Shown here: positions 1 to 64,000 of the stretch, in pieces | Position numbering within the stretch: the stretch's first letter is position 1 | Layout of the letters: each line of letters begins with the position of its first letter | Sequence record: LC788706.1 | Reading direction: 5' to 3' (one strand) | Origin: Escherichia coli phage KS_S14 | Length of the DNA stretch: 64,000 bases | Notes under the pieces: model-generated | Told to the model about the DNA's origin: nothing | The model's input: only the letters and a program-made list of their open reading frames with translations | Database searches by the model: none | Made by a program: the position numbers and the translations under genes

Positions 1-170
1 CTTTTGACGGTGATCACATTCCACTAGAACAATTATCCTGTGATTACATGATATTGAAGAACTTTGACGAGACAAAGATCTCAAGCGTTTATAATCGACA
101 GAATCCATTAACGTGGAAATATAAGAAGAAAAAGAAAGGCATCAAATTCTTAAAAAATGTAGTTGCTTAG
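1..170 (+). CDS. hypothetical protein, 3' fragment (gene starts upstream of window)
   Basis: Open frame from window edge to TAG at 168-170; Lys-rich C-terminus. Confidence 0.3.
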   Translation, partial: FDGDHIPLEQLSCDYMILKNFDETKISSVYNRQNPLTWKYKKKKKGIKFLKNVVA

Positions 171-219
171 TTTCCAAAAGTTCTATATAATAATTACATA
201 AATTGAACTGGAGAAGCTA

Positions 220-411
220 ATGAAACGATTAGTTAGATTTAAGTGTTGTGGTTCTGAGCATATTTTTACACATCTTCGTGAATTTAAAATGTGTGATTGT
301 GGTAAATCAGGCTATGACGCAGGGGACGGGTTCTATACACGTACTCTAGGGAACTTCAATGATTTAGAGTTTGAAGATCTCGAAAAACAAGATAAATCGA
401 CCGTTGGCTGA
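220..411 (+). CDS. small Cys-rich protein (possible zinc ribbon)
   Basis: 63 aa ORF with GGAG RBS upstream; CC..CDC motif; 3' end overlaps tRNA-Cys. Confidence 0.45.
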   Translation: MKRLVRFKCCGSEHIFTHLREFKMCDCGKSGYDAGDGFYTRTLGNFNDLEFEDLEKQDKSTVG

Positions 412-473
412 ATGGCTTAGGCGAAGGATTGCAAATCCTTTTTATGTGAGTTCAAATCTCATGCGGTCGTCCA
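398..473 (+). tRNA. tRNA-Cys (anticodon GCA)
   Basis: Hand fold: 7-bp acceptor cgaccgt/gcggtcg, anticodon stem aagga/tcctt with loop ttGCAaa, T-arm gtgag-ttcaaat-ctcat, encoded CCA. Confidence 0.65.
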
Positions 474-492
474 ATTTTTAAGGATATAAGTA

Positions 493-1011
493 GTGCACAA
501 AAAAGTCTTTGATAATTTACTAAAGAGAGGTTTTGTTACAATCGAACCCTTCTCTATAACCACAGAACTAATACAAAGATTTATGGAAGAGTATATAAAT
601 CTTACTGGTACTAGTGGGAATATTAAAAAGAACACAAATACTTTATACGCAAGAAAACTTGCAGCACTATCATTCATAAAGTTTAAGCAAGAAAATAAAC
701 TACCTATTTCTGAAGGTTTTGTATACTGTATTAGTAATCCTGCATGGAAAAATCAGTATAAAATAGGTATGAGTCAAAATCCAAAAGAGAGATTAGCTCA
801 ATATCAGACTTATTCCCCTTATAGGGATTATAAGTTAGAGCATTGGTCTTTTTGGTTTGACAAACGAAAAGGTGAAAAACTAATTCACCAGTATTTCAAA
901 GATTTAAAAGAACATGAGTGGTTTAGTATAAATTCTAGGGATCTTAGTAAATATCTAGAACGTATTAACTCTAGTTCTGACTTATATGGTTCCTTAGCTC
1001 TAATTGGTTAG
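493..1011 (+). CDS. T5orf172-family (GIY-YIG-like) protein, putative homing-endonuclease-like
   Basis: 172 aa; block EGFVY.I.NPAW...YKIGM...ERL..YQTYSPYRDYKL...EWF shared with paralog 2766..3239. Confidence 0.6.
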   Translation: MHKKVFDNLLKRGFVTIEPFSITTELIQRFMEEYINLTGTSGNIKKNTNTLYARKLAALSFIKFKQENKLPISEGFVYCISNPAWKNQYKIGMSQNPKERLAQYQTYSPYRDYKLEHWSFWFDKRKGEKLIHQYFKDLKEHEWFSINSRDLSKYLERINSSSDLYGSLALIG

Positions 1012-1065
1012 AGCGGCATCTTGTTAAGTTGAGGGTTGCTGGTTCGAATCCAGCAGGAACCGCCA
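988..1065 (+). tRNA. tRNA, probably Asn (anticodon GTT), anticodon stem imperfect
   Basis: Acceptor ggttcct/aggaacc, T-arm gctgg-ttcgaat-ccagc, CCA encoded; anticodon loop ttGTTaa with two stem mismatches. Confidence 0.5.
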
Positions 1066-1167
1066 AATTCTGTGTAGAGTTAAGTAAACCGGTAGCCAAC
1101 CAGCTATCATTGCTGACATCGAATTCAGCCACAGATACCATTTTCATTAATAACTGAGAAAACAAGC

Positions 1168-1353
1168 ATGTCCAAGAATGTAATTGCACAGTTAGAAGTT
1201 CATCGTGATAGCACTATCAACAATATTGAAGTTGAGAAGAAATACATCGAAGAACTTAAACATGATATACTAGTAAGTCTTAATCGTCTTAATGTACGAA
1301 AAGAGTTTCTTAAAGAACTTAATGCAGCTATTGAGAAACTCAAAGCTGAATAA
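1168..1353 (+). CDS. hypothetical small coiled-coil protein
   Basis: 61 aa ORF between two tRNA genes; weak RBS. Confidence 0.35.
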   Translation: MSKNVIAQLEVHRDSTINNIEVEKKYIEELKHDILVSLNRLNVRKEFLKELNAAIEKLKAE

Positions 1354-1362
1354 ACAGATCAT

Positions 1363-1439
1363 GCGACCGGGGCTGGCTTGGTAATGGTACTCCCCTGTCA
1401 CGGGAGAGAATGTGGGTTCGAATCCCATCGGTCGCGCCA
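1363..1439 (+). tRNA. tRNA-Asp (anticodon GTC)
   Basis: Acceptor gcgaccg/cggtcgc, anticodon stem ctccc/gggag with loop ctGTCac, T-arm gtggg-ttcgaat-cccat, CCA. Confidence 0.7.
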
Positions 1440-1465
1440 AACTAAACTAGCACGAGAAATATGCT

Positions 1466-1813
1466 ATGATTAATGCTAAAGAAGAATTGTTACTTGCCCT
1501 AAAGAATACTAATTCTGAAGTTAAGTGTATTAAGATAGAATTCGGTTATTATGGGGACAAAGAAGTTTGGGTATTACCCGTAGGTTATACAGAAAAAGAT
1601 ATTGAAGATTTTCTAAATAATCTAGACTTTAAATATGATTCTGGTTTCGGCGGACAATTGCTTTATGGTAACGTATGGTTTACTGATGGAACTTGGTTAG
1701 AACGTGGTGAATATGATGGTTCTGAATGGTGGGAGTACAAGACTACACCAGCAATCCCTGAAGAATGCCGAACAATTAATGGTGAAGTAGATAATACTTT
1801 ACGATTAAACTAA
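1466..1813 (+). CDS. hypothetical protein
   Basis: 115 aa ORF, protein-like composition, no recognised motif. Confidence 0.45.
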   Translation: MINAKEELLLALKNTNSEVKCIKIEFGYYGDKEVWVLPVGYTEKDIEDFLNNLDFKYDSGFGGQLLYGNVWFTDGTWLERGEYDGSEWWEYKTTPAIPEECRTINGEVDNTLRLN

Positions 1814-1935
1814 TAAAATTTCAGTGCAGAACACGGAGCTAGCAATTCGGAAGTGCTGACTCATGATAAGCTGCCTATGTACTTGCGAAGCGGTCGTGTC
1901 CAAGACTCGGACTCTTGCACTGAAAACAATCAAAC

Positions 1936-2055
1936 ATTCTAGCGTGGTTGATGGGGAAACCAGCTTGGCGAGGGCAGAAGCTCGTTCGATTCGAGTGAAA
2001 GAATGGTTCTCGTAAGTCCGCACAAGTGATAACAGGTTCGAGTCCTGTCTAGAAT
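1936..2055 (+). ncRNA. tRNA-like structured RNA candidate with two T-arm-like hairpins
   Basis: 7-bp terminal pairing attctag/ctagaat encloses hairpins ctcg-ttcgatt-cgag and acagg-ttcgagt-cctgt; no canonical cloverleaf; lies in a 370-nt ORF-free gap. Confidence 0.3.
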
Positions 2056-2205
2056 GACACTATAAAGTTTACTTATTATGTAGGTTCCGATAGATCGGCG
2101 GGTCTATTCTGGCATTTAAGAGAGGTCTCGCAAACTTCTTTGTCAGCCGTGGGGTTCATAGCCTCCAGGTGGCCTACACAATAAGTAAATTTATTAAAAA
2201 TTCAT

Positions 2206-2234
2206 TTGCTATTCTGCTTAATTATCCGTATAAT
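2206..2234 (+). promoter_or_regulatory. sigma70-type early promoter (TTGCTA-17-TATAAT)
   Basis: Consensus -35/-10 with 17-bp spacer and AT-rich upstream. Confidence 0.6.
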
Positions 2235-2266
2235 ATATTTTATAAAGTGAAGAGAAGGAAAGCAAA

Positions 2267-2425
2267 ATGAAACACAAGATAGCTCAAGTTTTTATGGCAT
2301 TATGGTGTATGCCAATAGCTATAACAGCATTTAATCTAGATACTTTTACTATAGAAGAAAAATGTATCGGATTAGTTAGCGGCTTTAGTATGCTGGGCTT
2401 ATCTTTGTTGTGGTTGAAGAAATAA
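2267..2425 (+). CDS. small membrane protein (52 aa)
   Basis: ATG 33 nt after promoter -10 with GAAGGA RBS; hydrophobic; below ORF-track cutoff. Confidence 0.35.
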   Translation: MKHKIAQVFMALWCMPIAITAFNLDTFTIEEKCIGLVSGFSMLGLSLLWLKK

Positions 2426-2429
2426 TATT

Positions 2430-2507
2430 CTCCGTGTAGCTCAGTTTGGCCAGAGCGTTTCGTTTGGGGCGATAGGGTCGGGGGTTCAAATCCTCCCACG
2501 GAGACCA
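2430..2507 (+). tRNA. tRNA-Pro (anticodon TGG)
   Basis: Acceptor ctccgtg/cacggag, anticodon loop ttTGGgg, T-arm ggggg-ttcaaat-cctcc, CCA. Confidence 0.55.
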
Positions 2508-2513
2508 AACAAT

Positions 2514-2591
2514 TGCGGGTTAGATCTCTGGTAGAGATCGCTAGTCTCATAAGCTAGAAAGAGGTAGGTTCGATTCCTGCACCCGCTTCCA
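2514..2591 (+). tRNA. tRNA with CAT anticodon (Met or Ile2)
   Basis: Anticodon stem ctagt/gctag with loop ctCATaa, T-arm gtagg-ttcgatt-cctgc, CCA; 1-72 mismatch. Confidence 0.5.
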
Positions 2592-2611
2592 TTTTAATAG
2601 AGGATTTCGAA

Positions 2612-2776
2612 ATGAAAGTATTTCGATTAGTAGTAAGTGACAAACGGTCAGGTAAGAATACATCAAAATCCTTACTTGCCCATTATGGTAAAAATTGGGA
2701 TGAAGTAATGGCAGAGTTTAATACTAATCACCCTTACTTGAAAGTTCACTCTATTAAGGAAGTTTATGCTTATTAA
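2612..2776 (+). CDS. small hypothetical protein (54 aa)
   Basis: ATG with GAGGA RBS; stop overlaps start of next gene. Confidence 0.35.
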   Translation: MKVFRLVVSDKRSGKNTSKSLLAHYGKNWDEVMAEFNTNHPYLKVHSIKEVYAY

Positions 2777-3239
2777 CAGGGTGCTTCAAGCTCTAGATCT
2801 TCCAGAGCTCTTTACTATTACCGACCCCTTAATACATCGGTATATGGAAAAGTATAATGAAATCTCTGGTAAAAAAGGGAAACTAAAATCCTCAGAATTT
2901 AAGTTCTGTTATAGAATGGCAGCATTAAACCTCTTAAAGTACAAGAGGGAGCATAAAATCCCTATAACAGAAGGATTTGTCTATGTAATAGGTAATCCAG
3001 CATGGCCTGGACTATATAAGATAGGTATGACAGTAGATGTGAATGAAAGACTGTCTAGTTATCAAACATATTCGCCTTATCGTGATTACAAGTTATACCA
3101 TTTCAGATTCTCCTCGGACAAGAGAAGAACTGAAAAAGCATTACATAACCTTCTGAAGGACTACAAAGTATCAGGAGAATGGTTTGAAGTACCTCTGTTA
3201 GACGCCTTCAAACTATTAGTAGAAAATTTGGATTGCTAA
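2766..3239 (+). CDS. T5orf172-family (GIY-YIG-like) protein, paralog of 493..1011
   Basis: 157 aa; shares N- and C-terminal blocks with 493..1011; 3' end overlaps tRNA-Lys. Confidence 0.6.
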   Translation: MLINRVLQALDLPELFTITDPLIHRYMEKYNEISGKKGKLKSSEFKFCYRMAALNLLKYKREHKIPITEGFVYVIGNPAWPGLYKIGMTVDVNERLSSYQTYSPYRDYKLYHFRFSSDKRRTEKALHNLLKDYKVSGEWFEVPLLDAFKLLVENLDC

Positions 3240-3307
3240 CTCAACTGGATAAGAGTACCGGACCTTTAATCCGTCAGTTCTGGGTTCGAATCCCAGGCAA
3301 TCCACCA
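3230..3307 (+). tRNA. tRNA-Lys (anticodon TTT), tentative
   Basis: Acceptor ggattgc/gcaatcc, T-arm ctggg-ttcgaat-cccag, CCA; anticodon loop ccTTTaa with C at position 33. Confidence 0.5.
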
Positions 3308-3325
3308 ATTTCAAGAAAAACTCAG

Positions 3326-3354
3326 TTGCTTGATGCTTAATTTCTTGTTATAAT
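3326..3354 (+). promoter_or_regulatory. sigma70-type early promoter (TTGCTT-17-TATAAT) driving a non-coding transcript
   Basis: Consensus hexamers followed by ATAAATTGATGAGGAGAG box. Confidence 0.6.
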
Positions 3355-3361
3355 ATTTATA

Positions 3362-3592
3362 TAAATTGATGAGGAGAGATCCTCATCATAGTTCACTAAG
3401 GTATTAGCTCGACCTAGGACTGGCTGCCAAAAAGCACGATCCCTACGATTCGGGAGAAGTTCTAGATTAGTCCACTAGATTCAGCGGCAACTGAATAGTG
3501 TATTGGGTTTGCGAGATGACGCAGTTCCTTCCGCTCGAAGCGAAGGTGCTGTAGTTACGCCGAGCTAATAGCCTTAGTAAACTAAAGAATTT
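3362..3592 (+). ncRNA. promoter-driven structured RNA candidate upstream of tRNA-Ala
   Basis: Starts with perfect 7-bp hairpin gatgagg/cctcatc after the promoter; no ORF with RBS; further hairpins; ends at tRNA-Ala. Confidence 0.35.
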
Positions 3593-3671
3593 GGGGAATG
3601 GGTCTGCATGGAGTGGACACCTCGCTTGCACCGAGGACATCAGAACGGTTCGATTCCGTTATTCTCCACCA
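3593..3671 (+). tRNA. tRNA-Ala (anticodon TGC)
   Basis: Acceptor ggggaat/attctcc, anticodon stem cctcg/cgagg with loop ctTGCac, T-arm aacgg-ttcgatt-ccgtt, CCA. Confidence 0.6.
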
Positions 3672-3676
3672 AATAC

Positions 3677-3753
3677 GCGTGATTGATGGAATTGGCATAC
3701 ATACCGTCCTTAGAAGTCGGGTTTTGAGGGTTCGAATCCCTTGTCACGCACCA
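3677..3753 (+). tRNA. tRNA with TAG anticodon (Leu-type) but short variable region, atypical
   Basis: Acceptor gcgtgat/gtcacgc, T-arm gaggg-ttcgaat-ccctt, CCA; anticodon loop ctTAGaa; irregular D region. Confidence 0.45.
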
Positions 3754-3878
3754 AATTTGATGGTCAGAGTAAATTAAACCTACTATCTCGGTTGAGCTGT
3801 TTTAATGGGTTCGAATCCCAGCGAGGCGTAACTGCCTGGTGTGATAGAGGCATCATTCCACTAACATTGGAAAAACTA

Positions 3879-4109
3879 ATGAAACGAAAATTAAAAAAGT
3901 CTTATATAATTAAGATAAATAAGCTACGAAGTAGGGCAAAAGGATGGCCACTTCGAATATTAATTGCGGATAACCATACTAGATACCATGCGGAACAACG
4001 TCATTACAAACAGTGGGAGTCATACTGCCGCTCAAAAGCAGGTCGTTTAGATGGATCTTATGAGTTTCTATTTGGTAAGAAGCCTACTAGAGTAGCTTTA
4101 GGTAATTAG
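3879..4109 (+). CDS. small basic protein (76 aa)
   Basis: In-frame ATG inside ORF-track entry 3741..4109, whose upstream part is tRNA-like sequence; Lys/Arg-rich. Confidence 0.35.
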   Translation: MKRKLKKSYIIKINKLRSRAKGWPLRILIADNHTRYHAEQRHYKQWESYCRSKAGRLDGSYEFLFGKKPTRVALGN

Positions 4110-4114
4110 TACTT

Positions 4115-4205
4115 GGAAGAGCAAATCGAATTGGCGACGAAAACCGCTTGGAAAGTGGCTGACTGGTAAAACGGCTTGAGAGTTCAAATCTCTCCTCTTC
4201 CGCCA
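4115..4205 (+). tRNA. tRNA-Ser (anticodon GGA), class II
   Basis: Acceptor ggaagag/ctcttcc, anticodon loop ttGGAaa, long variable arm, T-arm gagag-ttcaaat-ctctc, CCA. Confidence 0.55.
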
Positions 4206-4217
4206 AACAATTTATAT

Positions 4218-4312
4218 GGTAGGTCAATCCAACGGCTGGCGCTGGACTCCGACTTGAAATCGGTTGATCGTAGTGATACGGTGTAAGGGTTCGATCCCCT
4301 TACCTACCTCCA
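4218..4312 (+). tRNA. tRNA-Ser (anticodon TGA), class II
   Basis: Acceptor ggtaggt/acctacc, anticodon loop ctTGAaa, long variable arm, T-arm aaggg-ttcgatc-ccctt, CCA. Confidence 0.55.
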
Positions 4313-4315
4313 AAT

Positions 4316-4451
4316 CTTGGAATATGCCGGAATTGGTAGACGGGACTGCCGAATAGGTTTACTAGGAACATCCACTCCTAGAAATATACCTTAAAAGCGG
4401 TTGAGTTAAATGGTCTAACTCATGAAGGTTCAAGCCCTTCTATTCCTTGAT
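4316..4451 (+). ncRNA. unresolved tRNA-like element (possibly class II tRNA with insertion)
   Basis: Leu-like D-loop gaattggtagac, hairpins ctagg/cctag and gagtta/taactc, perfect T-arm gaagg-ttcaagc-ccttc, no CCA; cloverleaf not resolved by hand. Confidence 0.3.
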
Positions 4452-4562
4452 ACATCAATGGCTCAAAGTGTAACGGTGCTATTTGATGCTCTTGGAAAGA
4501 CTTTCCCGACATGCGTTCGGGGGTAAGCTTCTGAGGCTAGAATAGAAGAGTTTCTGAGAGCC

Positions 4563-4682
4563 GCCACAATTGAAAATTCGTACTCGTCTTGAGCTGCGTG
4601 CAATAGGAGATAACTTGATTAGTATTCTAGAACATGCTAATTGAGGATGGTTTCGCTAACCCTGCGAGTTTTCAATTGTGGC
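4563..4682 (+). ncRNA. long-range stem structure (14-bp perfect inverted repeat) abutting tRNA-His
   Basis: gccacaattgaaaa at 4563-4576 pairs with ttttcaattgtggc at 4669-4682, enclosing about 90 nt; 3' arm overlaps tRNA-His 5' end. Confidence 0.3.
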
Positions 4683-4754
4683 TATATCATAATTGGTTAA
4701 TGATCCTGATTGTGAATCAGGCCTATGTGGATTCGAATTCCACTAGCCACCCCC
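4678..4754 (+). tRNA. tRNA-His (anticodon GTG)
   Basis: Acceptor gtggcta/tagccac, anticodon stem cctga/tcagg with loop ttGTGaa, T-arm gtgga-ttcgaat-tccac. Confidence 0.65.
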
Positions 4755-4780
4755 AAATTAACTTAAATAGGAAATAAAAT

Positions 4781-4981
4781 ATGGCTGATTTCTGCAAACA
4801 ATGCTCCATTGATATGTGGGGTAGAGATACTGGCGACTTATCTGGTCTGATTACAGAAGCCGAAGTCAAAGAAGGTTATGGTGCAGTTGTGGTTTGCGAA
4901 GGATGCGGAGTCATTCGAGTAGATCATGAAGGTAAGCGCCTTGAAGAACCTGAGCCAACCGCAATGGTTCCTGTAGAGTGA
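4781..4981 (+). CDS. small CxxC protein (zinc-ribbon-like)
   Basis: 66 aa; CKQC and CEGCG motifs; RBS present. Confidence 0.45.
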   Translation: MADFCKQCSIDMWGRDTGDLSGLITEAEVKEGYGAVVVCEGCGVIRVDHEGKRLEEPEPTAMVPVE

Positions 4982-4982
4982 A

Positions 4983-5564
4983 ATGAAATTAGAGAATTTT
5001 AAAGTAATCCCAGAATATCCAGAATACTTAATCTCTCCATATGGAGAGGTTTACTCTACTAAGAGTAATAAACTACTTACACATCATTTAGGCAGTGCAG
5101 GATACCCGTTTGTAACGTTCTATGAACAGGGTAAGAATGTTTCTGTTGTATTGCATAGATTATTGGCTAGAGTATTTAAAGATTTACCTTCGCTAGAATC
5201 TGAACTAGAGGTGGATCACAAAGATAGGAATAAATTGAACTTTACCCTAGATAATCTAGTTGTCATGACCAAGGAAGATCACAGAGTAAAAACTACACTT
5301 GAAAGAGGGCATACAGTAGGTGGTAGTAAATGTCCTTATTGTAATAAACAAATAAATTCTTCATCTAAAACTTGTTTTGATTGTAAACCTAAGAGTAGCC
5401 CTGATATTACAGCAGAGCAAATAGAATATTGGGTAATAAACTATTCATGGGTTAAAGCATCAAAAGAGCTGGGACTATCTGATAATGGTCTACGTAAACG
5501 TTATAAATCCTTAACAGGTAAAGATCCAAAAAGTATTAAGAAGAAGGTTAGCCAAGTCGGTTAA
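4983..5564 (+). CDS. HNH homing endonuclease
   Basis: 193 aa; EVDHKDRNKLNFTLDNL HNH motif and C-terminal CxxC..CxxC; 3' end overlaps tRNA-Gln. Confidence 0.65.
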   Translation: MKLENFKVIPEYPEYLISPYGEVYSTKSNKLLTHHLGSAGYPFVTFYEQGKNVSVVLHRLLARVFKDLPSLESELEVDHKDRNKLNFTLDNLVVMTKEDHRVKTTLERGHTVGGSKCPYCNKQINSSSKTCFDCKPKSSPDITAEQIEYWVINYSWVKASKELGLSDNGLRKRYKSLTGKDPKSIKKKVSQVG

Positions 5565-5617
5565 GGCTGGGGTCTCTGAAATCCTGATCAGTGGTTCGAA
5601 TCCACTACCTTCTGCCA
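5542..5617 (+). tRNA. tRNA-Gln (anticodon CTG)
   Basis: Acceptor agaaggt/accttct, anticodon loop ctCTGaa, T-arm agtgg-ttcgaat-ccact, CCA. Confidence 0.55.
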
Positions 5618-5623
5618 AACAAT

Positions 5624-5701
5624 TGGGGATTAGCTTAGCTTGGCCTAAAGCTTCGGCCTTTGAAGTCGAGATCATTGGTTCAAATCCAATATCCCCTGCC
5701 A
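5624..5701 (+). tRNA. tRNA-Gln (anticodon TTG)
   Basis: Anticodon stem tcggc/gtcga with loop ctTTGaa, T-arm attgg-ttcaaat-ccaat, CCA; 1-72 mismatch. Confidence 0.55.
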
Positions 5702-5708
5702 AATAATC

Positions 5709-5784
5709 GCGGTTAAGCACACGGGTTGTGCCGCAGGCCTTCCAAGCCTCGCTGAGTAGGGTTCGATTCCCTCTAGCCGCTCCA
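5709..5784 (+). tRNA. tRNA-Gly (anticodon TCC)
   Basis: Acceptor gcggtta/tagccgc, D-stem gcac/gtgc, anticodon loop ctTCCaa, CCA. Confidence 0.6.
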
Positions 5785-5800
5785 ACTTTAAGGAAACACT

Positions 5801-6022
5801 ATGCACGTTTTTGAGTTTCGTAATAAGAGTACTGATAAGCGAGTTATCATTATTGGAGAAACATATCGAGCATATGAACAAACTGACGGCTCTGTTATCT
5901 TGAATGATGAGAAAGGAGGTTTTAGCTTTTATCCAGAAGAAACGTATGAAGAATTTCGTACTAAGTTTCTTTTACCAGACTGGCTAGCAGTAGCCGAGCA
6001 ACGAGAATCCGAAGATGGCTGA
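5801..6022 (+). CDS. hypothetical protein
   Basis: 73 aa ORF with AAGGAAA RBS. Confidence 0.5.
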   Translation: MHVFEFRNKSTDKRVIIIGETYRAYEQTDGSVILNDEKGGFSFYPEETYEEFRTKFLLPDWLAVAEQRESEDG

Positions 6023-6179
6023 TAACCTAAAATTAAAGGTTGACAAACAAAAGAAATACGTTGAGATTGAATTAGGCGAAGAACGCTTAAAGCTAACTTT
6101 CGAGTTTCTTCAGCAGTTGGCAATGACAGTAATGTCAGATAAATCCCCTGTATTTGAAAAAGAAATTCCGTTGAAATAA
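6015..6179 (+). CDS. small hypothetical protein (54 aa)
   Basis: ATG overlaps stop of upstream gene; below ORF-track cutoff. Confidence 0.35.
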   Translation: MADNLKLKVDKQKKYVEIELGEERLKLTFEFLQQLAMTVMSDKSPVFEKEIPLK

Positions 6180-6189
6180 CGGGTTTATT

Positions 6190-6264
6190 GCTCCTAAAGC
6201 ATTGCTGGTGATGCAGTTGCCTTGTAAGCATCTGAACCGGGTTCGATTCCTGGTGGGAGCACCA
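6190..6264 (+). tRNA. tRNA-Thr (anticodon TGT)
   Basis: Acceptor gctccta/tgggagc, D-stem gcat/atgc, anticodon loop ctTGTaa, T-arm ccggg-ttcgatt-cctgg, CCA. Confidence 0.6.
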
Positions 6265-6279
6265 AATTTAAAAATTCAT

Positions 6280-6308
6280 TTGCTTTCTCTCTTATTTATT
6301 GCTATAAT
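6280..6308 (+). promoter_or_regulatory. sigma70-type early promoter (TTGCTT-17-TATAAT)
   Basis: Consensus hexamers; downstream ATAAATTAATGAGAGG box then RBS and ATG at 6339. Confidence 0.6.
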
Positions 6309-6338
6309 ATTTATATAAATTAATGAGAGGGAAACCAA

Positions 6339-6629
6339 ATGAAACGTTATCTTTCTGTAGTATTCCAAACTGGTGGCCAAAGGTACACCTATGAATTTCC
6401 ATCTTCTTGGAAAATCAAAGAGGGTGATCAAGTAGTAGTGCTAACACCGCGTGAAGGATATAAAGTAGTAACGGTTAAACAAGTATTTCCAAAAGATCAT
6501 GAACCAGCTAAAGGCATCCGCTATAAGATGATTCATGGTGTGGTTCGTCAAGTACCACGAACTGAGGTAGAAGTAGATAAGGCTGGAGAAACTAAATTCC
6601 ATTATACTTCTTACTTAGACAGTGTGTGA
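6339..6629 (+). CDS. hypothetical protein
   Basis: 96 aa ORF immediately after consensus promoter. Confidence 0.5.
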   Translation: MKRYLSVVFQTGGQRYTYEFPSSWKIKEGDQVVVLTPREGYKVVTVKQVFPKDHEPAKGIRYKMIHGVVRQVPRTEVEVDKAGETKFHYTSYLDSV

Positions 6630-6644
6630 TGTAAATATTTTAAT

Positions 6645-6721
6645 GCTTCGGTAGCTTAGCGATCTAAAGCACTCGGCTGATAACCGAGAGATCGGGGGTT
6701 TAAATCCCTCCCGGAGTACCA
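6645..6721 (+). tRNA. tRNA-Ile (anticodon GAT)
   Basis: Acceptor gcttcgg/ccggagt, anticodon stem ctcgg/ccgag with loop ctGATaa, T-arm ggggg-tttaaat-ccctc, CCA. Confidence 0.65.
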
Positions 6722-6818
6722 AATTTAGGAATTAAGACTATGCGTCCAGGAAAGTTTAAAAAAAGCTAATTGGTCTAAAGAGTATAAAGAATACTTACTT
6801 AGTCTAGTAAAACATAAC

Positions 6819-6894
6819 AGTTAGTTGGCAGAGTGGTTATGCACCTCCTTCATACGGAGCGACTACAGTGGTTCAAATCCACTACTAACTACCA
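6819..6894 (+). tRNA. tRNA with CAT anticodon (Met or Ile2)
   Basis: Acceptor agttagt/actaact, anticodon stem ctcc/ggag with loop ttCATac, T-arm agtgg-ttcaaat-ccact, CCA. Confidence 0.55.
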
Positions 6895-6931
6895 TTAAAA
6901 TAGCTAGAGATAGCTAAATTTAGGAGCAGCT

Positions 6932-7126
6932 ATGTTAACAATTAAAATAATGTCAGCCAAGAATGGTGAACATATCCATACGGGCAAAAGCGTAAGCTTT
7001 AATCCTAGAAATAAGAGATTGGCTATAGTTGGAGTAGATCAAGCCATCTTTTTAAAAGAAGATGAAGTAGCATACGTCATGAACCAAACTGGTAAGACAG
7101 TTTCCGTATACTATGGAAAAGTATAA
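6932..7126 (+). CDS. hypothetical protein
   Basis: 64 aa ORF with AGGAG RBS. Confidence 0.45.
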   Translation: MLTIKIMSAKNGEHIHTGKSVSFNPRNKRLAIVGVDQAIFLKEDEVAYVMNQTGKTVSVYYGKV

Positions 7127-7168
7127 AGAATAAAGAGCTGAGCCAAATTCTAACATCGGGGAGATCTA

Positions 7169-7537
7169 ATGAAAGCATATCAAAATCTTAAATCTGGCGT
7201 AATTAACCTTGTTCATGAAAATCAGATTATTCAGCTATATTCCGACAACGGTGAACTTAAACAGAAAGTTCTAGTTGAAGATCTAGAAGGTATCACACCA
7301 CAATTCGATCCTGAAGCCTTCCGTGAAGTTAAGGTGGAAGTCGCCCCTCAAATCGAAGGTGGTCAGCACCTAAATGTCAATGTGTTAAGCCGTGATCAGC
7401 TTTTGGATGCGCAGAAACATCCTGAAAAATACCCTCAATTAACTATCCGTGTTTCAGGGTACGCTGTGCGTTTTAACGCACTGACGCGTGAACAGCAGAA
7501 CGACGTTATTAGTCGTACATTTACTCAGGCGATGTAA
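7169..7537 (+). CDS. grcA: autonomous glycyl-radical cofactor (GrcA/YfiD-like) protein
   Basis: 122 aa; C-terminus [10 protein letters not shown]...[23 protein letters not shown] matches the glycyl-radical signature RVSGYAV of GrcA. Confidence 0.7.
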
Positions 7538-7618
7538 TGGGGCTTGGATACGGTTTCTACGAACTACGTAAGGTAGTCGAGCAAACTCCATTTATCTCCC
7601 AAGTTTTAGGAGAAATGT

Positions 7619-7933
7619 GTGGATCGAGCATTAAGACGTCATCACCGGCAACGTGTAAAGAACAACCGCAAGAAGTATTGGACAGTCTTCCCACATGAAG
7701 AAAGCCCTAAACGGTTAGGTATTATCACTACTACTCCTTGTATCTGTTCTTGTTGGATGTGCGGGAATCCTCGCAAATACTTTAAGAATAGTAAAGCAGG
7801 GATGAAAACCTCGGAGATTAGGAAAATGGAAGCAATGATTACGGATATTTCAAATGATGAATTTGATGGCTTTGTAGGATTCGGAGAAGGAATTAGCTCA
7901 GGCTGTTTCGAAGATGTACGCCCCGATTTGTAA
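7619..7933 (+). CDS. hypothetical Cys-rich protein
   Basis: 104 aa ORF, probable GTG start; followed by terminator. Confidence 0.4.
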   Translation: MDRALRRHHRQRVKNNRKKYWTVFPHEESPKRLGIITTTPCICSCWMCGNPRKYFKNSKAGMKTSEIRKMEAMITDISNDEFDGFVGFGEGISSGCFEDVRPDL

Positions 7934-7944
7934 TTAATAACAAA

Positions 7945-7978
7945 CCCCAGCTATTGAATAGGTAGTCTGGGGTTTTTC
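7945..7978 (+). terminator. rho-independent terminator
   Basis: Stem ccccag...ctgggg followed by T5 run. Confidence 0.6.
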
Positions 7979-8054
7979 TGTATACAGGTAGATAATTTAT
8001 GTATAATAAAATTCATCCACATTAGGTTAATTTAAAAAACTTAATGGAGGTAAT

Positions 8055-8402
8055 ATGAGCCGTACTTATCGTAAACAATCTGGTGATCAGTGGTGGAAGT
8101 CTAAAGAACAATTCTCTCAAGAATATTCTTTCATCAAAGAAAATGGCTACTGGATTCGTGTTATTTATGCCAAATCTTGGGACGACATCAAAAAAGAAAT
8201 GAAGGAAGCAACCATTCGTAATGAGAAAAAGGATGGTTATAACTGGAATTCTGTTAGTAAGAATGTTAAGTGGCATTCTAATAAAATGGTTCGTCAAGGG
8301 AATCGTCAAGAACTCCACCGCGTGATGAAAGATCCAGAAAATTACGACTATAATCGCGATCATGACATGCGTAAGCGTGGATTATGGTGGTGCTACGACT
8401 AA
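8055..8402 (+). CDS. hypothetical protein
   Basis: 115 aa ORF with GGAGG RBS. Confidence 0.5.
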   Translation: MSRTYRKQSGDQWWKSKEQFSQEYSFIKENGYWIRVIYAKSWDDIKKEMKEATIRNEKKDGYNWNSVSKNVKWHSNKMVRQGNRQELHRVMKDPENYDYNRDHDMRKRGLWWCYD

Positions 8403-8419
8403 TTTCTGAAATAATTCAT

Positions 8420-8448
8420 TTGCTAAACCTCTCTTTTCTTGTTATAAT
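8420..8448 (+). promoter_or_regulatory. sigma70-type early promoter (TTGCTA-17-TATAAT)
   Basis: Consensus hexamers with downstream ATAAATTGATGGGAGAGG box. Confidence 0.6.
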
Positions 8449-8478
8449 ATATTTATAAATTGATGGGAGAGGTTTGAA

Positions 8479-8760
8479 ATGAAAACTCGTCTAGACTGTG
8501 CTATCCACGTTGTCGAGCATAGTGTTGTTGGAACCTGTATGTCTTACCATGAGGCAGGTCGCTTAATTAAAGAACGTGTGGCAGATGTATGTGGATTGAA
8601 GATTACTGCTGAGGAAGCTGATGATCTTTTAGGCCAAGCACTTGAGAAAACCGAAATATTCCTCTGTGATTCTTGTTCTTGGTGGTGTGAAGCTCACGAA
8701 CATTCCTTCAATGATTATGATGTATGCCGTGACTGTAATGAGGAAGATACTGATGAATAA
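8479..8760 (+). CDS. hypothetical acidic Cys-rich protein
   Basis: 93 aa ORF after promoter; CDSCSWWC...CRDC motifs. Confidence 0.5.
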   Translation: MKTRLDCAIHVVEHSVVGTCMSYHEAGRLIKERVADVCGLKITAEEADDLLGQALEKTEIFLCDSCSWWCEAHEHSFNDYDVCRDCNEEDTDE

Positions 8761-9052
8761 GTTTATTATTGCATTGATGGTTTCGGCAGTTAGTTTCGGT
8801 TCTCTAGCATCTACCAAAGTTTTTATGAAAAATGGCAATGTTAAAGTACAACAGAACGGCATTATTACCGAGTATGGTAAAGTTCGTGATGTTAAGGAAC
8901 GTAACGGCAAAGTAGAAATATATACTAATAAAAACTTCTCTACTCCGGCTGTTACTGTTAGCAAACGTGGTGGGATAACTACTCAACGTACTAATAGCTC
9001 TAGTTCTTTTACTTGTCGTTATGATTGCGACTTTGAAGGTGAAGATGAATAA
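8753..9052 (+). CDS. secreted or periplasmic protein with N-terminal signal peptide
   Basis: ATG overlapping upstream stop; N-terminus MNKFIIALMVSAVSFGSLAST is signal-peptide-like. Confidence 0.45.
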   Translation: MNKFIIALMVSAVSFGSLASTKVFMKNGNVKVQQNGIITEYGKVRDVKERNGKVEIYTNKNFSTPAVTVSKRGGITTQRTNSSSSFTCRYDCDFEGEDE

Positions 9053-9440
9053 TTTAGACCCTAGAATTAAATTTGCAATTACAGAAATCCAAGATCAAAT
9101 TGATGAGGACTTCACTGTTTGGTCAAGGTCTGGTAATGGAGAATATTGCCAGCTTTATAGCATGAAAATGGGTATCTCAATTGAGCTTAATATCAACTCT
9201 GAAGGTAGAGTAGAAGCCCAACCTATGTTTAGTATTCCAGGCTTCTCTGGATTTGTTGCAGGTATGAAATTGTGTCTACCAAATAACCATCTTCATCGAG
9301 TTATTTGTCAACTAGAGACTATTAAACACTTCTTACCAGAAGATAACATTAATGACCACTACCATGAAGTAGTAGCAGCTCATATGATGAAAGAATGCAA
9401 ACGTCGGAGAGAAGAACGTGAAAAAGCTAAACATCAATAG
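9045..9440 (+). CDS. hypothetical protein
   Basis: In-frame ATG with GAAGGTGAAG RBS inside ORF-track entry 9021..9440. Confidence 0.45.
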   Translation: MNNLDPRIKFAITEIQDQIDEDFTVWSRSGNGEYCQLYSMKMGISIELNINSEGRVEAQPMFSIPGFSGFVAGMKLCLPNNHLHRVICQLETIKHFLPEDNINDHYHEVVAAHMMKECKRRREEREKAKHQ

Positions 9441-9714
9441 CACAGTGCAGATTCCAGCAACTAAGGATATTTTAACATTCCTACGTAGTGAAAACACTCA
9501 GTTTTGGCACGACTATATTCAGGAAAATAAAAATAATCCAGATATAGTGGCTTTTGCCAAAACCCGTATTGGGGAATACAAAGATCCAGAAATTAAAGAT
9601 GGCATGATTACTATGCAGTTATGGATAGCTATGAAAACATTTGGACCTACTATGAGTTTAGGATTTGCCCCTCTGTTTACTGATATTCTAATTAAGGAAA
9701 AGGATCTGAAATGA
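9418..9714 (+). CDS. hypothetical protein
   Basis: 98 aa ORF, overlapping-start arrangement. Confidence 0.4.
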   Translation: MKKLNINSTVQIPATKDILTFLRSENTQFWHDYIQENKNNPDIVAFAKTRIGEYKDPEIKDGMITMQLWIAMKTFGPTMSLGFAPLFTDILIKEKDLK

Positions 9715-9995
9715 TTATCTCTCCATTTGCTCTTTGGTTCGTCATTGGGTCTATAGTTGCTATTTACAGCTTGATTGATGATCTGTATATCTCTAAGAAC
9801 AAAGATGTACTTTTATATGTTATACATAAAACACGTCCACTAGATCTAGCACCTCTTGACGATAAAACACTATTAAGATGTGGTATGTCTGTGCTATTTA
9901 TTATGGATATTCTGCTAGGACCAGCATCTGTGTTTTTCTTTTATAGAAAAACTCGTAATATGAAAAAATTTAAAGCTGAAATGCAGAATACCTAA
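9711..9995 (+). CDS. small membrane protein
   Basis: 94 aa; two hydrophobic segments. Confidence 0.45.
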   Translation: MIISPFALWFVIGSIVAIYSLIDDLYISKNKDVLLYVIHKTRPLDLAPLDDKTLLRCGMSVLFIMDILLGPASVFFFYRKTRNMKKFKAEMQNT

Positions 9996-10105
9996 AGAAC
10001 TCGCGTAGGACCGAGTTGCGTCACCTGCAACTGTTACGGATAAGGGGCACGACTCCCTTAGTGCGGTAAGTGGTGAGGTGGCTGCTAGCCCTAACTGGAG
10101 ATAAT

Positions 10106-10450
10106 ATGACTATATTACTAATTCTTGTTACAACTTGGTTTTTAATTGGTGCTGGGTATGCAGTAGCTGTACTTAGACATTTGGACGAATATTCTGCTGA
10201 ATGGTTCATCAAATACCTTCGTATCGACAACAAGGAACATGAATTTAAAGATGAAAAGCAGAAAAAGGCAGTAGAGAAAATGACAGCCAAAGAATGTTTA
10301 TTCTACATGCGTATTATAGGATTCTTTGGGTTATTAATTGCTGGCCCAATTGGTTCTACTATTGCTCCGTACAAAGAAACAGTTGCCGACATCAAATTAT
10401 GGAGAAATGCAGGGGTACTACGCAAAGCTAGAGAAACTAATATTACATAA
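10106..10450 (+). CDS. membrane protein
   Basis: ATG with GGAG RBS; hydrophobic helices. Confidence 0.45.
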   Translation: MTILLILVTTWFLIGAGYAVAVLRHLDEYSAEWFIKYLRIDNKEHEFKDEKQKKAVEKMTAKECLFYMRIIGFFGLLIAGPIGSTIAPYKETVADIKLWRNAGVLRKARETNIT

Positions 10451-10495
10451 GATTGACACTAAGTCAACTTACTAGCAAAAGCAAATAATGACAAA

Positions 10496-10529
10496 GCCCA
10501 GCCTGCACTTTTGCGACTGGGCTATTTTT
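10496..10529 (+). terminator. rho-independent terminator
   Basis: Stem gcccag...ctgggc followed by TATTTTT. Confidence 0.55.
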
Positions 10530-10544
10530 GTAATAAAATTTTAG

Positions 10545-10573
10545 TTGCATAGATGCCCAAACTTTTGTATAAT
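10545..10573 (+). promoter_or_regulatory. sigma70-type promoter (TTGCAT-17-TATAAT)
   Basis: Hexamers with 17-bp spacer upstream of ORF 10605. Confidence 0.5.
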
Positions 10574-10604
10574 ATACTCATAGATTGAGGCAATAGGATT
10601 AAAT

Positions 10605-11303
10605 ATGAGAATCATTTCTAAATTCGCAGATGTGTATGATTTGCAGAACAGTTTGTTTGATCCCGATCGTGTTTGGGAGCGTAAAACTGAAGAGTTACTA
10701 GTTAAGGTAACTGATGATGCAGAAAAGAACATTGTGCATACTCGCCAAGTATTTCGTGAGGGTTCACTATCTTTCCGTGGTGACTTCGAATACTTCGTAA
10801 ACCCACTGTTTATTGCAGGTGAAGTTTACTGGCTACACGAGCTGTACTGCTGGCACCCAGCATTTAGTTTCAAAACGTTCAACCTCGACACTATGTTCGA
10901 TAAAATGGAAGAGATGGGATTGCATGCTCGCTCCTACTTAATGGATAAGAGTCGTGGAGATGTTCGTGAAACAATGCGTGATTTGCTCGTTGAAGCAAAA
11001 CCTAAAGCAGAACGTATCTTGTCCGAACTGCGTGTACCGATTGCATATGTGAAAGGTATTAAGAAGAACGATAACGATGATGTTCGTAACTTCGTGATTC
11101 AGACTAACATTCGTTTCCATCAGTCAGGTATTCCGTGGCAGGAAATTGAAAGTAACTTATACCGTTTACACCAAGTTCTTGAACAGTATATCTTCGGTGT
11201 ACTGGGAACTGGTGAGCCTGATATGATTAAAGTATCAGATAAAGACAGGTTAGCAGCACATGGATTTGATACAAAAACTTCTTTCAGGAATATGGCAAGG
11301 TAA
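10605..11303 (+). CDS. hypothetical protein
   Basis: 232 aa ORF after promoter; no recognised motif. Confidence 0.55.
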   Translation: MRIISKFADVYDLQNSLFDPDRVWERKTEELLVKVTDDAEKNIVHTRQVFREGSLSFRGDFEYFVNPLFIAGEVYWLHELYCWHPAFSFKTFNLDTMFDKMEEMGLHARSYLMDKSRGDVRETMRDLLVEAKPKAERILSELRVPIAYVKGIKKNDNDDVRNFVIQTNIRFHQSGIPWQEIESNLYRLHQVLEQYIFGVLGTGEPDMIKVSDKDRLAAHGFDTKTSFRNMAR

Positions 11304-11709
11304 GTGGTATATCCTGGGAGCAGGTCTAGCGATAGGCATCGGATTCGGTGCTTATCACTTAGTTAATAAGGTTGAGACTCTAGCAGGTGATCTTGCAGTA
11401 GCTACTAAAAAGATCTCTTCTCTAGAAACCTCCCTTAATAATGTGAGGGCTGAGAGTGAACTTCGTGAGACTCGAATGAATCAGTATTTCACAATGAATA
11501 ATGTTTCGCAAGCAGATCTAGACAAGAAAATTAATCAGCTTGATAAAGCACTTAGTCGTCAAGATATTATAGCTGCAAAGCCTGGATTGGTTACATTAAT
11601 TGCTAAAAAGCAGAGTAAGGAGTTCGAGGAAAGATTAGCATGTTTAACTGGAAACTTGGAATACTGCTCGCAGCCGCAATCACAATCACAGGCTGTGCAC
11701 AAGAAATAA
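11260..11709 (+). CDS. i-spanin-like protein (N-terminal TM helix plus coiled coil)
   Basis: 149 aa; hydrophobic N-terminus then long helical region; 3' end overlaps lipoprotein gene. Confidence 0.4.
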   Translation: MDLIQKLLSGIWQGKWYILGAGLAIGIGFGAYHLVNKVETLAGDLAVATKKISSLETSLNNVRAESELRETRMNQYFTMNNVSQADLDKKINQLDKALSRQDIIAAKPGLVTLIAKKQSKEFEERLACLTGNLEYCSQPQSQSQAVHKK

Positions 11710-11993
11710 AGCCAGAACCTACCCATGAACTACCAACAGCTCATGTGGACTGGCCTAAAGAACTTCAACCTTGTAGCTTTGATTTCAAATTTGAAAAGAA
11801 ATTAGCTACAAACGGTGAAGATGACGTAGTAGTAGTCGTACCATATAAAGATTGGAATATGTTGGCAAAATGCCGCGAGGCAGAATATTCATATATCTCA
11901 CGACTGACAAGTATGGTTTGCTTCTACCGCCAAGATTTGCAAGAAAAACGTTGTTTAGTATATTATCCACCAATTAACAATAGGAAAGATTAA
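11640..11993 (+). CDS. lipoprotein (o-spanin-like), overlapped with upstream gene
   Basis: 117 aa; signal peptide with lipobox ITGC; starts 70 nt inside previous ORF in another frame. Confidence 0.45.
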   Translation: MFNWKLGILLAAAITITGCAQEIKPEPTHELPTAHVDWPKELQPCSFDFKFEKKLATNGEDDVVVVVPYKDWNMLAKCREAEYSYISRLTSMVCFYRQDLQEKRCLVYYPPINNRKD

Positions 11994-12745
11994 TGTCAGT
12001 ATTAGTCGGTTTACATGGCGGGGCAGGTGCAGGAAAAGATACCGTTGCAAAATTAATTATCGATTGGTGTAACGACACGTATCCAATGTATTTAGCCCGT
12101 CGTTATAGTTTTGCTAAGCCCGTTTATGAACTTGCATCCGTAATCCTCGGTGTAACTCCAGAGTTTCTAGGAGAGCGCAGGGGGAAAGAGATTGACCAAT
12201 GGTTTACGGTCACACAATCTCAATTGGAGCGAGCTAGAGACGTATGGTTTAAATACGGTATCGATAAGTTTGAAGACTTCTCGTACGTTTGGCCGATTTT
12301 TGAGGAAAAATATCTTAATCCTCAACAACTTATCTCAGAGAATAAAGAAGACGGACTTTATAGTTTATTTATTTCTCCAAGAAAAATGTTACAGCTCGTA
12401 GGGACAGAGCTAGGAAGGCAGCTGGTGCATGAACGCATTTGGCTCATAATTCTGGAGCAATCCATCGCTAAAGACGACCCAGATGTCGCCGTAATAACAG
12501 ATGTTAGATTCCCCAATGAAGGAGAGCTACTCAGAGAAACAAACCATTTAGATATGGATTCTTTGATAGTAAATGTAGTACCAGCTAAGCAGAAGTTCAC
12601 TATTAAATCAGATCATCCATCTGAAAGTGGTATTCCTGCAAAATATATTACTCACGAATTAGTTAATAAATTCGATGGTATCAATAACCTTAAACTAGAA
12701 GTTTATAACTTCTGTGACTTAGAGCTAGAACCACTAGTTGGATAA
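11993..12745 (+). CDS. P-loop kinase, probable deoxynucleoside monophosphate kinase
   Basis: 250 aa; Walker A GGAGAGKDT near N-terminus; size as recalled for T5 dNMP kinase. Confidence 0.5.
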   Translation: MSVLVGLHGGAGAGKDTVAKLIIDWCNDTYPMYLARRYSFAKPVYELASVILGVTPEFLGERRGKEIDQWFTVTQSQLERARDVWFKYGIDKFEDFSYVWPIFEEKYLNPQQLISENKEDGLYSLFISPRKMLQLVGTELGRQLVHERIWLIILEQSIAKDDPDVAVITDVRFPNEGELLRETNHLDMDSLIVNVVPAKQKFTIKSDHPSESGIPAKYITHELVNKFDGINNLKLEVYNFCDLELEPLVG

Positions 12746-12757
12746 TCAAGGATCGCT

Positions 12758-13357
12758 ATGACTAATAAAAAAGAAGAAAAGACTAACCTGTTTCACTCCA
12801 TTCGCCAATCTAATGAGTATACCTTTTTCTTTGATGAAGAACTCGGTCCGCCGGATGAATACCGTGATTTATCAATGGTACTTATGCAAGCAAATGAGGA
12901 CGACGAAATTAATCTGATGATTAATGGTCCAGGTGGTTATGTTGATACTGCTGCACAGTTATCTAACTTAATTGCTAATTGCCGTGGAACAGTTATAGGA
13001 CATCTGGTTGGTCCTAGTGCTTCTGCTTACTGCACAATTTTCCTATCCTGTCATGGATGGGTAGTACATCCACATGCTACGCTAATGGGACACACGTTCT
13101 CTGGCGGATTCTGTGAGAAAGGTCAAGAAATCAAGAAAGCCTATGAATCTTACAACAAGTTCGTAGAAGATATGATGCTAGATGTCTACTATCCGTTCTT
13201 CTCAATAGATGAAATAGACGAGATGGTAAAAGACAACAAAAATATCTATCTAGATAGCAAGGAAATTCATAAGCGTATTGAAATCTTGGCGAAATATAGA
13301 TCTGAGCAATATAATAAAATGCAGTTAACTCAATCTGAGAAGCACAACGAAGAGTAA
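12758..13357 (+). CDS. ClpP-like serine protease (S14 family)
   Basis: 199 aa; INGPGG, GPSASAY and GHTFSGG motifs resemble ClpP. Confidence 0.55.
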   Translation: MTNKKEEKTNLFHSIRQSNEYTFFFDEELGPPDEYRDLSMVLMQANEDDEINLMINGPGGYVDTAAQLSNLIANCRGTVIGHLVGPSASAYCTIFLSCHGWVVHPHATLMGHTFSGGFCEKGQEIKKAYESYNKFVEDMMLDVYYPFFSIDEIDEMVKDNKNIYLDSKEIHKRIEILAKYRSEQYNKMQLTQSEKHNEE

Positions 13358-13367
13358 GTAATTTTAA

Positions 13368-13397
13368 GCCAGGGTTAAGTACCCTGGCTTTTCTTTT
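13368..13397 (+). terminator. rho-independent terminator
   Basis: Stem agccaggg...ccctggct followed by T-rich run. Confidence 0.6.
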
Positions 13398-13459
13398 ATC
13401 TAAAATTCTTCTTGACAACGACATAATTTTATGCTCCAAGTGTAACATTTAAAAACCCA

Positions 13460-13488
13460 TTGAAATTTTCCTCCAAAATTAGTATAAT
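13460..13488 (+). promoter_or_regulatory. sigma70-type promoter (TTGAAA-17-TATAAT)
   Basis: Hexamers with 17-bp spacer; GAGGAGG RBS follows. Confidence 0.5.
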
Positions 13489-13513
13489 GGTACTGGTTAG
13501 AGGAGGTTACAAA

Positions 13514-14170
13514 TTGGAAAAGTTCTTACAATTATTAACAGTACTGCTCCAAGAAGCGAAAGACCCAGCATCGCTTCTTAAACGTCTGCTAACTATCTTA
13601 GTTGCTGTCATTATTTTCTTATTTGTTAGTAATACTAGTGAAGTAATGTCATTCTTAAAGACTTTTTCCACGTCTGCAGTTTTACAGGATTTACAAACCC
13701 AGAGGATAGATAACTTCCCTAATGTGGCGAGGGAAAAGAGCATGGTTCTCTTCTCTCAGACGGGTGCAGATGCTGTTTTTGTAGTCAAGTATAAACCAGA
13801 TGCTATCAATGATTATTCCAATATTATTGCATGGGAAAGTAATGCGCAATTAGATAGGGCTGACTTGGCCGATAAAGCGGTAAATAAAACGTCTGAATTA
13901 TACAGACGTCATTTAGAGGGCTTTAACTACGCATCGGATTTAAGTGTAAGAGTAAATAAATATATGGGGTTAAATATACCTGCGTTTAAAAACGTTACTT
14001 TTAATTACATATACACTTGTCCATACTTCAATCTAAAAAATATCTATGCTGGGTACATTGGTATTGCTTGGAAAGATAATCCGGTAGATACAGCTGATTC
14101 TGAACAGTTCAAGGAATATTTAGCAAAGCTCTGTTCCCCACAACAGAGATCTTTAGGTAGGTCAATATGA
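13514..14170 (+). CDS. holin candidate (membrane-anchored, 218 aa from TTG start)
   Basis: TTG 7 nt after GAGGAGG RBS; ORF-track ATG at 13460 lies upstream of the -10 so cannot be the start; TM helix; directly upstream of endolysin. Confidence 0.45.
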   Translation: MEKFLQLLTVLLQEAKDPASLLKRLLTILVAVIIFLFVSNTSEVMSFLKTFSTSAVLQDLQTQRIDNFPNVAREKSMVLFSQTGADAVFVVKYKPDAINDYSNIIAWESNAQLDRADLADKAVNKTSELYRRHLEGFNYASDLSVRVNKYMGLNIPAFKNVTFNYIYTCPYFNLKNIYAGYIGIAWKDNPVDTADSEQFKEYLAKLCSPQQRSLGRSI

Positions 14171-14580
14171 GTTTTAAATTTGGTAAAAATAGCGAAAAAC
14201 AATTAGCTACCGTTAAGCCCGAGCTACAAAAAGTAGCTCGTAGGGCTTTAGAATTATCTCCGTATGATTTCACAATCGTGCAAGGTATTCGTACAGTAGC
14301 ACAAAGTGCCCAGAACATTGCTAATGGTACTTCATTTCTAAAAGATCCTAGTAAAAGCAAACATATTACTGGGGATGCTATTGATTTTGCTCCATATATT
14401 AATGGCAAAATTGATTGGAATGACTTAGAAGCATTTTGGGCAGTTAAAAAGGCTTTTGAACAAGCTGGTAAAGAACTAGGCATTAAACTTCGTTTTGGTG
14501 CTGATTGGAATGCTTCGGGAGACTATCACGATGAAATAAAACGTGGTACCTATGATGGCGGTCATGTAGAACTAGTTTAA
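14167..14580 (+). CDS. endolysin, L-alanyl-D-glutamate peptidase type
   Basis: 137 aa; length and position after holin as recalled for T5 endolysin; start overlaps holin stop. Confidence 0.55.
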   Translation: MSFKFGKNSEKQLATVKPELQKVARRALELSPYDFTIVQGIRTVAQSAQNIANGTSFLKDPSKSKHITGDAIDFAPYINGKIDWNDLEAFWAVKKAFEQAGKELGIKLRFGADWNASGDYHDEIKRGTYDGGHVELV

Positions 14581-14657
14581 TTAATAACTTAGGCGGGAAT
14601 ATTCCCGCCTTTTTAGGCAAAGGGGGCTTTAATAATTTTTGAAGATAGGAGAAAGCC

Positions 14658-15074
14658 ATGTTTGCAGAACTATTCACTATGATGCTGCTAGGTATCTGGA
14701 AAATAAGTCTAGTAGTATTCGTTTTAATGATAGTCTTTACTATCCTTGCATTAACTACCCGAAATAGCTTATTAATAAAGGTTATTCACGGACTAGAGTA
14801 TATAATTATGGGTTCATTCGGCGTTTGTAAATGCAATTGCCATAGAGATACGAAATATTGTTGGTTATGGATGGAACTAGAGAATCCTATATCCATAGCT
14901 TTAGCTGTTTCATTCGGTATGATTCTTATGGCCCTTACTCTAGCATTGATACCTTTGATGTTAGCTGGGGGAGTTACAGCGTATTTCATCCTTTTCTCCC
15001 CGATACTTATGTACTCAATTTACCCAATAACTATGTATCTAGTTAGGAAAAGATTTATACATGCAGTAGATTAA
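14658..15074 (+). CDS. multi-pass membrane protein
   Basis: 138 aa, several hydrophobic helices. Confidence 0.45.
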   Translation: MFAELFTMMLLGIWKISLVVFVLMIVFTILALTTRNSLLIKVIHGLEYIIMGSFGVCKCNCHRDTKYCWLWMELENPISIALAVSFGMILMALTLALIPLMLAGGVTAYFILFSPILMYSIYPITMYLVRKRFIHAVD

Positions 15075-15087
15075 GATAAAAAAGTAG

Positions 15088-15116
15088 TTGACTTTTAGCC
15101 CTAGTTATTATATAAT
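15088..15116 (+). promoter_or_regulatory. sigma70-type early promoter (TTGACT-17-TATAAT)
   Basis: Consensus hexamers; downstream ACATAAATTAG box. Confidence 0.55.
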
Positions 15117-15149
15117 ATATACATAAATTAGTTAAGAGAGGTATATATT

Positions 15150-15581
15150 ATGTCTGATCGTTTCTACACTCAAATGGCGGAACATTTTCGTATACCACAT
15201 TACGAGCTAAACATTGCACTCCGTGATCATGACTCTCCTGAGTACAAAAAGCTCGAAAAGAAAGCGGAAAAATCTATTGATACAAAGGTAGGTGCATCTA
15301 TGTCTAAGGGCAAAAAGTTAACTCGTCTTGATCTTAATAAAATTTTAACTGAACTTTTGGGTACGGATATTGAAGGTGCTAAATTACCACTTCTTGTACT
15401 AGAGACTATGATTAAAAAGGTCAAAAATAAAGAATATAAGAAGGTAGAAGTCCCGGAAGGCAGATTAAAGGCTCCTTATCAGGAAGCATTAACCGAGTGT
15501 TTGGGTGTAAATCTTGATCTGAGCACCGCAACCGTAAAAACTATGAAAAACTTCTTAGAGGCCATTAATAACTATGAGTAA
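15150..15581 (+). CDS. hypothetical protein
   Basis: 143 aa ORF after promoter. Confidence 0.5.
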   Translation: MSDRFYTQMAEHFRIPHYELNIALRDHDSPEYKKLEKKAEKSIDTKVGASMSKGKKLTRLDLNKILTELLGTDIEGAKLPLLVLETMIKKVKNKEYKKVEVPEGRLKAPYQEALTECLGVNLDLSTATVKTMKNFLEAINNYE

Positions 15582-15864
15582 ATTAGTATATCTATTGAAA
15601 GGTTCTACTTGTAACCCGTGTAAACTTTTCGAACCTGTGTTTGATAAAGTAGTCAATGACTATAATTTGGAAATCCATAAAGAGACTGATAATACAGAAT
15701 TAATGCAGAAATTTGGTGTACGCCAAGTTCCCGTAGTAGTTCTGGCGGATCGCTTACCTAATGGTCGAGTAGAAGCTAATCATATTTTGATTGGACGTCA
15801 GCTTCGTAAAGAAACTATGCACGAAGCTATTAAAAATTTCCTGGATGATAATCCAGAGGATTAA
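15574..15864 (+). CDS. thioredoxin/glutaredoxin-like protein
   Basis: 96 aa; CNPC redox motif near N-terminus. Confidence 0.5.
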   Translation: MSKLVYLLKGSTCNPCKLFEPVFDKVVNDYNLEIHKETDNTELMQKFGVRQVPVVVLADRLPNGRVEANHILIGRQLRKETMHEAIKNFLDDNPED

Positions 15865-15871
15865 TAAACCA

Positions 15872-15900
15872 AGCCTGATCTTAGCGGATCAGGCTTTTAT
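15872..15900 (+). terminator. rho-independent terminator
   Basis: Stem agcctgatc...gatcaggct followed by TTTTAT. Confidence 0.6.
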
Positions 15901-15904
15901 TTTA

Positions 15905-15934
15905 CTTGCTTTTTGCTAAAAATTTTGGTATAAT
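15905..15934 (+). promoter_or_regulatory. sigma70-type early promoter (TTGCTT-18-TATAAT)
   Basis: Hexamers plus ATAAATTGATGAGAAGG downstream box. Confidence 0.55.
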
Positions 15935-15991
15935 ACTTATATAAATTGATGAGAAGGCTATCTACGCACTACAAGAAATAGGAGTATTCCA

Positions 15992-16369
15992 ATGAACTAT
16001 GCATACCTTATTATTAATAATAACGTAGTTTGTGGTACTCGCGCTGTTGAGATGGGTATTACAGAAGAAAAGTATAAGTCACTTCCAGAAAAAGAACAAC
16101 AATATTATGTTGAAGAAGCTGCTTGGGAGTATGCTGAGGTTTATCCCGAAGAACGTGAAGATCGTCTTACTCTTGTTGTGTCTCTGGGTTTGGTTGGCTG
16201 TGATACCGAAGTTGATACAGACTTAGGGACTTTGGAGGAGTGGGAAGAGTTAGATATCTCAGCTAAAAACTCCTTAATCCGTGAAGCCTTTTGGGAAGCT
16301 GTAGATTGCCACGTAGTATTTGAGCCTAATGATGAAGAGGCTGAAAAACATACTAACCATTGGAGATAA
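15992..16369 (+). CDS. hypothetical acidic protein
   Basis: 125 aa ORF after promoter. Confidence 0.5.
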   Translation: MNYAYLIINNNVVCGTRAVEMGITEEKYKSLPEKEQQYYVEEAAWEYAEVYPEEREDRLTLVVSLGLVGCDTEVDTDLGTLEEWEELDISAKNSLIREAFWEAVDCHVVFEPNDEEAEKHTNHWR

Positions 16370-16373
16370 TTAA

Positions 16374-16619
16374 ATGTTAGCAGAGCAAGCAAAACATTTA
16401 GCTAGAGTTAATAGAGCTGCTCTTCTCAAGAGCAGAAAGAAACCGTATAGATACGTTAAAAGACGGATTATATCTTCTGTAGAATGTGGTGGTTCTTATG
16501 TGCAGTTTAACCGTGACGAAATTAGCTATGAAGCTATAAAATCCCTCTATAAAGAGGGTTATACTCTAAAACTATCAAATAATTATGGTACAACTATTTT
16601 AAATGTTATTTGGGAATAA
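16374..16619 (+). CDS. hypothetical protein
   Basis: 81 aa ORF. Confidence 0.4.
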   Translation: MLAEQAKHLARVNRAALLKSRKKPYRYVKRRIISSVECGGSYVQFNRDEISYEAIKSLYKEGYTLKLSNNYGTTILNVIWE

Positions 16620-16621
16620 TT

Positions 16622-17485
16622 ATGAAAAAAGAATTTAATGTACATAAAACACTAGTAGTACCTGATGATGTTAACTTATTCTTTGTTGGCGATATTCATG
16701 GATGCAACGATTTGCTAGAAGATGCGTTGAAATTAGCTGGATATAACGGCAAGAAAGATTGCGTTGTATGTGTAGGGGATTTAATTGACCGAGGCACGCA
16801 GAATCTACAAGTTCTAGCTAAATTCCTGTATAACCCACGCTTTATCAGTGTCCGTGGAAACCACGACCAGTTTATGATTGTGGGAGATTGGGCTAATTGG
16901 ATGTATAACGGTGGTATGTGGGCTATGAATGAACTAGATGCAGATACCATTAAAAATATTGCCGAAGACATGGCTGAAAAAATGCCAGTATTCCTAACTG
17001 TGCTGCATCGTGGCAAGAAATATGGTGTTGTTCATGGTGGTGTACCTTTTACGTACAAAGAATGTGGTAACGAAGTAGAAACCCCAGTATGGGGTAACCT
17101 TATTGCACAAGTAGAAGCAGCTAAGGAAGACCCACATGACCATCCTGGATACCATGTTGAACCATACTTATGGGATCGAGATGTAATTCAAGAAATAGGT
17201 TTCCATTTGTCCAAAAATGGTGAGGAACACTCGTATTTCCAGCGTTATGCAGGATTTAAAGAGAAATACATGGTAGAAGTACCTCCAGTTAGTGGAGTAG
17301 ACTTTGTGTTTCACGGACATACTGGAGTACCTTACCCTATTTTATACCAGAATCGTGTTTACCTAGATACTGGCGGTGTTTTCAACGGGCAGTTGACGGT
17401 TGCGCAGGTTAACGATGAAACTGGCAAAATCACCACATTTACCACAGATAAAAATGATAGCTGCGGTGTACAGAGGATCCTTTAA
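16622..17485 (+). CDS. Ser/Thr protein phosphatase (calcineurin-like)
   Basis: Motifs GDIHGC, GDLIDRG, RGNHD; start moved to ATG at 16622. Confidence 0.7.
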   Translation: MKKEFNVHKTLVVPDDVNLFFVGDIHGCNDLLEDALKLAGYNGKKDCVVCVGDLIDRGTQNLQVLAKFLYNPRFISVRGNHDQFMIVGDWANWMYNGGMWAMNELDADTIKNIAEDMAEKMPVFLTVLHRGKKYGVVHGGVPFTYKECGNEVETPVWGNLIAQVEAAKEDPHDHPGYHVEPYLWDRDVIQEIGFHLSKNGEEHSYFQRYAGFKEKYMVEVPPVSGVDFVFHGHTGVPYPILYQNRVYLDTGGVFNGQLTVAQVNDETGKITTFTTDKNDSCGVQRIL

Positions 17486-17781
17486 TGAATGATAGAATGA
17501 AAGAAGTACAAGAAGAATTACGAGCAATGCGTATTGATGCCCTTCGTTGGAGGGCATTAGTTAATGCTTTCGTCAAAGGAGATACCGGAGTAATATATTC
17601 TGGAATAGCAGTCAATTTTTGTTTTAATTCTCCTGCTGAAATAGAAATAGAAACAAGGCTTACTACCTATCTTAATGAGGTAGACCTTAAGGAAGGAGAG
17701 ATTCCCGAGGAGTTTAAAACTAGAGTATTAACTACCTGGGTTGATAATTTATACAAAAAAGGAGTAAGTGATGAAGGTTAA
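17485..17781 (+). CDS. hypothetical protein
   Basis: 98 aa ORF. Confidence 0.45.
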   Translation: MNDRMKEVQEELRAMRIDALRWRALVNAFVKGDTGVIYSGIAVNFCFNSPAEIEIETRLTTYLNEVDLKEGEIPEEFKTRVLTTWVDNLYKKGVSDEG

Positions 17782-18361
17782 ATTCTGGTCAGACTTGCAC
17801 TTAGACCACCCTGGAGCACTACGTTTCCGTCCGTGGTTTAAGAACATGAAAGAGCACGATGAGTATATTCTAGATACTTTGTCCAAGCATATTGGTAAAC
17901 GAACAAAACTTATTTTGCTAGGAGATATTGCAGTAGGTCGTGAAGGTCTGGCCAAATTAAAGTCGGTTATCCACAATGTCCCTAATCAACTCATTATGGG
18001 TAATCATGATGCGGAGCGTCAAGGGCTGAGTATTAGGGACTTAGCGGAAGTTTATGACGATATTCAAGCTCTAGGCAAACAGACTGGAGGTGGCAAAAAG
18101 TTTTGGCTATCTCACTGCCCTTTGCATCCCAATGAACTTCGTGGCAAACTAAATATTCACGGACATGTACATACTACTTCCCTACGTGATCCACGTTATA
18201 TTAATGTCTCATTTGAAATGAGTAAAACTCCAATTCCGCTAGAGGATATTGTGTCTGGTAAGTTTACTAGTTATGATAGAGTAGTTAATTGTACTACCGG
18301 CGAAGTATTACAAATAGGGGAAGATGTAGCTGCTGTATTACGTGGCGATATAAATGTATAA
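17771..18361 (+). CDS. calcineurin-like metallophosphoesterase
   Basis: Motifs DLHLDHPG, GDIAVG, GNHD, GHVHT. Confidence 0.6.
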   Translation: MKVKFWSDLHLDHPGALRFRPWFKNMKEHDEYILDTLSKHIGKRTKLILLGDIAVGREGLAKLKSVIHNVPNQLIMGNHDAERQGLSIRDLAEVYDDIQALGKQTGGGKKFWLSHCPLHPNELRGKLNIHGHVHTTSLRDPRYINVSFEMSKTPIPLEDIVSGKFTSYDRVVNCTTGEVLQIGEDVAAVLRGDINV

Positions 18362-18468
18362 GTATATAGCCGAGGCTATTATTAAACGAATCATACAAGC
18401 AGTAGCAATACTTATAATCATTTGTACTGCTATTGGCACAGGATTAGGCATTTTAATTGAAAGTTTTA

Positions 18469-18498
18469 TTTGCTAAAATGCTTAAGTTTCTGTATAAT
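18469..18498 (+). promoter_or_regulatory. sigma70-type early promoter (TTGCTA-18-TATAAT)
   Basis: Hexamers plus ATAAATTGATGAGAAGG box. Confidence 0.55.
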
Positions 18499-18528
18499 TA
18501 CTTTATAAATTGATGAGAAGGAATCAAA

Positions 18529-18960
18529 ATGAACAAAGTTGATAAAGCTCTAGTTTTCGCAGCAGCAGATAAGTTTGAACAAGTTAAGGCAACTTTCCGA
18601 ACCTTGTTCCAGTCTTACGTTCAGGATAAGTCTAATCCTATCTCTGAACGTTTGATGGTCTGGGAATGTCATGCTTGCAATGCCCTATTAATTGCGGATT
18701 ATCGTAGTGATATAGATAAAGATCTTTGTGAAATCCTTATCCCCGAGGAAGCAGAACGTTATCAGTTAATATCTTTCCAAGATTTGGCGGAGCATATCAT
18801 TCCTGATGATCTTTGGGATAAATACTATGGTGATCCTGAAGATGAAGGAATGACTCCAGAAGCCTGTATTGAGCTGATCTGCAAAGATCATCCTGAAATT
18901 GCAGAGAAATTTGAAAAAGTTTTTGCTTCTGAGTTCTCCGGCGTTGTTAACGATTGGTAA
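18529..18960 (+). CDS. hypothetical protein
   Basis: 143 aa ORF after promoter. Confidence 0.5.
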   Translation: MNKVDKALVFAAADKFEQVKATFRTLFQSYVQDKSNPISERLMVWECHACNALLIADYRSDIDKDLCEILIPEEAERYQLISFQDLAEHIIPDDLWDKYYGDPEDEGMTPEACIELICKDHPEIAEKFEKVFASEFSGVVNDW

Positions 18961-18977
18961 GTAATTAAAAAATTCAG

Positions 18978-19006
18978 TTGCTTTAAGCCTTAAAATTCTG
19001 TATAAT
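18978..19006 (+). promoter_or_regulatory. sigma70-type early promoter (TTGCTT-17-TATAAT)
   Basis: Consensus hexamers plus ATAAATTAATGAGAGAGG box. Confidence 0.6.
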
Positions 19007-19038
19007 AAGTTCATAAATTAATGAGAGAGGAAATTCTA

Positions 19039-19290
19039 ATGGAAAACATGACTAAAAACGAAATGGCTAACGTTCTGGCAATTCTCCTCGACATGCAGGG
19101 TTTTGAAGGACAGCTCATGAAGATGTCTATTCCGGCGATGAAAAAGATGTATGATTCTCTGAATAAGAATGCTATGGCGTTCAACCTTGCAAAACAGGAA
19201 GCTCGTTTTGCTAAAGAGCATCAAGCGACTGCCGAACGTCGTGCAGCATCTTTTGAGCGTGAAGTTAAGCAACTGAAAGGTAAGAAATAA
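19039..19290 (+). CDS. hypothetical protein
   Basis: ORF-track start 19021 lies inside the promoter downstream box; ATG at 19039 follows an RBS. Confidence 0.45.
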   Translation: MENMTKNEMANVLAILLDMQGFEGQLMKMSIPAMKKMYDSLNKNAMAFNLAKQEARFAKEHQATAERRAASFEREVKQLKGKK

Positions 19291-19312
19291 GGACTAAGGG
19301 AGTATATAATTA

Positions 19313-19594
19313 ATGTTGATTGAAATTCTCATTGGATTGCTAGTGCTTATGACACTAGTAGCTATAGGTGGGATTATTGGTATTGTAAGCATGCGAAAAA
19401 ATATAGAGAGTATGCTTACTACTAATAGTGGACTTCACTGCCGCTTAATAGAACAAGAACAAGATATTGAACTAGCACAAAGACGCTCAGATATTCTAAA
19501 AGAAAAACTAAACAATATTGAAGCAATAGCTGGGAATACAAAATTACCTAATAAAGTGATGCGTGCTCAGATAATTACGGAGATTAAAAAATGA
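19313..19594 (+). CDS. small membrane protein
   Basis: 93 aa with N-terminal hydrophobic helix. Confidence 0.4.
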   Translation: MLIEILIGLLVLMTLVAIGGIIGIVSMRKNIESMLTTNSGLHCRLIEQEQDIELAQRRSDILKEKLNNIEAIAGNTKLPNKVMRAQIITEIKK

Positions 19595-19836
19595 TGATGT
19601 TTATTCTAGCGTTTTATTTGATTGTGGTTGGTGTACTGGTTACCAAGTACCACACATGGACGCCAAAGAATGTTGTTAAGGTAGCTTTATTTGTTATTCC
19701 AGTTCCACTTATTATCTTTTCTATGTTACTGGTGATGTTAATCGGTAAAGTAACAAAAACAGATGTTAAGCGCATTGCTGACGAATTGCAACAGTCCTGT
19801 GATATGGTAGAGGATATTCTTAAAGATGAAGCTTAA
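19591..19836 (+). CDS. small membrane protein
   Basis: 81 aa, two hydrophobic helices. Confidence 0.4.
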   Translation: MMMFILAFYLIVVGVLVTKYHTWTPKNVVKVALFVIPVPLIIFSMLLVMLIGKVTKTDVKRIADELQQSCDMVEDILKDEA

Positions 19837-20152
19837 TTTTAATGAATTAAATACCTTACATGAGATATTACAGTTTGTGAACAATAATATTAGTATTCCA
19901 GATGATACACTAGAAGTTCTCACGGTAATCGAGAAAAAGGTAGGAATTGAGATTGAGGACTCCTGGAAACCGCTTTCTGTATTAACACCTCTTAATATGA
20001 AAGTGATAGTTAAAAATATCGATACTGGTGAAGAATGTAAGATGATTCGTAAAGAACTAGCTGATAGTTATTCACCAAAGTCTGTAGTAATGTATCATGA
20101 TGACACACCTAAGGTTCTACAGACAGCTAATTATGTATGGCGTCTCCCATGA
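19826..20152 (+). CDS. hypothetical protein
   Basis: 108 aa ORF. Confidence 0.45.
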   Translation: MKLNFNELNTLHEILQFVNNNISIPDDTLEVLTVIEKKVGIEIEDSWKPLSVLTPLNMKVIVKNIDTGEECKMIRKELADSYSPKSVVMYHDDTPKVLQTANYVWRLP

Positions 20153-20251
20153 TTGATTTAGTACCAATTACTGCGGGGATAATAGCACTATTAGTGCTCG
20201 CAGTTTTCATTATTGTGGAGCAGGCCAAAGTAATAAGGAGACTTAAAAACA

Positions 20252-20452
20252 ATGATAAAACGTCTTGTTTATCAAGCACCAAAGATTGTAACTGAGTATT
20301 TTATATTACTGCCTCAGATTGTATTTCTAACAGCACTATTTAATATACTTTTTCAACATCTAGGAATAACTGAAAATATCTTCTACACTTCTGGACTACT
20401 TCCTTTTATGTATGAAGGCATTATCACGGCAATTAACGGAGTTCGTAAATGA
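20252..20452 (+). CDS. small hydrophobic protein
   Basis: 66 aa ORF. Confidence 0.35.
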   Translation: MIKRLVYQAPKIVTEYFILLPQIVFLTALFNILFQHLGITENIFYTSGLLPFMYEGIITAINGVRK

Positions 20453-20910
20453 CAGCACTACAACAACTACAGAATTACTGGTTTGATAACCAATTTAACG
20501 ATCTTTTCATCCAGTTGTTTGTCGAAACGAACGGACGCTTCAACTACCGATTCTTTAATAAGTTTCATGAAACAAAGTTCTCGCATACAGAAATTAATGC
20601 AGCGATCCAAGACCTAACTGGTTCTAAAGTAATTCAATATCGCGAAGTAGACTTTACACCAGATTGTTTTGGATTTGAGTTGTTTAAGAAAGCATATAAA
20701 TTTGGTAAGTTTGAAGATGCTCGTCAATGGGTTCACGATTTTTGGTATAACACCGATATTGTTCCTAGTCGCGTGCTGATTCTTAACTGGATTGCTAAGC
20801 AACATCCACCTAAAACGCAATCATCCTTCTTACCGACTGACACAGGAAACCTCTACCATGACAGAAAAGAAAAATCCATTATTGGAGCAGATGAAGGAGT
20901 GGGAGAGTAA
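20449..20910 (+). CDS. hypothetical protein
   Basis: 153 aa ORF. Confidence 0.45.
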   Translation: MTALQQLQNYWFDNQFNDLFIQLFVETNGRFNYRFFNKFHETKFSHTEINAAIQDLTGSKVIQYREVDFTPDCFGFELFKKAYKFGKFEDARQWVHDFWYNTDIVPSRVLILNWIAKQHPPKTQSSFLPTDTGNLYHDRKEKSIIGADEGVGE

Positions 20911-21229
20911 TATTGAAACTGGTCTAATAGACGGTGAAGATATTGTCAACTCCATGCTAGAAGTAACAGTAGATAATATTAATCCTATTTTGGCCAAAGA
21001 AACCTCCGATCTTATAGGACTCTCTAGCACATTTGATTCTTTAGCTAAATTAGCCTTAGATGACGAAGAGATAACCAAAGAAGATCTCGCCTCAGCTATG
21101 AATATGGCTATTAACGCTTACATTGGTAAACGTACCGATGAACTTGGTAAACAGATCAATAAGCGTGATACTACGCTAGGTCTTATGGAAACGGCCACTA
21201 TGTTACGAAGTGGTAAACAACTTCATTAA
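20858..21229 (+). CDS. hypothetical acidic protein
   Basis: In-frame ATG inside ORF-track entry 20792..21229; start uncertain. Confidence 0.4.
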   Translation: MTEKKNPLLEQMKEWESNIETGLIDGEDIVNSMLEVTVDNINPILAKETSDLIGLSSTFDSLAKLALDDEEITKEDLASAMNMAINAYIGKRTDELGKQINKRDTTLGLMETATMLRSGKQLH

Positions 21230-21236
21230 TTCTAGA

Positions 21237-21265
21237 GGCCAGGACTTAATTGTTCTGGCCTTTTG
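21237..21265 (+). terminator. rho-independent terminator
   Basis: Stem ggccag...ctggcc followed by TTTT. Confidence 0.6.
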
Positions 21266-21288
21266 AGTACATATAAAAGGAGACTATA

Positions 21289-21522
21289 GTGGAAATTGTA
21301 TTAGTTATTCTTGCAATAGCACTATTATTCGCAATCAGCGTATCTATTAAAAAGACTCATGATCTTAATAGGACTATAGATGATAACAGAAAACTACGTG
21401 GTGAAAAGGCTAGGCTTAACCTACAACATGAAGCTCTGAAGTTATTTGTAGTTCAGGGCAATAGAAACCATACTCCTGAAGACTTTATTAAACAGCTTAA
21501 AAAGCACTTAGGGCTCAAATAA
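21289..21522 (+). CDS. small membrane protein
   Basis: 77 aa with N-terminal TM helix. Confidence 0.4.
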   Translation: MEIVLVILAIALLFAISVSIKKTHDLNRTIDDNRKLRGEKARLNLQHEALKLFVVQGNRNHTPEDFIKQLKKHLGLK

Positions 21523-21707
21523 TGGAAACTCTTTTTCTTTTAATGCTCGTAGGTTCTCTGTTACTAATACTAGCACTTCTACTAATCTGCAATATTCTTA
21601 ATAATAAGAATCTAGAGCTAAAGTGTGAGAACCAAATCCTTAACCGTGAACTTAAACAATATAATCTAGCAGCCCATAAACTGTTAGACAAACTGGAGAA
21701 TAAATAA
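21522..21707 (+). CDS. small membrane protein
   Basis: 61 aa, hydrophobic N-terminus. Confidence 0.35.
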   Translation: METLFLLMLVGSLLLILALLLICNILNNKNLELKCENQILNRELKQYNLAAHKLLDKLENK

Positions 21708-22309
21708 TGACTTTTAATGCGCAACAATCTATTCAAGTAGTGCCAGATCATGAACTGAACACATGGGATTATAGCTTTAAAGATTTAACCGCTACTGTAC
21801 AATTTAAATCTATGAAGCTAACATTTGCACACACTGACCTTAGAGCATGTAAAGGTCTTGAGGATAAGCTCGAAGATGCTCGCAAGATTTTTGGTAAGGC
21901 TCGCATCCCAGCTGATAATCTAATTAACGCATTAATCGATGCAGGGTACAAACTTGTGAAGACTGAGGTGAACCGCCCTAGTACTCCAGTGACTATTAGA
22001 GATCCGTGGCAGTCAGGGACAATCGCAATGCTGAATAAATCATCGGATTTGCACAATGTTCCTTGTGGGGGTGTGATAAGTAGTACGCAGTCATATAAGT
22101 TTGGGGAAGATTACGGCCCTTCTGTACAGTTGAAACATACTCAAGAAGCTTTTGAATCTGATATGCGAAGCGTAGCACCTGCGGATGCTGAAGGTTTTAG
22201 AAGTCCCATCTATGTTACTCACTTTAATAATCTTAGGCCTGGGAGTATAAATGATGCTATCCTTGAAGCGTTGGGAGCTGCTATTAATGAAGATAAGAGG
22301 AGTAATTAA
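21707..22309 (+). CDS. hypothetical protein
   Basis: 200 aa ORF. Confidence 0.5.
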   Translation: MTFNAQQSIQVVPDHELNTWDYSFKDLTATVQFKSMKLTFAHTDLRACKGLEDKLEDARKIFGKARIPADNLINALIDAGYKLVKTEVNRPSTPVTIRDPWQSGTIAMLNKSSDLHNVPCGGVISSTQSYKFGEDYGPSVQLKHTQEAFESDMRSVAPADAEGFRSPIYVTHFNNLRPGSINDAILEALGAAINEDKRSN

Positions 22310-23034
22310 TGAGTATAAAAAAGAATTTAGCAGAGATTATTAAGTTAGCTAGAGCTTGTAATGGAAAATGTGTTTCTCAGCTTAATGAACTAGAAGCACA
22401 TGCAGTAGCATTTTGTGCAGAGTTTTATCCTGCATACCTTAATGCTAGTGGGCAACCTAAATATAATAAGGATGCCGAAGAAGTTACGTTAGCTCCTTCA
22501 TATATTAGCTTGCGTCGTTTAATTCAAACCGTTGATCCTACTATTAAAGGATTCTCAGCAGATTCATTCCACGTCTTTGCAGATAAAGAACTCCCGTATT
22601 TTAAAGAAGGAAATGCAAAGTCATGTTTAGAATGTTATCCTAATATACTGATGATTCCTCAAAAGCAATGTAAATACGATCATCTTCCTAGACTTACAAA
22701 GAAAGTAGCACCACCTTATTCTTCTCTATCTGAATTAAAGCTAGGAATTGTATCTACACTTGCGCAGATTCATCTAAGTATAGTTGACGACTCAACAACA
22801 TCTAACCCTATTCTAGATGCTGCTCACTTTGAAATTTTACGTGATCCTGAACAAGCTAGAAAAGTTGCTAAGTCTGTTAAGTTTGATATATCAACAATTC
22901 TTGACACTAAACAAGAAACTAGACCTAGAGGAAGTGTAGATTATTCTGCGCTAAATTCCGAGTCATCTTACTTAGCAACATTCCTTTTCATGGCGTCAAA
23001 AGGGGTTATTCTAAAGGTTAATAAAGATGGATGA
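22309..23034 (+). CDS. hypothetical protein
   Basis: 241 aa ORF. Confidence 0.5.
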   Translation: MSIKKNLAEIIKLARACNGKCVSQLNELEAHAVAFCAEFYPAYLNASGQPKYNKDAEEVTLAPSYISLRRLIQTVDPTIKGFSADSFHVFADKELPYFKEGNAKSCLECYPNILMIPQKQCKYDHLPRLTKKVAPPYSSLSELKLGIVSTLAQIHLSIVDDSTTSNPILDAAHFEILRDPEQARKVAKSVKFDISTILDTKQETRPRGSVDYSALNSESSYLATFLFMASKGVILKVNKDG

Positions 23035-23755
23035 TTTACGTGCTGAAATTAATAAAAAGTTACGAGAGGAAGCCCGGAGGTTTCCTCTTAAAAACTTTTT
23101 GAAGTCAAATGGCTCTACTAATATAACGAAGATTAGGCAACTTCACCCTGACTTCCAACAAGAGGCCTTAAACCTTATCTTTATTAGGAAAGCTTTAAAA
23201 GTCCAGAAAGAAGAGTATGGGTATGAAAGAGTTAATTATAAGACAGCCAATCAGTTAGTAGAGATATGGTGCTATAAACATAAAGGATACTTTATGCAAA
23301 CTGCTAGATCTCACCTAGATGGGCACGGTTGTTTACAATGTGCTAGGGAAAGCAACCTAAATACACCTATCGAGAAACCGGAGGTAGAAGAAGATGTTCA
23401 GTCCCCCACATATCTCTATATCTTCTCTAATAAAGATCAGTCTAGGAAGAAATTAAAGACAAAGATTGGGGTTTCTAGAGAGCCACATCAAAGGTTTAAG
23501 AATCTAGAGTATGATAAATTGCGTGTGCCGGGTTTTGAAGATATGGAAGTATTTGGTATCTACCAGTATAAGAAAGGATCGAAAGAACTCGCTTACAAAA
23601 TAGAACACCAAGCACATAAATTTTTCGAGAATAAATTTGCTAACCATTATAAATTCGATGGAGCAAAAGAGATATTCAACATTAAAGCTGTAGAGGCAGA
23701 AGAATATCTATTAAGTCAAGGTTGCATAAAAATTTACCCAACTCCAAACTCATGA
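23027..23755 (+). CDS. zinc-ribbon plus T5orf172/GIY-YIG-like domain protein
   Basis: 242 aa; HxGxxxxxHLDGHGCLQC zinc-ribbon-like element and C-terminal YLYIF...KIGVS...EIF block. Confidence 0.5.
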   Translation: MDDLRAEINKKLREEARRFPLKNFLKSNGSTNITKIRQLHPDFQQEALNLIFIRKALKVQKEEYGYERVNYKTANQLVEIWCYKHKGYFMQTARSHLDGHGCLQCARESNLNTPIEKPEVEEDVQSPTYLYIFSNKDQSRKKLKTKIGVSREPHQRFKNLEYDKLRVPGFEDMEVFGIYQYKKGSKELAYKIEHQAHKFFENKFANHYKFDGAKEIFNIKAVEAEEYLLSQGCIKIYPTPNS

Positions 23756-23782
23756 CAAAAATTTAAAAGTAACGAAATCTGC

Positions 23783-23813
23783 TTGACATTCGTGAGAATA
23801 ATGTGTTATAATA
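23783..23813 (+). promoter_or_regulatory. sigma70-type promoter (TTGACA-19-TATAAT) facing the non-coding repeat field
   Basis: Perfect hexamers; no ORF for about 1.7 kb downstream. Confidence 0.45.
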
Positions 23814-24175
23814 ATCTCATAGATTAAAAACATCAACTTGTTTTTACCTCTAGGCCGTAGATTTACATCATTCCTCGTAGGAAAACACTTGATGACGGTT
23901 CTGTTCGCAGGTTCTCGTCAATTGTTCTTCCACACCGAGACTTAGGAGGATGTATCAAATCGCACGCGCCTAGAGGGGCTAACTCTCATGAAATGGGGGT
24001 ATATTAACTTTTAAATAACTGATAAATATTTAAAGGCAATATCTGTGTTCAAGATGATACACTTGTTGCCGCCCATCTGCTAGGATGGCACAACACTTTC
24101 TTCTAGACTCCTAAGTTTTTATGAAAACTCTAGTCAACTCAGGTGGTTTTCATGTTCCTAGAAACTTCAGCAATA

Positions 24176-24213
24176 GGCGGTTTAATACAGGGCGGTTATG
24201 GGGAGGGCGGTTA
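24176..24213. repeat. three direct copies of GGCGGTT(A/T)
   Basis: aggcggttt, gggcggtta, gggcggtta within 38 bp. Confidence 0.5.
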
Positions 24214-24256
24214 TTTCTAGGAGACATTTTTTGAAAACACATTTCCAGAAATTACT

Positions 24257-24856
24257 GTCGGATTTGCACACTGACATAGGTTTAAAAACTGGTCGGATTT
24301 GCACAATCGCCTAAGTTTTTAGGAACTCTTACTCTCCTGAAAATAGCAGCATTATTTCGGGCCGAAGGCCCGTGATTGCCTGAGTTTTTAGGGCCACAGA
24401 AATTTTCACTTGTCAAGCTATTTTGCCCCATTTTGCTAATAAAATTTTACTTTATCTGCACTTACCTCAAATTAACCCAAATCTTCTCAACTCTTCCCCA
24501 AAATCCCCGCAAATCAGGTGCTCCGCACCAAACATGCGCCCCTCTCGCAGTTCCCCCAAGTTTCTCTCGATCTCTCAACTTCTCCCCAAACCCATACAAT
24601 CACACACCATCTAATCGAAGTCACAAAAATCTTGTCGGATTCGCACAAATAAACCCATGTCGGATTTGCACATATTCTAGCTAATTCCACAGGATTCGAA
24701 CGCAGTTCGTGATTGCTGGAGTTTTTAGGAAAATTCATTGTCGGATTTGCACACTATAAAAATTTTTCGGGTCGGATTTGCACACTACCAAAAATTGTCG
24801 GATTCGCACATACACGCCCACGCGTAATCCATGGGGGCAAATGTCGGATTTGCACA
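24257..24856 (+). repeat. iteron-like array: 8 direct copies of GTCGGATT(T/C)GCACA
   Basis: Copies at 24257, 24292, 24634, 24659, 24740, 24771, 24797, 24843, same orientation, irregular spacing; several flanked by AGTTTTTAG motifs. Confidence 0.7.
24470..24600 (+). repeat. C-rich, G-poor strand-asymmetric tract
   Basis: About 130 bp with almost no G on the + strand. Confidence 0.45.
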
Positions 24857-24884
24857 AAAGCGCAGGGCAATTGCCCTGCTCGCC

Positions 24885-25070
24885 TGAATGCGAATGATAA
24901 TGAGAATAATTATCATTTAAGAAGTGGAATGCAAATGATAATTATTCTCATTTACGAAAGGGGGGTGAGAACTATTCAGGAAGTGAAACGATTCTCATTT
25001 AAAAAGTGAAATGATTATCGGTTAGACAGTGGAATGCGAATGATAATGATTCTCATTTAAGAATGGAAGT
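24885..25070. repeat. cluster of about 60-bp direct repeats each containing AATGAGAAT/ATTCTCATT palindromes
   Basis: ggaatgc(g/a)aatgataat three times; attctcattta four times; long AT-rich inverted repeats. Confidence 0.6.
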
Positions 25071-25090
25071 GAGAAACACTGTTATTTAAG

Positions 25091-25172
25091 TTATCAACAG
25101 ACTTATCAACAGCACGATTTGACTTGACAGAATCCTAGCCATTTTGAGGCGTTATTAACAGACTTATCCACA
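25091..25172 (+). promoter_or_regulatory. DnaA-box cluster
   Basis: TTATCAACA at 25091 and 25104; TTATCCACA at 25164. Confidence 0.5.
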
Positions 25173-25182
25173 GCTTATCCTA

Positions 25183-25198
25183 CTGTATATTTATACAG
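25183..25198. promoter_or_regulatory. SOS-box-like palindrome CTGTATATTTATACAG (left copy of inverted repeat)
   Basis: tactgtatatttatacagta resembles LexA consensus CTGT-N8-ACAG; partner at 28927. Confidence 0.4.
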
Positions 25199-25393
25199 TA
25201 TTCCTATGTAGTGAATAATTCTAATATAGGCCTAAAACGTCCTGAATCGCATTCTAACGCGTTTAATTTTGGTGGGGATACTAAAACAAGGGCAAAATTG
25301 GAGGAGGCTTGAAAATTAGTTAGCACGCTAACGATCACACAAGGCGACACGTAACACCCTAATCATTAGCAGGCTAACCATCGCGGGCGCGGT

Positions 25394-25416
25394 CAAATGA
25401 GAATGATTCTCATTTG
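25394..25416. repeat. 23-bp perfect palindrome CAAATGAGAATGATTCTCATTTG
   Basis: Perfect dyad; same core as the 24885-25070 repeats. Confidence 0.55.
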
Positions 25417-25566
25417 AAAATTGGGGGCACTCCCTGATAGTTGCGCCCCTTGATTATTATAGTAGTGGGCAACCGTTACGCTTTGCCCACTCCCCCCACT
25501 CATCTTGATGCCTAGACTTGCGACGGCGTACTAAAAACCGTTTATACCAGTGATTAAACCATCGTT

Positions 25567-25770
25567 TCATAAATCCTCCTCCGGTAGTCGGTGCGTGATC
25601 TTTTCCTCCTCTCCGTAGGAATCGACCAAATGTTGGTAGTAACCATCGTGATCATAAATCACTTTATCATACTCGCCACGCTCGACCGCTTGCCGGTTTT
25701 CCGGCGTATCGGGCACGTAAAAAACATCAACCATTGTACTAATTTTGGTTACAACAATTTTATTGCTCAT
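25567..25770 (-). CDS. hypothetical protein
   Basis: Start moved to second ATG with AGGGG RBS; last gene of minus-strand block. Confidence 0.4.
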   Translation of the reverse strand: MSNKIVVTKISTMVDVFYVPDTPENRQAVERGEYDKVIYDHDGYYQHLVDSYGEEEKITHRLPEEDL

Positions 25771-25870
25771 AATAACCCCTAGTAAATATATTTTTGCCAA
25801 TAGTGGCAAACGTTATCGCCACCAGCGGAATCATTTGCAGCCTCAACATTACCAGCGAAAATATATAATC

Positions 25871-26215
25871 TCATTGCGCCACCTTTCGAAACGCTGTTTC
25901 AATACTATCCGCAGTGGATTGAATATACGCTCCTTTCATTATCAGGCGCTCGGTACATACCTTACGGAAGATATTAATAAAATCATCTTCATTTTCTGCA
26001 ATTAATGCTTCACCCATAACCTGAACGTCGCAAGATGCAAAGGTCAAAAATTGAAACGCTAGTTCACGGGCAACGACCGCATTGATTTTATAATGCGCCT
26101 TGCCCTCATAAATATTAACAACGCCCTTGTAAGCTGGGGAAAGCTGATTTAAGTAATTTGCTAACAATGCAGGACGGCAATTAGCAACAAAACGATTGCC
26201 CTCATAAATAACCAT
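25871..26215 (-). CDS. hypothetical protein
   Basis: 114 aa ORF in minus-strand operon. Confidence 0.45.
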   Translation of the reverse strand: MVIYEGNRFVANCRPALLANYLNQLSPAYKGVVNIYEGKAHYKINAVVARELAFQFLTFASCDVQVMGEALIAENEDDFINIFRKVCTERLIMKGAYIQSTADSIETAFRKVAQ

Positions 26216-26338
26216 TTGACAGCCTCCCGATTAGATAGCCAGATAAAAGCATAAAAATCCCCAATGAAATGGGGTCATTTTTAAATAAGGTGGCGGTAAA
26301 ACCGCCAACCATTGCAAGGATAATAATGGTAACGCTTT

Positions 26339-26551
26339 TCATAGTACCCCACGAAACGCAGCGTAAAAGGTGGCAAAGTATTTAACCGTTTCAGCGATCA
26401 CGTTGCCGCGCTTATCAAATTTTTTCTCAGTAACACGAAAGGCATTTTTGTTACGTGCTACATATTCGATTTTACAATCTTCACGCTCGAACGTGTTAAC
26501 ATCCACCAGCTTAAAGCCTTTCGAACGTGCAAGGGAAACGTTACGAATCAT
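26339..26551 (-). CDS. hypothetical protein
   Basis: 70 aa ORF. Confidence 0.4.
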   Translation of the reverse strand: MIRNVSLARSKGFKLVDVNTFEREDCKIEYVARNKNAFRVTEKKFDKRGNVIAETVKYFATFYAAFRGVL

Positions 26552-26752
26552 TTTTATTCTCCTTTACCAGTCATGCAGCCCAGCAGATAAGAAAAAACGG
26601 CAATGCCAGCGCCGATAATAACAGCGTGAACGCCGAAAGCTATTGCAAATAACGATAAGATAGCGCCCAAGATACCCGCCAGAATAGCTCGAAAAATAAC
26701 CATTTGTAATACTCCCCTAGTTATCGGGGGATATAATATCCCCCGTTATTAA

Positions 26753-27016
26753 TTACATTAAAACAATTTTTGCAGCTTGTTTTTTGGTGCAATGTTCCGC
26801 CTTCAGGGTATCCAGCAAAAAGCCAGCCGTTTGCTGATCGATTTTATCGGCGTTATACAATTCTTGGATGGTGTTATAAGTTTTAGCAATGCCGTATTCT
26901 TGCACCATTTCGTGAATAATAACGCGGTTAGATACCCAGCCTTGAGCGGTGAACAGATGACTAGCAGAAGAATAAGCAACCATTTTAAGCCTCCAAATTT
27001 TTGGGAAAATTTTCAA
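26753..27016 (-). CDS. hypothetical protein
   Basis: 87 aa ORF. Confidence 0.4.
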   Translation of the reverse strand: MKIFPKIWRLKMVAYSSASHLFTAQGWVSNRVIIHEMVQEYGIAKTYNTIQELYNADKIDQQTAGFLLDTLKAEHCTKKQAAKIVLM

Positions 27017-27089
27017 CCGTCCTTAAACGGTGTAAAGGCATTATAACAAAAAAGGCCACCAATTATGGCGACCTTTACAAAACTTTACA

Positions 27090-27584
27090 TTAAACTACTT
27101 GTAATGTTTCAATATTGAAACATCGTTTCAATTCGTCATGCAAAACAGCATATTCCTCCCATCGGGTACTATCAGGAATATAAACAAGCTGTTTTAATCG
27201 GTTTGCATATATTACCGCTTTGTTATCGACTATCTCGACGCCACCATATTTAATAATTAATTTCATGACGGAATTAATAGGATCACCGCCGTTTACATAT
27301 GTGCCGGATTTACTTAGTTGATAATGATAAAGGCTTGCATATACGTTTTCATTCTCATACCATTCACCAGTTTCTTCGTCTTCGTAACCATCGCTACCAA
27401 AACGAGAAGCATTATCAATAGCCATTTCATGAGCGAAAGCGTCCAGATCCGTACCAGCAGGAACAAAATATTCCTCGGTGTTCCCTTCCCCGCAATAGCC
27501 AGTATGACAATCAACTAAAATGATCATATCATGTTTAGCCGTGCTCACTTCCCCTAGTGAGAAGCCGTATTTTTCTTCAGCCAT
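27090..27584 (-). CDS. hypothetical acidic protein
   Basis: 164 aa ORF with GGAGG RBS. Confidence 0.5.
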   Translation of the reverse strand: MAEEKYGFSLGEVSTAKHDMIILVDCHTGYCGEGNTEEYFVPAGTDLDAFAHEMAIDNASRFGSDGYEDEETGEWYENENVYASLYHYQLSKSGTYVNGGDPINSVMKLIIKYGGVEIVDNKAVIYANRLKQLVYIPDSTRWEEYAVLHDELKRCFNIETLQVV

Positions 27585-27649
27585 TAGTTAGCCTCCTATT
27601 AGTTAACAAGGGAATAGTAAAGTGGGGAAACAATCCCCACTAAATATTA

Positions 27650-28660
27650 TTACTCGCTTTCGATGTTAGTGGTGAAAGTAGAAATATCGATACCTTTTAC
27701 CATTTCATCAATCATTTCAGCGATGTTAAAACTTTGCACCATTTCCAGCATTGCCGCTTCCATAGCTGCGCCTGCTACCGCTTTCGCTTTCTGGTTATTC
27801 GGGGCGTACTGGTCAACCGCTACGCTCAGCAGGTTAGCAATAACTACCCGACCAATCGGCGTATCAATATAACCTTTGATCATGAATGGTGCTTTTTTAG
27901 CCGCTACTTTCGTAATTTGAGTTAATGCAATTTTGCCAGCTTCCAGTTTTGCAGCATTTACAACAGCGGATTTATTAGCGGCAACGATATTAGCGATCTT
28001 GGTCATGGTATTATTTCCTTTGTTTTCAGTAGTTTGAGTGTTAACGCTTTGAGTGTTAGAATTTACAGCATGTTTTTCCGTGTTGTCAATAGGCTGATCT
28101 TCCTCCTTCCAGAAAGAAAAGCCCGCGCTTTCAATATCCCCATCATATACATAAGGGTACACTTCCGACGGTAACAAAAAATTACCATCGCCATCAAAAG
28201 CCATTATAGCGGTATATTGAGACCCGTCGTTATCCGGCTTATGCCATCCAGCAGGTAAATACTTCCAGATAACATCTAAAAATCCCTCAATGCTAGAAAG
28301 TCCATTTATCAGATCAAGTCCAATAAGCTCAAAACCATTTATATTAAATGATTGACGGCCTGAATTGCTATGATATGCAACAATATTATTGCCCTGCGCA
28401 ATAATAAAATCGGCATCCGGCCCCGCTCCCCTACCTGTAAAGATATGGCAATCACGGTTATATAAAACAAGCGTTGCCCCTTGCTTATATAGTGGTAGAA
28501 AACTATCTATATCATAAGCGTCATAATCATCAAAAAAGTTTTGATGAATAGTTTCAGCCTTGTTAATAAAATGTTTAATGCTGGTTGACTTGCTACCATC
28601 CAGCAGGTTGCGCAATGCACCTTTTAAGACGGTTGCGTTATCTGGTTTATACAGCCTCAT
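27650..28660 (-). CDS. hypothetical protein (first gene of minus-strand block)
   Basis: 336 aa ORF with GAGGAGG RBS; Ala/Lys-rich C-terminal helical region. Confidence 0.55.
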   Translation of the reverse strand: MRLYKPDNATVLKGALRNLLDGSKSTSIKHFINKAETIHQNFFDDYDAYDIDSFLPLYKQGATLVLYNRDCHIFTGRGAGPDADFIIAQGNNIVAYHSNSGRQSFNINGFELIGLDLINGLSSIEGFLDVIWKYLPAGWHKPDNDGSQYTAIMAFDGDGNFLLPSEVYPYVYDGDIESAGFSFWKEEDQPIDNTEKHAVNSNTQSVNTQTTENKGNNTMTKIANIVAANKSAVVNAAKLEAGKIALTQITKVAAKKAPFMIKGYIDTPIGRVVIANLLSVAVDQYAPNNQKAKAVAGAAMEAAMLEMVQSFNIAEMIDEMVKGIDISTFTTNIESE

Positions 28661-28926
28661 TTGTTCGGCCTCCTCGTTAATCGGTGAGTGAATGATAAAG
28701 GTAATTTTCTAGCATAGGCAAATATTATTTTACCTTTTTATTTTCCTTGCCTAGCGTCTAATTTTATGCTAACCGCGCAGCGGTGTAATAAAGAGCAAAA
28801 CACGGCGAAGCCACCAGGCCGCAGCATTGAGGCTTTACTTTACTATTACCTTGCAGCGTTTAGCTCGTTAGAATGCGATTTAGGCCGCTTAAAATTGATT
28901 GCAGTTGTTAACACTACCTTTTTACC

Positions 28927-28966
28927 CTGTATATTTATACAGTGGAATAACCTGTGGATAAGTCTG
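28927..28966. repeat. right copy of about 40-bp inverted repeat with SOS-box-like palindrome and DnaA box
   Basis: Reverse complement of 28927-28966 matches 25159-25198 at about 34 of 40 positions. Confidence 0.55.
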
Positions 28967-29361
28967 TGCAAAAGTCCTTATATCGCCGCCTATCGTGTCA
29001 AGTTATTTCGTGCTGTGGATAACGTTGTGGATAACCTAAATGATAGTGCTTCTCACTTAGCTAGATGATTTCTTATAGTTATTATTTCTCATTAATTTAT
29101 ATGTATATTATATATCATGAAATAGTTAGTTAGCTAATGAGATTTTTCGTGATTAATAGTCTGCTAATAGTTTACTCGGTTACAGTCCACCAGCATGATT
29201 ATCATCCTAGCAATTATTATCCTGCTATCTTTCCGATGCATACTAACAAATAAAAGTCAATTAATTTATTTCATAAAATAAGTAGTTATCCACTGGAAAA
29301 TAAAAGTCAAGTGGATAACTAGGAAAATTTCATTTTTGCTTTTGGGGATAAGTTATCAACA
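28953..29361. promoter_or_regulatory. DnaA-box cluster in divergent control region
   Basis: TGTGGATAA at 28953, 29024, 29036; TTATCCAC at 29286; GTGGATAAC at 29311; TTATCAACA at 29353. Confidence 0.5.
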
Positions 29362-29766
29362 AGGCTAGAATGCACCTAAAACGCCCTAGAACGCGATGAA
29401 AGTTTTAGCCATGCCATTGCATTGCCTACCCTCGTTTATCGCTACCACGAGCTTTTTAGTTTTTGTCAAGTAGGGCAAGGCAAATATAAATGAAAAAATT
29501 ACTTGCCAACCTGCTGGGTTTTATGGTATTCGCGCGCCCGTTTCTTTTAATTTTAGGCCGTCGCCGCACGCCGTCCGGTGAGTTTTTGTCTTTACATTTC
29601 TTTACAAAAATAAGGTTGCGCCATTTTCGGGAATCCCCTATTATTTATCTCGTAGGGCGGCAATGACGAACTACACGGCGGGAAGTTTACCGCCACGCTC
29701 TTTAAAAATTGGGTACATCTTAAAGCCTATCGGCGGTAAACTTATACATTATAAGGAATCGACGAT

Positions 29767-29970
29767 ATGAAACAAACTTTATTGATCACTGGCAAGCCTA
29801 TTAAGGCACTAGATAGCAAAACAAAAAAATTGTTGACAGTAGCGCAAAGATCGGTAAAATACCGATTCACGCAGTACAAGAAAGGCCGCCAGCAAGGTTT
29901 AGAAATGATCTGGCGAAATATTATGATTGACTTGAAAGAAAATCATAAAAAACTGCAAAAAATTGTTTGA
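29767..29970 (+). CDS. hypothetical basic protein
   Basis: 67 aa; first ORF of + strand pre-early-like operon. Confidence 0.4.
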   Translation: MKQTLLITGKPIKALDSKTKKLLTVAQRSVKYRFTQYKKGRQQGLEMIWRNIMIDLKENHKKLQKIV

Positions 29971-30136
29971 CAATCTAGCCGATAGGTTTTAAGATGTACT
30001 CAGTTCGATAAGAGCGATAACTTGATAAAATTTGACGGTCGGTGCTTACCATAATGCATCCCGCCCCCTAACTGGGATATAGCGGCCTACGTGGAGTTCT
30101 TTAAATTGGTTAAACTGGCGAGCGGATTGTTACTTA

Positions 30137-30164
30137 TTACCTGCTAGTATTTTCTAGCAGGTAA
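30137..30164 (+). promoter_or_regulatory. intercistronic palindrome ttacctgctag/ctagcaggtaa
   Basis: 11-bp perfect arms with 6-nt AT loop between genes. Confidence 0.4.
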
Positions 30165-30200
30165 TGCGGAACAATCCCCAAATAACTAGGAGTTTATATT

Positions 30201-30452
30201 ATGCAAAACGTTATTACCGCGCCTAAAATTGGTCAATCCGTCTTTATTCCTTTCGTTACTAAAACGGATGAATTAACCGGAAAAGCCGAACGCATTAAAG
30301 GTGCGGCGCTTATGCCGTTCGATACAATCGACGCGGTATACGCTGAAACGGAACGCAGTAACAACGGCAAACCAGTTTTTAGCGTTCGCGTTAAATCCGG
30401 TGACGTTGTAAAGGTTGTTCAACGCAACGAAAAATGGGAAGCTGTTTTGTAA
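30201..30452 (+). CDS. hypothetical protein
   Basis: 83 aa ORF with AGGAG RBS. Confidence 0.45.
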   Translation: MQNVITAPKIGQSVFIPFVTKTDELTGKAERIKGAALMPFDTIDAVYAETERSNNGKPVFSVRVKSGDVVKVVQRNEKWEAVL

Positions 30453-30466
30453 TTTAGTGTTAACTT

Positions 30467-30494
30467 TATATTCCCCTGAAATATGGGGAATATA
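30467..30494 (+). promoter_or_regulatory. intercistronic palindrome tatattcccc/ggggaatata
   Basis: 10-bp perfect arms, 8-nt loop. Confidence 0.4.
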
Positions 30495-30553
30495 ACGATT
30501 AACATTAAGTTAATCATTAAATCCCTTAAATTAAACTAATAGGAGTTTTTACC

Positions 30554-30961
30554 ATGACTAACGCAAAAACCGCAAAATTCGCATGGAATGAAGAAAACAC
30601 TCAGAAAGCTGTTACCATGTATCAGCAGTTAATCAATGAAAACGGTTTAGATTTCGCAAATAGCGACGGTCTGAAAGAGATTGCGAAAGCAGTAGGCGCG
30701 GCCTCCCCCGTGTCAGTTCGCTCAAAATTGACCAGCGCGAAAGCATATCAAAAAAGCGATAAGCCGCGCAAAGTAGGCGGCGGTAGCTCTGTGCGTAAAG
30801 CTCATTATGTACGCGTTATCGCTAAACATGCTATTGATTCCGGCATTATCAAAGACGCCGACGATCTGGCAAGTCTGGAAAGTGCAAAACTTGAAACGCT
30901 GGACGCAGTAGCGCAACTGTTAGGCGTTGCCGATGAAGTAAAACAAGCCGCAGGCGAATAA
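30554..30961 (+). CDS. pre-early protein, possibly A2-like
   Basis: 135 aa; immediately upstream of the A1-like gene; assignment by position and size only. Confidence 0.35.
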   Translation: MTNAKTAKFAWNEENTQKAVTMYQQLINENGLDFANSDGLKEIAKAVGAASPVSVRSKLTSAKAYQKSDKPRKVGGGSSVRKAHYVRVIAKHAIDSGIIKDADDLASLESAKLETLDAVAQLLGVADEVKQAAGE

Positions 30962-30962
30962 T

Positions 30963-31006
30963 AGTTATATCTTGCCCCCTTTTAGTGAGGGGGCAATAAT
31001 ATAACT
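30963..31006 (+). promoter_or_regulatory. intercistronic GC-cored palindrome
   Basis: ttatatcttgccccc...gggggcaataatataa imperfect inverted repeat. Confidence 0.4.
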
Positions 31007-31051
31007 GTTTAGCGATAGTTATTTTCTTCCCTTAAATCAGGAGTTTTAAAA

Positions 31052-31249
31052 ATGGTTTTCTTCCCTACTGAATCATTAATTCTAGGCTTGTTTATTATGG
31101 CGGCCTCGTTATTGTTCGCTTATTTTCAAAATGATTTAGACTCATATTATTTTAAGCGTAAGTCTAAATTGGCAAAGCGTTTAGGTCTGATTTGTTTTAT
31201 TGCCGCCGTTGCTTGTGGTGTTAGTTCTAGCCTGATGCCTTTAAATTAA
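31052..31249 (+). CDS. small membrane protein
   Basis: 65 aa, two hydrophobic helices. Confidence 0.4.
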   Translation: MVFFPTESLILGLFIMAASLLFAYFQNDLDSYYFKRKSKLAKRLGLICFIAAVACGVSSSLMPLN

Positions 31250-31260
31250 TGTTGCAAATT

Positions 31261-31286
31261 ATAACGCCTATTATTCGAGGCGTTAT
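31261..31286 (+). promoter_or_regulatory. intercistronic palindrome ataacgcct/aggcgttat
   Basis: 9-bp arms, 8-nt loop. Confidence 0.4.
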
Positions 31287-31339
31287 ATTTGGCAATATTG
31301 CCGTTATTAATCTAATCCCTTTAATGGAGTTTTATTACT

Positions 31340-33010
31340 ATGATTATTTCCGCAGAAAAACAAACCGTTATCCTGAAAATGGCCGCTGACTTTAATTTCT
31401 ATGGTAAACGTCTGCGCGCTACTAAACTGGAAGTCTGCGACGATATATCAAAAGCGGTCTACGATACTACTAAACACTCCACCGCTATCTGCGACTGGCT
31501 GGAAGCAAATAAACCAGCTAAACCGAAAGCTGCAAAAGTAGCAAAAGCCATTAAAAACGATGAGCGCCCAGAAGCGGCGGGAATTGTTTCTAGTACGGTT
31601 GAGCAATGGGAAGTAAAACAGGGTAAACGCTTTATTATTACGTCGATTCAGAATAATACTTTCCCGCATAAAAACTTTTTGTCCTCGCTTGAACAATACG
31701 CTAAATATATCGGCGCTGATTTGCTTGTTTCTAAGTATATTTATAATAAAAACGGCTTCCAGAATGGAGAAGGTGCAGACGGTATCAAATACGATCCCGC
31801 ATTTGATAAATATATTTGCAGCAAAAACGTGTTTTTAAATAACCGCCGCTTTGCTTTCATGGCTGAAATTAATGTTTTGCCCACCGCAGATTATCCGCTT
31901 TCAGGATTCGCAGAAACTGCAACGGCTTTAAATATTGAAGGGCTGGCAATTGGTCATGCTAAAATTACCGCCGAAAGCGTGCCAGCTCTCAAAGGTGAGG
32001 TAGTGCGCCGCATGTATTCAACCGGAACGGCGACGTTAAAAAACTATATCCAGCAAAAAGCAGGGCAAAAAGCCGAGGCGCTGCATAACTTCGGCGCGCT
32101 GATTGTTGAGTTCGACGAGGACGGGGAATTTTTTGTTCGCCAGCTTGAAACAATGGATGAAAGCGGGGTGTTTTATGATCTGAACGTTTGCGCTACTCCT
32201 GCCGGATGTTATGAAACATCGGGACATGTTTTAGGCTTGCAATATGGCGACATCCACGCAGAAAAATTAGATGAGGAGTGCGCCGCCGCATCTTGGGGGC
32301 ATGGTGACACCTACGGGCTTGTGGATATTCTTAAACCAAAATATCAATTCGTCCATGACGTGCATGATTTTACATCACGCAACCATCACAACCGCGCATC
32401 CGGTGTATTCCTAGCAAAACAATACGCCGCCGGACGTGATAAGGTATTAGATGATCTTATCGATACGGGGCGCGTATTGGAATCAATGGAGCGCGATTTT
32501 TCTCAAACGATCATCGTAGAATCAAACCATGATTTAGCTTTATCCCGTTGGCTGGATGATCGTAACGCCAACATTAAAGACGACCCTGCAAACGCGGAAC
32601 TATATCACCGCCTGAATGCCGCTATTTACGCCGCAATCGGTGAGCATGATGAAACGTTTAACGTGCTTGATTATGCGCTGCGCAAAGTTGCAGGTTGTGA
32701 GTTTAACGCCATTTTCCTAACGACTGACCAGTCTTTCAAGATTGCAGGCATTGAATGCGGCGTACACGGTCACAATGGCATTAACGGCAGCCGTGGCAAT
32801 CCTAAACAATTTAAGAAATTGGGCAAGTTAAACACGGGGCATACGCATACCGCCAGCATTTACGGCGGTGTATATACCGCTGGCGTGACTGGTAGTCTGG
32901 ACATGGGTTACAACGTTGGCGCGTCTAGCTGGACTCAAACGCATATTATTACCTATGCAAACGGTCAACGCACTTTGATTGACTTTAAGAATGGTAAATT
33001 CTTTGCGTAA
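31340..33010 (+). CDS. A1: A1-like pre-early protein, calcineurin-like metallophosphoesterase (putative nuclease)
   Basis: 556 aa, the size recalled for T5 A1; motifs GDIHAEK, HDVHD, ESNHD, GHNGINGSRGN, GHTHT. Confidence 0.6.
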   Translation: MIISAEKQTVILKMAADFNFYGKRLRATKLEVCDDISKAVYDTTKHSTAICDWLEANKPAKPKAAKVAKAIKNDERPEAAGIVSSTVEQWEVKQGKRFIITSIQNNTFPHKNFLSSLEQYAKYIGADLLVSKYIYNKNGFQNGEGADGIKYDPAFDKYICSKNVFLNNRRFAFMAEINVLPTADYPLSGFAETATALNIEGLAIGHAKITAESVPALKGEVVRRMYSTGTATLKNYIQQKAGQKAEALHNFGALIVEFDEDGEFFVRQLETMDESGVFYDLNVCATPAGCYETSGHVLGLQYGDIHAEKLDEECAAASWGHGDTYGLVDILKPKYQFVHDVHDFTSRNHHNRASGVFLAKQYAAGRDKVLDDLIDTGRVLESMERDFSQTIIVESNHDLALSRWLDDRNANIKDDPANAELYHRLNAAIYAAIGEHDETFNVLDYALRKVAGCEFNAIFLTTDQSFKIAGIECGVHGHNGINGSRGNPKQFKKLGKLNTGHTHTASIYGGVYTAGVTGSLDMGYNVGASSWTQTHIITYANGQRTLIDFKNGKFFA

Positions 33011-33024
33011 TTAAATTATTCCCC

Positions 33025-33048
33025 TAGCGGCTTGAAATATAGCCGCTA
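33025..33048 (+). promoter_or_regulatory. intercistronic palindrome tagcggct/agccgcta
   Basis: 8-bp arms, 8-nt loop tgaaatat. Confidence 0.4.
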
Positions 33049-33064
33049 TTACAGGAGTCAAAAA

Positions 33065-33322
33065 ATGAAAGTTATTCTACCCAAAACACTAGACGAAAAA
33101 GCATTTATTTCCCCCGATGAAATGGAATCAAATAAAGTTTACAGCTTCGGGCCTATCCTAGCCGTCAAAACTGATACGGATGGCATTATTTCCATTGATT
33201 ATCGTGATAATGATGTTGTTCCTTTTGATGACGATAGCGCTTTTTATGAGTGGTTAAGCGATAATAATTTACCCGTAAATGGTGAATTAACGCCGTATCA
33301 AATGCAGATTATTATCAAATAA
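33065..33322 (+). CDS. hypothetical protein
   Basis: Start at second ATG with AGGAG RBS. Confidence 0.4.
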   Translation: MKVILPKTLDEKAFISPDEMESNKVYSFGPILAVKTDTDGIISIDYRDNDVVPFDDDSAFYEWLSDNNLPVNGELTPYQMQIIIK

Positions 33323-33360
33323 TTTAAATCCTTTATTAAACTAACTGGAGTTTTATAAAT

Positions 33361-33753
33361 ATGAAAAAGCAAAATATTCCATTCGATCGCGCTCAGTCTT
33401 CTATTGTTCTGGTTTATTCTAATGGTGAACGTTACCACGTCGAGGCGGGGCACGTTATTGATGATCTATTAGATTTCAATGACGCTTTACAGGTTACTAC
33501 CTTTGCCTATACGCAAGGCCGCGCAAGTAGTTACATTAAGGCCGCAGGCGTTTATGTTGATACGGTGAAACAAGAAACGATTATCATCGACGCCGTAAAA
33601 TCCGGTCTAGCCTTTGCGGTTGTCGCGCCTTGCCCCGCTTGCCTTGATGATCAATTGATTTCTGCAAAAGTATATACTTGTGCTGGGATTCGTTCCCATG
33701 TATCAGGTGAGGATGTTAGTTTTATTGCCGATGCGTTGGCTTATGGTCTTTAA
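33361..33753 (+). CDS. hypothetical protein
   Basis: 130 aa ORF with GGAG RBS. Confidence 0.45.
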   Translation: MKKQNIPFDRAQSSIVLVYSNGERYHVEAGHVIDDLLDFNDALQVTTFAYTQGRASSYIKAAGVYVDTVKQETIIIDAVKSGLAFAVVAPCPACLDDQLISAKVYTCAGIRSHVSGEDVSFIADALAYGL

Positions 33754-33766
33754 TAGTTGATTTATT

Positions 33767-33793
33767 ATTGCCCGCTGATAAATAGCGGGCAAT
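33767..33793 (+). promoter_or_regulatory. intercistronic palindrome attgcccgct/agcgggcaat
   Basis: 10-bp arms, 7-nt loop. Confidence 0.4.
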
Positions 33794-33832
33794 GCTGGAT
33801 AAACTAAATCCCTTTAATGGAGAACGTAACAA

Positions 33833-34567
33833 ATGAATAAAGCTATTATGAATATTTCCCGCAGCTTCCCGCATATTTCCCGCGTCATGATTTGGGATTT
33901 AGACGGCACTATCATTAATTCTTTCCACCGCGTAGCGCCTTGCTTTGATAGCGAGGGCAATTTAGATTTAAATAAGTATAAAAATGAAGCGTGTAAACAT
34001 CATTTAATAATGCAGGATACATTATTACCATTAGTTGAATACATGCGCCAGTGCATGAACGACGCAAATACTTTAAACATTATTTGTACCGCTCGACTAA
34101 TGAGCAAGTCGGACTATTATTATTTGCGTAAACAAGGGTTGCGCGGTCGTGGGGATAGTAATATCCGCGTTTTTTCCCGTGATACACTACACAAATATTT
34201 TGAGGCTGATAAAGTTAGCGAGATATACCACAGTAAGGACGCAGTTTATAAATCTTATTATTTTGAATTATTTAAACAGTTATATCCGAACGCTGATTTT
34301 ACAATGATTGATGATCATAAAGGTGTATTATCAGCGGCGGCATCATACGGATTTAAAACGCTGGACGCGCAAGCCGTTAACGATATTCTATCAATCGGCG
34401 TGGCATTAATAGGTGAAACCTTTATTGATGAATCCCTCGATGATGATAATGATTATCAATTCCTAGCCGACCGTTTAAAATTATGTTGGGAAGGTATGAC
34501 CGAGGAAGAACGCGCAGAATATAGTTGCAGCCCGCAACAATATATTGAGAAATTAAAAGTTGCGTAA
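33833..34567 (+). CDS. dmp: HAD-superfamily 5'-deoxyribonucleotidase (Dmp-like)
   Basis: 244 aa; N-terminal IWDLDGTI (DxDGT HAD motif); size recalled for T5 Dmp. Confidence 0.55.
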   Translation: MNKAIMNISRSFPHISRVMIWDLDGTIINSFHRVAPCFDSEGNLDLNKYKNEACKHHLIMQDTLLPLVEYMRQCMNDANTLNIICTARLMSKSDYYYLRKQGLRGRGDSNIRVFSRDTLHKYFEADKVSEIYHSKDAVYKSYYFELFKQLYPNADFTMIDDHKGVLSAAASYGFKTLDAQAVNDILSIGVALIGETFIDESLDDDNDYQFLADRLKLCWEGMTEEERAEYSCSPQQYIEKLKVA

Positions 34568-34584
34568 TAATTAAAGTTGAAACT

Positions 34585-34621
34585 GTTTCATCCTGTAATT
34601 AAAATGGTTGCAGGATGAAAC
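34585..34621 (+). promoter_or_regulatory. palindrome gtttcatcctg/caggatgaaac after last operon gene
   Basis: 11-bp arms; possible bidirectional terminator between convergent units. Confidence 0.4.
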
Positions 34622-34731
34622 AATTACCCTGCTAATAGTAACGGGAGTGGCGGTTAGCAGACTAAGTATTCTCCCCCAACCCACTGGGCACACCTCCATG
34701 TGTAATCTTATGAAATTTGGCAAAAGTCAAA

Positions 34732-34977
34732 TTAGCGCATAGAAGGGTCATCAAACCTGTATTCTGGTCTGAACTCACGGAATCTCTTCCGCGACGCCCG
34801 AGATCCATCCGACCACTCCCGCTCAAACTCCGCACGTTTCTCGTCAAACTTCCGCTCCCTTTCCGCAATCTCCCTCGTCACTCCCGCAATATATTTACGA
34901 TGCTTATTGATTGCCGCAGTCGTCCCGAAAACTCCCGCGAGTATCCCGATAATAAAAGCAATTATAATACTAAACAT
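34732..34977 (-). CDS. small membrane protein with charged C-terminal tail
   Basis: 81 aa; N-terminal TM helix; last gene of overlapping minus-strand cluster. Confidence 0.4.
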   Translation of the reverse strand: MFSIIIAFIIGILAGVFGTTAAINKHRKYIAGVTREIAERERKFDEKRAEFEREWSDGSRASRKRFREFRPEYRFDDPSMR

Positions 34978-35164
34978 CTAATTCCCTCTCAATTTGCAGA
35001 ATACGAGTGCTATCACAACGTTGCAGTAGTACTAGCTTTTCTAGAATAACTTGTTGTTGTTTCACTTGGGCTTCTAGAGTTTTTAGGCGGAGATACACGA
35101 CACGAGAGACAATAAGGATTACCCAGACTAATATTACTATTAGTGTAACTGCCACTTCCATCAT
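34970..35164 (-). CDS. small membrane protein with coiled-coil tail
   Basis: 64 aa; start overlaps upstream stop. Confidence 0.35.
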   Translation of the reverse strand: MMEVAVTLIVILVWVILIVSRVVYLRLKTLEAQVKQQQVILEKLVLLQRCDSTRILQIERELDV

Positions 35165-35267
35165 TTACGTTTCTCCGACAGTAGGGTTTCAATTCTAGCT
35201 AAGTGATTATCTAAAATACATTGACCAATAATCACAACCCCCAGTAGTGCAATAATTACCCATTCCA
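35160..35267 (-). CDS. very small membrane protein (35 aa)
   Basis: ATG overlapping stop of upstream ORF; hydrophobic; hand-found. Confidence 0.25.
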
Positions 35268-35395
35268 TTATATCCACCCCGCCATAGCTGCTAACCAAAA
35301 ACCTACGAAAATAAAGAATAGGATAGTTCCGAACCCAAAACTATTTATCCAACTCTCATACACCTCTCCGCGTCTATTCTTTCTTTTGTTTGACA
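35267..35395 (-). CDS. small membrane protein (42 aa)
   Basis: ATG with AGGAG RBS; basic N-terminus then hydrophobic helix; hand-found. Confidence 0.3.
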
Positions 35396-35572
35396 TATCT
35401 TTCATGCTCCTATAAGTGTGGTATTTGAAATATTCTATAACTTGTGCACAACCAACCGTGCCTATGAACTCCTAGAAGGACTTCTACTTTTCTTATATAG
35501 TGTTTTCTGCCAGTATACCGTCCAAGAAATAAAAAATTTAGTTTACTTGGATGTCTTTTTGTTTTATACTAA

Positions 35573-35839
35573 TTACAGGTAATTAGATTGCTCTAGTTTA
35601 AATTTACAATCACCGTATTTAAGGTCAAACTGACTGAGATCCCACCACCCAAACTTAGTACGGAGCTGTACTACTGGAAAGCGATCTCCCTTAATACGAA
35701 CTTTTTGAACCTTGAGGCCGTAATGTTCCTCTCCCGCACCACCAAAAGATTTTACAAATCCCATACAAAATGGTTTGGGGGCAGGTGCACAACCAGATAA
35801 CATAACTGTGGCAACTAGTGCAATCACAAACTTTTTCAT
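35573..35839 (-). CDS. lipoprotein, Llp-like (possible receptor-blocking lytic-conversion protein)
   Basis: 88 aa; signal peptide with lipobox LSGC; divergent from receptor-binding-protein candidate. Confidence 0.45.
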   Translation of the reverse strand: MKKFVIALVATVMLSGCAPAPKPFCMGFVKSFGGAGEEHYGLKVQKVRIKGDRFPVVQLRTKFGWWDLSQFDLKYGDCKFKLEQSNYL

Positions 35840-35924
35840 ATTTATCTCTCCATTTCTAATTTATGAATCTATTATAGCAAAATAGAGAGATGAAAGCAAA
35901 TACATTTTTATAATAGGAGATTAT

Positions 35925-37682
35925 ATGGGTTTTTTCGCTGGAAAGTATAGCGATGGTAAGACCGTACTATCTTTAAATACTGAATCTGGTGGTGACATTA
36001 ATCGTCACTATAGTCCAAGTAATAATAGTATTTTTCATAGTGATATGCCATTTGTTCTAGTTGATGGTACTTATGAGGCAGGATTAGGTGATGCCGGGAA
36101 TGGGTTTTTCGTATGTCAGATGCCTCCTGATATAGTAAATATTAAATCTAATGATCCTGGTAGAGTTATACTAACTGCTATTGAGATTAATGGTACTCAC
36201 AGAGCTTTTCTTAATGGTACTCAGAGTAAAGTTGGTCAAACTATAGTTGCCACTCAAGCAGACCCCTTTAGATCTTTTGCTAGTGTTTCTCAAACCAGTG
36301 GATTTGCATTTGGTAATAGTCTAGCATCTGGAACTTATAATTATAACCCATCGATAGGGCACGAAGAATCTATTTCTAGGAGTGGTACAGGTGGTACTAC
36401 GTTACATAGTACCTACCATGGGATAGTTAGGCCTGGTGCGGGAGCTCCTGTAGGTGTTACTGTTGCAGAAGCCTTTGCACAGTTAGGTTTTCCTACTAAT
36501 AGTAGCACAGTACCTGTAGATGGGAATAACCCGTATTATTGGGATCCTGGATGGATGTCGCCTCTAGGAGCAGCACATAGAGGGCATGATTGGTTTTATG
36601 TTTGCAACTCTAATATACGTGGATACGGTGGGGTTAGACAAGGGCTCCCAGGTAATGTAAATACTATGTACCACGACGGTGGGAACAGATTTGTTTGTAG
36701 GGGATCTACTACTAATTTAGCTAACCAGTCGGGTGACTCTACAATACTACAGGATTGGTATAATATAACCCCTACTAAGGTTATTTGGTATGTTCTTAAT
36801 TTAAGGTACTCTAATGGTGGAATGAGTATTTCAGGCAACCCCTTTACTGGTTCTGATATTCTTATATCTCCTTCTAATTTCATAATTAAAGGGGTAAGTC
36901 TCCCTAATACCGGGTATAAATTTATAAATCAGAATGCTTTTGGTAACCTAGGTTACCGTCCTGATATGGAGTATATAGGAAATAACGCAGCGTATACCGG
37001 GGTTTTTGGGGATACCACGGCAAGGTGTGAACTTGTAGGGTCTAGTAATGGAGGATTATGGTCTCCTGTAGACTATGGTGGAGCTAAATCCCAAATTAGC
37101 ATTTACAAATTCGGAGCTGGTAAGCAATGGTATGTAAACTCTAGGGATAATACTATCGGTAATGAACACGGGGTTGTTTGGGGACCATCAGCAGTTCCAT
37201 TACGACTTTTTGGTGGAAATGTAGGTAGCTCTTACATGGGGGATGATATTACTCCCAGCTACCCGGGAACAGGGGATAGATACGTTGGTTTATCAACTAT
37301 TGGGCTAGGTATACCGGGTGGCAATGCTACAGTAATTCTTACCACTGAAGTTATATCAGGTAACCTTAACTGTGCAGGTGTTCCTGCTAATACATGGAAT
37401 AACGGTGTGTTTCAAGTGCAAGGAAGAAGAGCATATAGCTATAGTAATGGAGATGCAATATTCCACCAGATTTTAACATTACCAGTAGGGTATTTAGTAC
37501 CTTTTCATACTACATCTGCTTTTAGATACACACCTAACAATGCCCTAAGTAGAAATAGTTTTATATACACTGCTAAAAATCTGGGGAATGGAAATGTAGA
37601 GTTAGGGGTAGTTATGCACGTAAGTTTAGGTAGTGCAGTTTTCCTACCGAGATTAAGAGTAACAGTTCAACGCCTTACCTAA
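35925..37682 (+). CDS. receptor-binding tail protein candidate (pb5/Oad-like)
   Basis: 585 aa; Gly/Asn/Ser-rich; adjacent to lipoprotein and terminal-repeat-like region; N-terminus MGFFAGK resembles recalled pb5 start. Confidence 0.45.
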
Positions 37683-37692
37683 AGGAGGAAAT

Positions 37693-38175
37693 ATGGCAAA
37701 TGATGTATTAGTACCAGATCTTATGTCCCCTGAAGGGATGGATGTAATTGAAGCATATTTACAGTGTGGCAGCGATGTGCCTTCTGCCGCACGTAGTCTT
37801 GGGATGTCCGAAATTGCTTTTCGAGATATTATGAATCGTAGTGAAGTTAAGAACTACTTAAATGATATTTTTATGGAGAGTGGTTTCCGTAACAGAGATC
37901 GTTTATTTGGTGTTCTGGATGAAGTTATCAAGCGTAAACTAGAGGAACTAGAAGAAACTGGCATGGGTTCTGACCAAGATATTATGGATATTCTCTGGAA
38001 AGCACATAAAATGAAAATGGAAGAAATGAAAATGATGGTAGAACTGGAGAAAGTGAAGGCAGCAGCCCGTACTCCAGCTAACCAGACCAACATCCAGAAT
38101 AATATTATTGCTGGAGCTGGGGATCAAAACTACATGGACTTAATTACTTCCCTAGCTACTGGAGGTAAGAAGTAA
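37693..38175 (+). CDS. terminase small subunit candidate
   Basis: 160 aa directly upstream of large terminase; HTH-like N-terminus. Confidence 0.5.
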
Positions 38176-39491
38176 TGGAAGTATCAAGACCTTACGTTAA
38201 TACAGTAGATGTTATTGATTTCGGAATAGATAAACGTTTCTTTCGTCTACCTGTTTCGGGAATACTAGCACAAGAAGGTATTACACCTAATGGTCCTCAA
38301 ATAGCGATTATTAATGCTCTAGAGGATCCTAGACATCGTTTTGTAACGGCGTGTGTATCACGCCGTGTAGGTAAATCCTTCATCGCATATACTCTTGGGT
38401 TCCTAAAATTGCTGGAACCTAATGTGAAGGTGTTAGTAGTTGCTCCTAACTATTCACTGGCCAACATCGGATGGTCTCAGATTCGTGGTCTTATTAAAAA
38501 ATATGGCCTACAAACTGAACGTGAGAACGCTAAAGATAAGGAAATTGAGTTAGCTAATGGTTCTCTGTTTAAACTAGCTTCCGCTGCTCAGGCTGACTCC
38601 GCAGTTGGACGTTCATATGATTTTATCATCTTTGACGAGGCGGCAATTTCCGATGTGGGTGGTGATGCCTTCAGGGTTCAGCTGCGTCCTACTCTAGATA
38701 AACCTAATTCTAAGGCTCTATTTATTTCCACACCTCGTGGAGGTAACTGGTTTAAAGAGTTTTACGCCTACGGATTTGATGATACGTTGCCTAACTGGGT
38801 ATCTATTCATGGTACATATCGTGATAACCCTCGTGCTGACCTGAATGATATAGAAGAAGCACGTCGTACGGTTAGTAAAAACTACTTCCGCCAGGAATAT
38901 GAAGCTGACTTCTCTGTATTTGAAGGTCAGATTTTTGATACTTTCAATGCTATTGACCATGTTAAAGACCTTAAGGGTATGCGTCATTTCTTTAAAGATG
39001 ATGAAGCATTCGAAACGTTGCTTGGTATCGACGTTGGTTATCGTGATCCTACAGCAGTTCTTACTATTAAGTATCATTACGATACGGATACTTACTATGT
39101 ATTAGAAGAGTATCAGCAGGCGGAGAAAACTACAGCTCAGCATGCTGCTTACATTCAGCACTGTATAGATCGTTATAAAGTTGATCGTATTTTTGTTGAC
39201 TCCGCGGCAGCTCAGTTCCGTCAAGACTTAGCTTATGAGCATGAAATTGCATCAGCTCCAGCTAAAAAATCTGTCCTAGATGGCCTAGCATGCCTGCAAG
39301 CACTGTTCCAACAGGGTAAGATTATTGTAGATGCCTCATGCTCCTCCTTAATTCATGCACTGCAGAACTATAAGTGGGACTTCCAAGAAGGTGAAGAGAA
39401 ATTATCACGTGAAAAACCACGTCATGATGCTAATTCTCACCTTTGTGATGCGCTGCGCTATGGAATTTACTCTATTTCCCGTGGTAAATAA
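38175..39491 (+). CDS. terminase large subunit
   Basis: 438 aa; Walker A-like RRVGKS, Walker B-like DFIIFDEAA, C-terminal nuclease-like region. Confidence 0.75.
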   Translation: MEVSRPYVNTVDVIDFGIDKRFFRLPVSGILAQEGITPNGPQIAIINALEDPRHRFVTACVSRRVGKSFIAYTLGFLKLLEPNVKVLVVAPNYSLANIGWSQIRGLIKKYGLQTERENAKDKEIELANGSLFKLASAAQADSAVGRSYDFIIFDEAAISDVGGDAFRVQLRPTLDKPNSKALFISTPRGGNWFKEFYAYGFDDTLPNWVSIHGTYRDNPRADLNDIEEARRTVSKNYFRQEYEADFSVFEGQIFDTFNAIDHVKDLKGMRHFFKDDEAFETLLGIDVGYRDPTAVLTIKYHYDTDTYYVLEEYQQAEKTTAQHAAYIQHCIDRYKVDRIFVDSAAAQFRQDLAYEHEIASAPAKKSVLDGLACLQALFQQGKIIVDASCSSLIHALQNYKWDFQEGEEKLSREKPRHDANSHLCDALRYGIYSISRGK

Positions 39492-39662
39492 ATAAATATA
39501 GGATGGGATACTACTCAGTTGGTATCCCATTCCTGTATTTTAAAATCCCCTTTACAAATTCGATACGATTATGTATACTATATTCATTGATCGGGAGAAC
39601 TTCTCCCATAATAGAACGTAAACAAGAAAAATTAATGCTCTACATGGGGTGTAGGAGATTCT

Positions 39663-40337
39663 ATGGGTCGACAAAAGCTAACAATAAAAGATATAAATAT
39701 TAGATTAGCTGATCGTGGAATCCAAATTGTCGGTGAGTATGTAAACCAACGTACAAAAACAGTATTTAAATGCCAGAGAGCACATGTTTGGGAAGCAACA
39801 CCACATTCTATACTCCATATGGGGAGAGGTTGTCCACACTGCTCCAATAATACAATATCGTTAGATGAAGTTAATAACAGAATATCTAATATAGGGTATA
39901 CTCTGTTAAGCAGCTATACTAATGCTAAAACAAAACTACATCTACGCTGCAATAATGGTCATGACTGTTTAATTACCTTAGATGGATTGACTCAAGGTAA
40001 GAGATGTCCTTATTGTTCTCTTAAGTGGGAGAATGGCGGATTCCTCTATATCATGTCCTCCTCTAGTGGTACTAAAGTAGGCATAAGCTTATACCCTGAG
40101 AAACGGCTGAATGAAGTTAAAAGAGAATCTGGATTTTCTGACCTATACTTGTTCACCATGTATCATCTGCCAGATAGAGAGACTGCTTTAGATTTAGAAA
40201 AGGAAGTTCACAGAGAATATTATAATAAAAACTGTGGGTTTTCTAATTTTACAGGAAGCACGGAATTTTTTAATGTTGCTCCTGAGGATATAGTAATCTT
40301 TCTAAGTAGCTTTGGATTGGAGGATTATGGCCACTAA
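39663..40337 (+). CDS. zinc-ribbon plus T5orf172/GIY-YIG-like homing-endonuclease-like protein
   Basis: 224 aa; two GxGCPxC ribbon repeats and C-terminal GGFLYIM...KVGIS...EFF block; sits between terminase and portal. Confidence 0.5.
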   Translation: MGRQKLTIKDINIRLADRGIQIVGEYVNQRTKTVFKCQRAHVWEATPHSILHMGRGCPHCSNNTISLDEVNNRISNIGYTLLSSYTNAKTKLHLRCNNGHDCLITLDGLTQGKRCPYCSLKWENGGFLYIMSSSSGTKVGISLYPEKRLNEVKRESGFSDLYLFTMYHLPDRETALDLEKEVHREYYNKNCGFSNFTGSTEFFNVAPEDIVIFLSSFGLEDYGH

Positions 40338-40764
40338 TACTAAGTACAAACGTGATGCCATTTCCATAATGAGGGATGGTATAAAATCTAGGTATAGTAA
40401 GGATGGTTGCTGTGCTATATGTGGTAGTAGTGAAGACCTAGAACTTCACCATTATCATACTATATCTCAGCTAATAAAAAAATTTGCTAAAGAACTCCAG
40501 CTGGATTTCACTGATGAGAATATCGTCCTTTCAAATAGGGAAGCATTCTACAAGAAATATGAGCATGAGTTAGTTAGGGACGTGGTAACATTGTGCCAGC
40601 ACCATCACCAATTATTACATAAGGTTTACACAAAAGAACCTCCTTTATTTTCTGCTAATAAGCAAAAAGCGTGGGTTCAAAAGCAGAAAGACAAATTACA
40701 GAATCCTCAAGAAAAGACACAAGTCAAGACTGAAACAAAATCAGGATTCGCAAGGTTCTTATAA
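40312..40764 (+). CDS. HNH endonuclease
   Basis: 150 aa; CCAICGSSEDLELHHYH and CQHHHQLLH motifs. Confidence 0.6.
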   Translation: MDWRIMATNTKYKRDAISIMRDGIKSRYSKDGCCAICGSSEDLELHHYHTISQLIKKFAKELQLDFTDENIVLSNREAFYKKYEHELVRDVVTLCQHHHQLLHKVYTKEPPLFSANKQKAWVQKQKDKLQNPQEKTQVKTETKSGFARFL

Positions 40765-41981
40765 TGGGTTTTAAAAGCTGGATTACTGAAAAGCTAAATC
40801 CGGGTCAACGTATTATAAGAGACATGGAACCAGTTAGTCATCGCACTAACCGTAAGCCTTTTACCACTGGACAAGCCTATAGCAAGATTGAGATTCTCAA
40901 TCGAACTGCCAATATGGTTATAGATAGTGCGGCGGAGTGTTCTTATACTGTCGGAGATAAATATAATATTGTTACGTACGCTAATGGCGTCAAAACAAAG
41001 ACTCTAGACACTCTCTTAAATGTACGACCTAATCCATTCATGGATATAAGTACATTCCGTAGACTTGTAGTCACTGACCTACTTTTTGAAGGTTGTGCAT
41101 ACATCTATTGGGATGGCACATCGCTTTACCATGTCCCGGCTGCTCTTATGCAGGTCGAGGCAGATGCCAATAAGTTTATCAAAAAATTTACATTTAATAA
41201 TCAGATAGACTATCGCGTAGATGAGATTATCTTTATAAAGGATAACAGTTACGTGTGTGGCACAAATTCTCAAATTTCTGGACAATCTCGTGTTGCTACT
41301 GTTATTGATTCTCTTGAAAAGCGTTCTAAGATGCTTAACTTTAAAGAGAAATTCTTAGATAACGGAACCGTGATTGGTCTTATTCTTGAGACGGATGAAA
41401 TCCTGAACAAGAAATTGCGTGAGCGTAAACAAGAAGAATTACAACTCGATTATAATCCTAGTACGGGTCAGTCTTCTGTCCTGATTCTAGATGGTGGTAT
41501 GAAAGCTAAACCGTACTCCCAAATATCCTCTTTTAAAGATCTAGACTTTAAGGAAGACATCGAAGGATTTAATAAATCTATTTGTCTAGCCTTTGGAGTT
41601 CCGCAAGTACTGCTTGATGGTGGTAATAATGCGAATATTCGACCAAACATCGAATTGTTCTATTATATGACTATCATTCCTATGCTGAACAAACTGACTA
41701 GTTCTCTTACTTTCTTTTTTGGTTATAAGATTACCCCTAATACTAAGGAGGTAGCTGCATTAACACCAGATAAAGAAGCTGAGGCTAAACATTTAACCTC
41801 ATTGGTTAATAATGGTATTATGACTGGTAACGAAGCTCGTTTAGAGCTGAACCTTGAACCTTTAGATGATGAGCAGATGGATAGGATTCGTATTCCTGCT
41901 AACGTTGCTGGTTCTGCAACAGGTGTATCTGGTCAAGAAGGTGGTAGACCTCAAGGTTCCACCGAGGGAGATAAAGAATGA
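40764..41981 (+). CDS. portal protein
   Basis: 405 aa, next structural gene after terminase and upstream of protease; size near recalled T5 portal. Confidence 0.6.
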   Translation: MGFKSWITEKLNPGQRIIRDMEPVSHRTNRKPFTTGQAYSKIEILNRTANMVIDSAAECSYTVGDKYNIVTYANGVKTKTLDTLLNVRPNPFMDISTFRRLVVTDLLFEGCAYIYWDGTSLYHVPAALMQVEADANKFIKKFTFNNQIDYRVDEIIFIKDNSYVCGTNSQISGQSRVATVIDSLEKRSKMLNFKEKFLDNGTVIGLILETDEILNKKLRERKQEELQLDYNPSTGQSSVLILDGGMKAKPYSQISSFKDLDFKEDIEGFNKSICLAFGVPQVLLDGGNNANIRPNIELFYYMTIIPMLNKLTSSLTFFFGYKITPNTKEVAALTPDKEAEAKHLTSLVNNGIMTGNEARLELNLEPLDDEQMDRIRIPANVAGSATGVSGQEGGRPQGSTEGDKE

Positions 41982-42472
41982 TTGATTATAATGGTCTAAA
42001 GACCATTTTTGGTGAAAAACTGCCAGAATCTCATATCTTCTTTGCTACGGTTGCTGCGCATAAATATGTTCCTAGCTATGCTTTTCTGCGTAGAGAACTA
42101 GGGCTTTCATCTGCGCATACTAACCGTAAAGTATGGAAGAAATTTGTAGAGGCTTATGGTAAAGCAGTTCCTCCTGCTCCACCGGCCCCACCGTTAACTC
42201 TTTCTAAAGATTTAACTGCTAGCATGTCAGTTGAAGAGGGAGCAGCATTAACACTTTCTGTTACTGCAACTGGTGGTACTGGTCCATATACTTATGCATG
42301 GACTAAAGATGGTTCTCCTATTCCGGATGCTTCAGGAGCTACCTATACTAAGCCTACAGCAGCAGCTGAGGATGCCGGCTCTTATAAAGTAACTGTAACA
42401 GATAGTAAGCAAGTAAGTAAGGACTCTACTACATGTGCTGTGACAGTTAATCCTACTGTTCCTGGAGGCTAA
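41978..42472 (+). CDS. capsid decoration protein with Ig-like domain (pb10-like)
   Basis: 164 aa; proline-rich linker then Ig-like C-terminal region. Confidence 0.5.
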   Translation: MIDYNGLKTIFGEKLPESHIFFATVAAHKYVPSYAFLRRELGLSSAHTNRKVWKKFVEAYGKAVPPAPPAPPLTLSKDLTASMSVEEGAALTLSVTATGGTGPYTYAWTKDGSPIPDASGATYTKPTAAAEDAGSYKVTVTDSKQVSKDSTTCAVTVNPTVPGG

Positions 42473-42475
42473 TAA

Positions 42476-43108
42476 ATGACACAAGCTGCTATTGACTATA
42501 ACAAGTTAAAATCAGCACCCGTTCATTTAGATGCTTATATTAAATCTATTGATAGCGAATCCAAAGAAGGTGTTGTAAAAATCCGTGGATTCGCTAATAC
42601 AATTAGTAAAGATCGCGCTGGTGATGTAATTCCTGCTTCTGCGTGGAAAACGTCTAATGCACTTACTAACTACATGAAAAACCCGATTATTCTTTTCGGA
42701 CACGATCATCGTCGTCCAATCGGTAAGTGTATTGATCTTAATCCTACTGAAATGGGTCTCGAAATCGAATGCGAGATCTATGAAAGTTCTGACCCGGCTA
42801 TCTTTTCACTAATTAAAAACGGTGTACTGAAAACTTTTAGTATCGGATTCCGCTGCCTAGATGCAGAGTGGGATGAAGCTACTGATATATTTATTATTAA
42901 AGATTTAGAACTATACGAAGTCTCGGTAGTTTCTGTACCTTGTAATCAGGACTCAACATTCAATCTCGCTAAGAGCATGAATGGTCATGATTATACTGAA
43001 TGGCGTAAATCTTTTACTGCAATAAGTTCTAAAGCTGTCCCAGCTCAAGAACGTAATCTTTCTGAACTAGAAAAACTTGCGATAGCTTTAGGCTACGTTA
43101 AAGAATAA
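42476..43108 (+). CDS. prohead protease
   Basis: 210 aa between decoration and capsid genes; FGHDH motif. Confidence 0.55.
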   Translation: MTQAAIDYNKLKSAPVHLDAYIKSIDSESKEGVVKIRGFANTISKDRAGDVIPASAWKTSNALTNYMKNPIILFGHDHRRPIGKCIDLNPTEMGLEIECEIYESSDPAIFSLIKNGVLKTFSIGFRCLDAEWDEATDIFIIKDLELYEVSVVSVPCNQDSTFNLAKSMNGHDYTEWRKSFTAISSKAVPAQERNLSELEKLAIALGYVKE

Positions 43109-43125
43109 CGGAGAATTATTTAAAA

Positions 43126-44502
43126 ATGACTATTGATATTAATAAGCTGAAAGAAGAACTTGGTCTGGGTGATCTGGCTAAATCTCTGGAAGGTCTGACC
43201 GCTGCTCAGAAAGCTGCCGAAGCTGAACGTATGCGCAAAGAGCAGGAAGAAAAAGAACTGGCTCGTATGAATGATCTGGTTTCTAAAGCAGTTGGTGAAG
43301 ATCGTCAGAAGCTAGAAGAAGCTCTGGAACTGGTTAAATCCCTGGATGAAAAATCTAAAAAGAGCGCAGAACTGTTTGCACAGACTGTAGAAAAACAGCA
43401 GGAAACTATTATTGGTCTTCAGGACGAAATCAAATCTCTACTGGCAGCTCGTGAAGGACGTTCCTTCGTCGGTGATAGCGTAGCTAAAGCACTGTATGGT
43501 ACTCAGGAAGCTTTCGAAGATGAAGTTGAAAAACTAGTTCTGCTATCTTATGTAATGGAAAAAGGCGTATTCGAAACTGAACATGGTCAGAATCACCTTA
43601 AAGCTGTAAACACCTCTTCTTCAGTTCAGGTTTCTAATGAAAACTATGAAACTATTTTCTCCCAGCGTATCATTCGTGATCTGCAGAAAGAGCTGGTAGT
43701 TGGTGCACTGTTCGAAGAATTGCCGATGTCTAGTAAGATTCTTACTATGCTAGTTGAACCAGATGCTGGTAAAGCTACTTGGGTTGCTGCTTCTACTTAT
43801 GGTACTGATGCAACTACTGGTGAAGAAGTTAAAGGTGCTCTGACTGAAATTCATTTCAGTACTTACAAATTAGCTGCTAAGTCCTTCATTACTGATGAAA
43901 CTGAAGAAGATGCAATCTTCTCTCTGCTGCCTCTGCTGCGTAAACGCCTGATTGAAGCACACGCTGTTTCTATCGAAGAAGCTTTCATGACTGGTGATGG
44001 TTCTGGTAAGCCGAAAGGTCTGCTGACCCTTGCTAGCGAAGATAGTGCTAAGGTTGTTACCGAGGCTAAAGCTGATGGTTCTGTATTAGTAACTGCTAAA
44101 ACTATTTCTAAACTGCGTCGTAAACTGGGCCGTCATGGTCTGAAACTTAGCAAACTAGTACTGATCGTATCTATGGATGCTTATTACGATCTGCTGGAAG
44201 ATGAAGAATGGCAGGATGTTGCACAGGTTGGTAACGATGCTGTTAAACTGCAAGGTCAGGTTGGTCGTATTTATGGTCTGCCAGTTGTAGTTTCTGAATA
44301 CTTCCCTGCTAAAGCTGCTTCCGCAGAATTCGCAGTTATCGTTTATAAAGATAACTTTGTAATGCCGCGTCAGCGTGCTGTTACTGTTGAACGTGAGCGC
44401 CAAGCTGGTAAACAGCGTGACGCGTACTACGTTACCCAGCGTGTTAACCTGCAACGTTACTTTAATAACGGCGTTGTATCCGGTACTTACGCTGCATCTT
44501 AA
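43126..44502 (+). CDS. major capsid protein precursor
   Basis: 458 aa; coiled-coil N-terminal scaffold-like domain; HK97-like position; highly expressed codon style. Confidence 0.7.
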   Translation: MTIDINKLKEELGLGDLAKSLEGLTAAQKAAEAERMRKEQEEKELARMNDLVSKAVGEDRQKLEEALELVKSLDEKSKKSAELFAQTVEKQQETIIGLQDEIKSLLAAREGRSFVGDSVAKALYGTQEAFEDEVEKLVLLSYVMEKGVFETEHGQNHLKAVNTSSSVQVSNENYETIFSQRIIRDLQKELVVGALFEELPMSSKILTMLVEPDAGKATWVAASTYGTDATTGEEVKGALTEIHFSTYKLAAKSFITDETEEDAIFSLLPLLRKRLIEAHAVSIEEAFMTGDGSGKPKGLLTLASEDSAKVVTEAKADGSVLVTAKTISKLRRKLGRHGLKLSKLVLIVSMDAYYDLLEDEEWQDVAQVGNDAVKLQGQVGRIYGLPVVVSEYFPAKAASAEFAVIVYKDNFVMPRQRAVTVERERQAGKQRDAYYVTQRVNLQRYFNNGVVSGTYAAS

Positions 44503-44523
44503 TACAGGCTTTTCAGCCGATAA

Positions 44524-44548
44524 GGAGAGCTTCGGCTCTCCTTTTTTA
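44524..44548 (+). terminator. rho-independent terminator after capsid gene
   Basis: Stem ggagagc-ttcg-gctctcc followed by T6. Confidence 0.7.
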
Positions 44549-44561
44549 TTGGGAAAAATAA
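44547..44561 (+). promoter_or_regulatory. conserved late-region motif TATTGGGAAAAATAAA abutting start codon
   Basis: One of three near-identical copies, each directly after a terminator. Confidence 0.3.
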
Positions 44562-45074
44562 ATGCAAATCATCACAGCCGAAGATTATAGATTATATGGT
44601 GGTTTAAAACGACCTGAATTAGAATCTGGTGTAGAAATGATGATTACTGCTGCCAATGCGCTGATTACGAGCCTTCTAGGCATGGATGATGCTGATGCGG
44701 TAGACCAGTTAATCAATACAAAACCTACACGTAGGAAATATTTTCTGAGCTCACCATCTGCTACCTCCGTAACTAAAGTGACGATTAACGATAAGGAGAT
44801 TGACCCAGAGCAGTATAAGCTATACTCTGATGGTATTATCCTTCTCAAATTTAATCCTCCAGAAGGTTATATGGATGTAGCATATACACAAGGTGGATTC
44901 AATCCAATACCTGAAGATCTCAAACTTGCAGCATGTATGTTAGTAGATCATTGGCACAAACAAGATTACCGCCAAGCTAAAACAATTGGTGGAGAAACAG
45001 TTACTTTTAATAATACTAAGTCTGGTATTCCAGAGCATATTCGTACTATTATTGAAGTTTACAGGAGAGTATAA
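44562..45074 (+). CDS. head completion or adaptor protein candidate
   Basis: 170 aa immediately downstream of capsid gene. Confidence 0.4.
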   Translation: MQIITAEDYRLYGGLKRPELESGVEMMITAANALITSLLGMDDADAVDQLINTKPTRRKYFLSSPSATSVTKVTINDKEIDPEQYKLYSDGIILLKFNPPEGYMDVAYTQGGFNPIPEDLKLAACMLVDHWHKQDYRQAKTIGGETVTFNNTKSGIPEHIRTIIEVYRRV

Positions 45075-45841
45075 TGTCTCTTTCTGATTTAGCTACACAA
45101 ATTATCAAGGAGCAATTAGATACTGCGGGACGTTCCGAGAATAATAAGAATACCGTTGTATATTCTGTTGAAACAGGACTGAAAGATCCTACTAGAGATG
45201 GTACTGTTGCTCAGGTATCTTTTAAATTCTCAAAACCTGTATCCCAAGACCTCCTTAATGTTAGGACCGCTTCTATTCTAAAAGCAGTTTCTTCTAGCTT
45301 AGATCTAACAGGAGACTTAGGTGCTTTAGAAAGTCTTATTCAAGCAACCTCTGGTAAAAAATCCTCTGTAGGTAAAAAACGTTCTACTGGTAGAGTTCAA
45401 GTAAACTTTGGAGACCCTAGAGACGTAGAAGATGGATATTCTGGTGCAGTAACAGGTGCTTCAGGACGTTTTGTATCTAATAGCAATATGAAGGTTATTC
45501 TGGAGTTGGTTGCTAAAGAATACTTAATAAAGGATATGAAAAAAGCAGGAGCTCCACTTAAATTTAGAACAGGTCGTTTTGCAAATTCTCTAAAAGTTAA
45601 AGATGTTATGCTTAGAGATACTGGAACTAGCAAAGGTGCTCCTGAATTAAATGTTACATATAATTATATGGTACGTCCATATTCAGTATTTAACCCCGCA
45701 GTGTCTACATATCGAAGATTATCATTACGACCATATCCAGGTGCTAGAAACCCCCAAAAATTAATTGGAGAGGCGATAGCTAAAGCTGCAAGAGACCTAA
45801 TTCACTCCAGATACAAAATTAAGGTTAATCAAGGAACCTAA
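45074..45841 (+). CDS. hypothetical structural protein
   Basis: 255 aa in head-tail joining region. Confidence 0.45.
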   Translation: MSLSDLATQIIKEQLDTAGRSENNKNTVVYSVETGLKDPTRDGTVAQVSFKFSKPVSQDLLNVRTASILKAVSSSLDLTGDLGALESLIQATSGKKSSVGKKRSTGRVQVNFGDPRDVEDGYSGAVTGASGRFVSNSNMKVILELVAKEYLIKDMKKAGAPLKFRTGRFANSLKVKDVMLRDTGTSKGAPELNVTYNYMVRPYSVFNPAVSTYRRLSLRPYPGARNPQKLIGEAIAKAARDLIHSRYKIKVNQGT

Positions 45842-45844
45842 TAA

Positions 45845-46330
45845 ATGGATCACAGAACAAGTATAGCACAAGCTCTGGTTGATCGAATAGCCAAACAAAT
45901 GGATGGCTCTCAACCAGATGAATATTTTAATAACTTGTATGGAAACGTCTCACGTCAAACTTATAAGTTTGAGGAGATACGAGAGTTTCCTTATGTTGCA
46001 GTTCATATCGGAACTGAAACTGGGCAATATCTTCCCTCAGGTCAACAGTGGATGTTTTTAGAACTTCCTATCCTGGTGTATGATAAAGAGAAAACAGACA
46101 TTCAAGAGCAACTTGAAAAACTCGTAGCGGATATAAAAACCGTTATTGACACAGGTGGAAATTTAGAATATACTGTTAGTAAACCTAATGGATCGACCTT
46201 CCCATGTGAGGCGACTGATATGAGCATTACATCAGTTAGTACAGATGAGGGTCTACTGGCCCCATATGGTTTAGCAGAAATAAATGTAACAGTGAGGTAT
46301 CAGCCTCCACGTAGGTCACTTCGCAGATAA
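45845..46330 (+). CDS. tail completion protein candidate
   Basis: 161 aa upstream of tail tube gene. Confidence 0.4.
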   Translation: MDHRTSIAQALVDRIAKQMDGSQPDEYFNNLYGNVSRQTYKFEEIREFPYVAVHIGTETGQYLPSGQQWMFLELPILVYDKEKTDIQEQLEKLVADIKTVIDTGGNLEYTVSKPNGSTFPCEATDMSITSVSTDEGLLAPYGLAEINVTVRYQPPRRSLRR

Positions 46331-46356
46331 GTTACAGATTAGGAGAAAATAATTAA

Positions 46357-47754
46357 ATGTCTTTACAACTATTACGTAATACTCGAATCTTCGTGTCTAC
46401 GGTTAAGACTGGTCACAACAAGACCAACACGCAAGAGATTCTAGTTCAGGATGATATTTCTTGGGGTCAGGACAGTAACTCAACAGATATTACTGTTAAC
46501 GAAGCTGGTCCGCGTCCTACTCGTGGTTCTAAACGATTTAACGATTCCTTAAACGCAGCTGAGTGGAGTTTTTCTACTTATATCCTGCCATATATCAATA
46601 AAGATGATCAGAAGCAAATCGTTCCTGACTATATGTTATGGCATGCACTTTCTAGTGGTAAAGCTATTAACTTAGGAGGTAATACAGGAGCACACAATAA
46701 CGAAGCTAACTTCATGGTTAACTTCAAAGATAACTCCTATCATGAGTTAGCAATGTTACATATTTATATTCTGACTGATAAAGCATGGAGTTATATCGAT
46801 TCCTGTCAGATTAACCAGGCAGAAGTTAACGTTGATATTGAGGATATTGGTCGTGTAACTTGGTCCGGTAATGGTAATCAGCTTATTCCTCTGGATGAGC
46901 AACCATTTGACCCAGATGAGTTAGGTATTGATGATGAAACTTATATGACTATCCAGGGTTCTTATATTAAGAACAAACTAACGATCTTGAAGATCAAGGA
47001 TATGGATACCAATAAGTCTTATGACATACCTATTACTGGTGGTACTTTCACTATTAATAACAACATCACGTACCTAACCCCGAATATTATGTCTCGTGTT
47101 AATATTCCGATCGGTTCATTTACTGGCGCATTTGAACTAACTGGTTCATTAACTGCTTATCTGAATGATAAATCTCTTGGTTCTATGGAGCTATACAAAG
47201 ATCTTATCAAGACTCTGAAGGTAGTTAACCGCTTCGAAATTGCTCTAGTACTTGGTGGTGAATACGATGAAGAACGTCCTGCGGCTATTCTGGTAGCTAA
47301 ACAAGCACACGTTAATATTCCTACTATTGAAACTGATGATGTACTTGGTACTTCAGTAGAGTTTAAAGCTATTCCATCTGATCTGGATGCTGGTGATGAA
47401 GGTTACTTAGGCTTCTCTAGTAAATATACCAAAACAACTATTAATAACTTGATTGTTAATGGTGATGGTGCTACTAATGCTGTAACCGCAATTACTGTTA
47501 AATCTGCTGGTGATGCTACTACAGTAAATAACTCGGCTACTCTTCAAATGAGTGTTGAAGTTACTCCTTCTTCCGCAAAGAATAAGGAAGTTACTTGGGC
47601 TATCACTGCCGGTGATGCAGCTACAATTGATCCAGAATCTGGCCTATTAACTGCGGACACCACTAAAACTGGTGAAGTAACTGTAGAAGCTACTGCTAAA
47701 GATGGTTCTGGAGTTAAAGGTACTAAACAGATTACTGTAACAGCAGGTGGCTAA
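46357..47754 (+). CDS. major tail tube protein with C-terminal Ig-like domain (pb6-like)
   Basis: 465 aa; C-terminal Big_2-like stretch; position before tape measure. Confidence 0.6.
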   Translation: MSLQLLRNTRIFVSTVKTGHNKTNTQEILVQDDISWGQDSNSTDITVNEAGPRPTRGSKRFNDSLNAAEWSFSTYILPYINKDDQKQIVPDYMLWHALSSGKAINLGGNTGAHNNEANFMVNFKDNSYHELAMLHIYILTDKAWSYIDSCQINQAEVNVDIEDIGRVTWSGNGNQLIPLDEQPFDPDELGIDDETYMTIQGSYIKNKLTILKIKDMDTNKSYDIPITGGTFTINNNITYLTPNIMSRVNIPIGSFTGAFELTGSLTAYLNDKSLGSMELYKDLIKTLKVVNRFEIALVLGGEYDEERPAAILVAKQAHVNIPTIETDDVLGTSVEFKAIPSDLDAGDEGYLGFSSKYTKTTINNLIVNGDGATNAVTAITVKSAGDATTVNNSATLQMSVEVTPSSAKNKEVTWAITAGDAATIDPESGLLTADTTKTGEVTVEATAKDGSGVKGTKQITVTAGG

Positions 47755-47758
47755 TTAA

Positions 47759-48658
47759 ATGTACTACTCTCTAATGAGAGAGTCAAAAGTTATAGTTGAG
47801 TATGATGGTAGGGCATTTCATTTTGATGCCCTATCAAACTATGATATACAGACTTCCTACGAGGAATTCAAGACTCTTCGTAGGACTGTTCATCGTAGAA
47901 CTAACTATGCAGACTCTATTATAAATGCTCAAACCCCTTCTTCTATCTCTCTAGCAGTAAATTTTAGTAATACTCTTACTGAAGCTAACTTCTTTGAATG
48001 GTTAGGTTTTGATAGAAAAGGTAATACTTTCTTACTCCCATTATATAGTAATAATATTGAACCTATTATGTTCAATATCTATATAGTAAACAAAGATAAT
48101 AACTGTGTATATTTTGAAAACTGTTATGTATCTACAGTAGATTTTTCTTTAGATAAGAATATACCAATTCTTAATATTGGTATTGAGTCTGGGAAATTCT
48201 CAGAAGTATCTACCTATAGAGAAGCAGCTTCTATTATACAGGGTGAAGTAATGTCTTACAGCCCAGTAATAGCTTCTACTAATGGCAGCATCTTACCCGG
48301 TCTTATCTCTGCTTCCTTATCTTTCCAACAGCAGTGCTCCTGGAGAGAGGATAAGAGTGTTTTTGATATAAATAAAATTTATAATAATAAAAGAGCCTAT
48401 GTAACTGAAATGAATGCTTCGGCAACCATTTCTCTATACTACTTAAAACGTTTTGCAGGAGATATGGTTTACAATATCGAACCGGAGACAGATGTACCTT
48501 TAAATATAAGAAATAATAATATTTCTATAGATTTTCCTTCAGCACGTATTACAAAACGCCTAGAGTTCTCAGATGTGTATAGAGTTGAGTGGGATGTTAT
48601 ACCTACTGCTTCTTCAGACCCAGTGAGAATAGATTTCTTTGGAGAAATTAAAAAATGA
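47759..48658 (+). CDS. hypothetical tail-associated protein
   Basis: 299 aa between tail tube and tape measure. Confidence 0.45.
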   Translation: MYYSLMRESKVIVEYDGRAFHFDALSNYDIQTSYEEFKTLRRTVHRRTNYADSIINAQTPSSISLAVNFSNTLTEANFFEWLGFDRKGNTFLLPLYSNNIEPIMFNIYIVNKDNNCVYFENCYVSTVDFSLDKNIPILNIGIESGKFSEVSTYREAASIIQGEVMSYSPVIASTNGSILPGLISASLSFQQQCSWREDKSVFDINKIYNNKRAYVTEMNASATISLYYLKRFAGDMVYNIEPETDVPLNIRNNNISIDFPSARITKRLEFSDVYRVEWDVIPTASSDPVRIDFFGEIKK

Positions 48659-49059
48659 TTAATTTAAAAGATATTACTCTTGATACTCGTACTATTACTC
48701 TTTCCTACCCAGGTATGCCGAATTTTAAACTAGAACTTAACTATATGTCTCGTGCTACCTCTAAACGTGTTATTTCTTCTGCTAAACGTGATGAATGGGT
48801 TAATGGTACGCTGATACAAGTACAGGATGATGATAAGTTTATTGAAGCCTTTGTTGATGCAGCTATTAAAGGCTGGACTGGCTTAACTGTTGGTGACGTT
48901 GAAAAACTGATGCTGATTGAAACTGATGCTGATCCTGAAACTGAAGTTCCTTTTAGCCGCGACAATGCTGTAATGCTTATGCAGAACTCTGCTGCGTTTG
49001 ATTCTTGGATCAACCAGACAGTGTTCCACTTAGACACTTTTCGTAGCCCAAAAGCGTAA
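48655..49059 (+). CDS. hypothetical tail-associated protein
   Basis: 134 aa. Confidence 0.45.
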   Translation: MINLKDITLDTRTITLSYPGMPNFKLELNYMSRATSKRVISSAKRDEWVNGTLIQVQDDDKFIEAFVDAAIKGWTGLTVGDVEKLMLIETDADPETEVPFSRDNAVMLMQNSAAFDSWINQTVFHLDTFRSPKA

Positions 49060-49120
49060 AGAACTCCTAGATGCTGTTGCTGATTTTGCAGATAAGTGTA
49101 TTAAAAGCTCAGCATCTAAA

Positions 49121-49489
49121 ATGACTAAACAACAATATTTAATACTTTGTGAATCAATGGGTATAGAGCCTGATCCTAAGGCCATACCTGTTGAACTTGA
49201 AGACTTTCCACCTATTGTAGCTACTAGTATGAATATTTATAATAGTCTAATTGACTGTTTCATACCTGGTGACTTCCCTATCTTTATAGGTAAAGACAAA
49301 GCTGCTCTAGGTGTTTTATTTGATATTTATGGGATTACTGATCCTATAGAAAAAGAATTTGTTCTACACATTATCAATATATTTGATGCTAAAGCTGTAG
49401 ATGCTGCACGTAAACGTGCTGAGAAGCATAAACCGCAAAACGGAAGGATTCCTAACGTTAAGCCACATGCTAGATCTCGTGCACGGTAA
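49121..49489 (+). CDS. tail assembly chaperone candidate
   Basis: 122 aa immediately upstream of tape measure. Confidence 0.4.
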   Translation: MTKQQYLILCESMGIEPDPKAIPVELEDFPPIVATSMNIYNSLIDCFIPGDFPIFIGKDKAALGVLFDIYGITDPIEKEFVLHIINIFDAKAVDAARKRAEKHKPQNGRIPNVKPHARSRAR

Positions 49490-49524
49490 AAGTTTCCTCC
49501 AATGGGCGTTCCACGATGAGGCTT

Positions 49525-49557
49525 GGCTCTGGGTGATTTGCCCAGAGCCTTTTTTTA
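49525..49557 (+). terminator. rho-independent terminator
   Basis: Stem ggctctggg...cccagagcc followed by T7. Confidence 0.7.
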
Positions 49558-49572
49558 TTGGGAAAAATAAAA
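49556..49572 (+). promoter_or_regulatory. conserved late-region motif TATTGGGAAAAATAAAA
   Basis: Second copy, directly before tape measure start. Confidence 0.3.
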
Positions 49573-49573
49573 C

Positions 49574-52500
49574 ATGACTGATAAGCTAATACGAGAATTA
49601 CTAATAGACGTTAAACAGAAGGGGGCAACTCGTACTGCAAAGTCTATTGAAAACGTATCTGATGCGTTGGAAAATGCTGCTGCTGCTTCCGAACTGACAA
49701 ATGAGCAGTTAGGTAAAATGCCCAAAACTCTTTATTCCATTGAGAGGGCAGCAGACAGAGCAGCAAAAAGTCTTACTAAAATGCAAGCTAGTAGGGGTAT
49801 GGCTGGTATCACCAAATCTATTAATGATATTGGTGATAAACTAGATTACCTAGCTATCCAACTTATTGAAGTAACAGATAAACTAGAAATTGGATTCGAT
49901 GGAGTTTCTAGATCTGTTAAAACAATGGGCAATGATGTTGCAGCTGCAACAGAGAAAGTTCAAGATAGGTTATACGATACTAATAGAGTTTTAGGCGGTA
50001 CAACCAGAGGTTTTAATGATACTGCTGGTGCCGCTGGTAGAGCGTCTAGAGCCATTGGTAATACTTCTGGTTCAGCACGTGGTGCAACTCGTGATTTTGC
50101 AGCAATGGCTAAGATAGGTGGTAGTTTACCTATTATGTACGCAGCTCTTGCTTCCAACATCTTCGTTTTGCAATCAGCATTTGAACAACTTAAACTAGGT
50201 GATCAGCTAAATCGTTTAGAAAAATTTGGTGTTATAGTAGGTACTCAGACAGGTACTCCTGTTCAGACCCTTGCTAGATCACTACAAGAAGCTGCTGGAT
50301 ATGCTATTTCTTTTGAGGAAGCAATGAGACAGGCATCTTCAGCATCAGCTTATGGGTTTGATGCCGAACAACTTAATAAATTTGGTTTAGTAGCTCGTCG
50401 TGCGGCTGCTGTTCTTGGCGTTGATATGACTGATGCACTTAACCGTGTAATTAAGGGCGTATCTAAACAAGAAATCGAACTTCTGGATGAACTTGGTGTC
50501 ACCATTCGTCTTAATGACGCATACGCTGATTATGTTAAACAGTTAAATGCTGCAAACACAGGTATAACATATAATGTTAATAGTCTTACCACTTTCCAGA
50601 AGCAACAAGCATACGCTAATGCGGTAATTGCTGAATCTACTAAGCGTTTTGGCTACCTAGATGAAGTACTACGTGCAACTCCATGGGAGCAATTTGCTGC
50701 TAATGCAGATGCTGCACTAAGAAAAATACAACAAGCTGCTGCTAAGTATTTAGGGCCAGTAATTGATGCTATCAACACAGTATTTTATACATCTCAGGCT
50801 TCTATATCTGCTGAGGCAGCTAGGGCCCAAGAAAAAACTAATAGACAGATAGACCCTACCAACGTTGGTGCTGTTGCTTTAAGTTTAGCTGCATCTGAAG
50901 AAGGCTATAATAAAGCTCTAGATATGTATAAGGAATCTCTTGATAAGCGTAATAAGCTAAAATCTGAGTTCGATAAACGAATGGAACAAGCAGATTTCTA
51001 TACAAAACTAGCTATACGTCAAGTTGGTGAAGGTATTCCTATTGGTCTTGCAGCAGCAGGTGCCTCGGAGGCCAATAAGCAATTTGTAGCAGAAACTGCA
51101 GCTATGGGTCTACAAGTAACTAGACTTGGTAAGGAAGTAGAGGATTCTACAGAGAACCTCAATGCTTGGAAATCAGCGTATCAAGCTGCCGGGGCTGCTG
51201 CTGCAAAGGCTAGTCCAGAGTTTCAGAAGCAAATTAATCTACAGAGAGATACTACTGATCCTGGTGCTGTATATGATTTTAACTCTACTGTATTAAAAGG
51301 ACTAACTGAGCAGCAGAAAGCATACAATCAGACTAAGAAAACTGCTAGTGACTTAGCTAATGATATACAGAACGTTGCTCAGAATACAGATACTGCTGCT
51401 AAAACTAGTGCTACTTTAGCAGATGCTATAAAAAACATAGAATCTCTATCTCTAGGTACTGGTAAGAGTGCTGATGAATACGTTAAAAATCTTAACCTAG
51501 GCTATAATACTCTGTCTGAAATGAAAACTGCGTCTCAGGCCTTATCTGAGTACGTTAAACTAACTGGTAATGAGACTAAGAACCAGTTAGCAGTTCAACA
51601 GAAGATAGCTGACGTATACAACCAAACTAAAGATAAAGAAAAAGCACAGGAAGCTGGTAGGCGTTTAGAACTCCAACAGTTAGAAGAGCAAGAAGCTGCT
51701 TTACGCCGTGTACTTCAAACTAATCAGGGAAATAAAGCTGTTGAGAAAGAAATTGAAAAAATTCAGCTGGAGAAACTTAAACTTACTAATCAGGGTATGG
51801 AGGCTCAGAAGAAGGTTAAGGATTATACAGATAAAATCCTGGGTGTAGATCGTGAGATAGCTCTCTTAAATAACCGTACTATGACAGATACTCAGTATCG
51901 TCTAGCACAGTTAAATCTTGAATTGACCATTGAAAAGGAAAAGTACGAATGGTATACAAAACAAGCTGATAAACAGAAAGAGGCTGAACAGTCTAGACGT
52001 GCTCAAGCCCAAATTGAACGTGAAATCTGGAAATTCCGCCAAGATCAGATTGCTTCAATGGCTGCTGGTAGAGAGGAAGAACAGCAAAGACAATTTACTG
52101 CTAAACCACTAATGGGAAATGCGGAGCGCTTACAGGAACAGCTAAAATTATATGAAGACTTAAAGCAGAAAACATTAGGTAATGCTGCGGCACAAGCGGA
52201 GTATAATAAAAAGATAGCTGAAACTAGGGCACAACTAGCAGGTTTAAGGGCACAGAGAAATGCGGAGATGCAAGCTTCTGTTGGATCTTCTTTAGGTGCT
52301 GTGTATACTCCTACAACTGGACTATCTGGAGAAGATAAAGATTTTGCTGATATGGGAAATAGAATGGCTTCTTATGATCAGGCAATTTCTAAACTATCTG
52401 AGTTAAATTCCGAAGCAACTGCTGTAGCTCAAAGCATGGGTAATTTAACCAATGCTATGATTCAGTTCTCTATGGGGTCTTTAGACACTACTTCCACGAT

Positions 52501-53254
52501 CGCAGCAGGTATGCAGACTGTAGCCTCTATGATTCAATATAGTACTAGTCAACAGGTTAGTGCGATTGATCAGGCTATTGCAGCAGAGCAGAAACGAGAT
52601 GGTAAATCAGAAGCATCTAAAGCTAAGTTGAAGAAGTTGGAAGCTGAAAAGCTGAAGATTCAACAAGACGCAGCTAAGAAGCAGATTATCATCCAAACTG
52701 CAGTAGCTGTAATGCAGGCAGCCACCGCTGTTCCATATCCGTTCTCTATTCCACTAATGGTTGCGGCAGGTTTGGCGGGTGCCTTAGCTCTTGCTCAAGC
52801 ATCTTCTGCTTCTAGTATGTCAAGTATTGCTGATTCGGGAGCTGATACAACTAGTTACTTAACCTTAGGAGAGCGTCAGAAGAATATAGATGTGTCTATG
52901 TCTGCTAATGCAGGTGAACTATCTTATATTCGTGGAGATAAAGGCATAGGCGGTGCTAACTCTTTCGTTCCTCGCGCTGAGGGTGGTAATATGTACCCTG
53001 GGGTTAGCTATCAAATGGGTGAGCATGGTACAGAAGTAGTTACCCCTATGGTTCCTATGAAAGCTACACCTAATGATGAGCTAAAAACCTCATCTAACTC
53101 AACTTCAGGAAGACCTATCATCTTGAATATTAGTGCTATGGATGCTGCAAGTTTCAGAGAGTTTGCTTCTAGTAATAGTAGTGCTCTAAGAGACGCAGTA
53201 GAATTAGCTCTGAATGAGAACGGTGCTAGTTTGAAAACATTAGGAAATTCTTAA
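49574..53254 (+). CDS. tail tape measure protein (pb2-like)
   Basis: 1226 aa; Ala/Gln-rich coiled coil, C-terminal hydrophobic segment; size close to recalled T5 pb2. Confidence 0.75.
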   Translation: MTDKLIRELLIDVKQKGATRTAKSIENVSDALENAAAASELTNEQLGKMPKTLYSIERAADRAAKSLTKMQASRGMAGITKSINDIGDKLDYLAIQLIEVTDKLEIGFDGVSRSVKTMGNDVAAATEKVQDRLYDTNRVLGGTTRGFNDTAGAAGRASRAIGNTSGSARGATRDFAAMAKIGGSLPIMYAALASNIFVLQSAFEQLKLGDQLNRLEKFGVIVGTQTGTPVQTLARSLQEAAGYAISFEEAMRQASSASAYGFDAEQLNKFGLVARRAAAVLGVDMTDALNRVIKGVSKQEIELLDELGVTIRLNDAYADYVKQLNAANTGITYNVNSLTTFQKQQAYANAVIAESTKRFGYLDEVLRATPWEQFAANADAALRKIQQAAAKYLGPVIDAINTVFYTSQASISAEAARAQEKTNRQIDPTNVGAVALSLAASEEGYNKALDMYKESLDKRNKLKSEFDKRMEQADFYTKLAIRQVGEGIPIGLAAAGASEANKQFVAETAAMGLQVTRLGKEVEDSTENLNAWKSAYQAAGAAAAKASPEFQKQINLQRDTTDPGAVYDFNSTVLKGLTEQQKAYNQTKKTASDLANDIQNVAQNTDTAAKTSATLADAIKNIESLSLGTGKSADEYVKNLNLGYNTLSEMKTASQALSEYVKLTGNETKNQLAVQQKIADVYNQTKDKEKAQEAGRRLELQQLEEQEAALRRVLQTNQGNKAVEKEIEKIQLEKLKLTNQGMEAQKKVKDYTDKILGVDREIALLNNRTMTDTQYRLAQLNLELTIEKEKYEWYTKQADKQKEAEQSRRAQAQIEREIWKFRQDQIASMAAGREEEQQRQFTAKPLMGNAERLQEQLKLYEDLKQKTLGNAAAQAEYNKKIAETRAQLAGLRAQRNAEMQASVGSSLGAVYTPTTGLSGEDKDFADMGNRMASYDQAISKLSELNSEATAVAQSMGNLTNAMIQFSMGSLDTTSTIAAGMQTVASMIQYSTSQQVSAIDQAIAAEQKRDGKSEASKAKLKKLEAEKLKIQQDAAKKQIIIQTAVAVMQAATAVPYPFSIPLMVAAGLAGALALAQASSASSMSSIADSGADTTSYLTLGERQKNIDVSMSANAGELSYIRGDKGIGGANSFVPRAEGGNMYPGVSYQMGEHGTEVVTPMVPMKATPNDELKTSSNSTSGRPIILNISAMDAASFREFASSNSSALRDAVELALNENGASLKTLGNS

Positions 53255-53261
53255 AACTGGA

Positions 53262-53285
53262 GGAGGACTTTGAGTCCTCCTTTTC
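53262..53285 (+). terminator. rho-independent terminator after tape measure
   Basis: Stem ggaggac-tttga-gtcctcc followed by TTTT. Confidence 0.65.
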
Positions 53286-53286
53286 T

Positions 53287-53303
53287 TTATGGAAAAATAA
53301 AAA
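53287..53303 (+). promoter_or_regulatory. conserved late-region motif TTATGGAAAAATAAAAA
   Basis: Third copy, again directly after a terminator. Confidence 0.3.
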
Positions 53304-53307
53304 TTTC

Positions 53308-53336
53308 TTGATAAAATTTTCTAATACTATTATAAT
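53308..53336 (+). promoter_or_regulatory. sigma70-type promoter (TTGATA-17-TATAAT) inside late tail cluster
   Basis: Consensus hexamers, then GAGGAG RBS and ATG at 53364. Confidence 0.45.
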
Positions 53337-53363
53337 ATTGTTATTAAAGAGGAGAAATTAACT

Positions 53364-53978
53364 ATGAGATTACCAGACCCATACACGAATCCAGAACTTT
53401 CAGGCTTAGGATTCGAAAGTGTTAACCTGATTGATAATGACCCAGTAATTCGTGATGAGTTACCAAATGGTAAAGTTAACGAAGTTAAGGTATCTGCTCA
53501 ATACTGGGGTATAAATATTTCTTATCCAGAATTATTTCCAGATGAATATAGTGTTCTAGATGCATTTATTCTAGAATACAAAAGGACTGGTGGTTATATA
53601 GATGTTATATTACCACAATACGAAGCTTTTAGAGTTAGAGGTAATACTAGCCTAGTAAATATACCTGCTGGACAGAAGGGTTCTAATATAACTATGGATA
53701 CAAAAGGACTTCTCACAGGTATTCCAAAACCAGGGGATCTATTTAAGCTATCTAACCATCCAAAAGTATATAAAATAACATCATTCAATAAATCAGGCAA
53801 TACGTGGTCTATAAACTTATACCCTGATTTATTTATAACTACTACTGGGGCTGAGAAACCAGTGTTTAACGGAATACTATTTAGAACAAAACTCATGAAT
53901 GGTGATGCTTTCGGATCTACATTAAATAATAACGGAACATATTCCGGCATCTCATTAAATTTACGGGAAAGTTTATGA
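53364..53978 (+). CDS. distal tail protein (pb9-like)
   Basis: 204 aa immediately after tape measure; length matches recalled T5 pb9. Confidence 0.55.
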   Translation: MRLPDPYTNPELSGLGFESVNLIDNDPVIRDELPNGKVNEVKVSAQYWGINISYPELFPDEYSVLDAFILEYKRTGGYIDVILPQYEAFRVRGNTSLVNIPAGQKGSNITMDTKGLLTGIPKPGDLFKLSNHPKVYKITSFNKSGNTWSINLYPDLFITTTGAEKPVFNGILFRTKLMNGDAFGSTLNNNGTYSGISLNLRESL

Positions 53979-56824
53979 AGAAAATACTAGATAGTGCTAG
54001 AAACTACTTAAAAAATAATAGCAGAATAAAAACTGCTAGTCTAATTTCCCTAGAATTACCTGGCTCTACTGGTACTAGTACTGCTTTTATTTATTTAACT
54101 GATTATTTTAGAGATGTACTATATAATGGTATTTTGTACCAGGCCGGTAAGGTTAAGTCCATTAGCACACATAAACAAAATAGAGATTTATCTATTGGCA
54201 GTCTATCTTTTACTATTACGGGTACAGCGCAGGATGAAGTACTGAAATTAGTGCAGAATGGTGTGTCCTTTTTAGATAGAATAGTAACAATCCACCAAGC
54301 AATTATTACAGAGGATGGTTCTATTTTACCTGTAGACCCAGACACAAATGGCCCTTTATTATACTTTAGAGGGAGAATTACCGGTGGGGGTATTAAGGAC
54401 AACATTAGTACTTCTGGGGTTGGAACCTCCACAATTACTTGGAATTGTTCTAACCAATTCTATGACTTTGATAGGGTTAACGGTAGATTTACTGATGATG
54501 CTTCTCATAGAGGGCTTGAGGTTGTAGCAGGGCAATTAGTTCCATCTAACGGGGCTAAAAGACTTGAGTACCAAGAAGATTATGGGTTCTTTCATGCTAA
54601 TAAAAGTATCTCTATTTTAGCAAAATATCAGGTACAGGAAGAGAGATACAAGCTAAAGTCTAAGAAAAAGCTATTTGGCCTATCTAGAAGCTATAGTCTT
54701 AAAAAGTATTATGAGACTGTTACTAAAGAAGTAGATATAGATTTTAACCTTGCTGCTAAGTATATACCAGTAGTTTATGGTGTACAGAAAATACCAGGAA
54801 TACCTATTTTTGCGGATACGGAACTACACAATCCTAATATAGTTTATGTAGTATACGCCTTTGCTGAAGGGGAGATAGACGGTTTTCTTGACTTTTCCTT
54901 CGGGGATAACCCTATGATTTGTATGGACTCTAATGATAGCTCTGCTAGAACCTGTTTCGGTGTTAAAAAAGTAGCAGGAGACACCATGCAAAGAATAGCA
55001 TCAGGAATATCTTCTAGTAGTCCTTCTGTGCATGGTCAGGAATATAAGTATAATGATGGTAATGGTGATATAAGGATTTGGACTTATCATGGAAAAGCTG
55101 ATCAAACGGCTTCTGAAGTATTAGTAGACATAGCGAAAGAACGTGGGTTCTACCTTCAGAATATGAATGGCAATGGACCGGAGTACTGGGATGCTAGGTA
55201 TAAACTACTAGATACTGCATACGCAGTGGTGCGCTTCACTATTAATGAAAATAGGACTGAGATTCCTGAAGTTAGTGCTGAAATTCAAGGTAAAAAAGTA
55301 AAAGTCTATCATTCTGATGGTAGAGTAACTGCTAATAGTACTAGTTTAAATGGTATTTGGCAAACACTTGACTACTTAACCTCCGATAGATACGGTGCTA
55401 ATATTACCATTGATCAGTTCCCTCTTCAGCAATTAATACAGGAAGCAGCTATTTTAGATATTATAGATGAATCCTATCAGGTATCTTGGCAGCCATATTG
55501 GAGATACGTTGGGTGGACTGATCCACTAGCAGAAAATAGACAAATAGTACAAATGAATACTATTCTGGATACATCTGAATCAGTATTTAAAAATGTGCAA
55601 GGTTTATTAGAGTCCTACGGTGGGGCTATTAACAACTTATCTGGCCAGTACAGGATTACTGTAGAAAAATACTCTAATACTCCATTAGAGATTAATTTTC
55701 TAGATACTTACGGTGATTTGGAGCTATCAGATACTACTGGTAGAAATAAATTCAACTCAGTTCAAGCATCTATCGTAGATCCAGCCCTTAGCTGGAAAAC
55801 TAATTCCATTACATTCTATAACTCCAAGTATAAGGAACAGGACAAGAACCTAGACAAAAAATTACAATTATCTTTTGCAAATATAACTAACTACTATACT
55901 GCTAGAAGTTTTGCAGACAGAGAACTTAAGAAATCTAGGTATTCTAGAACCCTCTCATTTTCTTTACCATATCAATTCATTGGTATTGAGCCTAATGATG
56001 CTATTGCATTTACATACGACCGTTACGGATGGGATAAGAAGTACTTTTTAGTAGATGAAGTCGAAAACTCTAGGGAAGGAAAGATAAATGTTACTCTACA
56101 GGAGTATGGAAAAGATGTATTCATCAACTCTGATCAAGTAGATAATAGTGGTAATGATATACCAGATATTAGTAACAACGTTCTTCCTCCTAGAGATTTT
56201 AAGTATACTCCTACACCCGGTGGCTTAGTTGGTTCTATAGGTAAAAATGGTGAGTTATCCTGGCTTCCGAGTCTAACCAATAATGTAGTTTATTACTCTA
56301 TTGTGCACTCAGGCCATGCCGAACCTTACATAGTACAACAGTTAGAGACCAATCCTAACGAACGTATGATCCAAGAAATAATTGGGGAACCAGCAGGTCT
56401 GGCTATATTTGAGATAAGAGCAGTAGATATTAATGGTAGAAGAAGTTCCCCGGTGACTCTGTCTATAGAACTTAACTCTGCTAAAAACCTTAGTGTAGTA
56501 TCTAATTTTAGGGTAACTAATACTGCTTCTGGAGATGTAACTGAGTTTGTTGGCCCAGATGTAAAACTAGCTTGGGATAGAATACCTGAAGAAGATATAA
56601 TAGAGAGTATATTTTATACACTTGAAATACACGATTCGCAAAATAGGATGTTAAGAAGTGTACGTATTGAAAATCAGTATACTTATGACTATTTATTAAC
56701 ATATAATAAGGCAGACTTTGCTCTCCAGAACAGCGGTGCTCTAGGTATAAATAGAAAATTGTATTTTCGTATTAGGGCTGAAGGGGATGATGGAGAACAG
56801 TCTGTGGAGTGGGCATCCATTTAA
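53975..56824 (+). CDS. baseplate hub / tail tip protein (pb3-like)
   Basis: 949 aa; position after distal tail protein; length matches recalled T5 pb3. Confidence 0.6.
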   Translation: MKKILDSARNYLKNNSRIKTASLISLELPGSTGTSTAFIYLTDYFRDVLYNGILYQAGKVKSISTHKQNRDLSIGSLSFTITGTAQDEVLKLVQNGVSFLDRIVTIHQAIITEDGSILPVDPDTNGPLLYFRGRITGGGIKDNISTSGVGTSTITWNCSNQFYDFDRVNGRFTDDASHRGLEVVAGQLVPSNGAKRLEYQEDYGFFHANKSISILAKYQVQEERYKLKSKKKLFGLSRSYSLKKYYETVTKEVDIDFNLAAKYIPVVYGVQKIPGIPIFADTELHNPNIVYVVYAFAEGEIDGFLDFSFGDNPMICMDSNDSSARTCFGVKKVAGDTMQRIASGISSSSPSVHGQEYKYNDGNGDIRIWTYHGKADQTASEVLVDIAKERGFYLQNMNGNGPEYWDARYKLLDTAYAVVRFTINENRTEIPEVSAEIQGKKVKVYHSDGRVTANSTSLNGIWQTLDYLTSDRYGANITIDQFPLQQLIQEAAILDIIDESYQVSWQPYWRYVGWTDPLAENRQIVQMNTILDTSESVFKNVQGLLESYGGAINNLSGQYRITVEKYSNTPLEINFLDTYGDLELSDTTGRNKFNSVQASIVDPALSWKTNSITFYNSKYKEQDKNLDKKLQLSFANITNYYTARSFADRELKKSRYSRTLSFSLPYQFIGIEPNDAIAFTYDRYGWDKKYFLVDEVENSREGKINVTLQEYGKDVFINSDQVDNSGNDIPDISNNVLPPRDFKYTPTPGGLVGSIGKNGELSWLPSLTNNVVYYSIVHSGHAEPYIVQQLETNPNERMIQEIIGEPAGLAIFEIRAVDINGRRSSPVTLSIELNSAKNLSVVSNFRVTNTASGDVTEFVGPDVKLAWDRIPEEDIIESIFYTLEIHDSQNRMLRSVRIENQYTYDYLLTYNKADFALQNSGALGINRKLYFRIRAEGDDGEQSVEWASI

Positions 56825-58881
56825 TGATTTCAAATAATGCACCAGCCAAAATGGTCTTAAATAGTATAATGACTGGATATACTTTGGCTTATGTCCAGCA
56901 CTCCATTTATACTGATTATGATGTTATTGGTAGATCTTTTTGGTTAAAAATAGGAGAAAGTATAGATAGACGTGATTACACCGGTATAGATACTTTCTTC
57001 GTAATGATTAATAATTTAACCCCCTCTACCTCCTATGAGATTCAGGGGGCTTTCTATGACTCAATTATTGACTCAGAGTTACTAGAAGCTAAGATTGGTA
57101 TCAACCTCTCTAATGAAACTAACTTTAGAACAAAGGAAAAGCCAATAATTACTGCAGCAAGATCTGAATCAGAACCCGTTGACGTTGGTGTTGGTGCTCC
57201 AATAGTTGTTGTAGAGACTGCTGGTGAGGCTAGTTACTGCACTATTGAATTAAAAAGTACTGCATCAGAAGATAGTGAATGGGTTAAATATTACATAGGA
57301 GCACTGGGACCTACTATCAAATTTGGTGGTGTTCCTGTTGGCAACTATAAGATCAGAATATCTGGTCAAGTTACTATGCCAGATGGTGTTACAGTTGACT
57401 CATCTGGCTATTATGAATATCCTAGCGTTTTCACTGTAGCTTATAATTTCGTACCACCTACTGCACCTACTAACATTGACTTTAAAGCTGCACGAATCGC
57501 AGACGGTAAGGAACGATATGATGTTAGAATAGAGTGGGACTGGGAACGTGGTGCTGGTGCTAATGTCCGTGAATTTCTGGTTACTTATATAAACTCTGAA
57601 GAATATTCTAAGACTGGCTGGGCTAAAGCTCAAAAGATAAACGTTGGTGCTGCCAGAGCCGCAACGATTATATCATTCCCATGGAAAGTTGAGCATACTT
57701 TTAAGGTATCATCAATTGCCTGGGGACCAAATAAGCAAGATATAGCAGAATCAGCTCCTGTAACGTTTATACTTAATGAAGATACTCCTCTAGACAACAG
57801 CTTTGTCAATGAGACTGGTATTGATGTTAACTATGCCTTTATTAAGGGCAGCATGAAAGATGGAGAAATCTGGAGACAGACATTCTTAATCGACGCAGCT
57901 ACTGGTGCTATTAACATTGGTCTGCTAGATGAAGAAGGAAAAGCACCTATTTCTTTTGACCCTATAAACCGTGTTGTTAACGTTGATGGTAAAGTAATTA
58001 CTAGAGATATTAATGCTGCGAACTTTATCATGACTAACTTATCTGGTAAGGATAATCCAGCAATTTACACTCAAGGTAAATCTTGGGGTGATAATAACTC
58101 CGGTATTTGGATGGGTATGGATAATACTTCTGCCAAAGCTAAACTAGACATTGGTAACGCCACACAATGGATACGTTATGATGGTGATGTGCTACGTATT
58201 TCTAGTGGAGTAGTTATTGGAACTCCTAATGGCGATGTAGATCTGGGTACTGGTATGCAAGGTAAGCAAACAGTATTTGTTTATAAGTTAGCAACATCTC
58301 TACCTGCTAAACCACTAGAACAAGATTATCCGCCTCCTGGTTGGTCAAAAACTCCACCTAACCGTACAGATATGACACAAAATATCTATACCACTACAGG
58401 TACGCTTGATCCAGTTACTAATAGGTTATTAGAGGGTACTAGCTGGTCGGATGTAGTTCAGTGGAGTGGTACTGAAGGTACTATAGGGCATGATGGACAA
58501 CGTGGTCCTGGGATGTATTCTGTAGGTATAGCAGGTTTAGGTGGTTGGGATGATGGACAAGCTAATTCCTTCTTTCAAAGTAACTTCGGTTCTCCACCAG
58601 TTAAATACGATGTATTAACTGAATTTAATAGTAATGCCCCCCAATCAGCATTTACAAGGCAATGGAATGGGTCTGGTTGGGTTAACCCTGCAATGGTTCT
58701 CCATGGAAACATGATTGTTAATGGGACGGTGACGGCAGATAAAATTGTAGCAGGAAATGCTTTCTTATCTCAGATCGGTGTTAACATCATTTATGATAGG
58801 AATGCTGCATTATCGGGAAACCCTGAGGCATACTACAAGATGAAGATAGACCTAAATAGTGGGTATATCCATATAAGGTAA
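56809..58881 (+). CDS. central tail fibre / tail tip protein (pb4-like)
   Basis: 690 aa following baseplate hub. Confidence 0.55.
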   Translation: MGIHLMISNNAPAKMVLNSIMTGYTLAYVQHSIYTDYDVIGRSFWLKIGESIDRRDYTGIDTFFVMINNLTPSTSYEIQGAFYDSIIDSELLEAKIGINLSNETNFRTKEKPIITAARSESEPVDVGVGAPIVVVETAGEASYCTIELKSTASEDSEWVKYYIGALGPTIKFGGVPVGNYKIRISGQVTMPDGVTVDSSGYYEYPSVFTVAYNFVPPTAPTNIDFKAARIADGKERYDVRIEWDWERGAGANVREFLVTYINSEEYSKTGWAKAQKINVGAARAATIISFPWKVEHTFKVSSIAWGPNKQDIAESAPVTFILNEDTPLDNSFVNETGIDVNYAFIKGSMKDGEIWRQTFLIDAATGAINIGLLDEEGKAPISFDPINRVVNVDGKVITRDINAANFIMTNLSGKDNPAIYTQGKSWGDNNSGIWMGMDNTSAKAKLDIGNATQWIRYDGDVLRISSGVVIGTPNGDVDLGTGMQGKQTVFVYKLATSLPAKPLEQDYPPPGWSKTPPNRTDMTQNIYTTTGTLDPVTNRLLEGTSWSDVVQWSGTEGTIGHDGQRGPGMYSVGIAGLGGWDDGQANSFFQSNFGSPPVKYDVLTEFNSNAPQSAFTRQWNGSGWVNPAMVLHGNMIVNGTVTADKIVAGNAFLSQIGVNIIYDRNAALSGNPEAYYKMKIDLNSGYIHIR

Positions 58882-58887
58882 TAAATA

Positions 58888-59310
58888 ATGAGTACTGAAA
58901 ATAGAGTTATAGACTTAGTAATAGATGAAAAAGTACCTTATGGTCTAATGATGCAATTCTTAGATGTTGATGATAGTACTTATCCACCTACAAATACCCC
59001 TGTTAACTTAACAGGGTATTCCCTAAGGGGTACTATAAAGGCGGGGCTTGATGAGAACGCGGAAACTTTGGCATCTTTTACTACTAAAATTATTGATGCT
59101 GCTCAAGGTGCTATAGCTATAAGTTTACCTGTAGAGGCGGTAGATAATATTGGTGAAAAAGCTACCAAAGAGAGAGATAAGTATAACCCTCGCCAACGTT
59201 TTGCAGGATACTATGATATAATTATGACACGAGATGTCATAGGATCAGCTATTAGCTCTTTTCGTATAATGGAGGGTAAAGTATTTATCAGTGATGGGGT
59301 AACTAGATAA
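58888..59310 (+). CDS. collar protein candidate (p132-like)
   Basis: 140 aa between pb4-like and fibre genes. Confidence 0.4.
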
Positions 59311-60983
59311 TGGCAATAACTACTAAGATTATTGTACAACAAATATTAAATATTGATGATACTAAAGCTACTGCTAGTAAATTTCCTAGATACACAGTAA
59401 CTCTTGGAAATTCTATTAGCTCTATTACTGCTAATGAGTTAGTATCTTCTATAGAGGCTGCTGCTAAATCTGCTGCGGCTGCAAAAGATTCTGAAATAGC
59501 TGCTAAAACCTCAGAACTTAATGCTAAGAACTCTGAACAGAAAGCTGCTATTTCTGCTACTGAAGCAGGAAAACAAGCTACTAATGCTGCTAATAGTGCT
59601 AATACTGCTAAAACTGAAGCCGATCGTTCAAAAACTGAGGCTGATAGATCAGAAGCTGCTGCTAATTCTACCCCCGACATTCAACCTCTTCCAGATGTAT
59701 GGATACCGTTTAACGATTCTCTAGATATGATCACCGGCTTTGCGCCAGGCTATAAAAAAATAACAGTCGGTGATGAGGAAATAACACTGCCCAGTGACAA
59801 GATTGTTAGCTTTACACGTGCATCAACTGCGACATATATTAATAAATCAGGTGTATTAACTGTTGCGGGGATTGATGAACCTAGATTTGAAAAGGATGGT
59901 TTGCTCATTGAGGGGCAAAGAACTAACTATCATCTTAACTCACTTACGCCATCTAAGTGGGGAGCTACAACAAGTGTAACTATAACAGAAAGTGGTGTTG
60001 ATGAGTTTGGATTTACTTATGGGCGGTTTCAAATAAAGGACGAAAAAATTGGGACAAATACGGCAATGAATATCGCTGCGATTTCAGGAGGAAGAGGTGT
60101 CGATGTTACCGGAACTGAAAAGTATGTTACAACATCATGTCGTGTAAAAAGCGATAGTGCTAATATACAATGTCGTATAAGATTTGAAAGATATGACGGA
60201 TCCGCATATTTTTATCTAGCAGATGCATATCTTAATATAACAGATATGTCCATTAGAAAAACGGGAGTAGGGGCTGCAAGAATAACCGCCCGAGCGGAGA
60301 AAGAATCTAATGGATGGATTTATTTCGAGGTTACATATCAATCTGAAGCTATTGATAATATGGTTGGCTCTCAGATCCAAATTGCTCCACCTGTTTCACC
60401 TGGCACTTATTCTGGTGGAGAGTACTTACAGGTAGCTACCCCTCAAGTTGAAGGCGGGGCGTGCGCTTCATCGTTTATTATTACAGAAGCGACTCCAGTA
60501 ACACGGGCAAGCGATATGGTCACATTACCAATAAAAAACAACCTTTACAATTTGCCGTTTACAGTACTTGTGGAAGCTCATAAAAACTGGAGTATAACGC
60601 CAAATGCAGCGCCACGTGTTTTTGATACCAGCGGTCATCAAACCGGAGCGGCTATTATTCTTGCTTTCGGATCTGCCGAAGGCGATAATGATGGTTTCCC
60701 TTATTGCGATATAGGTAAATCAAACAGAAGGGTTTACGAGAATGCAAAACTAAAAAAGATGATCATGGGAATGAGAGTAAAGAGTGATTACAATACTTGC
60801 TGTGTAAGTAATGCCAGAATATCAAGCGAAACAAAAACGGAATGGAGATACATACAATCAACGGCTACTATAAGGATTGGAGGACAAACAACTACGGGCG
60901 GACGTCATCTTTTCGGGCACGTTAGAAACTTTAGAATCTGGCATAAGGAACTAACTGATAGACAAATGAAGGAGTATGTATGA
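59310..60983 (+). CDS. tail fibre protein with Ala-rich coiled-coil N-terminus and distinct C-terminal domain
   Basis: 557 aa; N-terminal AAAKSAAAAKDSEIAAK coiled coil; C-terminal half has different composition. Confidence 0.55.
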   Translation: MAITTKIIVQQILNIDDTKATASKFPRYTVTLGNSISSITANELVSSIEAAAKSAAAAKDSEIAAKTSELNAKNSEQKAAISATEAGKQATNAANSANTAKTEADRSKTEADRSEAAANSTPDIQPLPDVWIPFNDSLDMITGFAPGYKKITVGDEEITLPSDKIVSFTRASTATYINKSGVLTVAGIDEPRFEKDGLLIEGQRTNYHLNSLTPSKWGATTSVTITESGVDEFGFTYGRFQIKDEKIGTNTAMNIAAISGGRGVDVTGTEKYVTTSCRVKSDSANIQCRIRFERYDGSAYFYLADAYLNITDMSIRKTGVGAARITARAEKESNGWIYFEVTYQSEAIDNMVGSQIQIAPPVSPGTYSGGEYLQVATPQVEGGACASSFIITEATPVTRASDMVTLPIKNNLYNLPFTVLVEAHKNWSITPNAAPRVFDTSGHQTGAAIILAFGSAEGDNDGFPYCDIGKSNRRVYENAKLKKMIMGMRVKSDYNTCCVSNARISSETKTEWRYIQSTATIRIGGQTTTGGRHLFGHVRNFRIWHKELTDRQMKEYV

Positions 60984-61258
60984 GAGATATAATCCTAAAA
61001 TTCACGGATAAATCAGCATATAAAGATTTTCTCTTAAAAATAGAGTGGGATACTAATGAAAATTTGCAAAACCAAATAATGCTTGACGAAATTGGATATA
61101 CTTATACTGAAATCTCTCCGCTAGGTGATGAGGAACCTAGATGCATCCGTAATGAAGGGTATTATATTAATGTAAGGATTCTTGATGAATCCTTTACTTA
61201 CGAATCCTTCGAGCCTTTTATAGTTCAGCTAGAACAGCCTCTTAGAGTATGGGCATAA
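60980..61258 (+). CDS. hypothetical protein, possible fibre assembly factor
   Basis: 92 aa between two fibre genes. Confidence 0.4.
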   Translation: MRDIILKFTDKSAYKDFLLKIEWDTNENLQNQIMLDEIGYTYTEISPLGDEEPRCIRNEGYYINVRILDESFTYESFEPFIVQLEQPLRVWA

Positions 61259-61267
61259 GGTTTTATA

Positions 61268-63036
61268 ATGGTAACTAAAACAGTAATTCCTACGGATATT
61301 ACAAAACTTAAAAATGAGTCACTTAATAAAAATAATAACCTGAGTGACTTAGCAGACCGTGCAGCAGCATGGCTAAATGTGCGTCCTATTGGATCTACCC
61401 CTCTTGCTGGAGATCCTGTTAGTGACTATGATGCCGCAACTAAGCGTTGGGTGGAGAACAAACTTAATACTGGCACAGTAGGACCCACAATGAATGGTGT
61501 TATGAACTACGGGGTGGGGGATTTTCATCTTCGAGATAGCCGTGCGTATATTCAACCTTATGAGGTAGTTTCTGATGGGCAGCTTCTTAACAGGGCTGAC
61601 TGGCCTGAACTTTGGGCGTATGCACAAATGGTTGGAGCTATAGATGATTCAGTTTGGTTAGCAGATGTAGGACAACGTGGGAAATATTCTACGGGAGATG
61701 GTACCACTACTTTCCGCGTCCCAGATCGTAATGGTGTGCAACTAAATTCAATCAAAGGGTTATTCGCTCGTGGTGACGGTGGGGGGATGCTGGTCAAGCT
61801 GGTTCAATATCAGAAGCTGCAGCACCCAATATTACTGGTAGTTTTCCTGGCGCTATTGCTGGTGCATATGAAGAAGCGCTTAATAGATATTCATCTAGAT
61901 TTGGTCTTATTGGGGCGATTGGTGGTGAAAACGGCTTAGGTGCCGCTCCTGGAGGTGCATCTAAATCATTCGCCGTAGTTAATCCTGATAACCAATACGG
62001 ATTTAGTTTTGATGCAAACTTAGCGGACCCTGTTTATGGGCGTTATGGAATAAAAGGTACTATTATTCCAAACAGCTTTATAGGTGTCTGGGTAATCCGT
62101 GCTTCTGGTGGGTTCGTGGCTGCAAAGACTTCGTGGAGTGTTATTAGTGGTGATGCTGTCAAACCTAATACTGGTACTACTGTTTATGGCGGGAGTGTAC
62201 TATCTGAGTATAAAGTAGGTACTAGTAGTGAGGCTGTAAGTACACTACGAGCTAAAGCTACTATTGGTGGCACCTACTCTACTGAACTACTAATAGACAA
62301 TAAATCTACCGGTAAATCGAATTCCGCCCAGCTTGTAGATAATGGGGATTTTGTAACGGATCGTTTTAAAGCTAGATTAGTTACTGGCATGGCGTGGTCT
62401 CAGACTGGCTGGGTACAAGGTACTCTTTCTCAGAACGAGGTCAATATAGGTAGTACATTTAACTTTAATAGTATATTGAGCGGTTCCCAGTCTTCTTCCG
62501 CAGGGTATAAGACATCTGCACATTTTGGATTAATTCATAATGACTTAGGCTCATTTGCAGATTCTTGTTGGCAGGTAGCGGGAGATGATGATAATAAATT
62601 TGGTGTGCGTTTAAAAATTCAGCCGAATAATAATAGTATTTATTTTTATTCTTGGTGGCCAGGTGCTTCAGCAACCTATACTTTGCAATTAAATGCTGTA
62701 TCTGATTCTCGCTTAAAGCATGATATTAAGGCTATAGACGCAACTAAGTCCATCGAGGTATTAAAAGGATTAGAATTCCAATCCTTTGTATATAATAACG
62801 ATGAAAAATCTCGTGTCCGACGTGGGGTTATTGCTCAGCAAGTAGAGACTATAGAACCACTTTATGTAAAAACTAGAAAATTTTATAATGATGACGGAAT
62901 AGAGCAGGAGCAAAAGGAATTAGATACAACTCCAATGCTTCTTGACACTATGCATGTTGTGCAAGATCTTATTAAACGGATTGAAGATCTAGAGAAAGAG
63001 CTTGAGCAATTAAAGGTACAATTAGTATCACAATAA
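61268..63036 (+). CDS. L-shaped tail fibre-like protein with C-terminal intramolecular-chaperone domain; interrupted by frameshift at G6 run 61781-61786
   Basis: Frame 2 ORF 61268..61939 and frame 1 ORF opening after TGA at 61774 join at GGGGGG; C-terminus SDSRLKHDIKAID...GVIAQQVE...LEKELEQLK resembles self-cleaving chaperone domain. Confidence 0.5.
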
Positions 63037-63037
63037 A

Positions 63038-63078
63038 AGAAAACCCCAGTGGACAAAATCCACTGGGGTTTATTATTT
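63038..63078. terminator. bidirectional rho-independent terminator between convergent genes
   Basis: Stem ccccagtgga...tccactgggg flanked by A-run upstream and T-run downstream. Confidence 0.7.
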
Positions 63079-63092
63079 ATTTTATATGTAGA

Positions 63093-63539
63093 TTACTTAC
63101 TTCCTGAACTTCCAAATCCTCCTTCTCCACGTACAGTCTCTTCTAACTCATCAACGATTTCAAAATTATGAGTTGAGTAATGTGGCAATACCACTAGCTG
63201 ACAAAGTCTCTCGAAATTCTCCAGAGTTTGCATTTCAGAACCGTAATTATAGAGGTTCATCTTAATAGTACCACGATAGTCTGAGTCGATCACCCCTGCG
63301 GTGTTTGCAATCATCAAATAGCGCTTACCTAAAGAGCTACGAGGAACCACCAAACCGAACCAACCTCGCGGAATTTCTACCGCGACACCGGTGTCAATCA
63401 TTAGGGATTTGCCTGGCGCAATAGCACGTAAATCTGCGGCAGGGTTTGTACCAAAGAATGCTCGCAGATCCATACCTGCGGCATCTTCGGAACCAATCTT
63501 AGGCATACAATCTGGATTAGTTAATTTAATTTTAATCAT
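63093..63539 (-). CDS. dut: dUTPase
   Basis: 148 aa; motifs AAGMDL, RSSLG, GVIDSDYRG and C-terminal RGEGGFGSSG. Confidence 0.85.
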   Translation of the reverse strand: MIKIKLTNPDCMPKIGSEDAAGMDLRAFFGTNPAADLRAIAPGKSLMIDTGVAVEIPRGWFGLVVPRSSLGKRYLMIANTAGVIDSDYRGTIKMNLYNYGSEMQTLENFERLCQLVVLPHYSTHNFEIVDELEETVRGEGGFGSSGSK

Positions 63540-64000
63540 TGTTCTGCAATCTCCAAAATATCTTTTGTAAACTTATCTAATACATCTTGACCTACAGCAG
63601 CAATAGCGTCCACACAGTAGGTAGGTAAATCAACTAAAATTAGGTTTCGATAAAGCAATTCTTCCGAAGCATTTAAATTCTGTATATATTTCTGTTTTCC
63701 AGGTAGTGGAAGCTGATCAATAATATCCAGAACGTTACCAAATTCACGAATAATATTATACCCGCGTTTTGCCCCAATACCTTCAACACCACGGATATTA
63801 TCCCCTAAATCACCCATAATTGCTTTCAGAGAGATAAACTGCTCTACATCGTCAACATTATGGTGCTCATACATATCACGAAGATGATATTCACGACGTG
63901 TTGTAAAAGAGAAGCGAGAAACTTTATCAGTTAATAAAGTATCCCAGTCACCATCGGTAGAAATTAGCCAAACATGATCATATAGATGCCCAATCAGCTT
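63536..64000 (-). CDS. 5'-3' flap endonuclease (D15-like), 3' portion; gene continues beyond window
   Basis: C-terminal H3TH-like region LGDNIRGVEGIGAKRG; open frame continues to window edge. Confidence 0.65.
   Translation of the reverse strand, partial: KLIGHLYDHVWLISTDGDWDTLLTDKVSRFSFTTRREYHLRDMYEHHNVDDVEQFISLKAIMGDLGDNIRGVEGIGAKRGYNIIREFGNVLDIIDQLPLPGKQKYIQNLNASEELLYRNLILVDLPTYCVDAIAAVGQDVLDKFTKDILEIAEQ

Follow-up and report, generated by a model that had tools for sequence, protein, structure and literature searches.

What kind of molecule is a phage tRNA that carries a leucine anticodon on a body with no long variable arm? By the textbook rule, tRNA-Leu belongs to class II everywhere except in animal mitochondria, and the gene at positions 3677–3753 of Escherichia coli phage KS_S14 (LC788706.1; the whole 64,000-nucleotide stretch analysed here is called the window) places a UAG anticodon in a class I framework. 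A sequence-only reading of this DNA had proposed three ways to account for the combination: an altered amino acid identity, a pseudo-tRNA, or an error in a fold drawn by hand. We consider it very probable that the gene instead encodes a functional phage tRNA-Leu(UAG) in which a 5-nt loop takes the place of the long arm, which is charged with leucine by the host LeuRS, and which supplies decoding of CUA codons.

The tRNA is a feature far beyond chance. ARAGORN calls tRNA-Leu(tag), 77 nt long and on the plus strand, at exactly 3677–3753, as one of 14 tRNA genes that it finds on that strand between 398 and 6894 of the window, and RF00005 aligns end to end (model positions 1–71) with 3677–3750, scoring 47.5 bits where the gathering score is 29 (E = 7e-8 in a search over 9 kb). 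This full-length match above the gathering score identifies a cloverleaf tRNA, and the alignment places only a short variable loop in it. That loop, GTTTT, falls within the 4–5 nt of class I and forms no extra stem; the stem-loop arm of more than 10 nt expected of a class II tRNA-Leu is absent. The hand fold, with its 77 nt, its loop ctTAGaa and its 5-nt variable region, was therefore right in every detail, and the check proposed for it, a fold derived by a program, returns the same TAG anticodon and no long variable arm, so that the ARAGORN call and the RF00005 alignment together exclude a folding error. In the ARAGORN structure string the acceptor stem has 7 bp, and a D stem of 3 bp is followed by G13.A22 and an 11-nt D loop; this loop, AATTGGCAT, reads A14 A15 U16 U17 G18 G19 C20 A20a U21. 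One of the five positions of the anticodon stem is a mismatch, U30.U40. The minimum free energy fold of the bare transcript is not a cloverleaf (z = −1.38); such an outcome is common for unmodified tRNA sequences and is therefore not counted against the tRNA call. The coordinates of all parts are collected in Table 1.

Table 1. The class I tRNA-Leu(UAG) gene, its structural parts and the tRNA gene upstream of it (positions in the window)
Feature	Positions	Strand	Basis
tRNA-Ala(UGC), 5 nt upstream of the Leu gene	3593..3671	+	ARAGORN
tRNA-Leu(UAG) gene, class I, CCA encoded; same as BF23 tRNAL1	3677..3753	+	ARAGORN, RF00005, 100% identity to NC_042564.1
Acceptor stem, 5′ strand GCGTGAT; partner 3743–3749 (GTCACGC)	3677..3683	+	ARAGORN structure string
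D arm, 3 bp plus G13.A22	3686..3702	+	ARAGORN structure string
Anticodon arm, stem CCGTC/GTCGG, loop CTTAGAA (A37)	3704..3720	+	ARAGORN structure string, sequence
Anticodon TAG, reads CUA (and CUG by wobble)	3711..3713	+	Sequence, ARAGORN
Variable loop GTTTT, 5 nt; last base U48 able to pair with A15 (Levitt pair)	3721..3725	+	
T arm GAGGG-TTCGAAT-CCCTT, 5 bp; U54, U55, C56, A58 present	3726..3742	+	RF00005, ARAGORN
Acceptor stem, 3′ strand 3743–3749; discriminator A73 3750; CCA 3751–3753	3743..3753	+	Sequence, ARAGORN

The gene is not peculiar to this phage. Over this region the DNA shares 98% identity with T5-like phages from E. coli and Salmonella, and the window runs from the tRNA cluster into the terminase, portal, capsid and pb4 tail genes of such a phage. 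The 77-mer recurs with 100% identity in many Demerecviridae records (at least 99% in 130 and at least 95% in 161), its identical copies spanning phages of E. coli, Salmonella, Klebsiella and Yersinia. A blastn search with the 77-mer against 5,426 E. coli genomes returned no match. One of the phage copies, identical over all 77 nt, is tRNAL1 of phage BF23 (NC_042564.1, 3881–3957), and its annotation states that 'replacement of the anticodon with CUA sequence converts this tRNA into effective amber suppressor'. The BF23 gene must therefore be expressed, processed and charged in E. coli, and continued activity after an anticodon swap fits a synthetase that is blind to the anticodon, such as LeuRS. 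Hence the gene studied here is already known and functionally tested as BF23 tRNAL1, while its architecture has been little discussed. Elsewhere in T5-like genomes there is a second 77-nt class I tRNA, with the anticodon UAA; tRNAL2 of Salmonella phage 5 is a class I tRNA-Leu(UAA) of this kind, and its record bears the same suppressor note. In the record of Yersinia phage phiR2-01 the gene identical to ours is labelled 'tRNA-Pseudo-TAG', a label that is an annotation artefact.

Comparison with the annotated tRNAs of phage T5, which the sequence-only reading had suggested, proved to be the right place to look. At the same site T5 has its own tRNAL1(UAG) (NC_005859.1, 31624–31708), directly after tRNA-Ala, but this gene is 85 nt long and of class II, with a 13-nt variable arm. 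The two tRNAs share the UAG anticodon, the position in the cluster, and A73, A14, A15, G18G19, A20a and U48, whereas their stems are unrelated in sequence. The idea that the class I gene is the T5 class II gene minus its arm is rejected on this ground; the unrelated stems mark the two as alternative alleles of a polymorphic locus, not as a deletion pair. The class II allele occurs in 54 phage records, T5 included, and the class I allele in about 163.

The adjacent Ala–Leu pair is common to the window, BF23 and T5, and the tRNA-Ala(UGC) and tRNA-Leu(UAG) genes are probably co-transcribed. A scan of 3200–4400 for sigma-70 promoters found no site, and the sole terminator-like site lay on the minus strand; the transcription context of the Leu gene is thus taken from the BF23 annotation. 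In BF23, as in the window, a tRNA-Ala gene lies directly upstream of the Leu gene and a Ser-type sequence downstream; the Leu gene itself is the same in both, but the window has another tRNA-Ala allele upstream and an insertion of roughly 256 bp downstream. The window tRNA-Ala (3593–3671) has 79 nt, as opposed to 74–75 nt in BF23 and T5; its variable region is 7 nt long, its D arm is odd and it scores only 36.3 bits against RF00005, although G3:U70 is kept; since it differs from its BF23 and T5 counterparts, an allele has been replaced at the Ala locus too. Beyond the Leu gene, the spacer 3754–3856 is conserved with BF23 (92.5% over 3307–3856) and contains a perfect T-arm-like GGGTTCGAATCCC at 3807–3819, with no recognisable tRNA around it, which may be a tRNA remnant. 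The stretch of about 256 bp that lies between the Leu and Ser genes and is missing from BF23 (3857–4112) contains a possible small ORF from an ATG at 3881 (atgaaacgaaaattaaaaaag...). At 4218–4312 lies a sequence resembling tRNA-Ser(UGA), which ARAGORN overlooks at default settings and folds with a mismatched acceptor stem at relaxed ones. Its only Rfam match, of the tRNA-Sec type, scores 38.3 bits and so falls short of the gathering score of 47; the sequence shares 80% identity with the tRNAS2/tRNAS1 region of BF23 and may be a decaying Ser tRNA. From there on, 4312–4800 aligns at 97.8% with the BF23 region annotated as the stable RNAs RNA1 (tRNA-like), RNAI and RNAIII, whose function is unassigned in the record; 4316–4676 belongs to this BF23-like stretch, and a weak Rfam tRNA match at 4380–4448 (21.6 bits) falls inside the counterpart of RNA1.

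Whether a short-armed tRNA can be a leucine tRNA depends on what the synthetase reads. [quoted passage not shown] Hence the earlier view that a short-armed tRNA with a leucine anticodon is atypical for bacteria stands, but the long arm is not, for an E. coli-type LeuRS, the leucine identity requirement that it was taken to be (PMC9976931). The phage tRNA has the discriminator A73 (position 3750), A15:U48 together with U8:A14, and G18G19, A20a and the T-loop bases U54, U55, C56 and A58 (D loop AATTGGCAT, T loop TTCGAAT); to judge from its primary structure, it carries the full E. coli LeuRS identity set, and we infer that leucine is the amino acid attached to it.

It is informative to compare the phage tRNA with the host tRNAs leuW (tRNA-Leu(UAG)) and leuT (tRNA-Leu(CAG)), with which it shares the decoding box, G13.A22, A15:U48 and A73. 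The D loops are near-identical, AATTGGTAG in the host tRNAs and AATTGGCAT in the phage; unlike the phage tRNA, however, the host tRNAs have variable arms of 13–15 nt, G37 and the T loop TTCAAGT. With the D loop and variable region excluded, identity to leuW/leuT is 0.57, and at most 0.48 for the others among eight distinct E. coli tRNAs. Class II Leu tRNAs are likewise the nearest relatives beyond the class I Leu group, but nearest-neighbour assignment by overall identity discriminates only weakly (mean 0.553 for class II Leu and 0.550 for Gly), and we therefore used the statistics of identity elements instead. One feature departs from the pattern: the anticodon loop is not of the CUN type, with A37 where leuW has G37, and G37 is the m1G37 site in CUN-reading tRNA-Leu. 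A37 also occurs elsewhere, in 9 of 21 class I and 16 of 86 class II viral tRNA-Leu(UAG) from the less biased scan described below.

If the tRNA is charged with leucine, the phage genes should treat CUA as a leucine codon, and they do. We aligned the terminase, portal and major capsid genes by codon with three sets of orthologues, at 94%, 79% and 62% amino-acid identity. In these genes 22 codons are CTA, and they align to leucine in 22/22, 19/22 and 16/22 cases, respectively, a record indistinguishable from that of the other five leucine codons, and their partners are mostly leucine codons other than CTA (TTA, CTG, CTT, TTG and CTC). In these three structural genes and three orthologue sets there is no sign that CUA has been recoded; CUA is leucine in the phage genes, and a tRNA(UAG) bearing another amino acid would therefore mistranslate them. 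A suppressor tRNA is a reading of a different kind, and is rejected as well, since the anticodon 5′-UAG-3′ pairs with the codon CUA and not with the stop codon UAG.

The same codon is in heavy demand. CUA accounts for 21.6% of leucine codons (17.5 per 1000 codons) in the 37 ORFs of the window that reach 150 aa, whereas the same procedure applied to a 49-kb segment of E. coli K-12 gives 2.6% (2.8 per 1000); the phage is AT-rich, and its use of CUA is about 6 times that of E. coli. Codon supply would be a sufficient rationale for carrying the gene, and is the selective benefit that we would propose. Leucine codon usage varies within the window: TTA is the commonest leucine codon over all long ORFs (32%), and CTG is the commonest in the terminase, portal and capsid genes at 38175–44502 (49/119).

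The short arm is by no means confined to T5-like phages. We scanned IMG/VR with a pattern for short-variable-loop tRNAs with a CTTAGAA anticodon loop and ran ARAGORN on all fetched loci. All 120 of the matching loci listed held a class I tRNA(UAG), in at least 88 distinct sequences. Class I tRNAs with the anticodons UAA (at least 26), CAA (at least 39) and GAG (at least 7), none of which had been preselected, were present in these loci as well. Class I tRNAs with the leucine anticodons UAA, CAA, GAG and AAG are frequent in viral contigs (loci L012–L131 and L177–L296). Among the 1453 unique viral tRNAs of the loci listed, A73 is present in 100% of every Leu-anticodon group, and the class I Leu-anticodon groups with n of at least 7 have A73 in 100% and A15:U48 in 95–100%. 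The joint signature of A73, A15:U48 and a Leu-type D loop is found, in the listed loci, in 57–77% of class I Leu tRNAs, on a par with the 75% of class II Leu tRNAs, as against 1% of 1110 other tRNAs and 0% of the long-armed Ser and Tyr tRNAs. Likewise, arm loss in viral tRNAs is specific to Leu: viral Ser tRNAs in these loci have 96 long and 2 short arms, and Tyr tRNAs 37 long and 2 short. SerRS depends on the long arm for serine identity, which fits the retention of the arm by phage Ser tRNAs. A less biased scan of IMG/VR, with position 37 and the variable length left free, gave 107 distinct tRNA-Leu(UAG), of which 86 were of class II and 21 (20%) of class I.

Outside viral contigs the picture is different. 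Across 185,579 bacterial and archaeal species, with one genome each, the class I pattern occurred in 45 places; ARAGORN called tRNAs in 44 of these 45 loci, 43 of which held a class I tRNA(UAG), and 30 were arrays with at least six tRNAs in 8 kb. These loci, from genomes and MAGs alike (L132–L176), lie mostly in dense arrays of 6–30 tRNA genes and come from many phyla, among them Acidobacteriota, Actinomycetota, Bacteroidota, Planctomycetota and Armatimonadota. The density of the arrays is phage-like or mobile-element-like. The distribution as a whole suggests that class I Leu-anticodon tRNAs, though common in viral contigs and in tRNA arrays, are rare in other parts of bacterial genomes. Short-armed leucine tRNAs thus seem to be widespread in phages and to work with ordinary bacterial LeuRS, and seem to be under-recognised; our search of the literature, incomplete in its coverage, turned up no paper that reports a class I tRNA-Leu from phages.

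The class I form also behaves as a maintained structure. When 30 diverse class I UAG tRNAs are aligned, compensatory double changes are seen at 18 of the 20 consensus pairs, and a variable loop of 5 nt is retained in the consensus. The compensatory counts are conservative, because MAFFT wrongly renders one D-loop insertion as a gap at the start of the 75-nt sequences and thereby inflates the number of acceptor-stem pairs scored as broken. The U30.U40 mismatch (listed at window positions 3706 and 3716) recurs in 5 of the 30, and in a homologue from a Shigella phage (Mooglevirus; L007) the U.U is kept as the neighbouring pair 29:41 changes from G-C to A-U. The anticodon is also retained, with compensatory changes in the stems, by homologues of 75–89% identity from Ounavirinae, Vequintavirinae and Vibrio phages. 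As far as aligned sequences can tell, the structure of the class I UAG tRNA is under selection.

With this evidence in hand, the alternatives can be weighed. A class I shape paired with a leucine anticodon invites the thought of a switched identity, in which a class I tRNA acquired the UAG anticodon and inserts a residue other than leucine at CUN codons. There are precedents in the yeast mitochondrial tRNA-Thr(UAG) and the Ashbya mitochondrial tRNA-Ala(UAG) (PMC7609411), and the BF23 record names no amino acid inserted by the suppressor derivative. The phage tRNA, however, resembles neither precedent, having G3-C70 in place of the alanine determinant G3:U70 and an anticodon loop of 7 nt rather than the 8 nt of the threonine type. 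Its D loop, A15:U48 and A73 form the leucine set, a combination that 1% of other isotypes possess; CTA stands at leucine positions as often as the other leucine codons do and interchanges with them; and a switched tRNA would face competition from the host's own tRNA-Leu(UAG). With the full LeuRS set in place, no G3:U70, a loop that is not enlarged and CUA read as leucine, the altered identity envisaged earlier appears highly improbable. The other early suspicion, a pseudo-tRNA or a decaying gene copy with no function, could draw on the phiR2-01 label for an identical sequence, on the U.U mismatch in the anticodon stem, on an RF00005 score that is modest relative to those of neighbouring tRNAs, on the non-cloverleaf MFE fold, and on the degenerate look of the Ser-like gene nearby. 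It is countered by 100% identity across many T5-like genomes, by diverged homologues (75–89%) that retain the anticodon and compensate in their stems, by conservation of the mismatch itself while the adjacent pair covaries, and by the activity seen in the BF23 suppressor experiment. Given this activity, the compensatory changes and an occurrence in more than 160 phage genomes, we reject the pseudo-tRNA and leave it almost no weight.

A further possibility accepts a leucine tRNA but holds that the short arm, and perhaps A37, were selected mainly for immunity to host tRNA nucleases, so that the gene is an anti-defence substitute for a host tRNA. Retron-Eco7 and Septu cleave host tRNA-Tyr in its variable arm, and the tRNA-Tyr of T5 resists them through a different variable loop (PMC13096335); phage tRNAs have also been proposed to evade anticodon nucleases (PMC10264068, PMC10644984). 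The concentration of class I Leu tRNAs in viral contigs and tRNA arrays, and the higher frequency of A37 in class I than in class II viral tRNA-Leu(UAG), would both fit. Set against these points, our literature search found no nuclease reported to act on the variable arm of tRNA-Leu, T5 and 53 other phage records carry the class II allele at the same site, the strong CUA bias is already reason enough for the gene, and where LeuRS can do without the arm, its loss may be neutral. As the main driver of the short arm, escape from nucleases therefore seems distinctly unlikely, although it is compatible with a functional, leucine-charged tRNA. We are also doubtful of a broader proposition, that arm loss is a design of tRNA-Leu specific to phages and recurring across many bacterial phyla, and think it rather improbable. 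If it were true, the textbook rule on class II would be contradicted, enterobacterial and many other LeuRS would charge class I tRNA-Leu efficiently in vivo, contrary to the account in PMC6614811, and the arm-less form might have been selected to escape host nucleases or factors that recognise the class II arm.

A functional, leucine-charged tRNA-Leu(UAG) could work as follows. The gene would be transcribed as part of the phage's tRNA cluster, where it follows directly on tRNA-Ala, with its CCA end already encoded. The host LeuRS, which in E. coli reads neither the anticodon nor the long arm, would leucylate the product through A73 and the tertiary core (U8:A14, A15:U48, G18G19, A20a and the contacts between D loop and T loop), and the charged tRNA would add decoding capacity for CUA, and for CUG by wobble. 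T5 mutants with deletions in the tRNA region are mentioned in PMC11464382, and the gene is thus probably dispensable in the laboratory.

Several consequences follow. The annotation is settled in favour of a genuine tRNA-Leu(UAG), as against a pseudogene, a suppressor tRNA or a means of recoding, and the record that has the gene as 'Pseudo' is a caution for tRNA annotation by isotype models. The phage short-armed tRNA-Leu and the enterobacterial LeuRS together offer a natural test case for the rules of LeuRS recognition, and the gene provides a lead on whether host defences that target tRNAs shape tRNA architecture.

Short-armed tRNAs with leucine anticodons are known from other systems, each of which differs from the phage tRNA. 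Streptomyces coelicolor has a type I tRNA-Leu(CAA) with a short loop, which coexists with class II isoacceptors; a single LeuRS handles both types of tRNA-Leu there, for the first time in any organism according to Fan et al. 2019 (PMC6614811). That tRNA is chromosomal, has the anticodon CAA and does not use A73 as an identity element; E. coli LeuRS, described as specific for type II, could not charge it (PMC6614811), so that a short arm is not automatically tolerated. The phage tRNA-Leu(UAG), unlike its Streptomyces counterpart, must work with an enterobacterial LeuRS. In animal mitochondria tRNA-Leu is of class I, as in the phage, but is paired with a dedicated mitochondrial LeuRS, and the yeast mitochondrial tRNA-Thr(UAG) joins a class I body to a Leu-box anticodon but has an 8-nt loop and a tRNA-His origin, neither of which is found in the phage tRNA. 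A further parallel comes from engineered E. coli tRNA-Leu that lacks the arm, in which leucylation is reported to persist as long as A73 and the tertiary contacts between D and T loops are intact (PMC9976931); the phage tRNA looks like a natural, conserved version of these laboratory constructs.

What the first reader, a model, noticed from the sequence alone, without database searches (positions are those of the whole stretch)
4316..4684. Unresolved tRNA-like element and a 14-bp perfect long-range inverted repeat in the tRNA island
4316-4451 has a Leu-like D-loop, two strong hairpins and a perfect T-arm but I could not fold a canonical cloverleaf; it may be a class II tRNA with an insertion. 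Further on, gccacaattgaaaa (4563-4576) pairs perfectly with ttttcaattgtggc (4669-4682), enclosing about 90 nt; the 3' arm overlaps the first bases of tRNA-His, suggesting a processing or regulatory structure.
Basis: seen in the sequence. Interest (0 to 1): 0.5.

Follow-up and report, generated by a model that had tools for sequence, protein, structure and literature searches.

The report
Known T5 stable RNAs: RNA1, RNAI, RNAIII
The flagged stretch holds three small stable RNA genes already annotated in phages T5 and BF23 (a tRNA-like RNA with a stretched anticodon arm, and two hairpin RNAs), so the sequence features are real and conserved, but they are a re-sighting of RNAs whose function is still unknown.

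Summary
The window is a T5-like phage (99.9% identical to Escherichia phage vB_Eco_mar004NP2). Window 4316-4676 is 95-100% identical to three misc_RNA genes annotated in T5 st0 (AY692264) and BF23 (NC_042564). These are RNA1 ("tRNA-like RNA with unknown functions", 4316-4459), RNAI (4460-4566) and RNAIII (4571-4676), both "stable RNA with unknown functions".

Both observations hold. RNA1 is a class-II, tRNA-Leu-like cloverleaf whose 7-nt anticodon loop is replaced by a 47-nt extension. Across 22 distinct homologues, 15 of 37 pairs show compensatory changes, and the apical loop ACAUCCAC is invariant. It is not a spliced decoding tRNA. ARAGORN's intron mode calls Leu, Phe or Val depending on the homologue. 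No CCA is encoded, unlike all 17 tRNAs in the island.

The 14-bp inverted repeat is the core of a 20-bp RNA helix at the base of RNAIII. It joins RNAI's 3' GCCA to the first five bases of tRNA-His. The helix is kept around four unrelated interior cassettes (99% paired, 9 double changes). The annotated RNAIII ends leave 2-nt 3' overhangs in it, which suggests RNase III processing; this is inferred, not shown.

Verdict: already known, function unknown, modest interest.

The parts
4316..4459 (+). RNA1: tRNA-like stable RNA, 144 nt
   Evidence: 95.1% identical over its full length to BF23 rna1, annotated 'tRNA-like RNA with unknown functions'. The same feature is annotated in T5 st0. Its own covariance model scores 168 bits here.
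4318..4324 (+). RNA1 acceptor stem, 5' strand; pairs with 4441-4447, with U.U at 1:72
   Evidence: ARAGORN -i drawing. Four of the 7 pairs show double changes across homologues.
4327..4343 (+). RNA1 D-arm: 3-bp stem and Leu-type loop GGAAUUGGUAGA
   Evidence: Invariant in 22 homologues. The next-best hits of the RNA1 model are tRNA-Leu genes.
4345..4401 (+). RNA1 extended 'anticodon' arm. It comprises stem 4345-4349/4397-4401, an A-rich internal loop, stem 4355-4358/4388-4391, and apical stem 4362-4367/4376-4381 with the invariant loop ACAUCCAC at 4368-4375
   Evidence: Nine of its 15 pairs have compensatory changes, and the loop is invariant in all 22 sequences. ARAGORN labels 4350-4389 an 'intron'.
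4402..4422 (+). RNA1 long variable arm: 7-bp stem with loop AAUGGUC
   Evidence: Pair 92:104 is AU, UA or CG in different homologues, and the loop is invariant.
4424..4440 (+). RNA1 T-arm: GAAGG UUCAAGC CCUUC
4448..4459 (+). RNA1 3' tail UGAUACAUCAAU, with no CCA; it abuts the 5' end of RNAI
4460..4566 (+). RNAI: 107-nt stable RNA. It is a long irregular hairpin closed by GGCUC/GAGCC (4460-4464 with 4558-4562), followed by G and CCA at the 3' end
   Evidence: 98.1% identical to BF23 rnaI. Consensus folds were obtained for two interior variants. The 3' end reads GCCA.
4563..4582 (+). 5' arm of the 20-bp helix. It contains RNAI's 3' GCCA (4563-4566), the 4-nt spacer CAAU (4567-4570) and the first 12 nt of RNAIII
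4571..4676 (+). RNAIII: 106-nt stable RNA. Its interior (4583-4662) is a replaceable cassette
   Evidence: 100% identical to BF23 rnaIII. Four unrelated interiors occur in relatives.
4663..4682 (+). 3' arm of the 20-bp helix. It contains the last 14 nt of RNAIII, U4677, and bases 1-5 of tRNA-His (GUGGC, 4678-4682)
4678..4753 (+). tRNA-His(GUG), whose 5' acceptor strand is sequestered by the helix in the precursor
   Evidence: ARAGORN and Rfam at 59.9 bits. T5 and BF23 annotate it from one base further upstream.

Best explanation
Window 4316-4676 encodes three small stable RNAs of T5-like phages, already annotated in T5 and BF23 as RNA1, RNAI and RNAIII. No promoter or convincing terminator was found inside the segment, which fits co-transcription with the neighbouring tRNAs (inferred).

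RNA1 is a non-decoding tRNA mimic, inferred to derive from a class-II tRNA-Leu gene. It keeps the acceptor stem, D-arm, long variable arm and T-arm, which together form the tRNA 'elbow'. The 7-nt anticodon loop is replaced by a conserved 47-nt extension that ends in an invariant ACAUCCAC loop. I infer that it is recognised and stabilised like a tRNA, and that the invariant loop is a specific contact for a protein or RNA not yet identified.

RNAI is a long hairpin with an acceptor-like 5-bp closing stem and an encoded GCCA 3' end.

The helix pairs RNAI's 3' GCCA and a CAAU spacer with U-1 and bases 1-5 of tRNA-His. The helix, its conservation, and the positions of the annotated RNA ends inside it are shown. 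The mechanism is inferred: host RNase III cuts both strands at 4570/4571 and 4676/4677. That releases RNAIII with 2-nt 3' overhangs. It leaves RNAI with a 4-nt trailer to be trimmed back to CCA, and frees the 5' end of tRNA-His. The interior of RNAIII is a swappable cassette; only the helix is conserved.
For: Identity. BLAST maps BF23 rnaIII, rnaI and rna1 onto 4571-4676, 4460-4566 and 4316-4459 at 100%, 98.1% and 95.1% identity. The misc_RNA annotations are in AY692264 and NC_042564, and the pairwise alignment to T5 is.

RNA1 structure. With 22 distinct homologues and 37 pairs, 94.5% of cells are paired, against 37-49% when partners are slid by 1-3 columns. Fifteen pairs carry double changes, and 0 of 500 shuffles reach the observed score. 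The apical loop, variable-arm loop and D-loop are invariant. The closest other matches to the RNA1 model are tRNA-Leu genes, at 30.1 bits in the window and 34.7 bits in T4.

RNA1 is not a decoding tRNA. ARAGORN -i gives Leu(taa) for 7 sequences, Phe(aaa) for 14 and Val(aac) for 1, with the 'intron' position shifting. All 17 tRNAs of the island encode CCA, but RNA1 does not.

The helix. It folds as 20 bp in three cassette types, with z-scores of -6.7, -6.8 and -4.2. A fourth cassette, in Pectobacterium phage DU_PP_V, has a 21-bp helix. Across the five distinct arm pairs, 99% of cells are paired and 9 of 20 pairs show double changes, against 32-47% paired in slid controls. G.U pairs are tolerated on the + strand only, which points to RNA rather than DNA structure (read).

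RNA ends. The annotated ends 4571 and 4676 lie in the helix (partners sum to 9245) and leave 2-nt 3' overhangs on both products. E. coli RNase III is reported to take part in maturation of T4-encoded tRNAs (PMC4810235).

Transcription. No promoter-like site on the + strand and no convincing terminator lies inside 4316-4684.
Against: No experiment available here shows RNase III cleavage. The annotated ends of T5 and BF23 RNAIII may be partly set by adjacency to tRNA-His rather than measured.

The spacer 'CCA(a)acaat|' that precedes RNAIII also precedes tRNA-fMet and tRNA-Gln2. RNase P could therefore make the 5' cut.

RNA1 and RNAI have only modest thermodynamic z-scores (-2.1 and -1.5).

The elements are dispensable. 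Gostya9 lacks RNA1 and TrudiRoth lacks half of RNAI, all of RNAIII and tRNA-His. The viable T5-123 deletion (29191-32442) removes all three RNAs.

No function for RNA1's invariant loop was found. Its complement is not enriched in the window.
Confidence: 0.7

Rival explanations
1. RNA1 is a true intron-containing tRNA-Leu(UAA). The 40-nt insert would be removed, CCA added, and the product would decode UUA/UUG for an AT-rich phage.
For: ARAGORN -i calls tRNA-Leu(taa) with a 40-nt intron. One GenBank record (JLBYU40, OK272480) annotates the homologue as tRNA-Leu(taa), 134 nt. In the T5 group, the 7 nt before the 3' stem strand read CUUAAAA, a proper Leu(UAA) anticodon loop. No tRNA-Leu(UAA) gene was called in the window.
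Against: The implied anticodon and intron position are not conserved: Leu in 7 sequences, Phe in 14, Val in 1, and U33 is lost in most lineages. The insert is under structural selection, with compensatory pairs and an invariant loop. Forty nucleotides is far too short for a group I intron, and E. coli has no tRNA splicing endonuclease (established knowledge). No intron family was matched in Rfam. There is a U.U mismatch at 1:72, a U discriminator and no CCA, while all 17 tRNAs encode CCA. T5 and BF23 annotate the full 144-nt RNA as the stable species.
Confidence: 0.04
2. The inverted repeat acts at the DNA level. Its arms would be conserved recombination or homing-endonuclease junctions (or MITE-like terminal repeats) that allow the interior cassette to be swapped, and the RNA helix would be incidental.
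For: The interiors of RNAI and RNAIII occur in mosaic combinations that break exactly at the conserved junction GAGAGCCGCCACAAUUGA. HNH homing endonuclease genes lie close by in the island. Each arm contains the palindrome CAATTG.
Against: Positions 12-20 of the helix lie inside the variable cassettes, differ between cassettes, and still pair in each. In Pectobacterium phage DU_PP_V, a U-A to G-C double change falls in the otherwise invariant part. G.U pairs would be A.C mismatches on the other strand or in a DNA cruciform. Helix length stays near 20 bp in four unrelated cassettes. Both roles could coexist.
Confidence: 0.12
3. The helix ends are made by RNase P (and RNase E) rather than RNase III. 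RNAIII would be a stable spacer fragment protected by its stem, and the helix would mainly delay folding and maturation of tRNA-His.
For: The 5' context 'acaat|U' of RNAIII matches that of tRNA-fMet and tRNA-Gln2. RNAI is a hairpin with NCCA, a classic minimal RNase P substrate (established knowledge). The 3' end of RNAIII is adjacent to the annotated 5' end of tRNA-His.
Against: RNAIII's stem is followed by AUUG rather than RCCA. Canonical RNase P cleavage of a tRNA-His with U-1.C73 would fall at 4677/4678, not at the annotated 4676/4677. The exact 2-nt 3' stagger on both strands, and a conserved helix length of about two turns, are what RNase III requires.
Confidence: 0.2
4. The region encodes small proteins, as many GenBank records annotate ('hypothetical protein' over RNAI/RNAIII, for example EscoHU1_056).
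For: ORFs of 30-47 codons exist at 4422-4526 (+), 4463-4603 (-) and 4634-4777 (+). CDS annotations appear in some relatives.
Against: The ORFs overlap tRNA-His or cross cassette boundaries that are replaced wholesale. Substitutions follow base-pairing rather than codon structure. Most records annotate nothing here.
Confidence: 0.02

Closest known systems
Bacteriophage T5 / BF23 stable RNAs RNA1, RNAI and RNAIII (GenBank AY692264 and NC_042564, misc_RNA rna1, rnaI, rnaIII)
   Same: Sequence is 95-100% identical. Order and spacing are the same (tRNA-Ser1, RNA1, RNAI, 4-nt gap, RNAIII, tRNA-His), and lengths match at 144, 107 and 106 nt.
   Different: Nothing material. In this phage RNA1 directly follows tRNA-Ser1, whereas T5 and BF23 have a small ORF between them.
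Phage T4 species 1 RNA (rnaC) and species 2 RNA (rnaD)
   Same: They are small stable RNAs encoded inside a phage tRNA cluster and their roles are unknown (PMC3014915). T4 rnaC (139 nt) folds like RNA1: a closing stem, a very long central arm, a long variable-arm-like hairpin, a canonical T-arm GGGUUCGAAUCCC, and no CCA.
   Different: There is no meaningful sequence relationship. The RNA1 model scores only 11.9 bits on rnaC, against 34.7 bits on T4 tRNA-Leu. The two phages belong to different families.
Class-II tRNA-Leu
   Same: RNA1 has a 3-bp D-stem with a GGAAUYGGUAKAC loop, a long variable arm, a T-arm and a 7-position acceptor stem. tRNA-Leu genes are the next-best hits of the RNA1 model.
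   Different: RNA1 has no 7-nt anticodon loop, no conserved anticodon and no CCA. It has U.U at 1:72 and U73 rather than A73.
RNase III processing stems (E. coli rRNA operon stems; T4 tRNA cluster maturation)
   Same: An imperfect double helix of about 20 bp is formed by sequences flanking a released RNA inside a polycistronic stable-RNA transcript, and the product ends are staggered by 2 nt. The T4 precedent is cited in PMC4810235.
   Different: Cleavage is not demonstrated for T5. The helix here also sequesters the 5' acceptor strand of the downstream tRNA and the CCA end of the upstream RNA.
T5 / BF23 RNA2 (a second 'tRNA-like RNA with unknown functions')
   Same: It lies in the same island (window 1935-2059) and has a tRNA frame with an expansion of about 48 nt in the anticodon arm. 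ARAGORN -i calls it 'tRNA-Arg(ccg) i(34,48)'. It has no CCA.
   Different: Its sequence differs; it was not detected by the RNA1 model.

Membership tests
T5-group stable RNAs RNA1 / RNAI / RNAIII | Full-length sequence identity to the annotated misc_RNA features | tested here: met
   Identity is 95.1%, 98.1% and 100% over 144, 107 and 106 nt.
T5-group stable RNAs RNA1 / RNAI / RNAIII | Synteny: located between tRNA-Ser(UGA) and tRNA-His in the tRNA island | tested here: met
T5-group stable RNAs RNA1 / RNAI / RNAIII | Accumulation as stable RNAs of these sizes in infected cells | not testable with these tools
   This rests on the GenBank notes ('stable RNA') in NC_042564. The primary papers are not in the searchable library.
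Canonical decoding tRNA (class II, Leu) | Detected by standard tRNA finders or models | tested here: not met
   ARAGORN in default mode makes no call in any of the 22 homologues. Rfam's tRNA model scores 21.6 bits, below its gathering score of 29, and only on 4380-4448.
Canonical decoding tRNA (class II, Leu) | Acceptor stem, D-arm, variable arm and T-arm with the elbow nucleotides | tested here: met
Canonical decoding tRNA (class II, Leu) | 7-nt anticodon loop with U33 and a conserved anticodon | tested here: not met
   A 47-nt extension occupies the loop position. The implied anticodon is taa, aaa or aac, depending on the homologue.
Canonical decoding tRNA (class II, Leu) | 3' CCA, which is encoded in every tRNA of this island, and the A73 discriminator needed for Leu identity | tested here: not met
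   The 3' end reads ...UAUUCC-U-UGAUAC, while 17 of 17 tRNAs encode CCA.
Intron-containing bacterial or phage tRNA (group I intron) | A self-splicing intron of about 200 nt or more in the anticodon loop, with a matching intron RNA family | tested here: not met
   The insert is 40 nt. No intron family appears among the Rfam matches.
tmRNA (standard or permuted) | tRNA-like domain together with a tag reading frame, detected by ARAGORN or Rfam | tested here: not met
   ARAGORN -m finds 0 genes. There is no Rfam tmRNA hit in 4316-4684.
RNase III processing site | About two turns (roughly 20 bp) of double-stranded RNA | tested here: met
   The helix is 20 bp in the window and 19-21 bp in the other three cassette types.
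RNase III processing site | Product ends staggered with 2-nt 3' overhangs | tested here: inconclusive
   The annotated ends 4571 and 4676 give exactly this geometry. Whether those ends were measured is unknown.
RNase III processing site | rnc-dependent cleavage in vivo or in vitro | not testable with these tools
   Requires an experiment.
T4 rnaC / rnaD | Sequence or covariance-model homology | tested here: not met
   The RNA1 model scores 11.9 bits on rnaC. Only the overall architecture is alike.

The most novel reading that the evidence does not exclude
RNA1 may belong to a functional class of phage 'anticodon-less tRNA mimics', together with T5 RNA2 and, by convergence, T4 RNAC. Such RNAs would keep the tRNA body but replace the anticodon loop with a conserved extension. 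They would act as decoys or inhibitors of host tRNA-directed enzymes, for example anticodon nucleases of anti-phage defence systems. The invariant ACAUCCAC loop would be the specific contact. This would extend the recently shown anti-defence role of T5 tRNAs (tRNA-Lys against PARIS, tRNA-Tyr against retron Eco7) to non-decoding RNAs.
Probability: 0.12. Interest if true: 0.75.

Novelty: already known. Interest (0 to 1): 0.3.

Why it matters
The entities themselves are not new. T5 RNA1, RNAI and RNAIII are annotated in two GenBank records, although most of the roughly 500 related genome records leave the region blank or call spurious ORFs or a 'tRNA-Leu'.

The comparative picture assembled here adds three things:
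- RNA1 is under strong structural and loop-sequence selection across at least two subfamilies of Demerecviridae and the genus Sugarlandvirus.
- The RNAI-RNAIII-tRNA-His junction always forms a helix of about 20 bp, even though its interior is swapped between four unrelated cassettes.
- The annotated RNA ends fit an RNase III cut.

These points give concrete, cheap experiments for a question that has stayed open for T4 and T5: what do the non-tRNA stable RNAs of phage tRNA clusters do? That question has become more relevant now that phage tRNAs are known to counter tRNA-cleaving immune systems. On the practical side, genome annotators should label these loci as ncRNA rather than as hypothetical proteins or intron-bearing tRNA-Leu.

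Tried and rejected
- **Rfam, all families, E <= 1, on window 1-9000.** Nothing was found for 4316-4677 except a sub-threshold partial tRNA hit.
- **tmRNA (ARAGORN -m).** No gene was found.
- **Intron-bearing tRNA-Leu.** Considered because of ARAGORN -i and one GenBank annotation. Rejected because the implied anticodon is inconsistent across homologues and CCA is absent.
- **Antisense or kissing partner for the invariant RNA1 loop within the 64-kb window.** There was only the self match plus one 1-mismatch hit, which is no more than chance.
- **IMG/VR scan with the 14-mer GGAACATCCACUCC.** Most hits were chance matches. After BLAST filtering only about 13 T5-like contigs remained, adding little diversity.
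- **Metagenome scan with a two-block pattern.** Ten further T5-like RNA1 copies scored 151-172 bits; three further pattern matches gave no covariance-model hit at E <= 0.001 and are probably chance. No homologue outside T5-like phages was found, though the pattern was strict.
- **Promoter and terminator scan.** There were no + strand promoter-like sites in the segment. The two 'terminator-like' hits are the RNA1 T-arm and part of the RNAIII stem, each only 5 bp.
- **Literature searches for a function or the primary T5 RNA papers.** The primary 1980s papers are not in the library, and no paper in it assigns a function to these RNAs.
- **Homology of RNA1 to T4 rnaC.** Not supported.
Full report
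**What the window is.** Window 4100-4800 is 99.9% identical to Escherichia phage vB_Eco_mar004NP2 and matches about 700 phage records, most of them T5-like. Relatives fetched for comparison are classified in Demerecviridae. The finding lies in the tRNA island. ARAGORN finds 14 tRNAs between 398 and 6894. It misses tRNA-Ser(GGA), tRNA-Ser(UGA) and tRNA-Gly(UCC), which relatives annotate. The 362 nt between tRNA-Ser(UGA) and tRNA-His are left unannotated in most relatives.

**Checking the observation.** Both parts are real.
- For 4316-4451, ARAGORN in default mode and the Rfam tRNA model give no valid call. Rfam reaches 21.6 bits on 4380-4448, below its gathering score of 29.
- The MFE fold of that segment is nevertheless a cloverleaf with a long central arm.
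- ARAGORN with introns allowed reports tRNA-Leu(taa) at 4318-4448 with a 40-nt insert at 4350-4389. It shows a U.U mismatch at 1:72 and no CCA.
- The inverted repeat is found at 4563-4580 and 4665-4682, and is the only long-range repeat of that strength in the 64 kb.
- As RNA it is a 20-bp helix, 4563-4582 with 4663-4682, including two G.U pairs. Its 3' arm covers bases 1-5 of tRNA-His.

**Identity.** The T5 st0 record AY692264 annotates three misc_RNAs between tRNA-Ser1 and tRNA-His: rna1 (144 nt), rnaI (107 nt) and rnaIII (106 nt). The BF23 tRNA-region record NC_042564 annotates the same three. Its notes read 'tRNA-like RNA with unknown functions' for RNA1 and 'stable RNA with unknown functions' for RNAI and RNAIII. 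BLAST places them in the window as follows (alignment):

| RNA | Window coordinates | Identity to BF23 |
|---|---|---|
| RNA1 | 4316-4459 | 95.1% |
| RNAI | 4460-4566 | 98.1% |
| RNAIII | 4571-4676 | 100% |

The finding is therefore a re-sighting of known RNAs. The other T5 record, AY587007, and nearly all relatives do not annotate them. Some call ORFs there, and one (JLBYU40) calls RNA1 'tRNA-Leu(taa)', 134 nt.

**RNA1 anatomy and conservation.** I collected 22 distinct homologues from Tequintavirus, Epseptimavirus, Sugarlandvirus (Klebsiella phages) and Pectobacterium phage DU_PP_V of the Mccorquodalevirinae. About 490 phage records contain a homologue. I tested this structure:
- acceptor stem, 4318-4324 with 4441-4447
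- D-stem, 4327-4329 with 4341-4343
- 'anticodon' stem, 4345-4349 with 4397-4401
- second stem, 4355-4358 with 4388-4391
- apical stem, 4362-4367 with 4376-4381
- variable arm, 4402-4408 with 4416-4422
- T-arm, 4424-4428 with 4436-4440

Of all cells, 94.5% are paired, against 37-49% when partners are slid by 1-3 columns. Fifteen of the 37 pairs carry changes on both sides, and none of 500 shuffles reaches the observed score. The apical loop ACAUCCAC, the variable-arm loop and the D-loop are invariant. A covariance model of RNA1 scores 168 bits on itself. Its next-best hits are the phage's own tRNA-Leu(UAG) at 30 bits and, in T4, tRNA-Leu at 34.7 bits and tRNA-Ser at 33.8 bits. This supports descent from a class-II tRNA, most likely Leu.

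**Why RNA1 is not a spliced tRNA.**
- ARAGORN -i calls an 'intron-bearing tRNA' in all 22 homologues, but as Leu(taa) in 7, Phe(aaa) in 14 and Val(aac) in 1, with the intron position shifting.
- U33 and the anticodon are therefore not conserved, whereas the insert is.
- All 17 tRNAs of the island encode CCA. RNA1 ends ...UAUUCC-U-UGAUACAUCAAU.
- Forty nucleotides is too short for a group I intron, and E. coli has no tRNA splicing endonuclease (established knowledge).
- The annotated stable species is the full 144 nt.

**RNAI.** It begins GGCUC and ends GAGCC-G-CCA, so it is a hairpin with an acceptor-like stem and an encoded CCA end. Two interior variants exist, of 107 and 100 nt. Each folds as a long irregular hairpin with a few compensatory pairs. 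The Pectobacterium version closes with GGGCC/GGCUC and also ends GCCA.

**The helix and RNAIII.** The interior of RNAIII is not conserved. Four unrelated cassettes occur: T5-type, smaug/Eps7-type, UTK0009-type and DU_PP_V-type. They combine mosaically with the two RNAI variants. Every cassette is closed by a helix of 19-21 bp that starts at RNAI's GCCA and ends in tRNA-His's GUGG(C/U). Across the five distinct arm pairs:
- 99% of cells are paired.
- Nine of the 20 pairs show double changes.
- One double change is U-A to G-C in the otherwise invariant CAAUUG core.
- Slid controls give 32-47% paired.

G.U pairs occur on the + strand only, which argues for an RNA helix rather than a DNA one.

The annotated ends fall inside the helix. 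RNAI ends at 4566 (CCA). A 4-nt spacer, CAAU, follows. RNAIII runs from 4571 to 4676, and T5 and BF23 annotate tRNA-His from the next base. Paired positions sum to 9245, so 4571 pairs with 4674. Cuts at 4570/4571 and 4676/4677 therefore leave 2-nt 3' overhangs on both products, which is the geometry of RNase III. E. coli RNase III is reported to take part in maturation of T4-encoded tRNAs (PMC4810235). This step is inferred. RNase P is a serious rival for the 5' cut, because the same 'CCA(a)acaat|' spacer precedes tRNA-fMet and tRNA-Gln2.

**Context and dispensability.** No + strand promoter-like site or convincing terminator lies within 4316-4684. This fits co-transcription from the upstream promoter that T5 and BF23 annotate as P13b. 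The elements are not essential.
- Gostya9 lacks RNA1.
- TrudiRoth has a deletion from mid-RNAI to tRNA-Thr.
- The viable T5-123 mutant deletes 29191-32442. In AY587007 coordinates that interval spans the whole segment.
- In the PARIS study, only the fragment 31885-32870 rescued T5-123; the other fragments had no effect. The fragment carrying these RNAs is thus not an anti-PARIS factor in that assay.

**Comparison with known systems.** Membership in the T5 RNA1/RNAI/RNAIII set is met by sequence and synteny. RNA1 fails the tests for a canonical tRNA, an intron-bearing tRNA and tmRNA. The closest analogue outside the family is T4 rnaC (species 1 RNA) with rnaD. They sit in the same kind of locus and their function is also unknown (PMC3014915). 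T4 rnaC folds with the same overall plan: a closing stem, a very long central arm, a long side hairpin and a canonical T-arm. There is no sequence or model homology. Within this window, RNA2 (1935-2059) is a second tRNA frame with an expansion of about 48 nt.

**Function.** The best-supported account has three parts.
1. RNA1 is a non-decoding tRNA mimic, handled and stabilised like a tRNA, whose invariant loop is a specific but unidentified contact.
2. RNAI and RNAIII are processed hairpin RNAs.
3. The conserved helix is a processing and insulating device, probably an RNase III site. It defines RNAI's 3' end and tRNA-His's 5' end, and it temporarily sequesters the tRNA-His acceptor strand.

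A decoy role for RNA1 against tRNA-targeting defence systems is attractive, given recent work on T5 tRNAs. It has no direct support here.

**Verdict.** The features are already known as annotated T5/BF23 stable RNAs of unknown function. Interest is modest at 0.3. It rests on the comparative evidence and the testable processing model, not on discovery of a new element.

Noticed in passing
window 1935-2059: Homologue of T5/BF23 RNA2, annotated 'tRNA-like RNA with unknown functions'. It folds as a tRNA frame with an expansion of about 48 nt in the anticodon arm. ARAGORN -i calls it tRNA-Arg(ccg) i(34,48). It ends ...AUGACA without CCA. It is a second anticodon-less tRNA-like RNA in the same island.
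   Followed up: partly
window 1068-1140, 2078-2180 and 3402-3573: Homologues of BF23/T5 RNA3 (tRNA-like, ends ACCA), RNAIV and RNA2H (172 nt, strongly structured, just downstream of promoter P13b). All are 96-99% identical to the annotated stable RNAs and all have unknown function.
   Followed up: partly
window 4117-4206, 4218-4312 and 5709-5785: ARAGORN in default mode misses tRNA-Ser(GGA), tRNA-Ser(UGA) and tRNA-Gly(UCC). Relatives annotate them. Rfam scores two of them only as sub-threshold tRNA-Sec hits. Both tRNA-Ser are marked as pseudo in AY587007.
   Followed up: partly
window 4677-4755: tRNA-His has U rather than G at position -1 opposite C73, so the usual G-1:C73 identity pair is not encoded. 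T5 and BF23 still annotate a 78-nt tRNA that includes this base. The window also has one more C than T5 at the 3' end (CCCCCA against CCCCA).
   Followed up: no
window 3754-3840: A tRNA-fragment-like stretch with a perfect T-arm (UGGGUUCGAAUCCCA) but no cloverleaf, located between tRNA-Leu(UAG) and the next ORF. It may be a decayed tRNA gene. ARAGORN finds nothing even in intron mode.
   Followed up: partly
L131 838-944 (Salmonella phage UTK0009); also L138 and L126: An extra structured insert of about 105 nt lies between RNA1 and RNAI, together with a third RNAIII cassette. This shows that the RNA1 / RNAI junction is another point of modular insertion.
   Followed up: no
L133 926-1150 (Klebsiella phage GZ8, Sugarlandvirus): Here RNA1 is followed not by RNAI, RNAIII and tRNA-His but by about 220 nt of other GC-rich, hairpin-rich non-coding sequence. 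That sequence ends in a terminator-like hairpin and a promoter. About 210 nt of unannotated, structured-looking sequence also lies upstream of RNA1.
   Followed up: no
window 3330-3375 and 6285-6325: Near-identical promoter-like repeats (cttgttataatatttatataaatt...gatgagg and ttgctataatatttatataaattaatgagagg). They correspond to T5/BF23 promoters P13b and P11 ('repeat b' in AY587007). The simple promoter scan did not flag them.
   Followed up: no
window 24899-24952: A perfect 20-nt inverted repeat (AATGAGAATAATTATCATTT) with a 14-nt spacer. It is the strongest hairpin in the window outside the tRNA island.
   Followed up: no

Follow-up and report, generated by a model that had tools for sequence, protein, structure and literature searches.

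Escherichia coli phage KS_S14 carries, at positions 7169..7537 (+) of the 64,000-nucleotide stretch of DNA analysed here (record LC788706.1; hereafter the window), a gene whose product is most likely a spare part of the GrcA type, which would restore oxygen-damaged host pyruvate formate-lyase (PFL, encoded by pflB) and keep fermentation going during infection. By analogy with homologues of known activity, we place the probability of this reading at about 0.8. As a phage auxiliary metabolic gene it would then be a neat case, in which a part of 14 kDa keeps the central fermentative enzyme of a facultative anaerobe running after damage by oxygen, and does so when the host genome no longer yields new protein. 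The gene itself is already known. Its T5 counterpart, T5.056, is annotated as GrcA, and the idea that phages encode spare parts for glycyl-radical enzymes goes back to 2001, when it was established for T4 Y06I. Given that annotation and the identical proteins present in GenBank, nothing new has been learned in this respect.

The gene and its locus

The open reading frame (ORF), an ortholog of T5.056, runs on the plus strand from an ATG to a TAA stop, which is included in the coordinates, and encodes 122 amino acids (~14 kDa), exactly as the sequence-only reading had listed it. A Shine-Dalgarno-like GGGGAG (7158..7163, +) lies 5 nt 5' of the start codon. Two parts can be distinguished in the product: a divergent, phage-specific N-terminal half (aa 1-60; 7169..7348, +) and a C-terminal glycyl-radical domain (aa 61-122; 7349..7534, +), which duplicates residues 698-759 of PflB. 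The G+C content is 44% in the 3' half of the gene and 38% in the 5' half.

The gene belongs to the early part of a T5-like genome, which is rich in tRNA genes, and directly follows a tRNA-Ile/tRNA-Met pair, as it does in phage DT57C. A scan of positions 6600-8600 returned 8 promoter-like sites, no excess over shuffled sequences (6.0±2.1), and 0 terminators. The tRNA region as a whole (398..6894) comprises 14 tRNA genes interspersed with small ORFs, and the tRNA-Val, tRNA-Ser and tRNA-Gly genes of the T5-like relative DaisyDussoix are absent from the corresponding places of the window (ARAGORN). Within this region, an ORF for an HNH/NUMOD4 homing endonuclease (4983..5564, +) overlaps the start of tRNA-Gln (5542..5617). 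A 64-aa ORF (6932..7126, +; PHROG 3909) is found between tRNA-Met and the GrcA-like gene. In DT57C, tRNA-Met ends 13 nt before grcA with no ORF in between, and DaisyDussoix has an unannotated gap of 275 nt at this place.

On the 3' side, a 53-aa ORF (7537..7698, +; PHROG 31464) begins with a start codon that overlaps the stop codon of the GrcA-like gene (ATGTAATG), an arrangement suggestive of translational coupling. The same small ORF overlaps, in another frame, a T5.055-like ORF of 104 aa (7619..7933, +; GTG start; PHROG 4499), and both are annotated in DT57C. The 104-aa ORF is conserved beside grcA in T5-like phages, and the cysteines of its product are clustered in CICSCWMC, where they show the CX3CX2C spacing typical of radical-SAM enzymes. 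This product has no match in Pfam or the PDB, scores 14.7 bits (cutoff 380) against a radical-SAM maturase model, and was rejected as a candidate activase on account of its length, which is far below that of such enzymes. A small Cys/Zn protein is the probable identity.

A glycyl-radical domain of the PFL type

The C-terminal part of the protein is recognised by the Pfam model Gly_radical (PF01228) over residues 62-103 (E=3.7e-18), where the score of 66.4 bits lies well above the gathering cutoff of 22.2. The fingerprint RVxG[FWY] is present as RVSGYAV at residues 94-100 (7448..7468, +). A phmmer search of PDB sequences retrieved E. coli GrcA, also known as YfiD (6owr, E=1.4e-30), and E. coli PFL (1h16 and 1cm5, E of ~5e-27), while other glycyl-radical enzymes, among them choline TMA-lyase, glycerol dehydratase and benzylsuccinate synthase, reached E values of 1e-12 or worse. 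In the match to PFL, residues 61-122 align with PflB 698-759 without a gap. Residue n of the phage protein is thus equivalent to PflB residue n+637, which makes Gly97 (codon 7457-7459, +) the counterpart of the radical glycine at PflB Gly734 and GrcA Gly102. The sequence-only reading had placed the GrcA/YfiD signature in the C-terminal 70 residues. The RVSGYAV motif around the radical glycine was correctly identified, but the domain is confined to the last ~62 residues (61-122).

A multiple alignment (A1; MAFFT) combined the window protein and its DT57C ortholog with T4 Y06I and two E. coli sequences, GrcA and the C-terminal 127 residues of PflB. This alignment includes the comparison with E. 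coli GrcA that had been proposed as a check on the initial assignment, and it bears the assignment out: the radical-glycine motif is present and G97 falls in an invariant column, as do all columns of the fingerprint. Residues 63-119 are almost invariant across the alignment, including G97 and a block of 19 residues, and the strand of 11 residues that matches PFL beta10 and YfiD y-beta1 is invariant. The C-terminal 61 residues of the window protein are ~80% identical to each of the three reference sequences (48/61 to GrcA, 49/61 to PflB and 49/61 to Y06I). Among 5426 E. coli genomes, the best DNA match of the domain is pflB, which was found in all of them with 75.8% identity over 186 nt. A single-sequence AlphaFold2 model of the protein is uninformative, with a pLDDT of 34, and the fold is instead predicted from the ~80% identity to the solved PFL and GrcA structures.

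A full-length comparison places the protein in a phage GrcA-like family. All of its 122 residues match positions 1-121 of the 121-position profile of PHROG 1209 (E=8e-48), the family to which T4 vs.6/Y06I also belongs according to the label in record OZ209057. The top NCBIfam match is the GrcA equivalog TIGR04365 (E=3.5e-35), although the score of 121 bits remains under the equivalog cutoff of 170 because only residues 50-122 align. For calibration, E. coli GrcA scores 234 bits with this model and T4 Y06I 153 bits. Since Y06I, a validated spare part, also falls under the cutoff, this threshold sets bacterial GrcA apart from its phage relatives and is no boundary of spare-part function. The architecture is that of a spare part, namely a small stand-alone protein of ~14 kDa with a C-terminal PFL-type domain, including the beta10-equivalent strand, and without the catalytic barrel. 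The identification of a GrcA-like spare part in the initial reading is therefore upheld by the ~80% C-terminal identity to GrcA and PflB and by membership in the same PHROG as T4 Y06I, which has been validated in vitro.

Phage context, distribution and selection

Megablast searches with positions 6300-8500 and 1-25000 retrieved, at 94-98% identity, hundreds of T5-like phages of the genera Tequintavirus and Epseptimavirus (Demerecviridae, Markadamsvirinae) that infect Escherichia and Salmonella, with Baret, DaisyDussoix, vB_Eco_mar004NP2 and PMBT29 as the top matches. On these matches, the window belongs to a T5-like phage (Demerecviridae). Its gene content comprises the 14 tRNA genes within the first 7 kb, lysis genes and a dNMP kinase further on, a pre-early gene for the A1 DNA-transfer protein, and late genes that encode the receptor-binding protein, terminase, portal, major head protein, tail tube and tape measure. 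Late genes (receptor-binding protein at 35925..37682 and terminase at 38175..39491) begin no more than ~3 kb after the gene of the A1 protein (31340..33010; window ~31340..39500), so that the sequence either spans the genome end, its long terminal repeat having been collapsed, or represents a permuted assembly.

Proteins 100% identical to the window protein occur in the Salmonella phages Th1 and S131, where they are annotated as "pyruvate formate-lyase". Other records label the orthologs "2-ketobutyrate formate-lyase", "formate acetyltransferase", "acetyltransferase-like" or "glycyl radical cofactor". With tblastn, a homolog was found in 1584 of 50,697 phage records. The T5-like clade accounts for 429 of these records, at identities of at least 90%, and about 1000 others, at ~52-56% identity, are T4-like Straboviridae, T4 included. 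The T4-like carriers infect Escherichia, Klebsiella, Shigella, Yersinia, Citrobacter, Enterobacter, Cronobacter and Aeromonas. Enterobacterales and Aeromonas make up most of the hosts listed for the homolog-bearing phages, which makes a gut-adapted trait plausible.

Selection was estimated by the Nei-Gojobori method on six T5-like orthologs (window, DT57C, DaisyDussoix, fuchur, LVR16A and poul149; alignment A2), and dN/dS is given only for pairs with dS above 0.2. The ratio is 0.02-0.16 for the whole gene, with dS of up to 0.8; the radical domain (residues 61-122) gives 0-0.13 and the N-terminal half (residues 1-60) 0.08-0.22. Purifying selection thus acts on both halves, as expected of a working gene and not of a decaying host fragment. 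These values bear directly on whether the gene might be a moron remnant, a recently captured and functionless piece of host pflB or grcA. The DNA identity of the 3' half to host pflB and its G+C content, higher than that of the 5' half, would fit such an origin. The ORF is nevertheless intact and has a ribosome-binding site, its locus is kept in hundreds of T5-like genomes, full-length homologs exist in T4-like phages, and substitutions have accumulated with very few amino acid changes. Locus conservation and the low dN/dS effectively refute the idea of a functionless fragment, which we regard as barely credible.

The N-terminal half

Upstream of the radical domain, similarity to known spare parts drops sharply. 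In alignment A1 the N-terminal half is 26-33% identical to GrcA and Y06I (15/57 and 17/52 residues, respectively), and pairwise BLASTP detected no significant similarity of residues 1-50 to either GrcA or T4 Y06I. The sole pairwise BLASTP match to GrcA in this half is a short REVxVEVxP motif (aa 51-60), just before the domain. GrcA and Y06I are themselves only ~29% identical over their N-terminal halves.

Residues 1-60 of E. coli YfiD and residues 696-733 of PFL are both required if YfiD is to be activated and to form its complex with cleaved PFL, whereas catalysis proceeds without them (Andorfer et al. 2021; PMC8683613). By analogy, the N-terminal half of the phage protein would aid docking to damaged PFL and activation. 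A half that is under purifying selection yet mostly unrelated to GrcA is also compatible with a phage-specific interaction. The protein might, for instance, serve as a modulator or decoy that binds host PflA, or intact or inactive PflB or TdcE, and thereby throttles or redirects pyruvate/formate metabolism or activase capacity independently of oxygen. GrcA reportedly acts in vivo on inactive, full-length, uncleaved PflB as well (Kammel & Sawers 2022; PMC12338860), so that cleavage need not be required. A pure decoy, however, would have no need of the functional blocks of a radical domain, yet G97, the beta-strand and the loop RVSGYAV are all intact and hardly vary, and the T4 homolog restores catalysis in vitro. 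On balance, we consider a modulator or decoy unlikely.

A related proposal holds that the T5-type protein is no simple copy of the host part and that its conserved, mostly GrcA-unrelated N-terminal half confers phage-specific behaviour. Such behaviour could consist of radicalisation without prior cleavage of PFL, of a bias towards TdcE or a different formate-lyase paralog of the host, or of cooperation with the product of the adjacent, conserved 104-aa CX3CX2C ORF. It would mean that a T5-like phage actively re-tunes host pyruvate/formate metabolism, beyond mere repair. We treat this proposal as a long shot.

Proposed function

The preferred reading remains that of a spare part for host PflB. 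Its experimental foundation lies in two validated cases, E. coli YfiD and T4 Y06I (PMC8683613). According to Wagner et al. 2001 (BBRC 285:456; summary in PMC8683613), both proteins receive their radical from the PFL-activating enzyme and associate with PFL that oxygen has cleaved, which thereby regains activity. Efficient activation of YfiD occurs only in the presence of cleaved PFL (Andorfer et al. 2021; PMC8683613). With all elements of the radical domain in place and membership in PHROG 1209, the family that includes one of these two proteins, the window protein most likely has the same function. The initial reading had named host pyruvate formate-lyase as a target, and the ~80% domain identity and the PHROG 1209 kinship support this choice at the level of sequence.

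The following sequence of events can be proposed. Traces of oxygen would cleave active host PflB at its radical glycine, Gly734. The damaged enzyme would then be bound by the 14-kDa phage protein, on whose Gly97 the host radical-SAM activase PflA would place a glycyl radical. The phage C-terminal domain would finally fill the vacated site and restore the conversion of pyruvate to acetyl-CoA and formate. TdcE may be an additional host target. No other glycyl-radical motif lies inside an ORF of the window and no ORF of the window has the size of a radical-SAM activase, a CX3CX2C search having returned only the far-too-short 104-aa ORF. The partner enzyme and the activase would thus come from outside the window, most simply from the host.

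Infection by T5 entails early shut-off and degradation of the host genome. An infected cell could consequently not replace PflB (85 kDa) or host GrcA by new synthesis, and a part made by the phage could sustain fermentative energy and acetyl-CoA in niches that are microaerobic or in which oxygen fluctuates. We infer both this fitness benefit and the timing of expression from sequence, as we do activation by host PflA and binding to PflB, possibly also to TdcE. The literature searched on T5 and glycyl radicals or phage GrcA contained no experiments on the T5-type protein, no phenotype of phage grcA/vs.6 mutants and no in vivo benefit of any phage GrcA.

The class III ribonucleotide reductase NrdD is also cleaved by oxygen at its radical glycine. 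The sequence-only reading named a glycyl-radical ribonucleotide reductase as a second target; the protein would then be a spare part for phage or host NrdD and would guard the dNTP supply after oxygen cleavage. T5-like relatives do encode an NrdD, ~25 kb away and outside the window (DaisyDussoix bas31_0060), and the LVR16A record labels the ortholog of the window protein "ribonucleotide reductase subunit". The C-terminus of the T5-like NrdD, however, consists of a Cys4 zinc ribbon (CPICGNHD) followed by RRVCGYLGNPG, and is a different glycyl-radical domain. BLASTP of the window protein against this NrdD gave a chance alignment (E=5.9) in which the radical motifs are not paired, so that the protein does not belong with NrdD tails; its domain is instead ~80% identical to PflB 698-759. 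A 2026 review, moreover, names formate lyases as the only class of glycyl radical enzymes with identified spare parts. With an NrdD tail that is unrelated in sequence, this target was rejected, and we judge it very improbable. In DaisyDussoix, NrdD carries the motif RVCGYLG, and the annotation of the ~60 kb inspected lists no NrdG activase; the phage NrdD and the GrcA-like protein may both depend on host activases.

Comparison with known systems

The closest counterparts of the gene are T5.056 and its orthologs in other Demerecviridae, which have the same length of 122 aa and occupy the same locus, with the tRNA-Ile/tRNA-Met pair before and T5.055 after. The DT57C protein (YP_009149830.1, "putative autonomous glycyl radical cofactor GrcA") is encoded between T5.058 and T5.055 and is 94% identical to the window protein. 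Apart from the 64-aa ORF that the window has between tRNA-Met and grcA, and that DT57C lacks, nothing of substance differs between the two phages at this locus.

Compared with PflB itself, the window protein shares 49 of the 61 residues noted above within 698-759, and its tail, TFTQAM, resembles TFTQSM of the enzyme. It lacks the 690-residue catalytic barrel with Cys418/Cys419 and cannot be a stand-alone enzyme. The overall plan is that of E. coli GrcA (YfiD, 6owr), in which a stand-alone radical domain of ~60 residues follows an N-terminal region of ~60 residues. Unlike GrcA, the window protein is encoded by a phage and does not come under the acid-, MazF- and stress-linked control described for host grcA.

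T4 Y06I (vs.6) resembles the window protein in its PHROG, its size (120 vs 122 aa), its identical RVSGYAV loop and the common MKAYQ start. Full-length identity between the two is 52.7% by tblastn and 58% in the MAFFT alignment A1. They differ in the affinities of their radical domains: the C-terminal 61 residues of Y06I match E. coli GrcA at 60 of 61 positions, whereas the T5-type domain is about as far from GrcA as from PflB and Y06I (48-49/61 in each case) and, at the DNA level, matches pflB best among E. coli genes. The domain thus has had different histories in the two phage lineages, and the sequence comparison points to a recent event in T4-like phages, in which the radical domain was replaced from the host or underwent gene conversion.

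Follow-up and report, generated by a model that had tools for sequence, protein, structure and literature searches.

Why would a phage keep about 1.8 kb of DNA that seems to encode nothing and is crowded with repeats, palindromes and sequences resembling protein-binding sites? The question is raised by positions 23756-25560 of a 64,000-nucleotide stretch of Escherichia coli phage KS_S14 (record LC788706.1), and this whole stretch is called the window below. An initial annotation had proposed a replication origin, a partition-like site or a control region of DNA injection or packaging, possibly the counterpart of the injection-stop region of T5. As judged from alignment and conserved order, the region is very probably the ortholog of T5 'Repeat Region 3' (RR3), or iss, and would combine several cis-acting sites instead of being a single element.

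That the region has no credible ORF can be maintained. The genes of the + strand stop at 23755 and those of the - strand at 25567, the largest internal ORFs (102, 98, 74 and 63 aa) match no PHROG family, and the homologous stretch of three curated T5 records carries no CDS annotation. Likewise, every protein-site-like element that had been listed is present, and jointly they lie far above chance. The coordinates are collected in Table 1.

Table 1. Features of the non-coding region in the coordinates of the window; a slash marks a cut or nick, TR is the terminal repeat.
Feature	Position	Strand	Remarks
Sigma-70 promoter, TTGACA-18-TATAAT, extended -10 TG	23783-23812	+	Unique DNA, reads toward TR
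Imperfect long hairpin, 132 nt	23847-23978	+	Just 3' of promoter; candidate RNA or DNA palindrome
Conserved block, unique side	24040-24125		Per-base conservation mostly 80-100% across 23 relatives
GGCGGTT(A/T) direct repeats	24176-24213	+	n=3, 15-bp period
Direct repeat D copies 8 and 7	24257-24270, 24292-24305	+	Unique side of cut
Hairpin GGGCCGAAGGCCC, then GTGATTGCCTGAGTTTTTA/GG	24359-24392	+	Predicted TR boundary (mature end, terminase cut) 24390/24391
C-rich tract	24440-24625	+	G-rich on T5 + strand; T5 direct repeat A copies 2 and 3 at 24466-24504
Direct repeat D copies 6 to 1	24634-24856	+	Inside TR
Counterpart of T5 7.9% major nick, A/GCGC	24859/24860	+ (window)	Position by homology
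Palindrome J	24862-24879	+	Terminator-like on - strand
AT-rich palindrome field	24886-25066		T5 DRC1-4, DRE, palindromes E-I; built on AAATGAGAAT and ATTCTCATTT
IRC'-spacer-IRD' module	25068-25200	+	IRC' 25068-25106, spacer 51 bp (25107-25157), IRD' 25158-25198; ends in palindrome D
Palindrome D (CTGTATATTTATACAG, TACTGTATATTTATACAGTA)	25181-25200		LexA-operator-grade SOS-box-like site, predicted
T5-absent segment	25316-25452 (~115 bp, about 25325-25440)		Small hairpins, palindrome, terminator-like hairpin; Vibrio phage keeps segment

The counterpart in T5

KS_S14 is a T5-like phage whose record runs in the orientation opposite to T5 and contains the terminal repeat once. A megablast search with the region matched 474 phage records, 147 of them with at least 80% coverage, and all were T5-like. 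Aligned pairwise with T5 (AY587007), the region runs collinear from T5 9049 to about 10600, a span that includes T5 9194-10409, and shows about 83% identity of alignment columns over the aligned stretch and about 91% over 24850-25260. In AY543070 and AY692264 the homologous T5 stretch is labelled 'injection stop signal' with a nick marked, and AY543070 annotates this 7.9% nick together with iss. The suspected kinship with the injection-stop region is thus borne out by a base-for-base alignment and an existing annotation, and the iterons and their layout, for which the initial annotation could name no described counterpart, do have one, as the 14-mer corresponds to copies 1-8 of T5 'direct repeat D' (DRD) in AY587007.

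Davison 2020 (bioRxiv 10.1101/866236) refers to the T5 stretch as RR3, and the description given there matches element by element; for RR3/iss it cites Heusterspreute et al. 1987 and Wang et al. 2005. According to the same source, the region with its repeats and DnaA boxes was sequenced in 1987; a comparison of 25 phages followed in 2020. All of this was therefore already known (GenBank AY587007/AY543070; Davison 2020), and as a discovery the region adds little. Its relevance is that it is the only candidate cis element for the two-step DNA transfer of T5.

All annotated T5 features map onto the window, except DRD9. Both phages share the order palindrome D, IRD'-51 bp-IRC' with paired DnaA boxes, DRC/DRE, palindrome J with the GCGC nick site, DRD copies, DRA/G-rich tract, repeat end and DRD7-8. 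They differ in that T5 has nine DRD copies in the region and KS_S14 eight, T5 copy 9 lying within a 46-bp stretch that is missing here, and in that the hairpin allele and the neighboring gene of T5 are not those of the window. Conversely, one segment is absent from T5; it includes the perfect palindrome TCAAATGAGAAT-G-ATTCTCATTTGA (25393-25417) and, at about 25423-25449, a terminator-like hairpin for the - strand genes, and Vibrio phage VCPH carries its part GGGCGCGGTCAAATGAGAA..ATTCTCATTTG nearly unchanged.

The genomic setting is also that of T5, as the region sits at the inner end of the long TR, between pre-early and early genes. The TR carries a dmp-like ORF (33833-34567), A1 (31340-33010) and A2 (30554-30961), of which A1 bears the PHROG label 'DNA transfer protein' and A2 'DNA binding protein'; A2 has no sequence match in Pfam or PDB. 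The region is flanked by a T5orf172 homing-endonuclease-like gene and by small proteins without assigned function. The T5 'Rad' anti-retron factor is a protein and is encoded elsewhere.

Across 23 relatives, the non-coding DNA at 24040-25400 is mostly 70-100% conserved, compared to 0-60% in the flanking coding DNA. By this measure, the whole layout is under stronger constraint than the neighboring genes, and it persists in T5-like phages of Klebsiella, Serratia and Vibrio. In Vibrio phage VCPH and Serratia phage Slocum, promoter and hairpin are likewise succeeded by the cut-site hairpin, the C-rich tract, iterons and GCGC, and then by an AT-rich module that varies, by paired DnaA boxes and by a CTGT-N8-ACAG palindrome. 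The repeats are hence clearly conserved in relatives, the lack of which had been named as evidence against a functional role. The universal part consists of cut-site hairpin, iterons, DnaA-box pairs, LexA-grade palindrome and the unit of promoter and hairpin, the lineage-specific part of the AT-rich, Fur-like palindromes, a division that narrows what to test.

The promoter-hairpin unit

Of the region, only 24391-25560 belongs to the TR; the left third (23756-24390) is unique DNA and carries the promoter and the long hairpin. The proposed TTGACA/TATAAT promoter is present with 12/12 hexamer matches, and its end had to be moved from 23813 to 23812. Its hexamers are conserved in T5-like phages, with the counterparts TTGACA-17-TATCAT in T5, TTTACA-17-TACAAT in Serratia phage Slocum and TTGACT-17-TATAAT in Vibrio phage VCPH; the T5 records AY587007 and AY543070 do not annotate it. 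The hairpin behind it has a minimum free energy of -51.5 kcal/mol (z -5.6).

What might be made from this promoter? The left third could be a gene for an abundant early non-coding RNA of about 160-200 nt with the hairpin as core, in which selection acts on shape and not on sequence; we consider this a serious candidate, while leaning slightly against it. It would agree with the conservation of the promoter from Escherichia to Vibrio phages and with the occurrence of eight sequence-unrelated hairpin alleles, each of which folds into one single hairpin (z -3.2 to -8.8). Within alleles, 12 compensatory double changes and 10 wobble-keeping single changes stand against 8 breaks, and in allele A eight of the nine substitutions fall on unpaired bases. 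The + strand folds better in seven of nine alleles, and in Serratia phage Slocum a classic terminator, as read from the sequence, comes right after the hairpin. The strand asymmetry is nevertheless a weak test: after refolding of both strands, a slight energy advantage and a bias in A-C mismatches (1 vs 8) favour the + strand, but the even G-U counts (32 vs 33) do not separate an RNA from a DNA hairpin, and a palindrome acting at the DNA level would give an identical pattern. Moreover, the Vibrio allele retains the basal stem only (z -1.3), the sole match of Rfam 15 covariance models over 23000-26500 is at chance level (E 0.5), and the search for an antisense target within the window gave nothing significant (best match 14 nt, E 0.04). 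No further module of promoter and long hairpin was found in the window; outside the region, the strongest structure is predicted for 47761-47900, which comes after an ORF stop and lacks a promoter in its vicinity.

Several known systems are similar. In T7, a hairpin end lies beside the concatemer junction, downstream of a promoter reading into the repeat, and has been proposed as a step in repeat duplication. The T7/T3 concatemer junction with its pac signals, promoter phiOR and 'hairpin end' intermediate shares with the T5-like phages direct TRs whose ends are precise, a strong promoter that lies in unique DNA and is directed into the repeat, and a hairpin-forming palindrome between promoter and repeat boundary. 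The TRs of T7/T3, however, measure 160-230 bp compared to 10 kb, and the T5-like promoter is of the host sigma-70 type. The phi29 pRNA, an analogy for the promoter-hairpin unit only, is likewise a structured RNA-sized unit beside the first-packaged end with conserved shape and non-conserved sequence. T4 PeSL also combine an early sigma-70 promoter with a stem-loop in a mosaic cassette that is swapped among related phages, whereas their stem-loops are much shorter than the T5-like hairpin and precede the promoter.

The genome end and the iterons

The end of the T5 LTR (10139) maps to the boundary at 24390/24391. The annotated or PhageTerm-derived ends of T5, Spc35, Sw2 and KpGranit fall on the identical homologous base, GAGTTTTTA/G, while the repeat end is 1 nt off in SIA3lw and about 3 nt off in Slocum. 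By homology, the mature genome end of KS_S14, i.e. the terminase cut, would lie at GAGTTTTTA/GGG inside the region. The cut-site hairpin is kept in KpGranit with a different sequence. Since T5 base 1 maps to about 34690, the TR would extend from 24391 to about that position and be roughly 10.3 kb long. A cut motif common to both TR ends was considered and rejected; GAGTTTTTAGG recurs at 35077, but this is 390 bp from position ~34690, and the left-end sequence is unrelated.

Around this cut, the short repeats are largely as described. The eight 14-mers GTCGGATT(T/C)GCACA are exact and all on the + strand (24257, 24292, 24634, 24659, 24740, 24771, 24797 and 24843), with 0.29 expected by chance; a ninth copy with one mismatch (22042) lies inside a gene. 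Relative to the cut, two are found outside the TR (-86, -134) and six inside (+243 to +466), and Klebsiella and Serratia phages keep this arrangement. The three GGCGGTT(A/T) copies at 24176, 24191 and 24206 are confirmed at their 15-bp spacing, and GGGCGGTTAT is kept in T5, Spc35, Sw2, KpGranit and Slocum. Three of the four reported AGTTTTTAG motifs are exact (24314, 24383, 24720), while the fourth (24114) reads AGTTTTTAT. The C-rich tract also stands, with 38% C and 7.5% G, and contains the most C-skewed 130-nt stretch of the 64-kb window; equivalent tracts of C-runs occur in Vibrio and Serratia phages.

The left end of T5 is injected first, from which it follows that the right end should be packaged first. 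The 14-mers on both sides of the cut would be sites for a phage protein, for which we would name the packaging machinery at the first-packaged end as the most likely candidate, with considerable doubt; otherwise they might serve the pre-early DNA-binding protein A2, to which we give a low probability. A stronger version is that the region is mainly a pac/cos-like packaging site and that the neighboring DnaA/AT-rich module brings about the transfer pause as a secondary or independent property. Here, the iterons around GAGTTTTTA/GGG, with the hairpin before and the C-rich tract after it, would attract the terminase to concatemers and position it there, at the first-packaged end. This possibility, which we regard as rather doubtful, has in its favour a cut within the region that is conserved down to the single base and flanked by iterons of one orientation. 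P1 pac and SPP1 pacL/pacR typically have repeats on both sides of the cut, lambda cosB beside it. The lambda cosB R sites, P1 pac hexamers and SPP1 pacL/pacR are similar in having short same-orientation repeats clustered by a sequence-specific cut, but in the window the repeats stand farther from the cut (86-134 bp to one side and 243-466 bp to the other), and the terminase genes are not adjacent. In addition, there are no iterons at the other genome end (~34690), and a packaging site would leave the DnaA/LexA module, the most conserved part, unaccounted for.

The AT-rich palindromes and the DnaA/LexA-like module

According to the T5 literature, the phage DNA enters the cell up to about 8% and then pauses, the responsible element would act in cis, and the major 7.9% nick adjoins DRD1. 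In the window, A/GCGCAGGG and palindrome J are conserved relative to T5, which concerns the sequence only, as the nick itself is invisible in it. A pause at this point puts the stop within or immediately beside the AT-rich palindromes and the DnaA-box module (24886-25200), and the estimated shear point of first-step-transfer DNA in T5 (9618) maps to about 24911. The AT-rich palindromic repeats of about 60 bp are indeed there as a 57-nt repeat (24905-24961 and 25010-25066, 82% identical), with four occurrences of AATGAGAATNATTCTCATT at up to 3 mismatches versus 0.04 expected.

The AT-rich module contains GATAATGAGAATAATTATC at 24896, a 17/19 match to the Fur box GATAATGATAATCATTATC, and four 15-mers that fit the Fur 7-1-7 motif with 1-2 mismatches; the half-sites mostly read TGAGAAT and not TGATAAT. 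A second Fur-like match (34439-34463) is located inside the dmp coding sequence. Vibrio and Serratia phage hosts use the same Fur box. Fur was downgraded as a universal factor, as the Fur-like module is swapped for GCAACAGTTGYC repeats in Vibrio phage VCPH and for another repeat in Serratia phage Slocum.

The DnaA boxes comprise one consensus box, TTATCCACA (25164), and three with one mismatch (25091, 25103, 25152), arranged in two same-strand pairs with 3-bp gaps, the first pair within IRC' and the second with IRD'. There is no enrichment of such boxes across the whole window (85 vs 85.2 expected), and only clustering and pairing are non-random, with a Poisson probability for four boxes in 82 bp of about 5e-6 per stretch and about 0.004 after the window scan. 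The spacer between IRD' and IRC' equals that of T5 by the same count, which has been described as roughly 52 bp. An inverted partner of the module (147 nt, 28912-29058) is present, as in T5, where the partner lies in Repeat Region 2. No site matching the IHF consensus occurs within the region.

The SOS-like palindrome that had been noted, TACTGTATATTTATACAGTA, is palindrome D and agrees with the LexA consensus at 19 of 20 positions, where even at 3 mismatches only 0.01 are expected. On a matrix of 24 E. coli operators its heterology-index-like score is 0.7-1.0, compared to 0.3-9.7 for these operators themselves, and the next unrelated LexA-like site in the window scores 9.7. It is similar to E. 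coli SOS boxes (TACTG(TA)5CAGTA) in CTGT-N8-ACAG and the flanking TA, scores like the operators of umuDC, sbmC and dinD, and keeps CTG...CAG in its natural variants. It is the most conserved 20-mer and recurs at up to 2 mismatches in 22 of the 23 distinct loci retrieved with the DRD probe. The DnaA boxes are less conserved, both pairs being found at up to 1 mismatch each in only 7 of 23 loci; the DnaA-pair module as such is conserved in Klebsiella, Serratia and Vibrio phages. In contrast to E. coli SOS boxes, palindrome D sits in a virulent phage and overlaps no good promoter in the region, none with at least 10/12 matches being found at 25181-25200, which leaves LexA binding without an evident regulatory target there. 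Between the divergent pre-early operons, by contrast, the best promoter-like site (TTAACA-16-TATATT, 10/12) shares its -10 with the inverted copy of palindrome D (28926-28945).

The LexA, DnaA and Fur sites could be read as a field of operators for host regulators, through which the SOS state, replication and iron supply of the host would control pre-early transcription, or by which the regulators would be titrated. The LexA-grade score of palindrome D, the position of its inverted copy and the Fur-like matches would fit, but we think this improbable, given the missing promoter at palindrome D itself, the replacement of the Fur-like palindromes in Vibrio and Serratia phages and their deviating half-sites. 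Furthermore, the few sites that a single DNA molecule offers cannot titrate regulators present in thousands of copies, and according to the T5 literature the host chromosome is destroyed within minutes.

For the transfer pause, the core would be the two DnaA-box pairs 51 bp apart and the LexA-grade palindrome following them, all of them universally conserved. This core could serve abundant DNA-binding proteins of the host as a docking site where they retain or mark the incoming DNA during the pause, a tentative proposal that we consider less likely than not and that would extend the hypothetical DnaA model of Davison. The outward flank would be an early transcription unit with its consensus promoter and long hairpin, ending at the cut-site hairpin and T-run. 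It is possible, though on present comparisons rather unlikely, that both a structured RNA from the promoter and a fixed module of DnaA pairs and LexA operator as pause core are real. Such an RNA may consist of a hairpin of 110-135 nt whose shape stays the same even though T5-like phages differ entirely in its sequence, beside the end that should be packaged first, and the module, present twice and inverted in the first-entering DNA, may mean that the pause core is perhaps not DnaA alone. If true, the 60-year-old problem of two-step injection would be tied to specific host proteins. In the papers that were searched, neither LexA nor Fur sites are mentioned, nor is the unit of promoter and hairpin.

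It is not obvious how a protein sitting on DNA that has already entered would block further entry. Ejection in vitro through FhuA goes to completion (Davison).

Replication origin and assembly

The initial suggestion of a replication origin or partition-like site found no specific support. The order of DnaA boxes, AT-rich repeats, 14-mer iterons and GC-skewed tract resembles iteron plasmid origins such as RK2 oriV or pSC101, and also oriC with its clustered DnaA boxes, and the strong nearby promoter could activate an origin. However, a homing-endonuclease-like gene and small proteins take the place of an adjacent Rep-like gene, and the iterons straddle the terminase cut, so that they are separated in mature DNA at the right end. 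Electron-microscopy mapping puts the T5 origins near the genome center, and replication genes are not expressed from first-step DNA (Davison 2020, bioRxiv 10.1101/866236). An iteron-type origin is thus unlikely, and we consider it highly improbable.

Also unlikely, and in our judgment of practically negligible probability, is an assembly artefact of collapsed TRs: the window does hold the TR once and passes from T5 base 1 straight into right-end unique genes, as expected of a collapsed or circularly permuted assembly, but collapse does not create repeats, the internal repeats, themselves short, fall inside a single uninterrupted collinear alignment, and hundreds of independent records show this sequence and arrangement, among them finished T5 genomes in which the two repeats are resolved. 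For collapsed assemblies like that of KS_S14, an exact and cross-validated position of the TR boundary is now usable.

Identity with Repeat Region 3 of T5

By megablast the repeat-packed stretch at 23756-25560 matches 474 phage records, all of them T5-like. The window runs in the opposite orientation to the standard T5 map. The stretch aligns collinearly with T5 AY587007 from 9049 to ~10600, and the dense annotation of that record carries over directly (Table). The initial annotation had suggested a counterpart of the T5 injection stop region, and the collinear alignment and the transferred annotation support this reading. The element is thus real but not new, because it is annotated as "injection stop signal (iss)" in AY543070 and AY692264 and Davison (2020 preprint, bioRxiv 10.1101/866236) describes it as Repeat Region 3, compared there across 25 phages. 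That author also proposed that membrane-bound DnaA holds the DNA at Repeat Region 3, and the BF23 genome paper (2023) notes that functional studies are lacking for these sites.

The last + strand gene stops at 23755 and the first - strand gene at 25567, with no credible gene between them; the largest ORFs of this gap gave no match to phage protein families, and the homologous stretch of the curated T5 records has zero annotated CDS. All motifs listed in the initial annotation were found here. The promoter is a sigma-70 consensus (12/12) with an extended -10, the 14-mer GTCGGATT(T/C)GCACA, termed iteron, occurs in eight exact copies on one strand where 0.29 are expected, and GGCGGTT(A/T) recurs three times with a period of 15 bp. 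AT-rich palindromes of the type AATGAGAAT-N-ATTCTCATT number four against 0.04 expected, the C-rich tract has the highest C skew anywhere in the 64 kb, the DnaA or DnaA-like boxes form two pairs, and the SOS-like palindrome TACTGTATATTTATACAGTA is present. The motif described as four-copy needs a correction, since three copies read AGTTTTTAG and the fourth reads AGTTTTTAT. An isolated ninth 14-mer, ATCGGATTTGCACA, lies within a coding region and equals T5 "direct repeat D copy 10".

Features of the repeat region and related sites, with T5 counterparts transferred from the AY587007 annotation
Feature	Position (strand)	T5 counterpart
Isolated 14-mer	22042-22055	
Neighbouring gene	23027-23755 (+)	
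Consensus promoter	23783-23812	
Long hairpin	23847-23978 (+)	
C-rich tract		contains direct repeat A copies 2 and 3
Iterons, 8 copies		direct repeat D copies 1-8
GCGC and palindrome J	24860-24879	site of the major 7.9% nick
AT-rich palindromes		DRC1-4, DRE, palindromes E-I
Repeats with the DnaA boxes (spacer 51 bp)	25068-25106; 25158-25198	IRC'; IRD'
SOS-like palindrome	25181-25200	palindrome D
Segment absent from T5	within 25316-25452	
Second repeat field	28661-29489, especially 28908-29058	
Inverted LexA-like palindrome	28926-28945	
Fur-box-like match	34439-34463	
Stable local fold	47761-47900 (+)	

Conservation and layout

T5-like loci were taken from IMG/VR by a scan with the 14-mer, independently of the elements under test, and 26 distinct loci were aligned. 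Positions 24040-25400 are mostly 70-100% conserved, against 0-60% in the flanking coding DNA. Klebsiella (Sugarlandvirus), Pectobacterium-like, Serratia and Vibrio T5-like phages share one order of parts: promoter, long hairpin, cut-site hairpin with T-run, C-rich tract, iterons and GCGC, followed by the AT-rich repeat module, a DnaA pair, a 51-53-bp spacer, the second DnaA pair and a CTGT-N8-ACAG palindrome. The region is under strong purifying selection and its layout is deeply conserved.

The individual parts evolve in different ways. Vibrio iterons have changed to GA(A/T)T(C/T)CGCACT, a drift that suggests a co-evolving phage protein, and the AT-rich module has been swapped outright, for ~10 copies of GCAACAGTTGYC in Vibrio and for another repeat in Serratia. 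Across those phages the DnaA pairs and the palindrome are nearly constant, as expected if their readers are proteins common to Gammaproteobacteria. T5 lacks a ~115-bp segment in which CACGTAACAC and a perfect 12-1-12 palindrome occur beside hairpins of the GTTAGCACGCTAAC type. The perfect palindrome GGTCAAATGAGAA..ATTCTCATTTG at 25390-25417 is common to the window and the Vibrio phage and deleted in T5, and the right part of the segment is almost identical in Vibrio phage VCPH; T5 itself therefore appears to have lost the segment by deletion.

Terminal repeat and cut site

The end of the T5 LTR at 10139 corresponds to window position 24391 and T5 base 1 to ~34690, beyond which the window runs directly into homologs of the T5 right-end unique genes. 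The terminal repeat (~10.3 kb), in which the dmp-like, A1 and A2 genes sit, has therefore been assembled once, and judging from this gene order the source assembly is collapsed or circularly permuted. Only 24391-25560 of the region belongs to the terminal repeat, 23756-24390 being unique DNA. Placed by homology, the cut falls between 24390 and 24391, after GAGTTTTTA and before GGG. The same homologous base, after GTTTTTTA and before G(A/G)NCCACAG, is the annotated end of T5 and Spc35 and the PhageTerm end of Sw2 and Klebsiella phage KpGranit, and the ends of SIA3lw and Serratia Slocum lie 1 nt and ~3 nt away from it. A short GC hairpin is located 10-12 nt upstream of the cut and is present in KpGranit with a different sequence. 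Iterons flank the cut on both sides, two outside (at 86 and 134 bp) and six inside (at 243-466 bp).

Promoter and long hairpin

The consensus promoter, which carries no annotation in the T5 records, is kept in every T5-like phage compared. Between conserved flanks downstream of it lies a 110-135-nt segment that is unalignable between phages; identity of the window to T5 is 42% here and ~91% further right. In each of eight unrelated alleles it folds into a single long, imperfect hairpin (z -3.2 to -8.8 relative to dinucleotide-shuffled sequences), and the Vibrio allele has the basal stem only. Within alleles, 12 compensatory double and 10 wobble-keeping substitutions were counted against 8 breaks, and 25 fall in unpaired bases, so that substitutions avoid the stems or are compensated. 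The + strand gives the better fold in seven of nine alleles and has fewer A-C mismatches, G-U counts being equal on both strands, and the selection may act on either RNA or DNA. For the hairpin, neither an Rfam match nor, within the window, a significant antisense target was found. T7 has a promoter plus hairpin beside its concatemer junction, and this arrangement, the phi29 pRNA and the PeSL cassettes of T4 are possible analogies to the promoter-hairpin unit.

The alleles are mosaic, as an Epseptimavirus with 72% identity over the whole region carries the allele of the window at 92%. The gene directly upstream of the promoter resembles homing-endonuclease genes of the T5orf172/GIY-YIG type (Pfam PF10544; PHROG endonuclease families). 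At the same position T5 carries an unrelated gene (294 aa), which may explain the mosaicism, and the hairpin allele changes with the neighbour.

Of all local folds in the window, the most stable after GC correction (-54.6 kcal/mol per 140 nt) directly follows a TAA stop at ~47754-47756. It holds 14 nt complementary to the 5' arm of the long hairpin, a match that is not significant (E 0.04).

Palindrome D as a candidate LexA operator

Of the 20 positions of palindrome D, 19 agree with the LexA consensus. With a heterology-index-style matrix built from 24 E. coli operators it scores 0.7-1.0, as the strongest operators do. Across the 64 kb, its inverted copy follows at 5.8 and the first unrelated site at 9.7. 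Of the 23 distinct loci that the iteron probe retrieved, 22 carry palindrome D with <=2 mismatches, all variants keep CTG...CAG, and the individual DnaA boxes of these loci are less strictly conserved. On these scores palindrome D is a candidate LexA operator. No good promoter overlaps it; among the promoter-like sites between the divergent pre-early operons, the best has its -10 covered by the inverted copy. A mention of LexA for the region was not found in the searchable literature.

Possible roles in DNA transfer

T5 DNA transfer is described to pause once ~8% has entered, and the estimated shear point of T5 (9618), mapped from Davison, falls at ~24911, within the AT-rich palindromes and, in entry order, immediately ahead of the DnaA module. 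We infer that the region is a composite of elements, in which the inner part at 24886-25200 would be the best candidate for the pause element and the outer part may be an early transcription unit that ends at the cut-site hairpin. For the iteron arrays around the cut we favour recognition by a phage protein, tentatively the terminase at the end packaged first or, somewhat less likely, A2.

It is possible, if rather doubtful, that the universal core of DnaA pairs and LexA-grade palindrome seeds a complex of host proteins on the DNA as it enters. The main physical objection to this host-protein model is that a protein bound to DNA already in the cell would not obviously stop further entry. In Davison's summary, in vitro ejection through FhuA runs to completion. 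The region is of interest for the transfer mechanism and for two possibly new leads, one being the LexA-grade core and the other the promoter-hairpin unit.

Fur-like sites and the second repeat field

At 24896, GATAATGAGAATAATTATC shares 17 of 19 positions with the Fur box, and there are four 15-mers similar to the 7-1-7 Fur motif. Fur is nevertheless unlikely as a general player, as the majority of half-sites are TGAGAAT and Serratia and Vibrio phages lack the module. A further Fur-box-like match, GATGATGATAATGATTATC, with 2 mismatches, is located near the left genome end, within the coding sequence of the dmp-like gene; a close variant is found at the same place in T5, and the match is probably a by-product of Asp/Asn codons.

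The second repeat field, between the divergent pre-early operons, equals T5 Repeat Regions 1 and 2. It contains three perfect DnaA boxes on the - strand (28953, 29014 and 29026) and the inverted LexA-like palindrome CCCTGTATATTTATACAGTG, which is overlapped by the promoter-like site TTAACA-16-TATATT (28908-28935). A 147-nt inverted repeat shared with 25067-25213 brackets a 3.7-kb - strand operon. In KpGranit (MN163280, locus 2556-3446) the gene neighbouring the repeat region has the strand opposite to that of its counterparts in position in the window and T5. This and the flanking 147-nt inverted repeats prompt the question whether the right-hand pre-early cassette has been inverted or replaced. 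As expected in a T5-like phage, 14 tRNA genes are clustered at 398-6894 (+).
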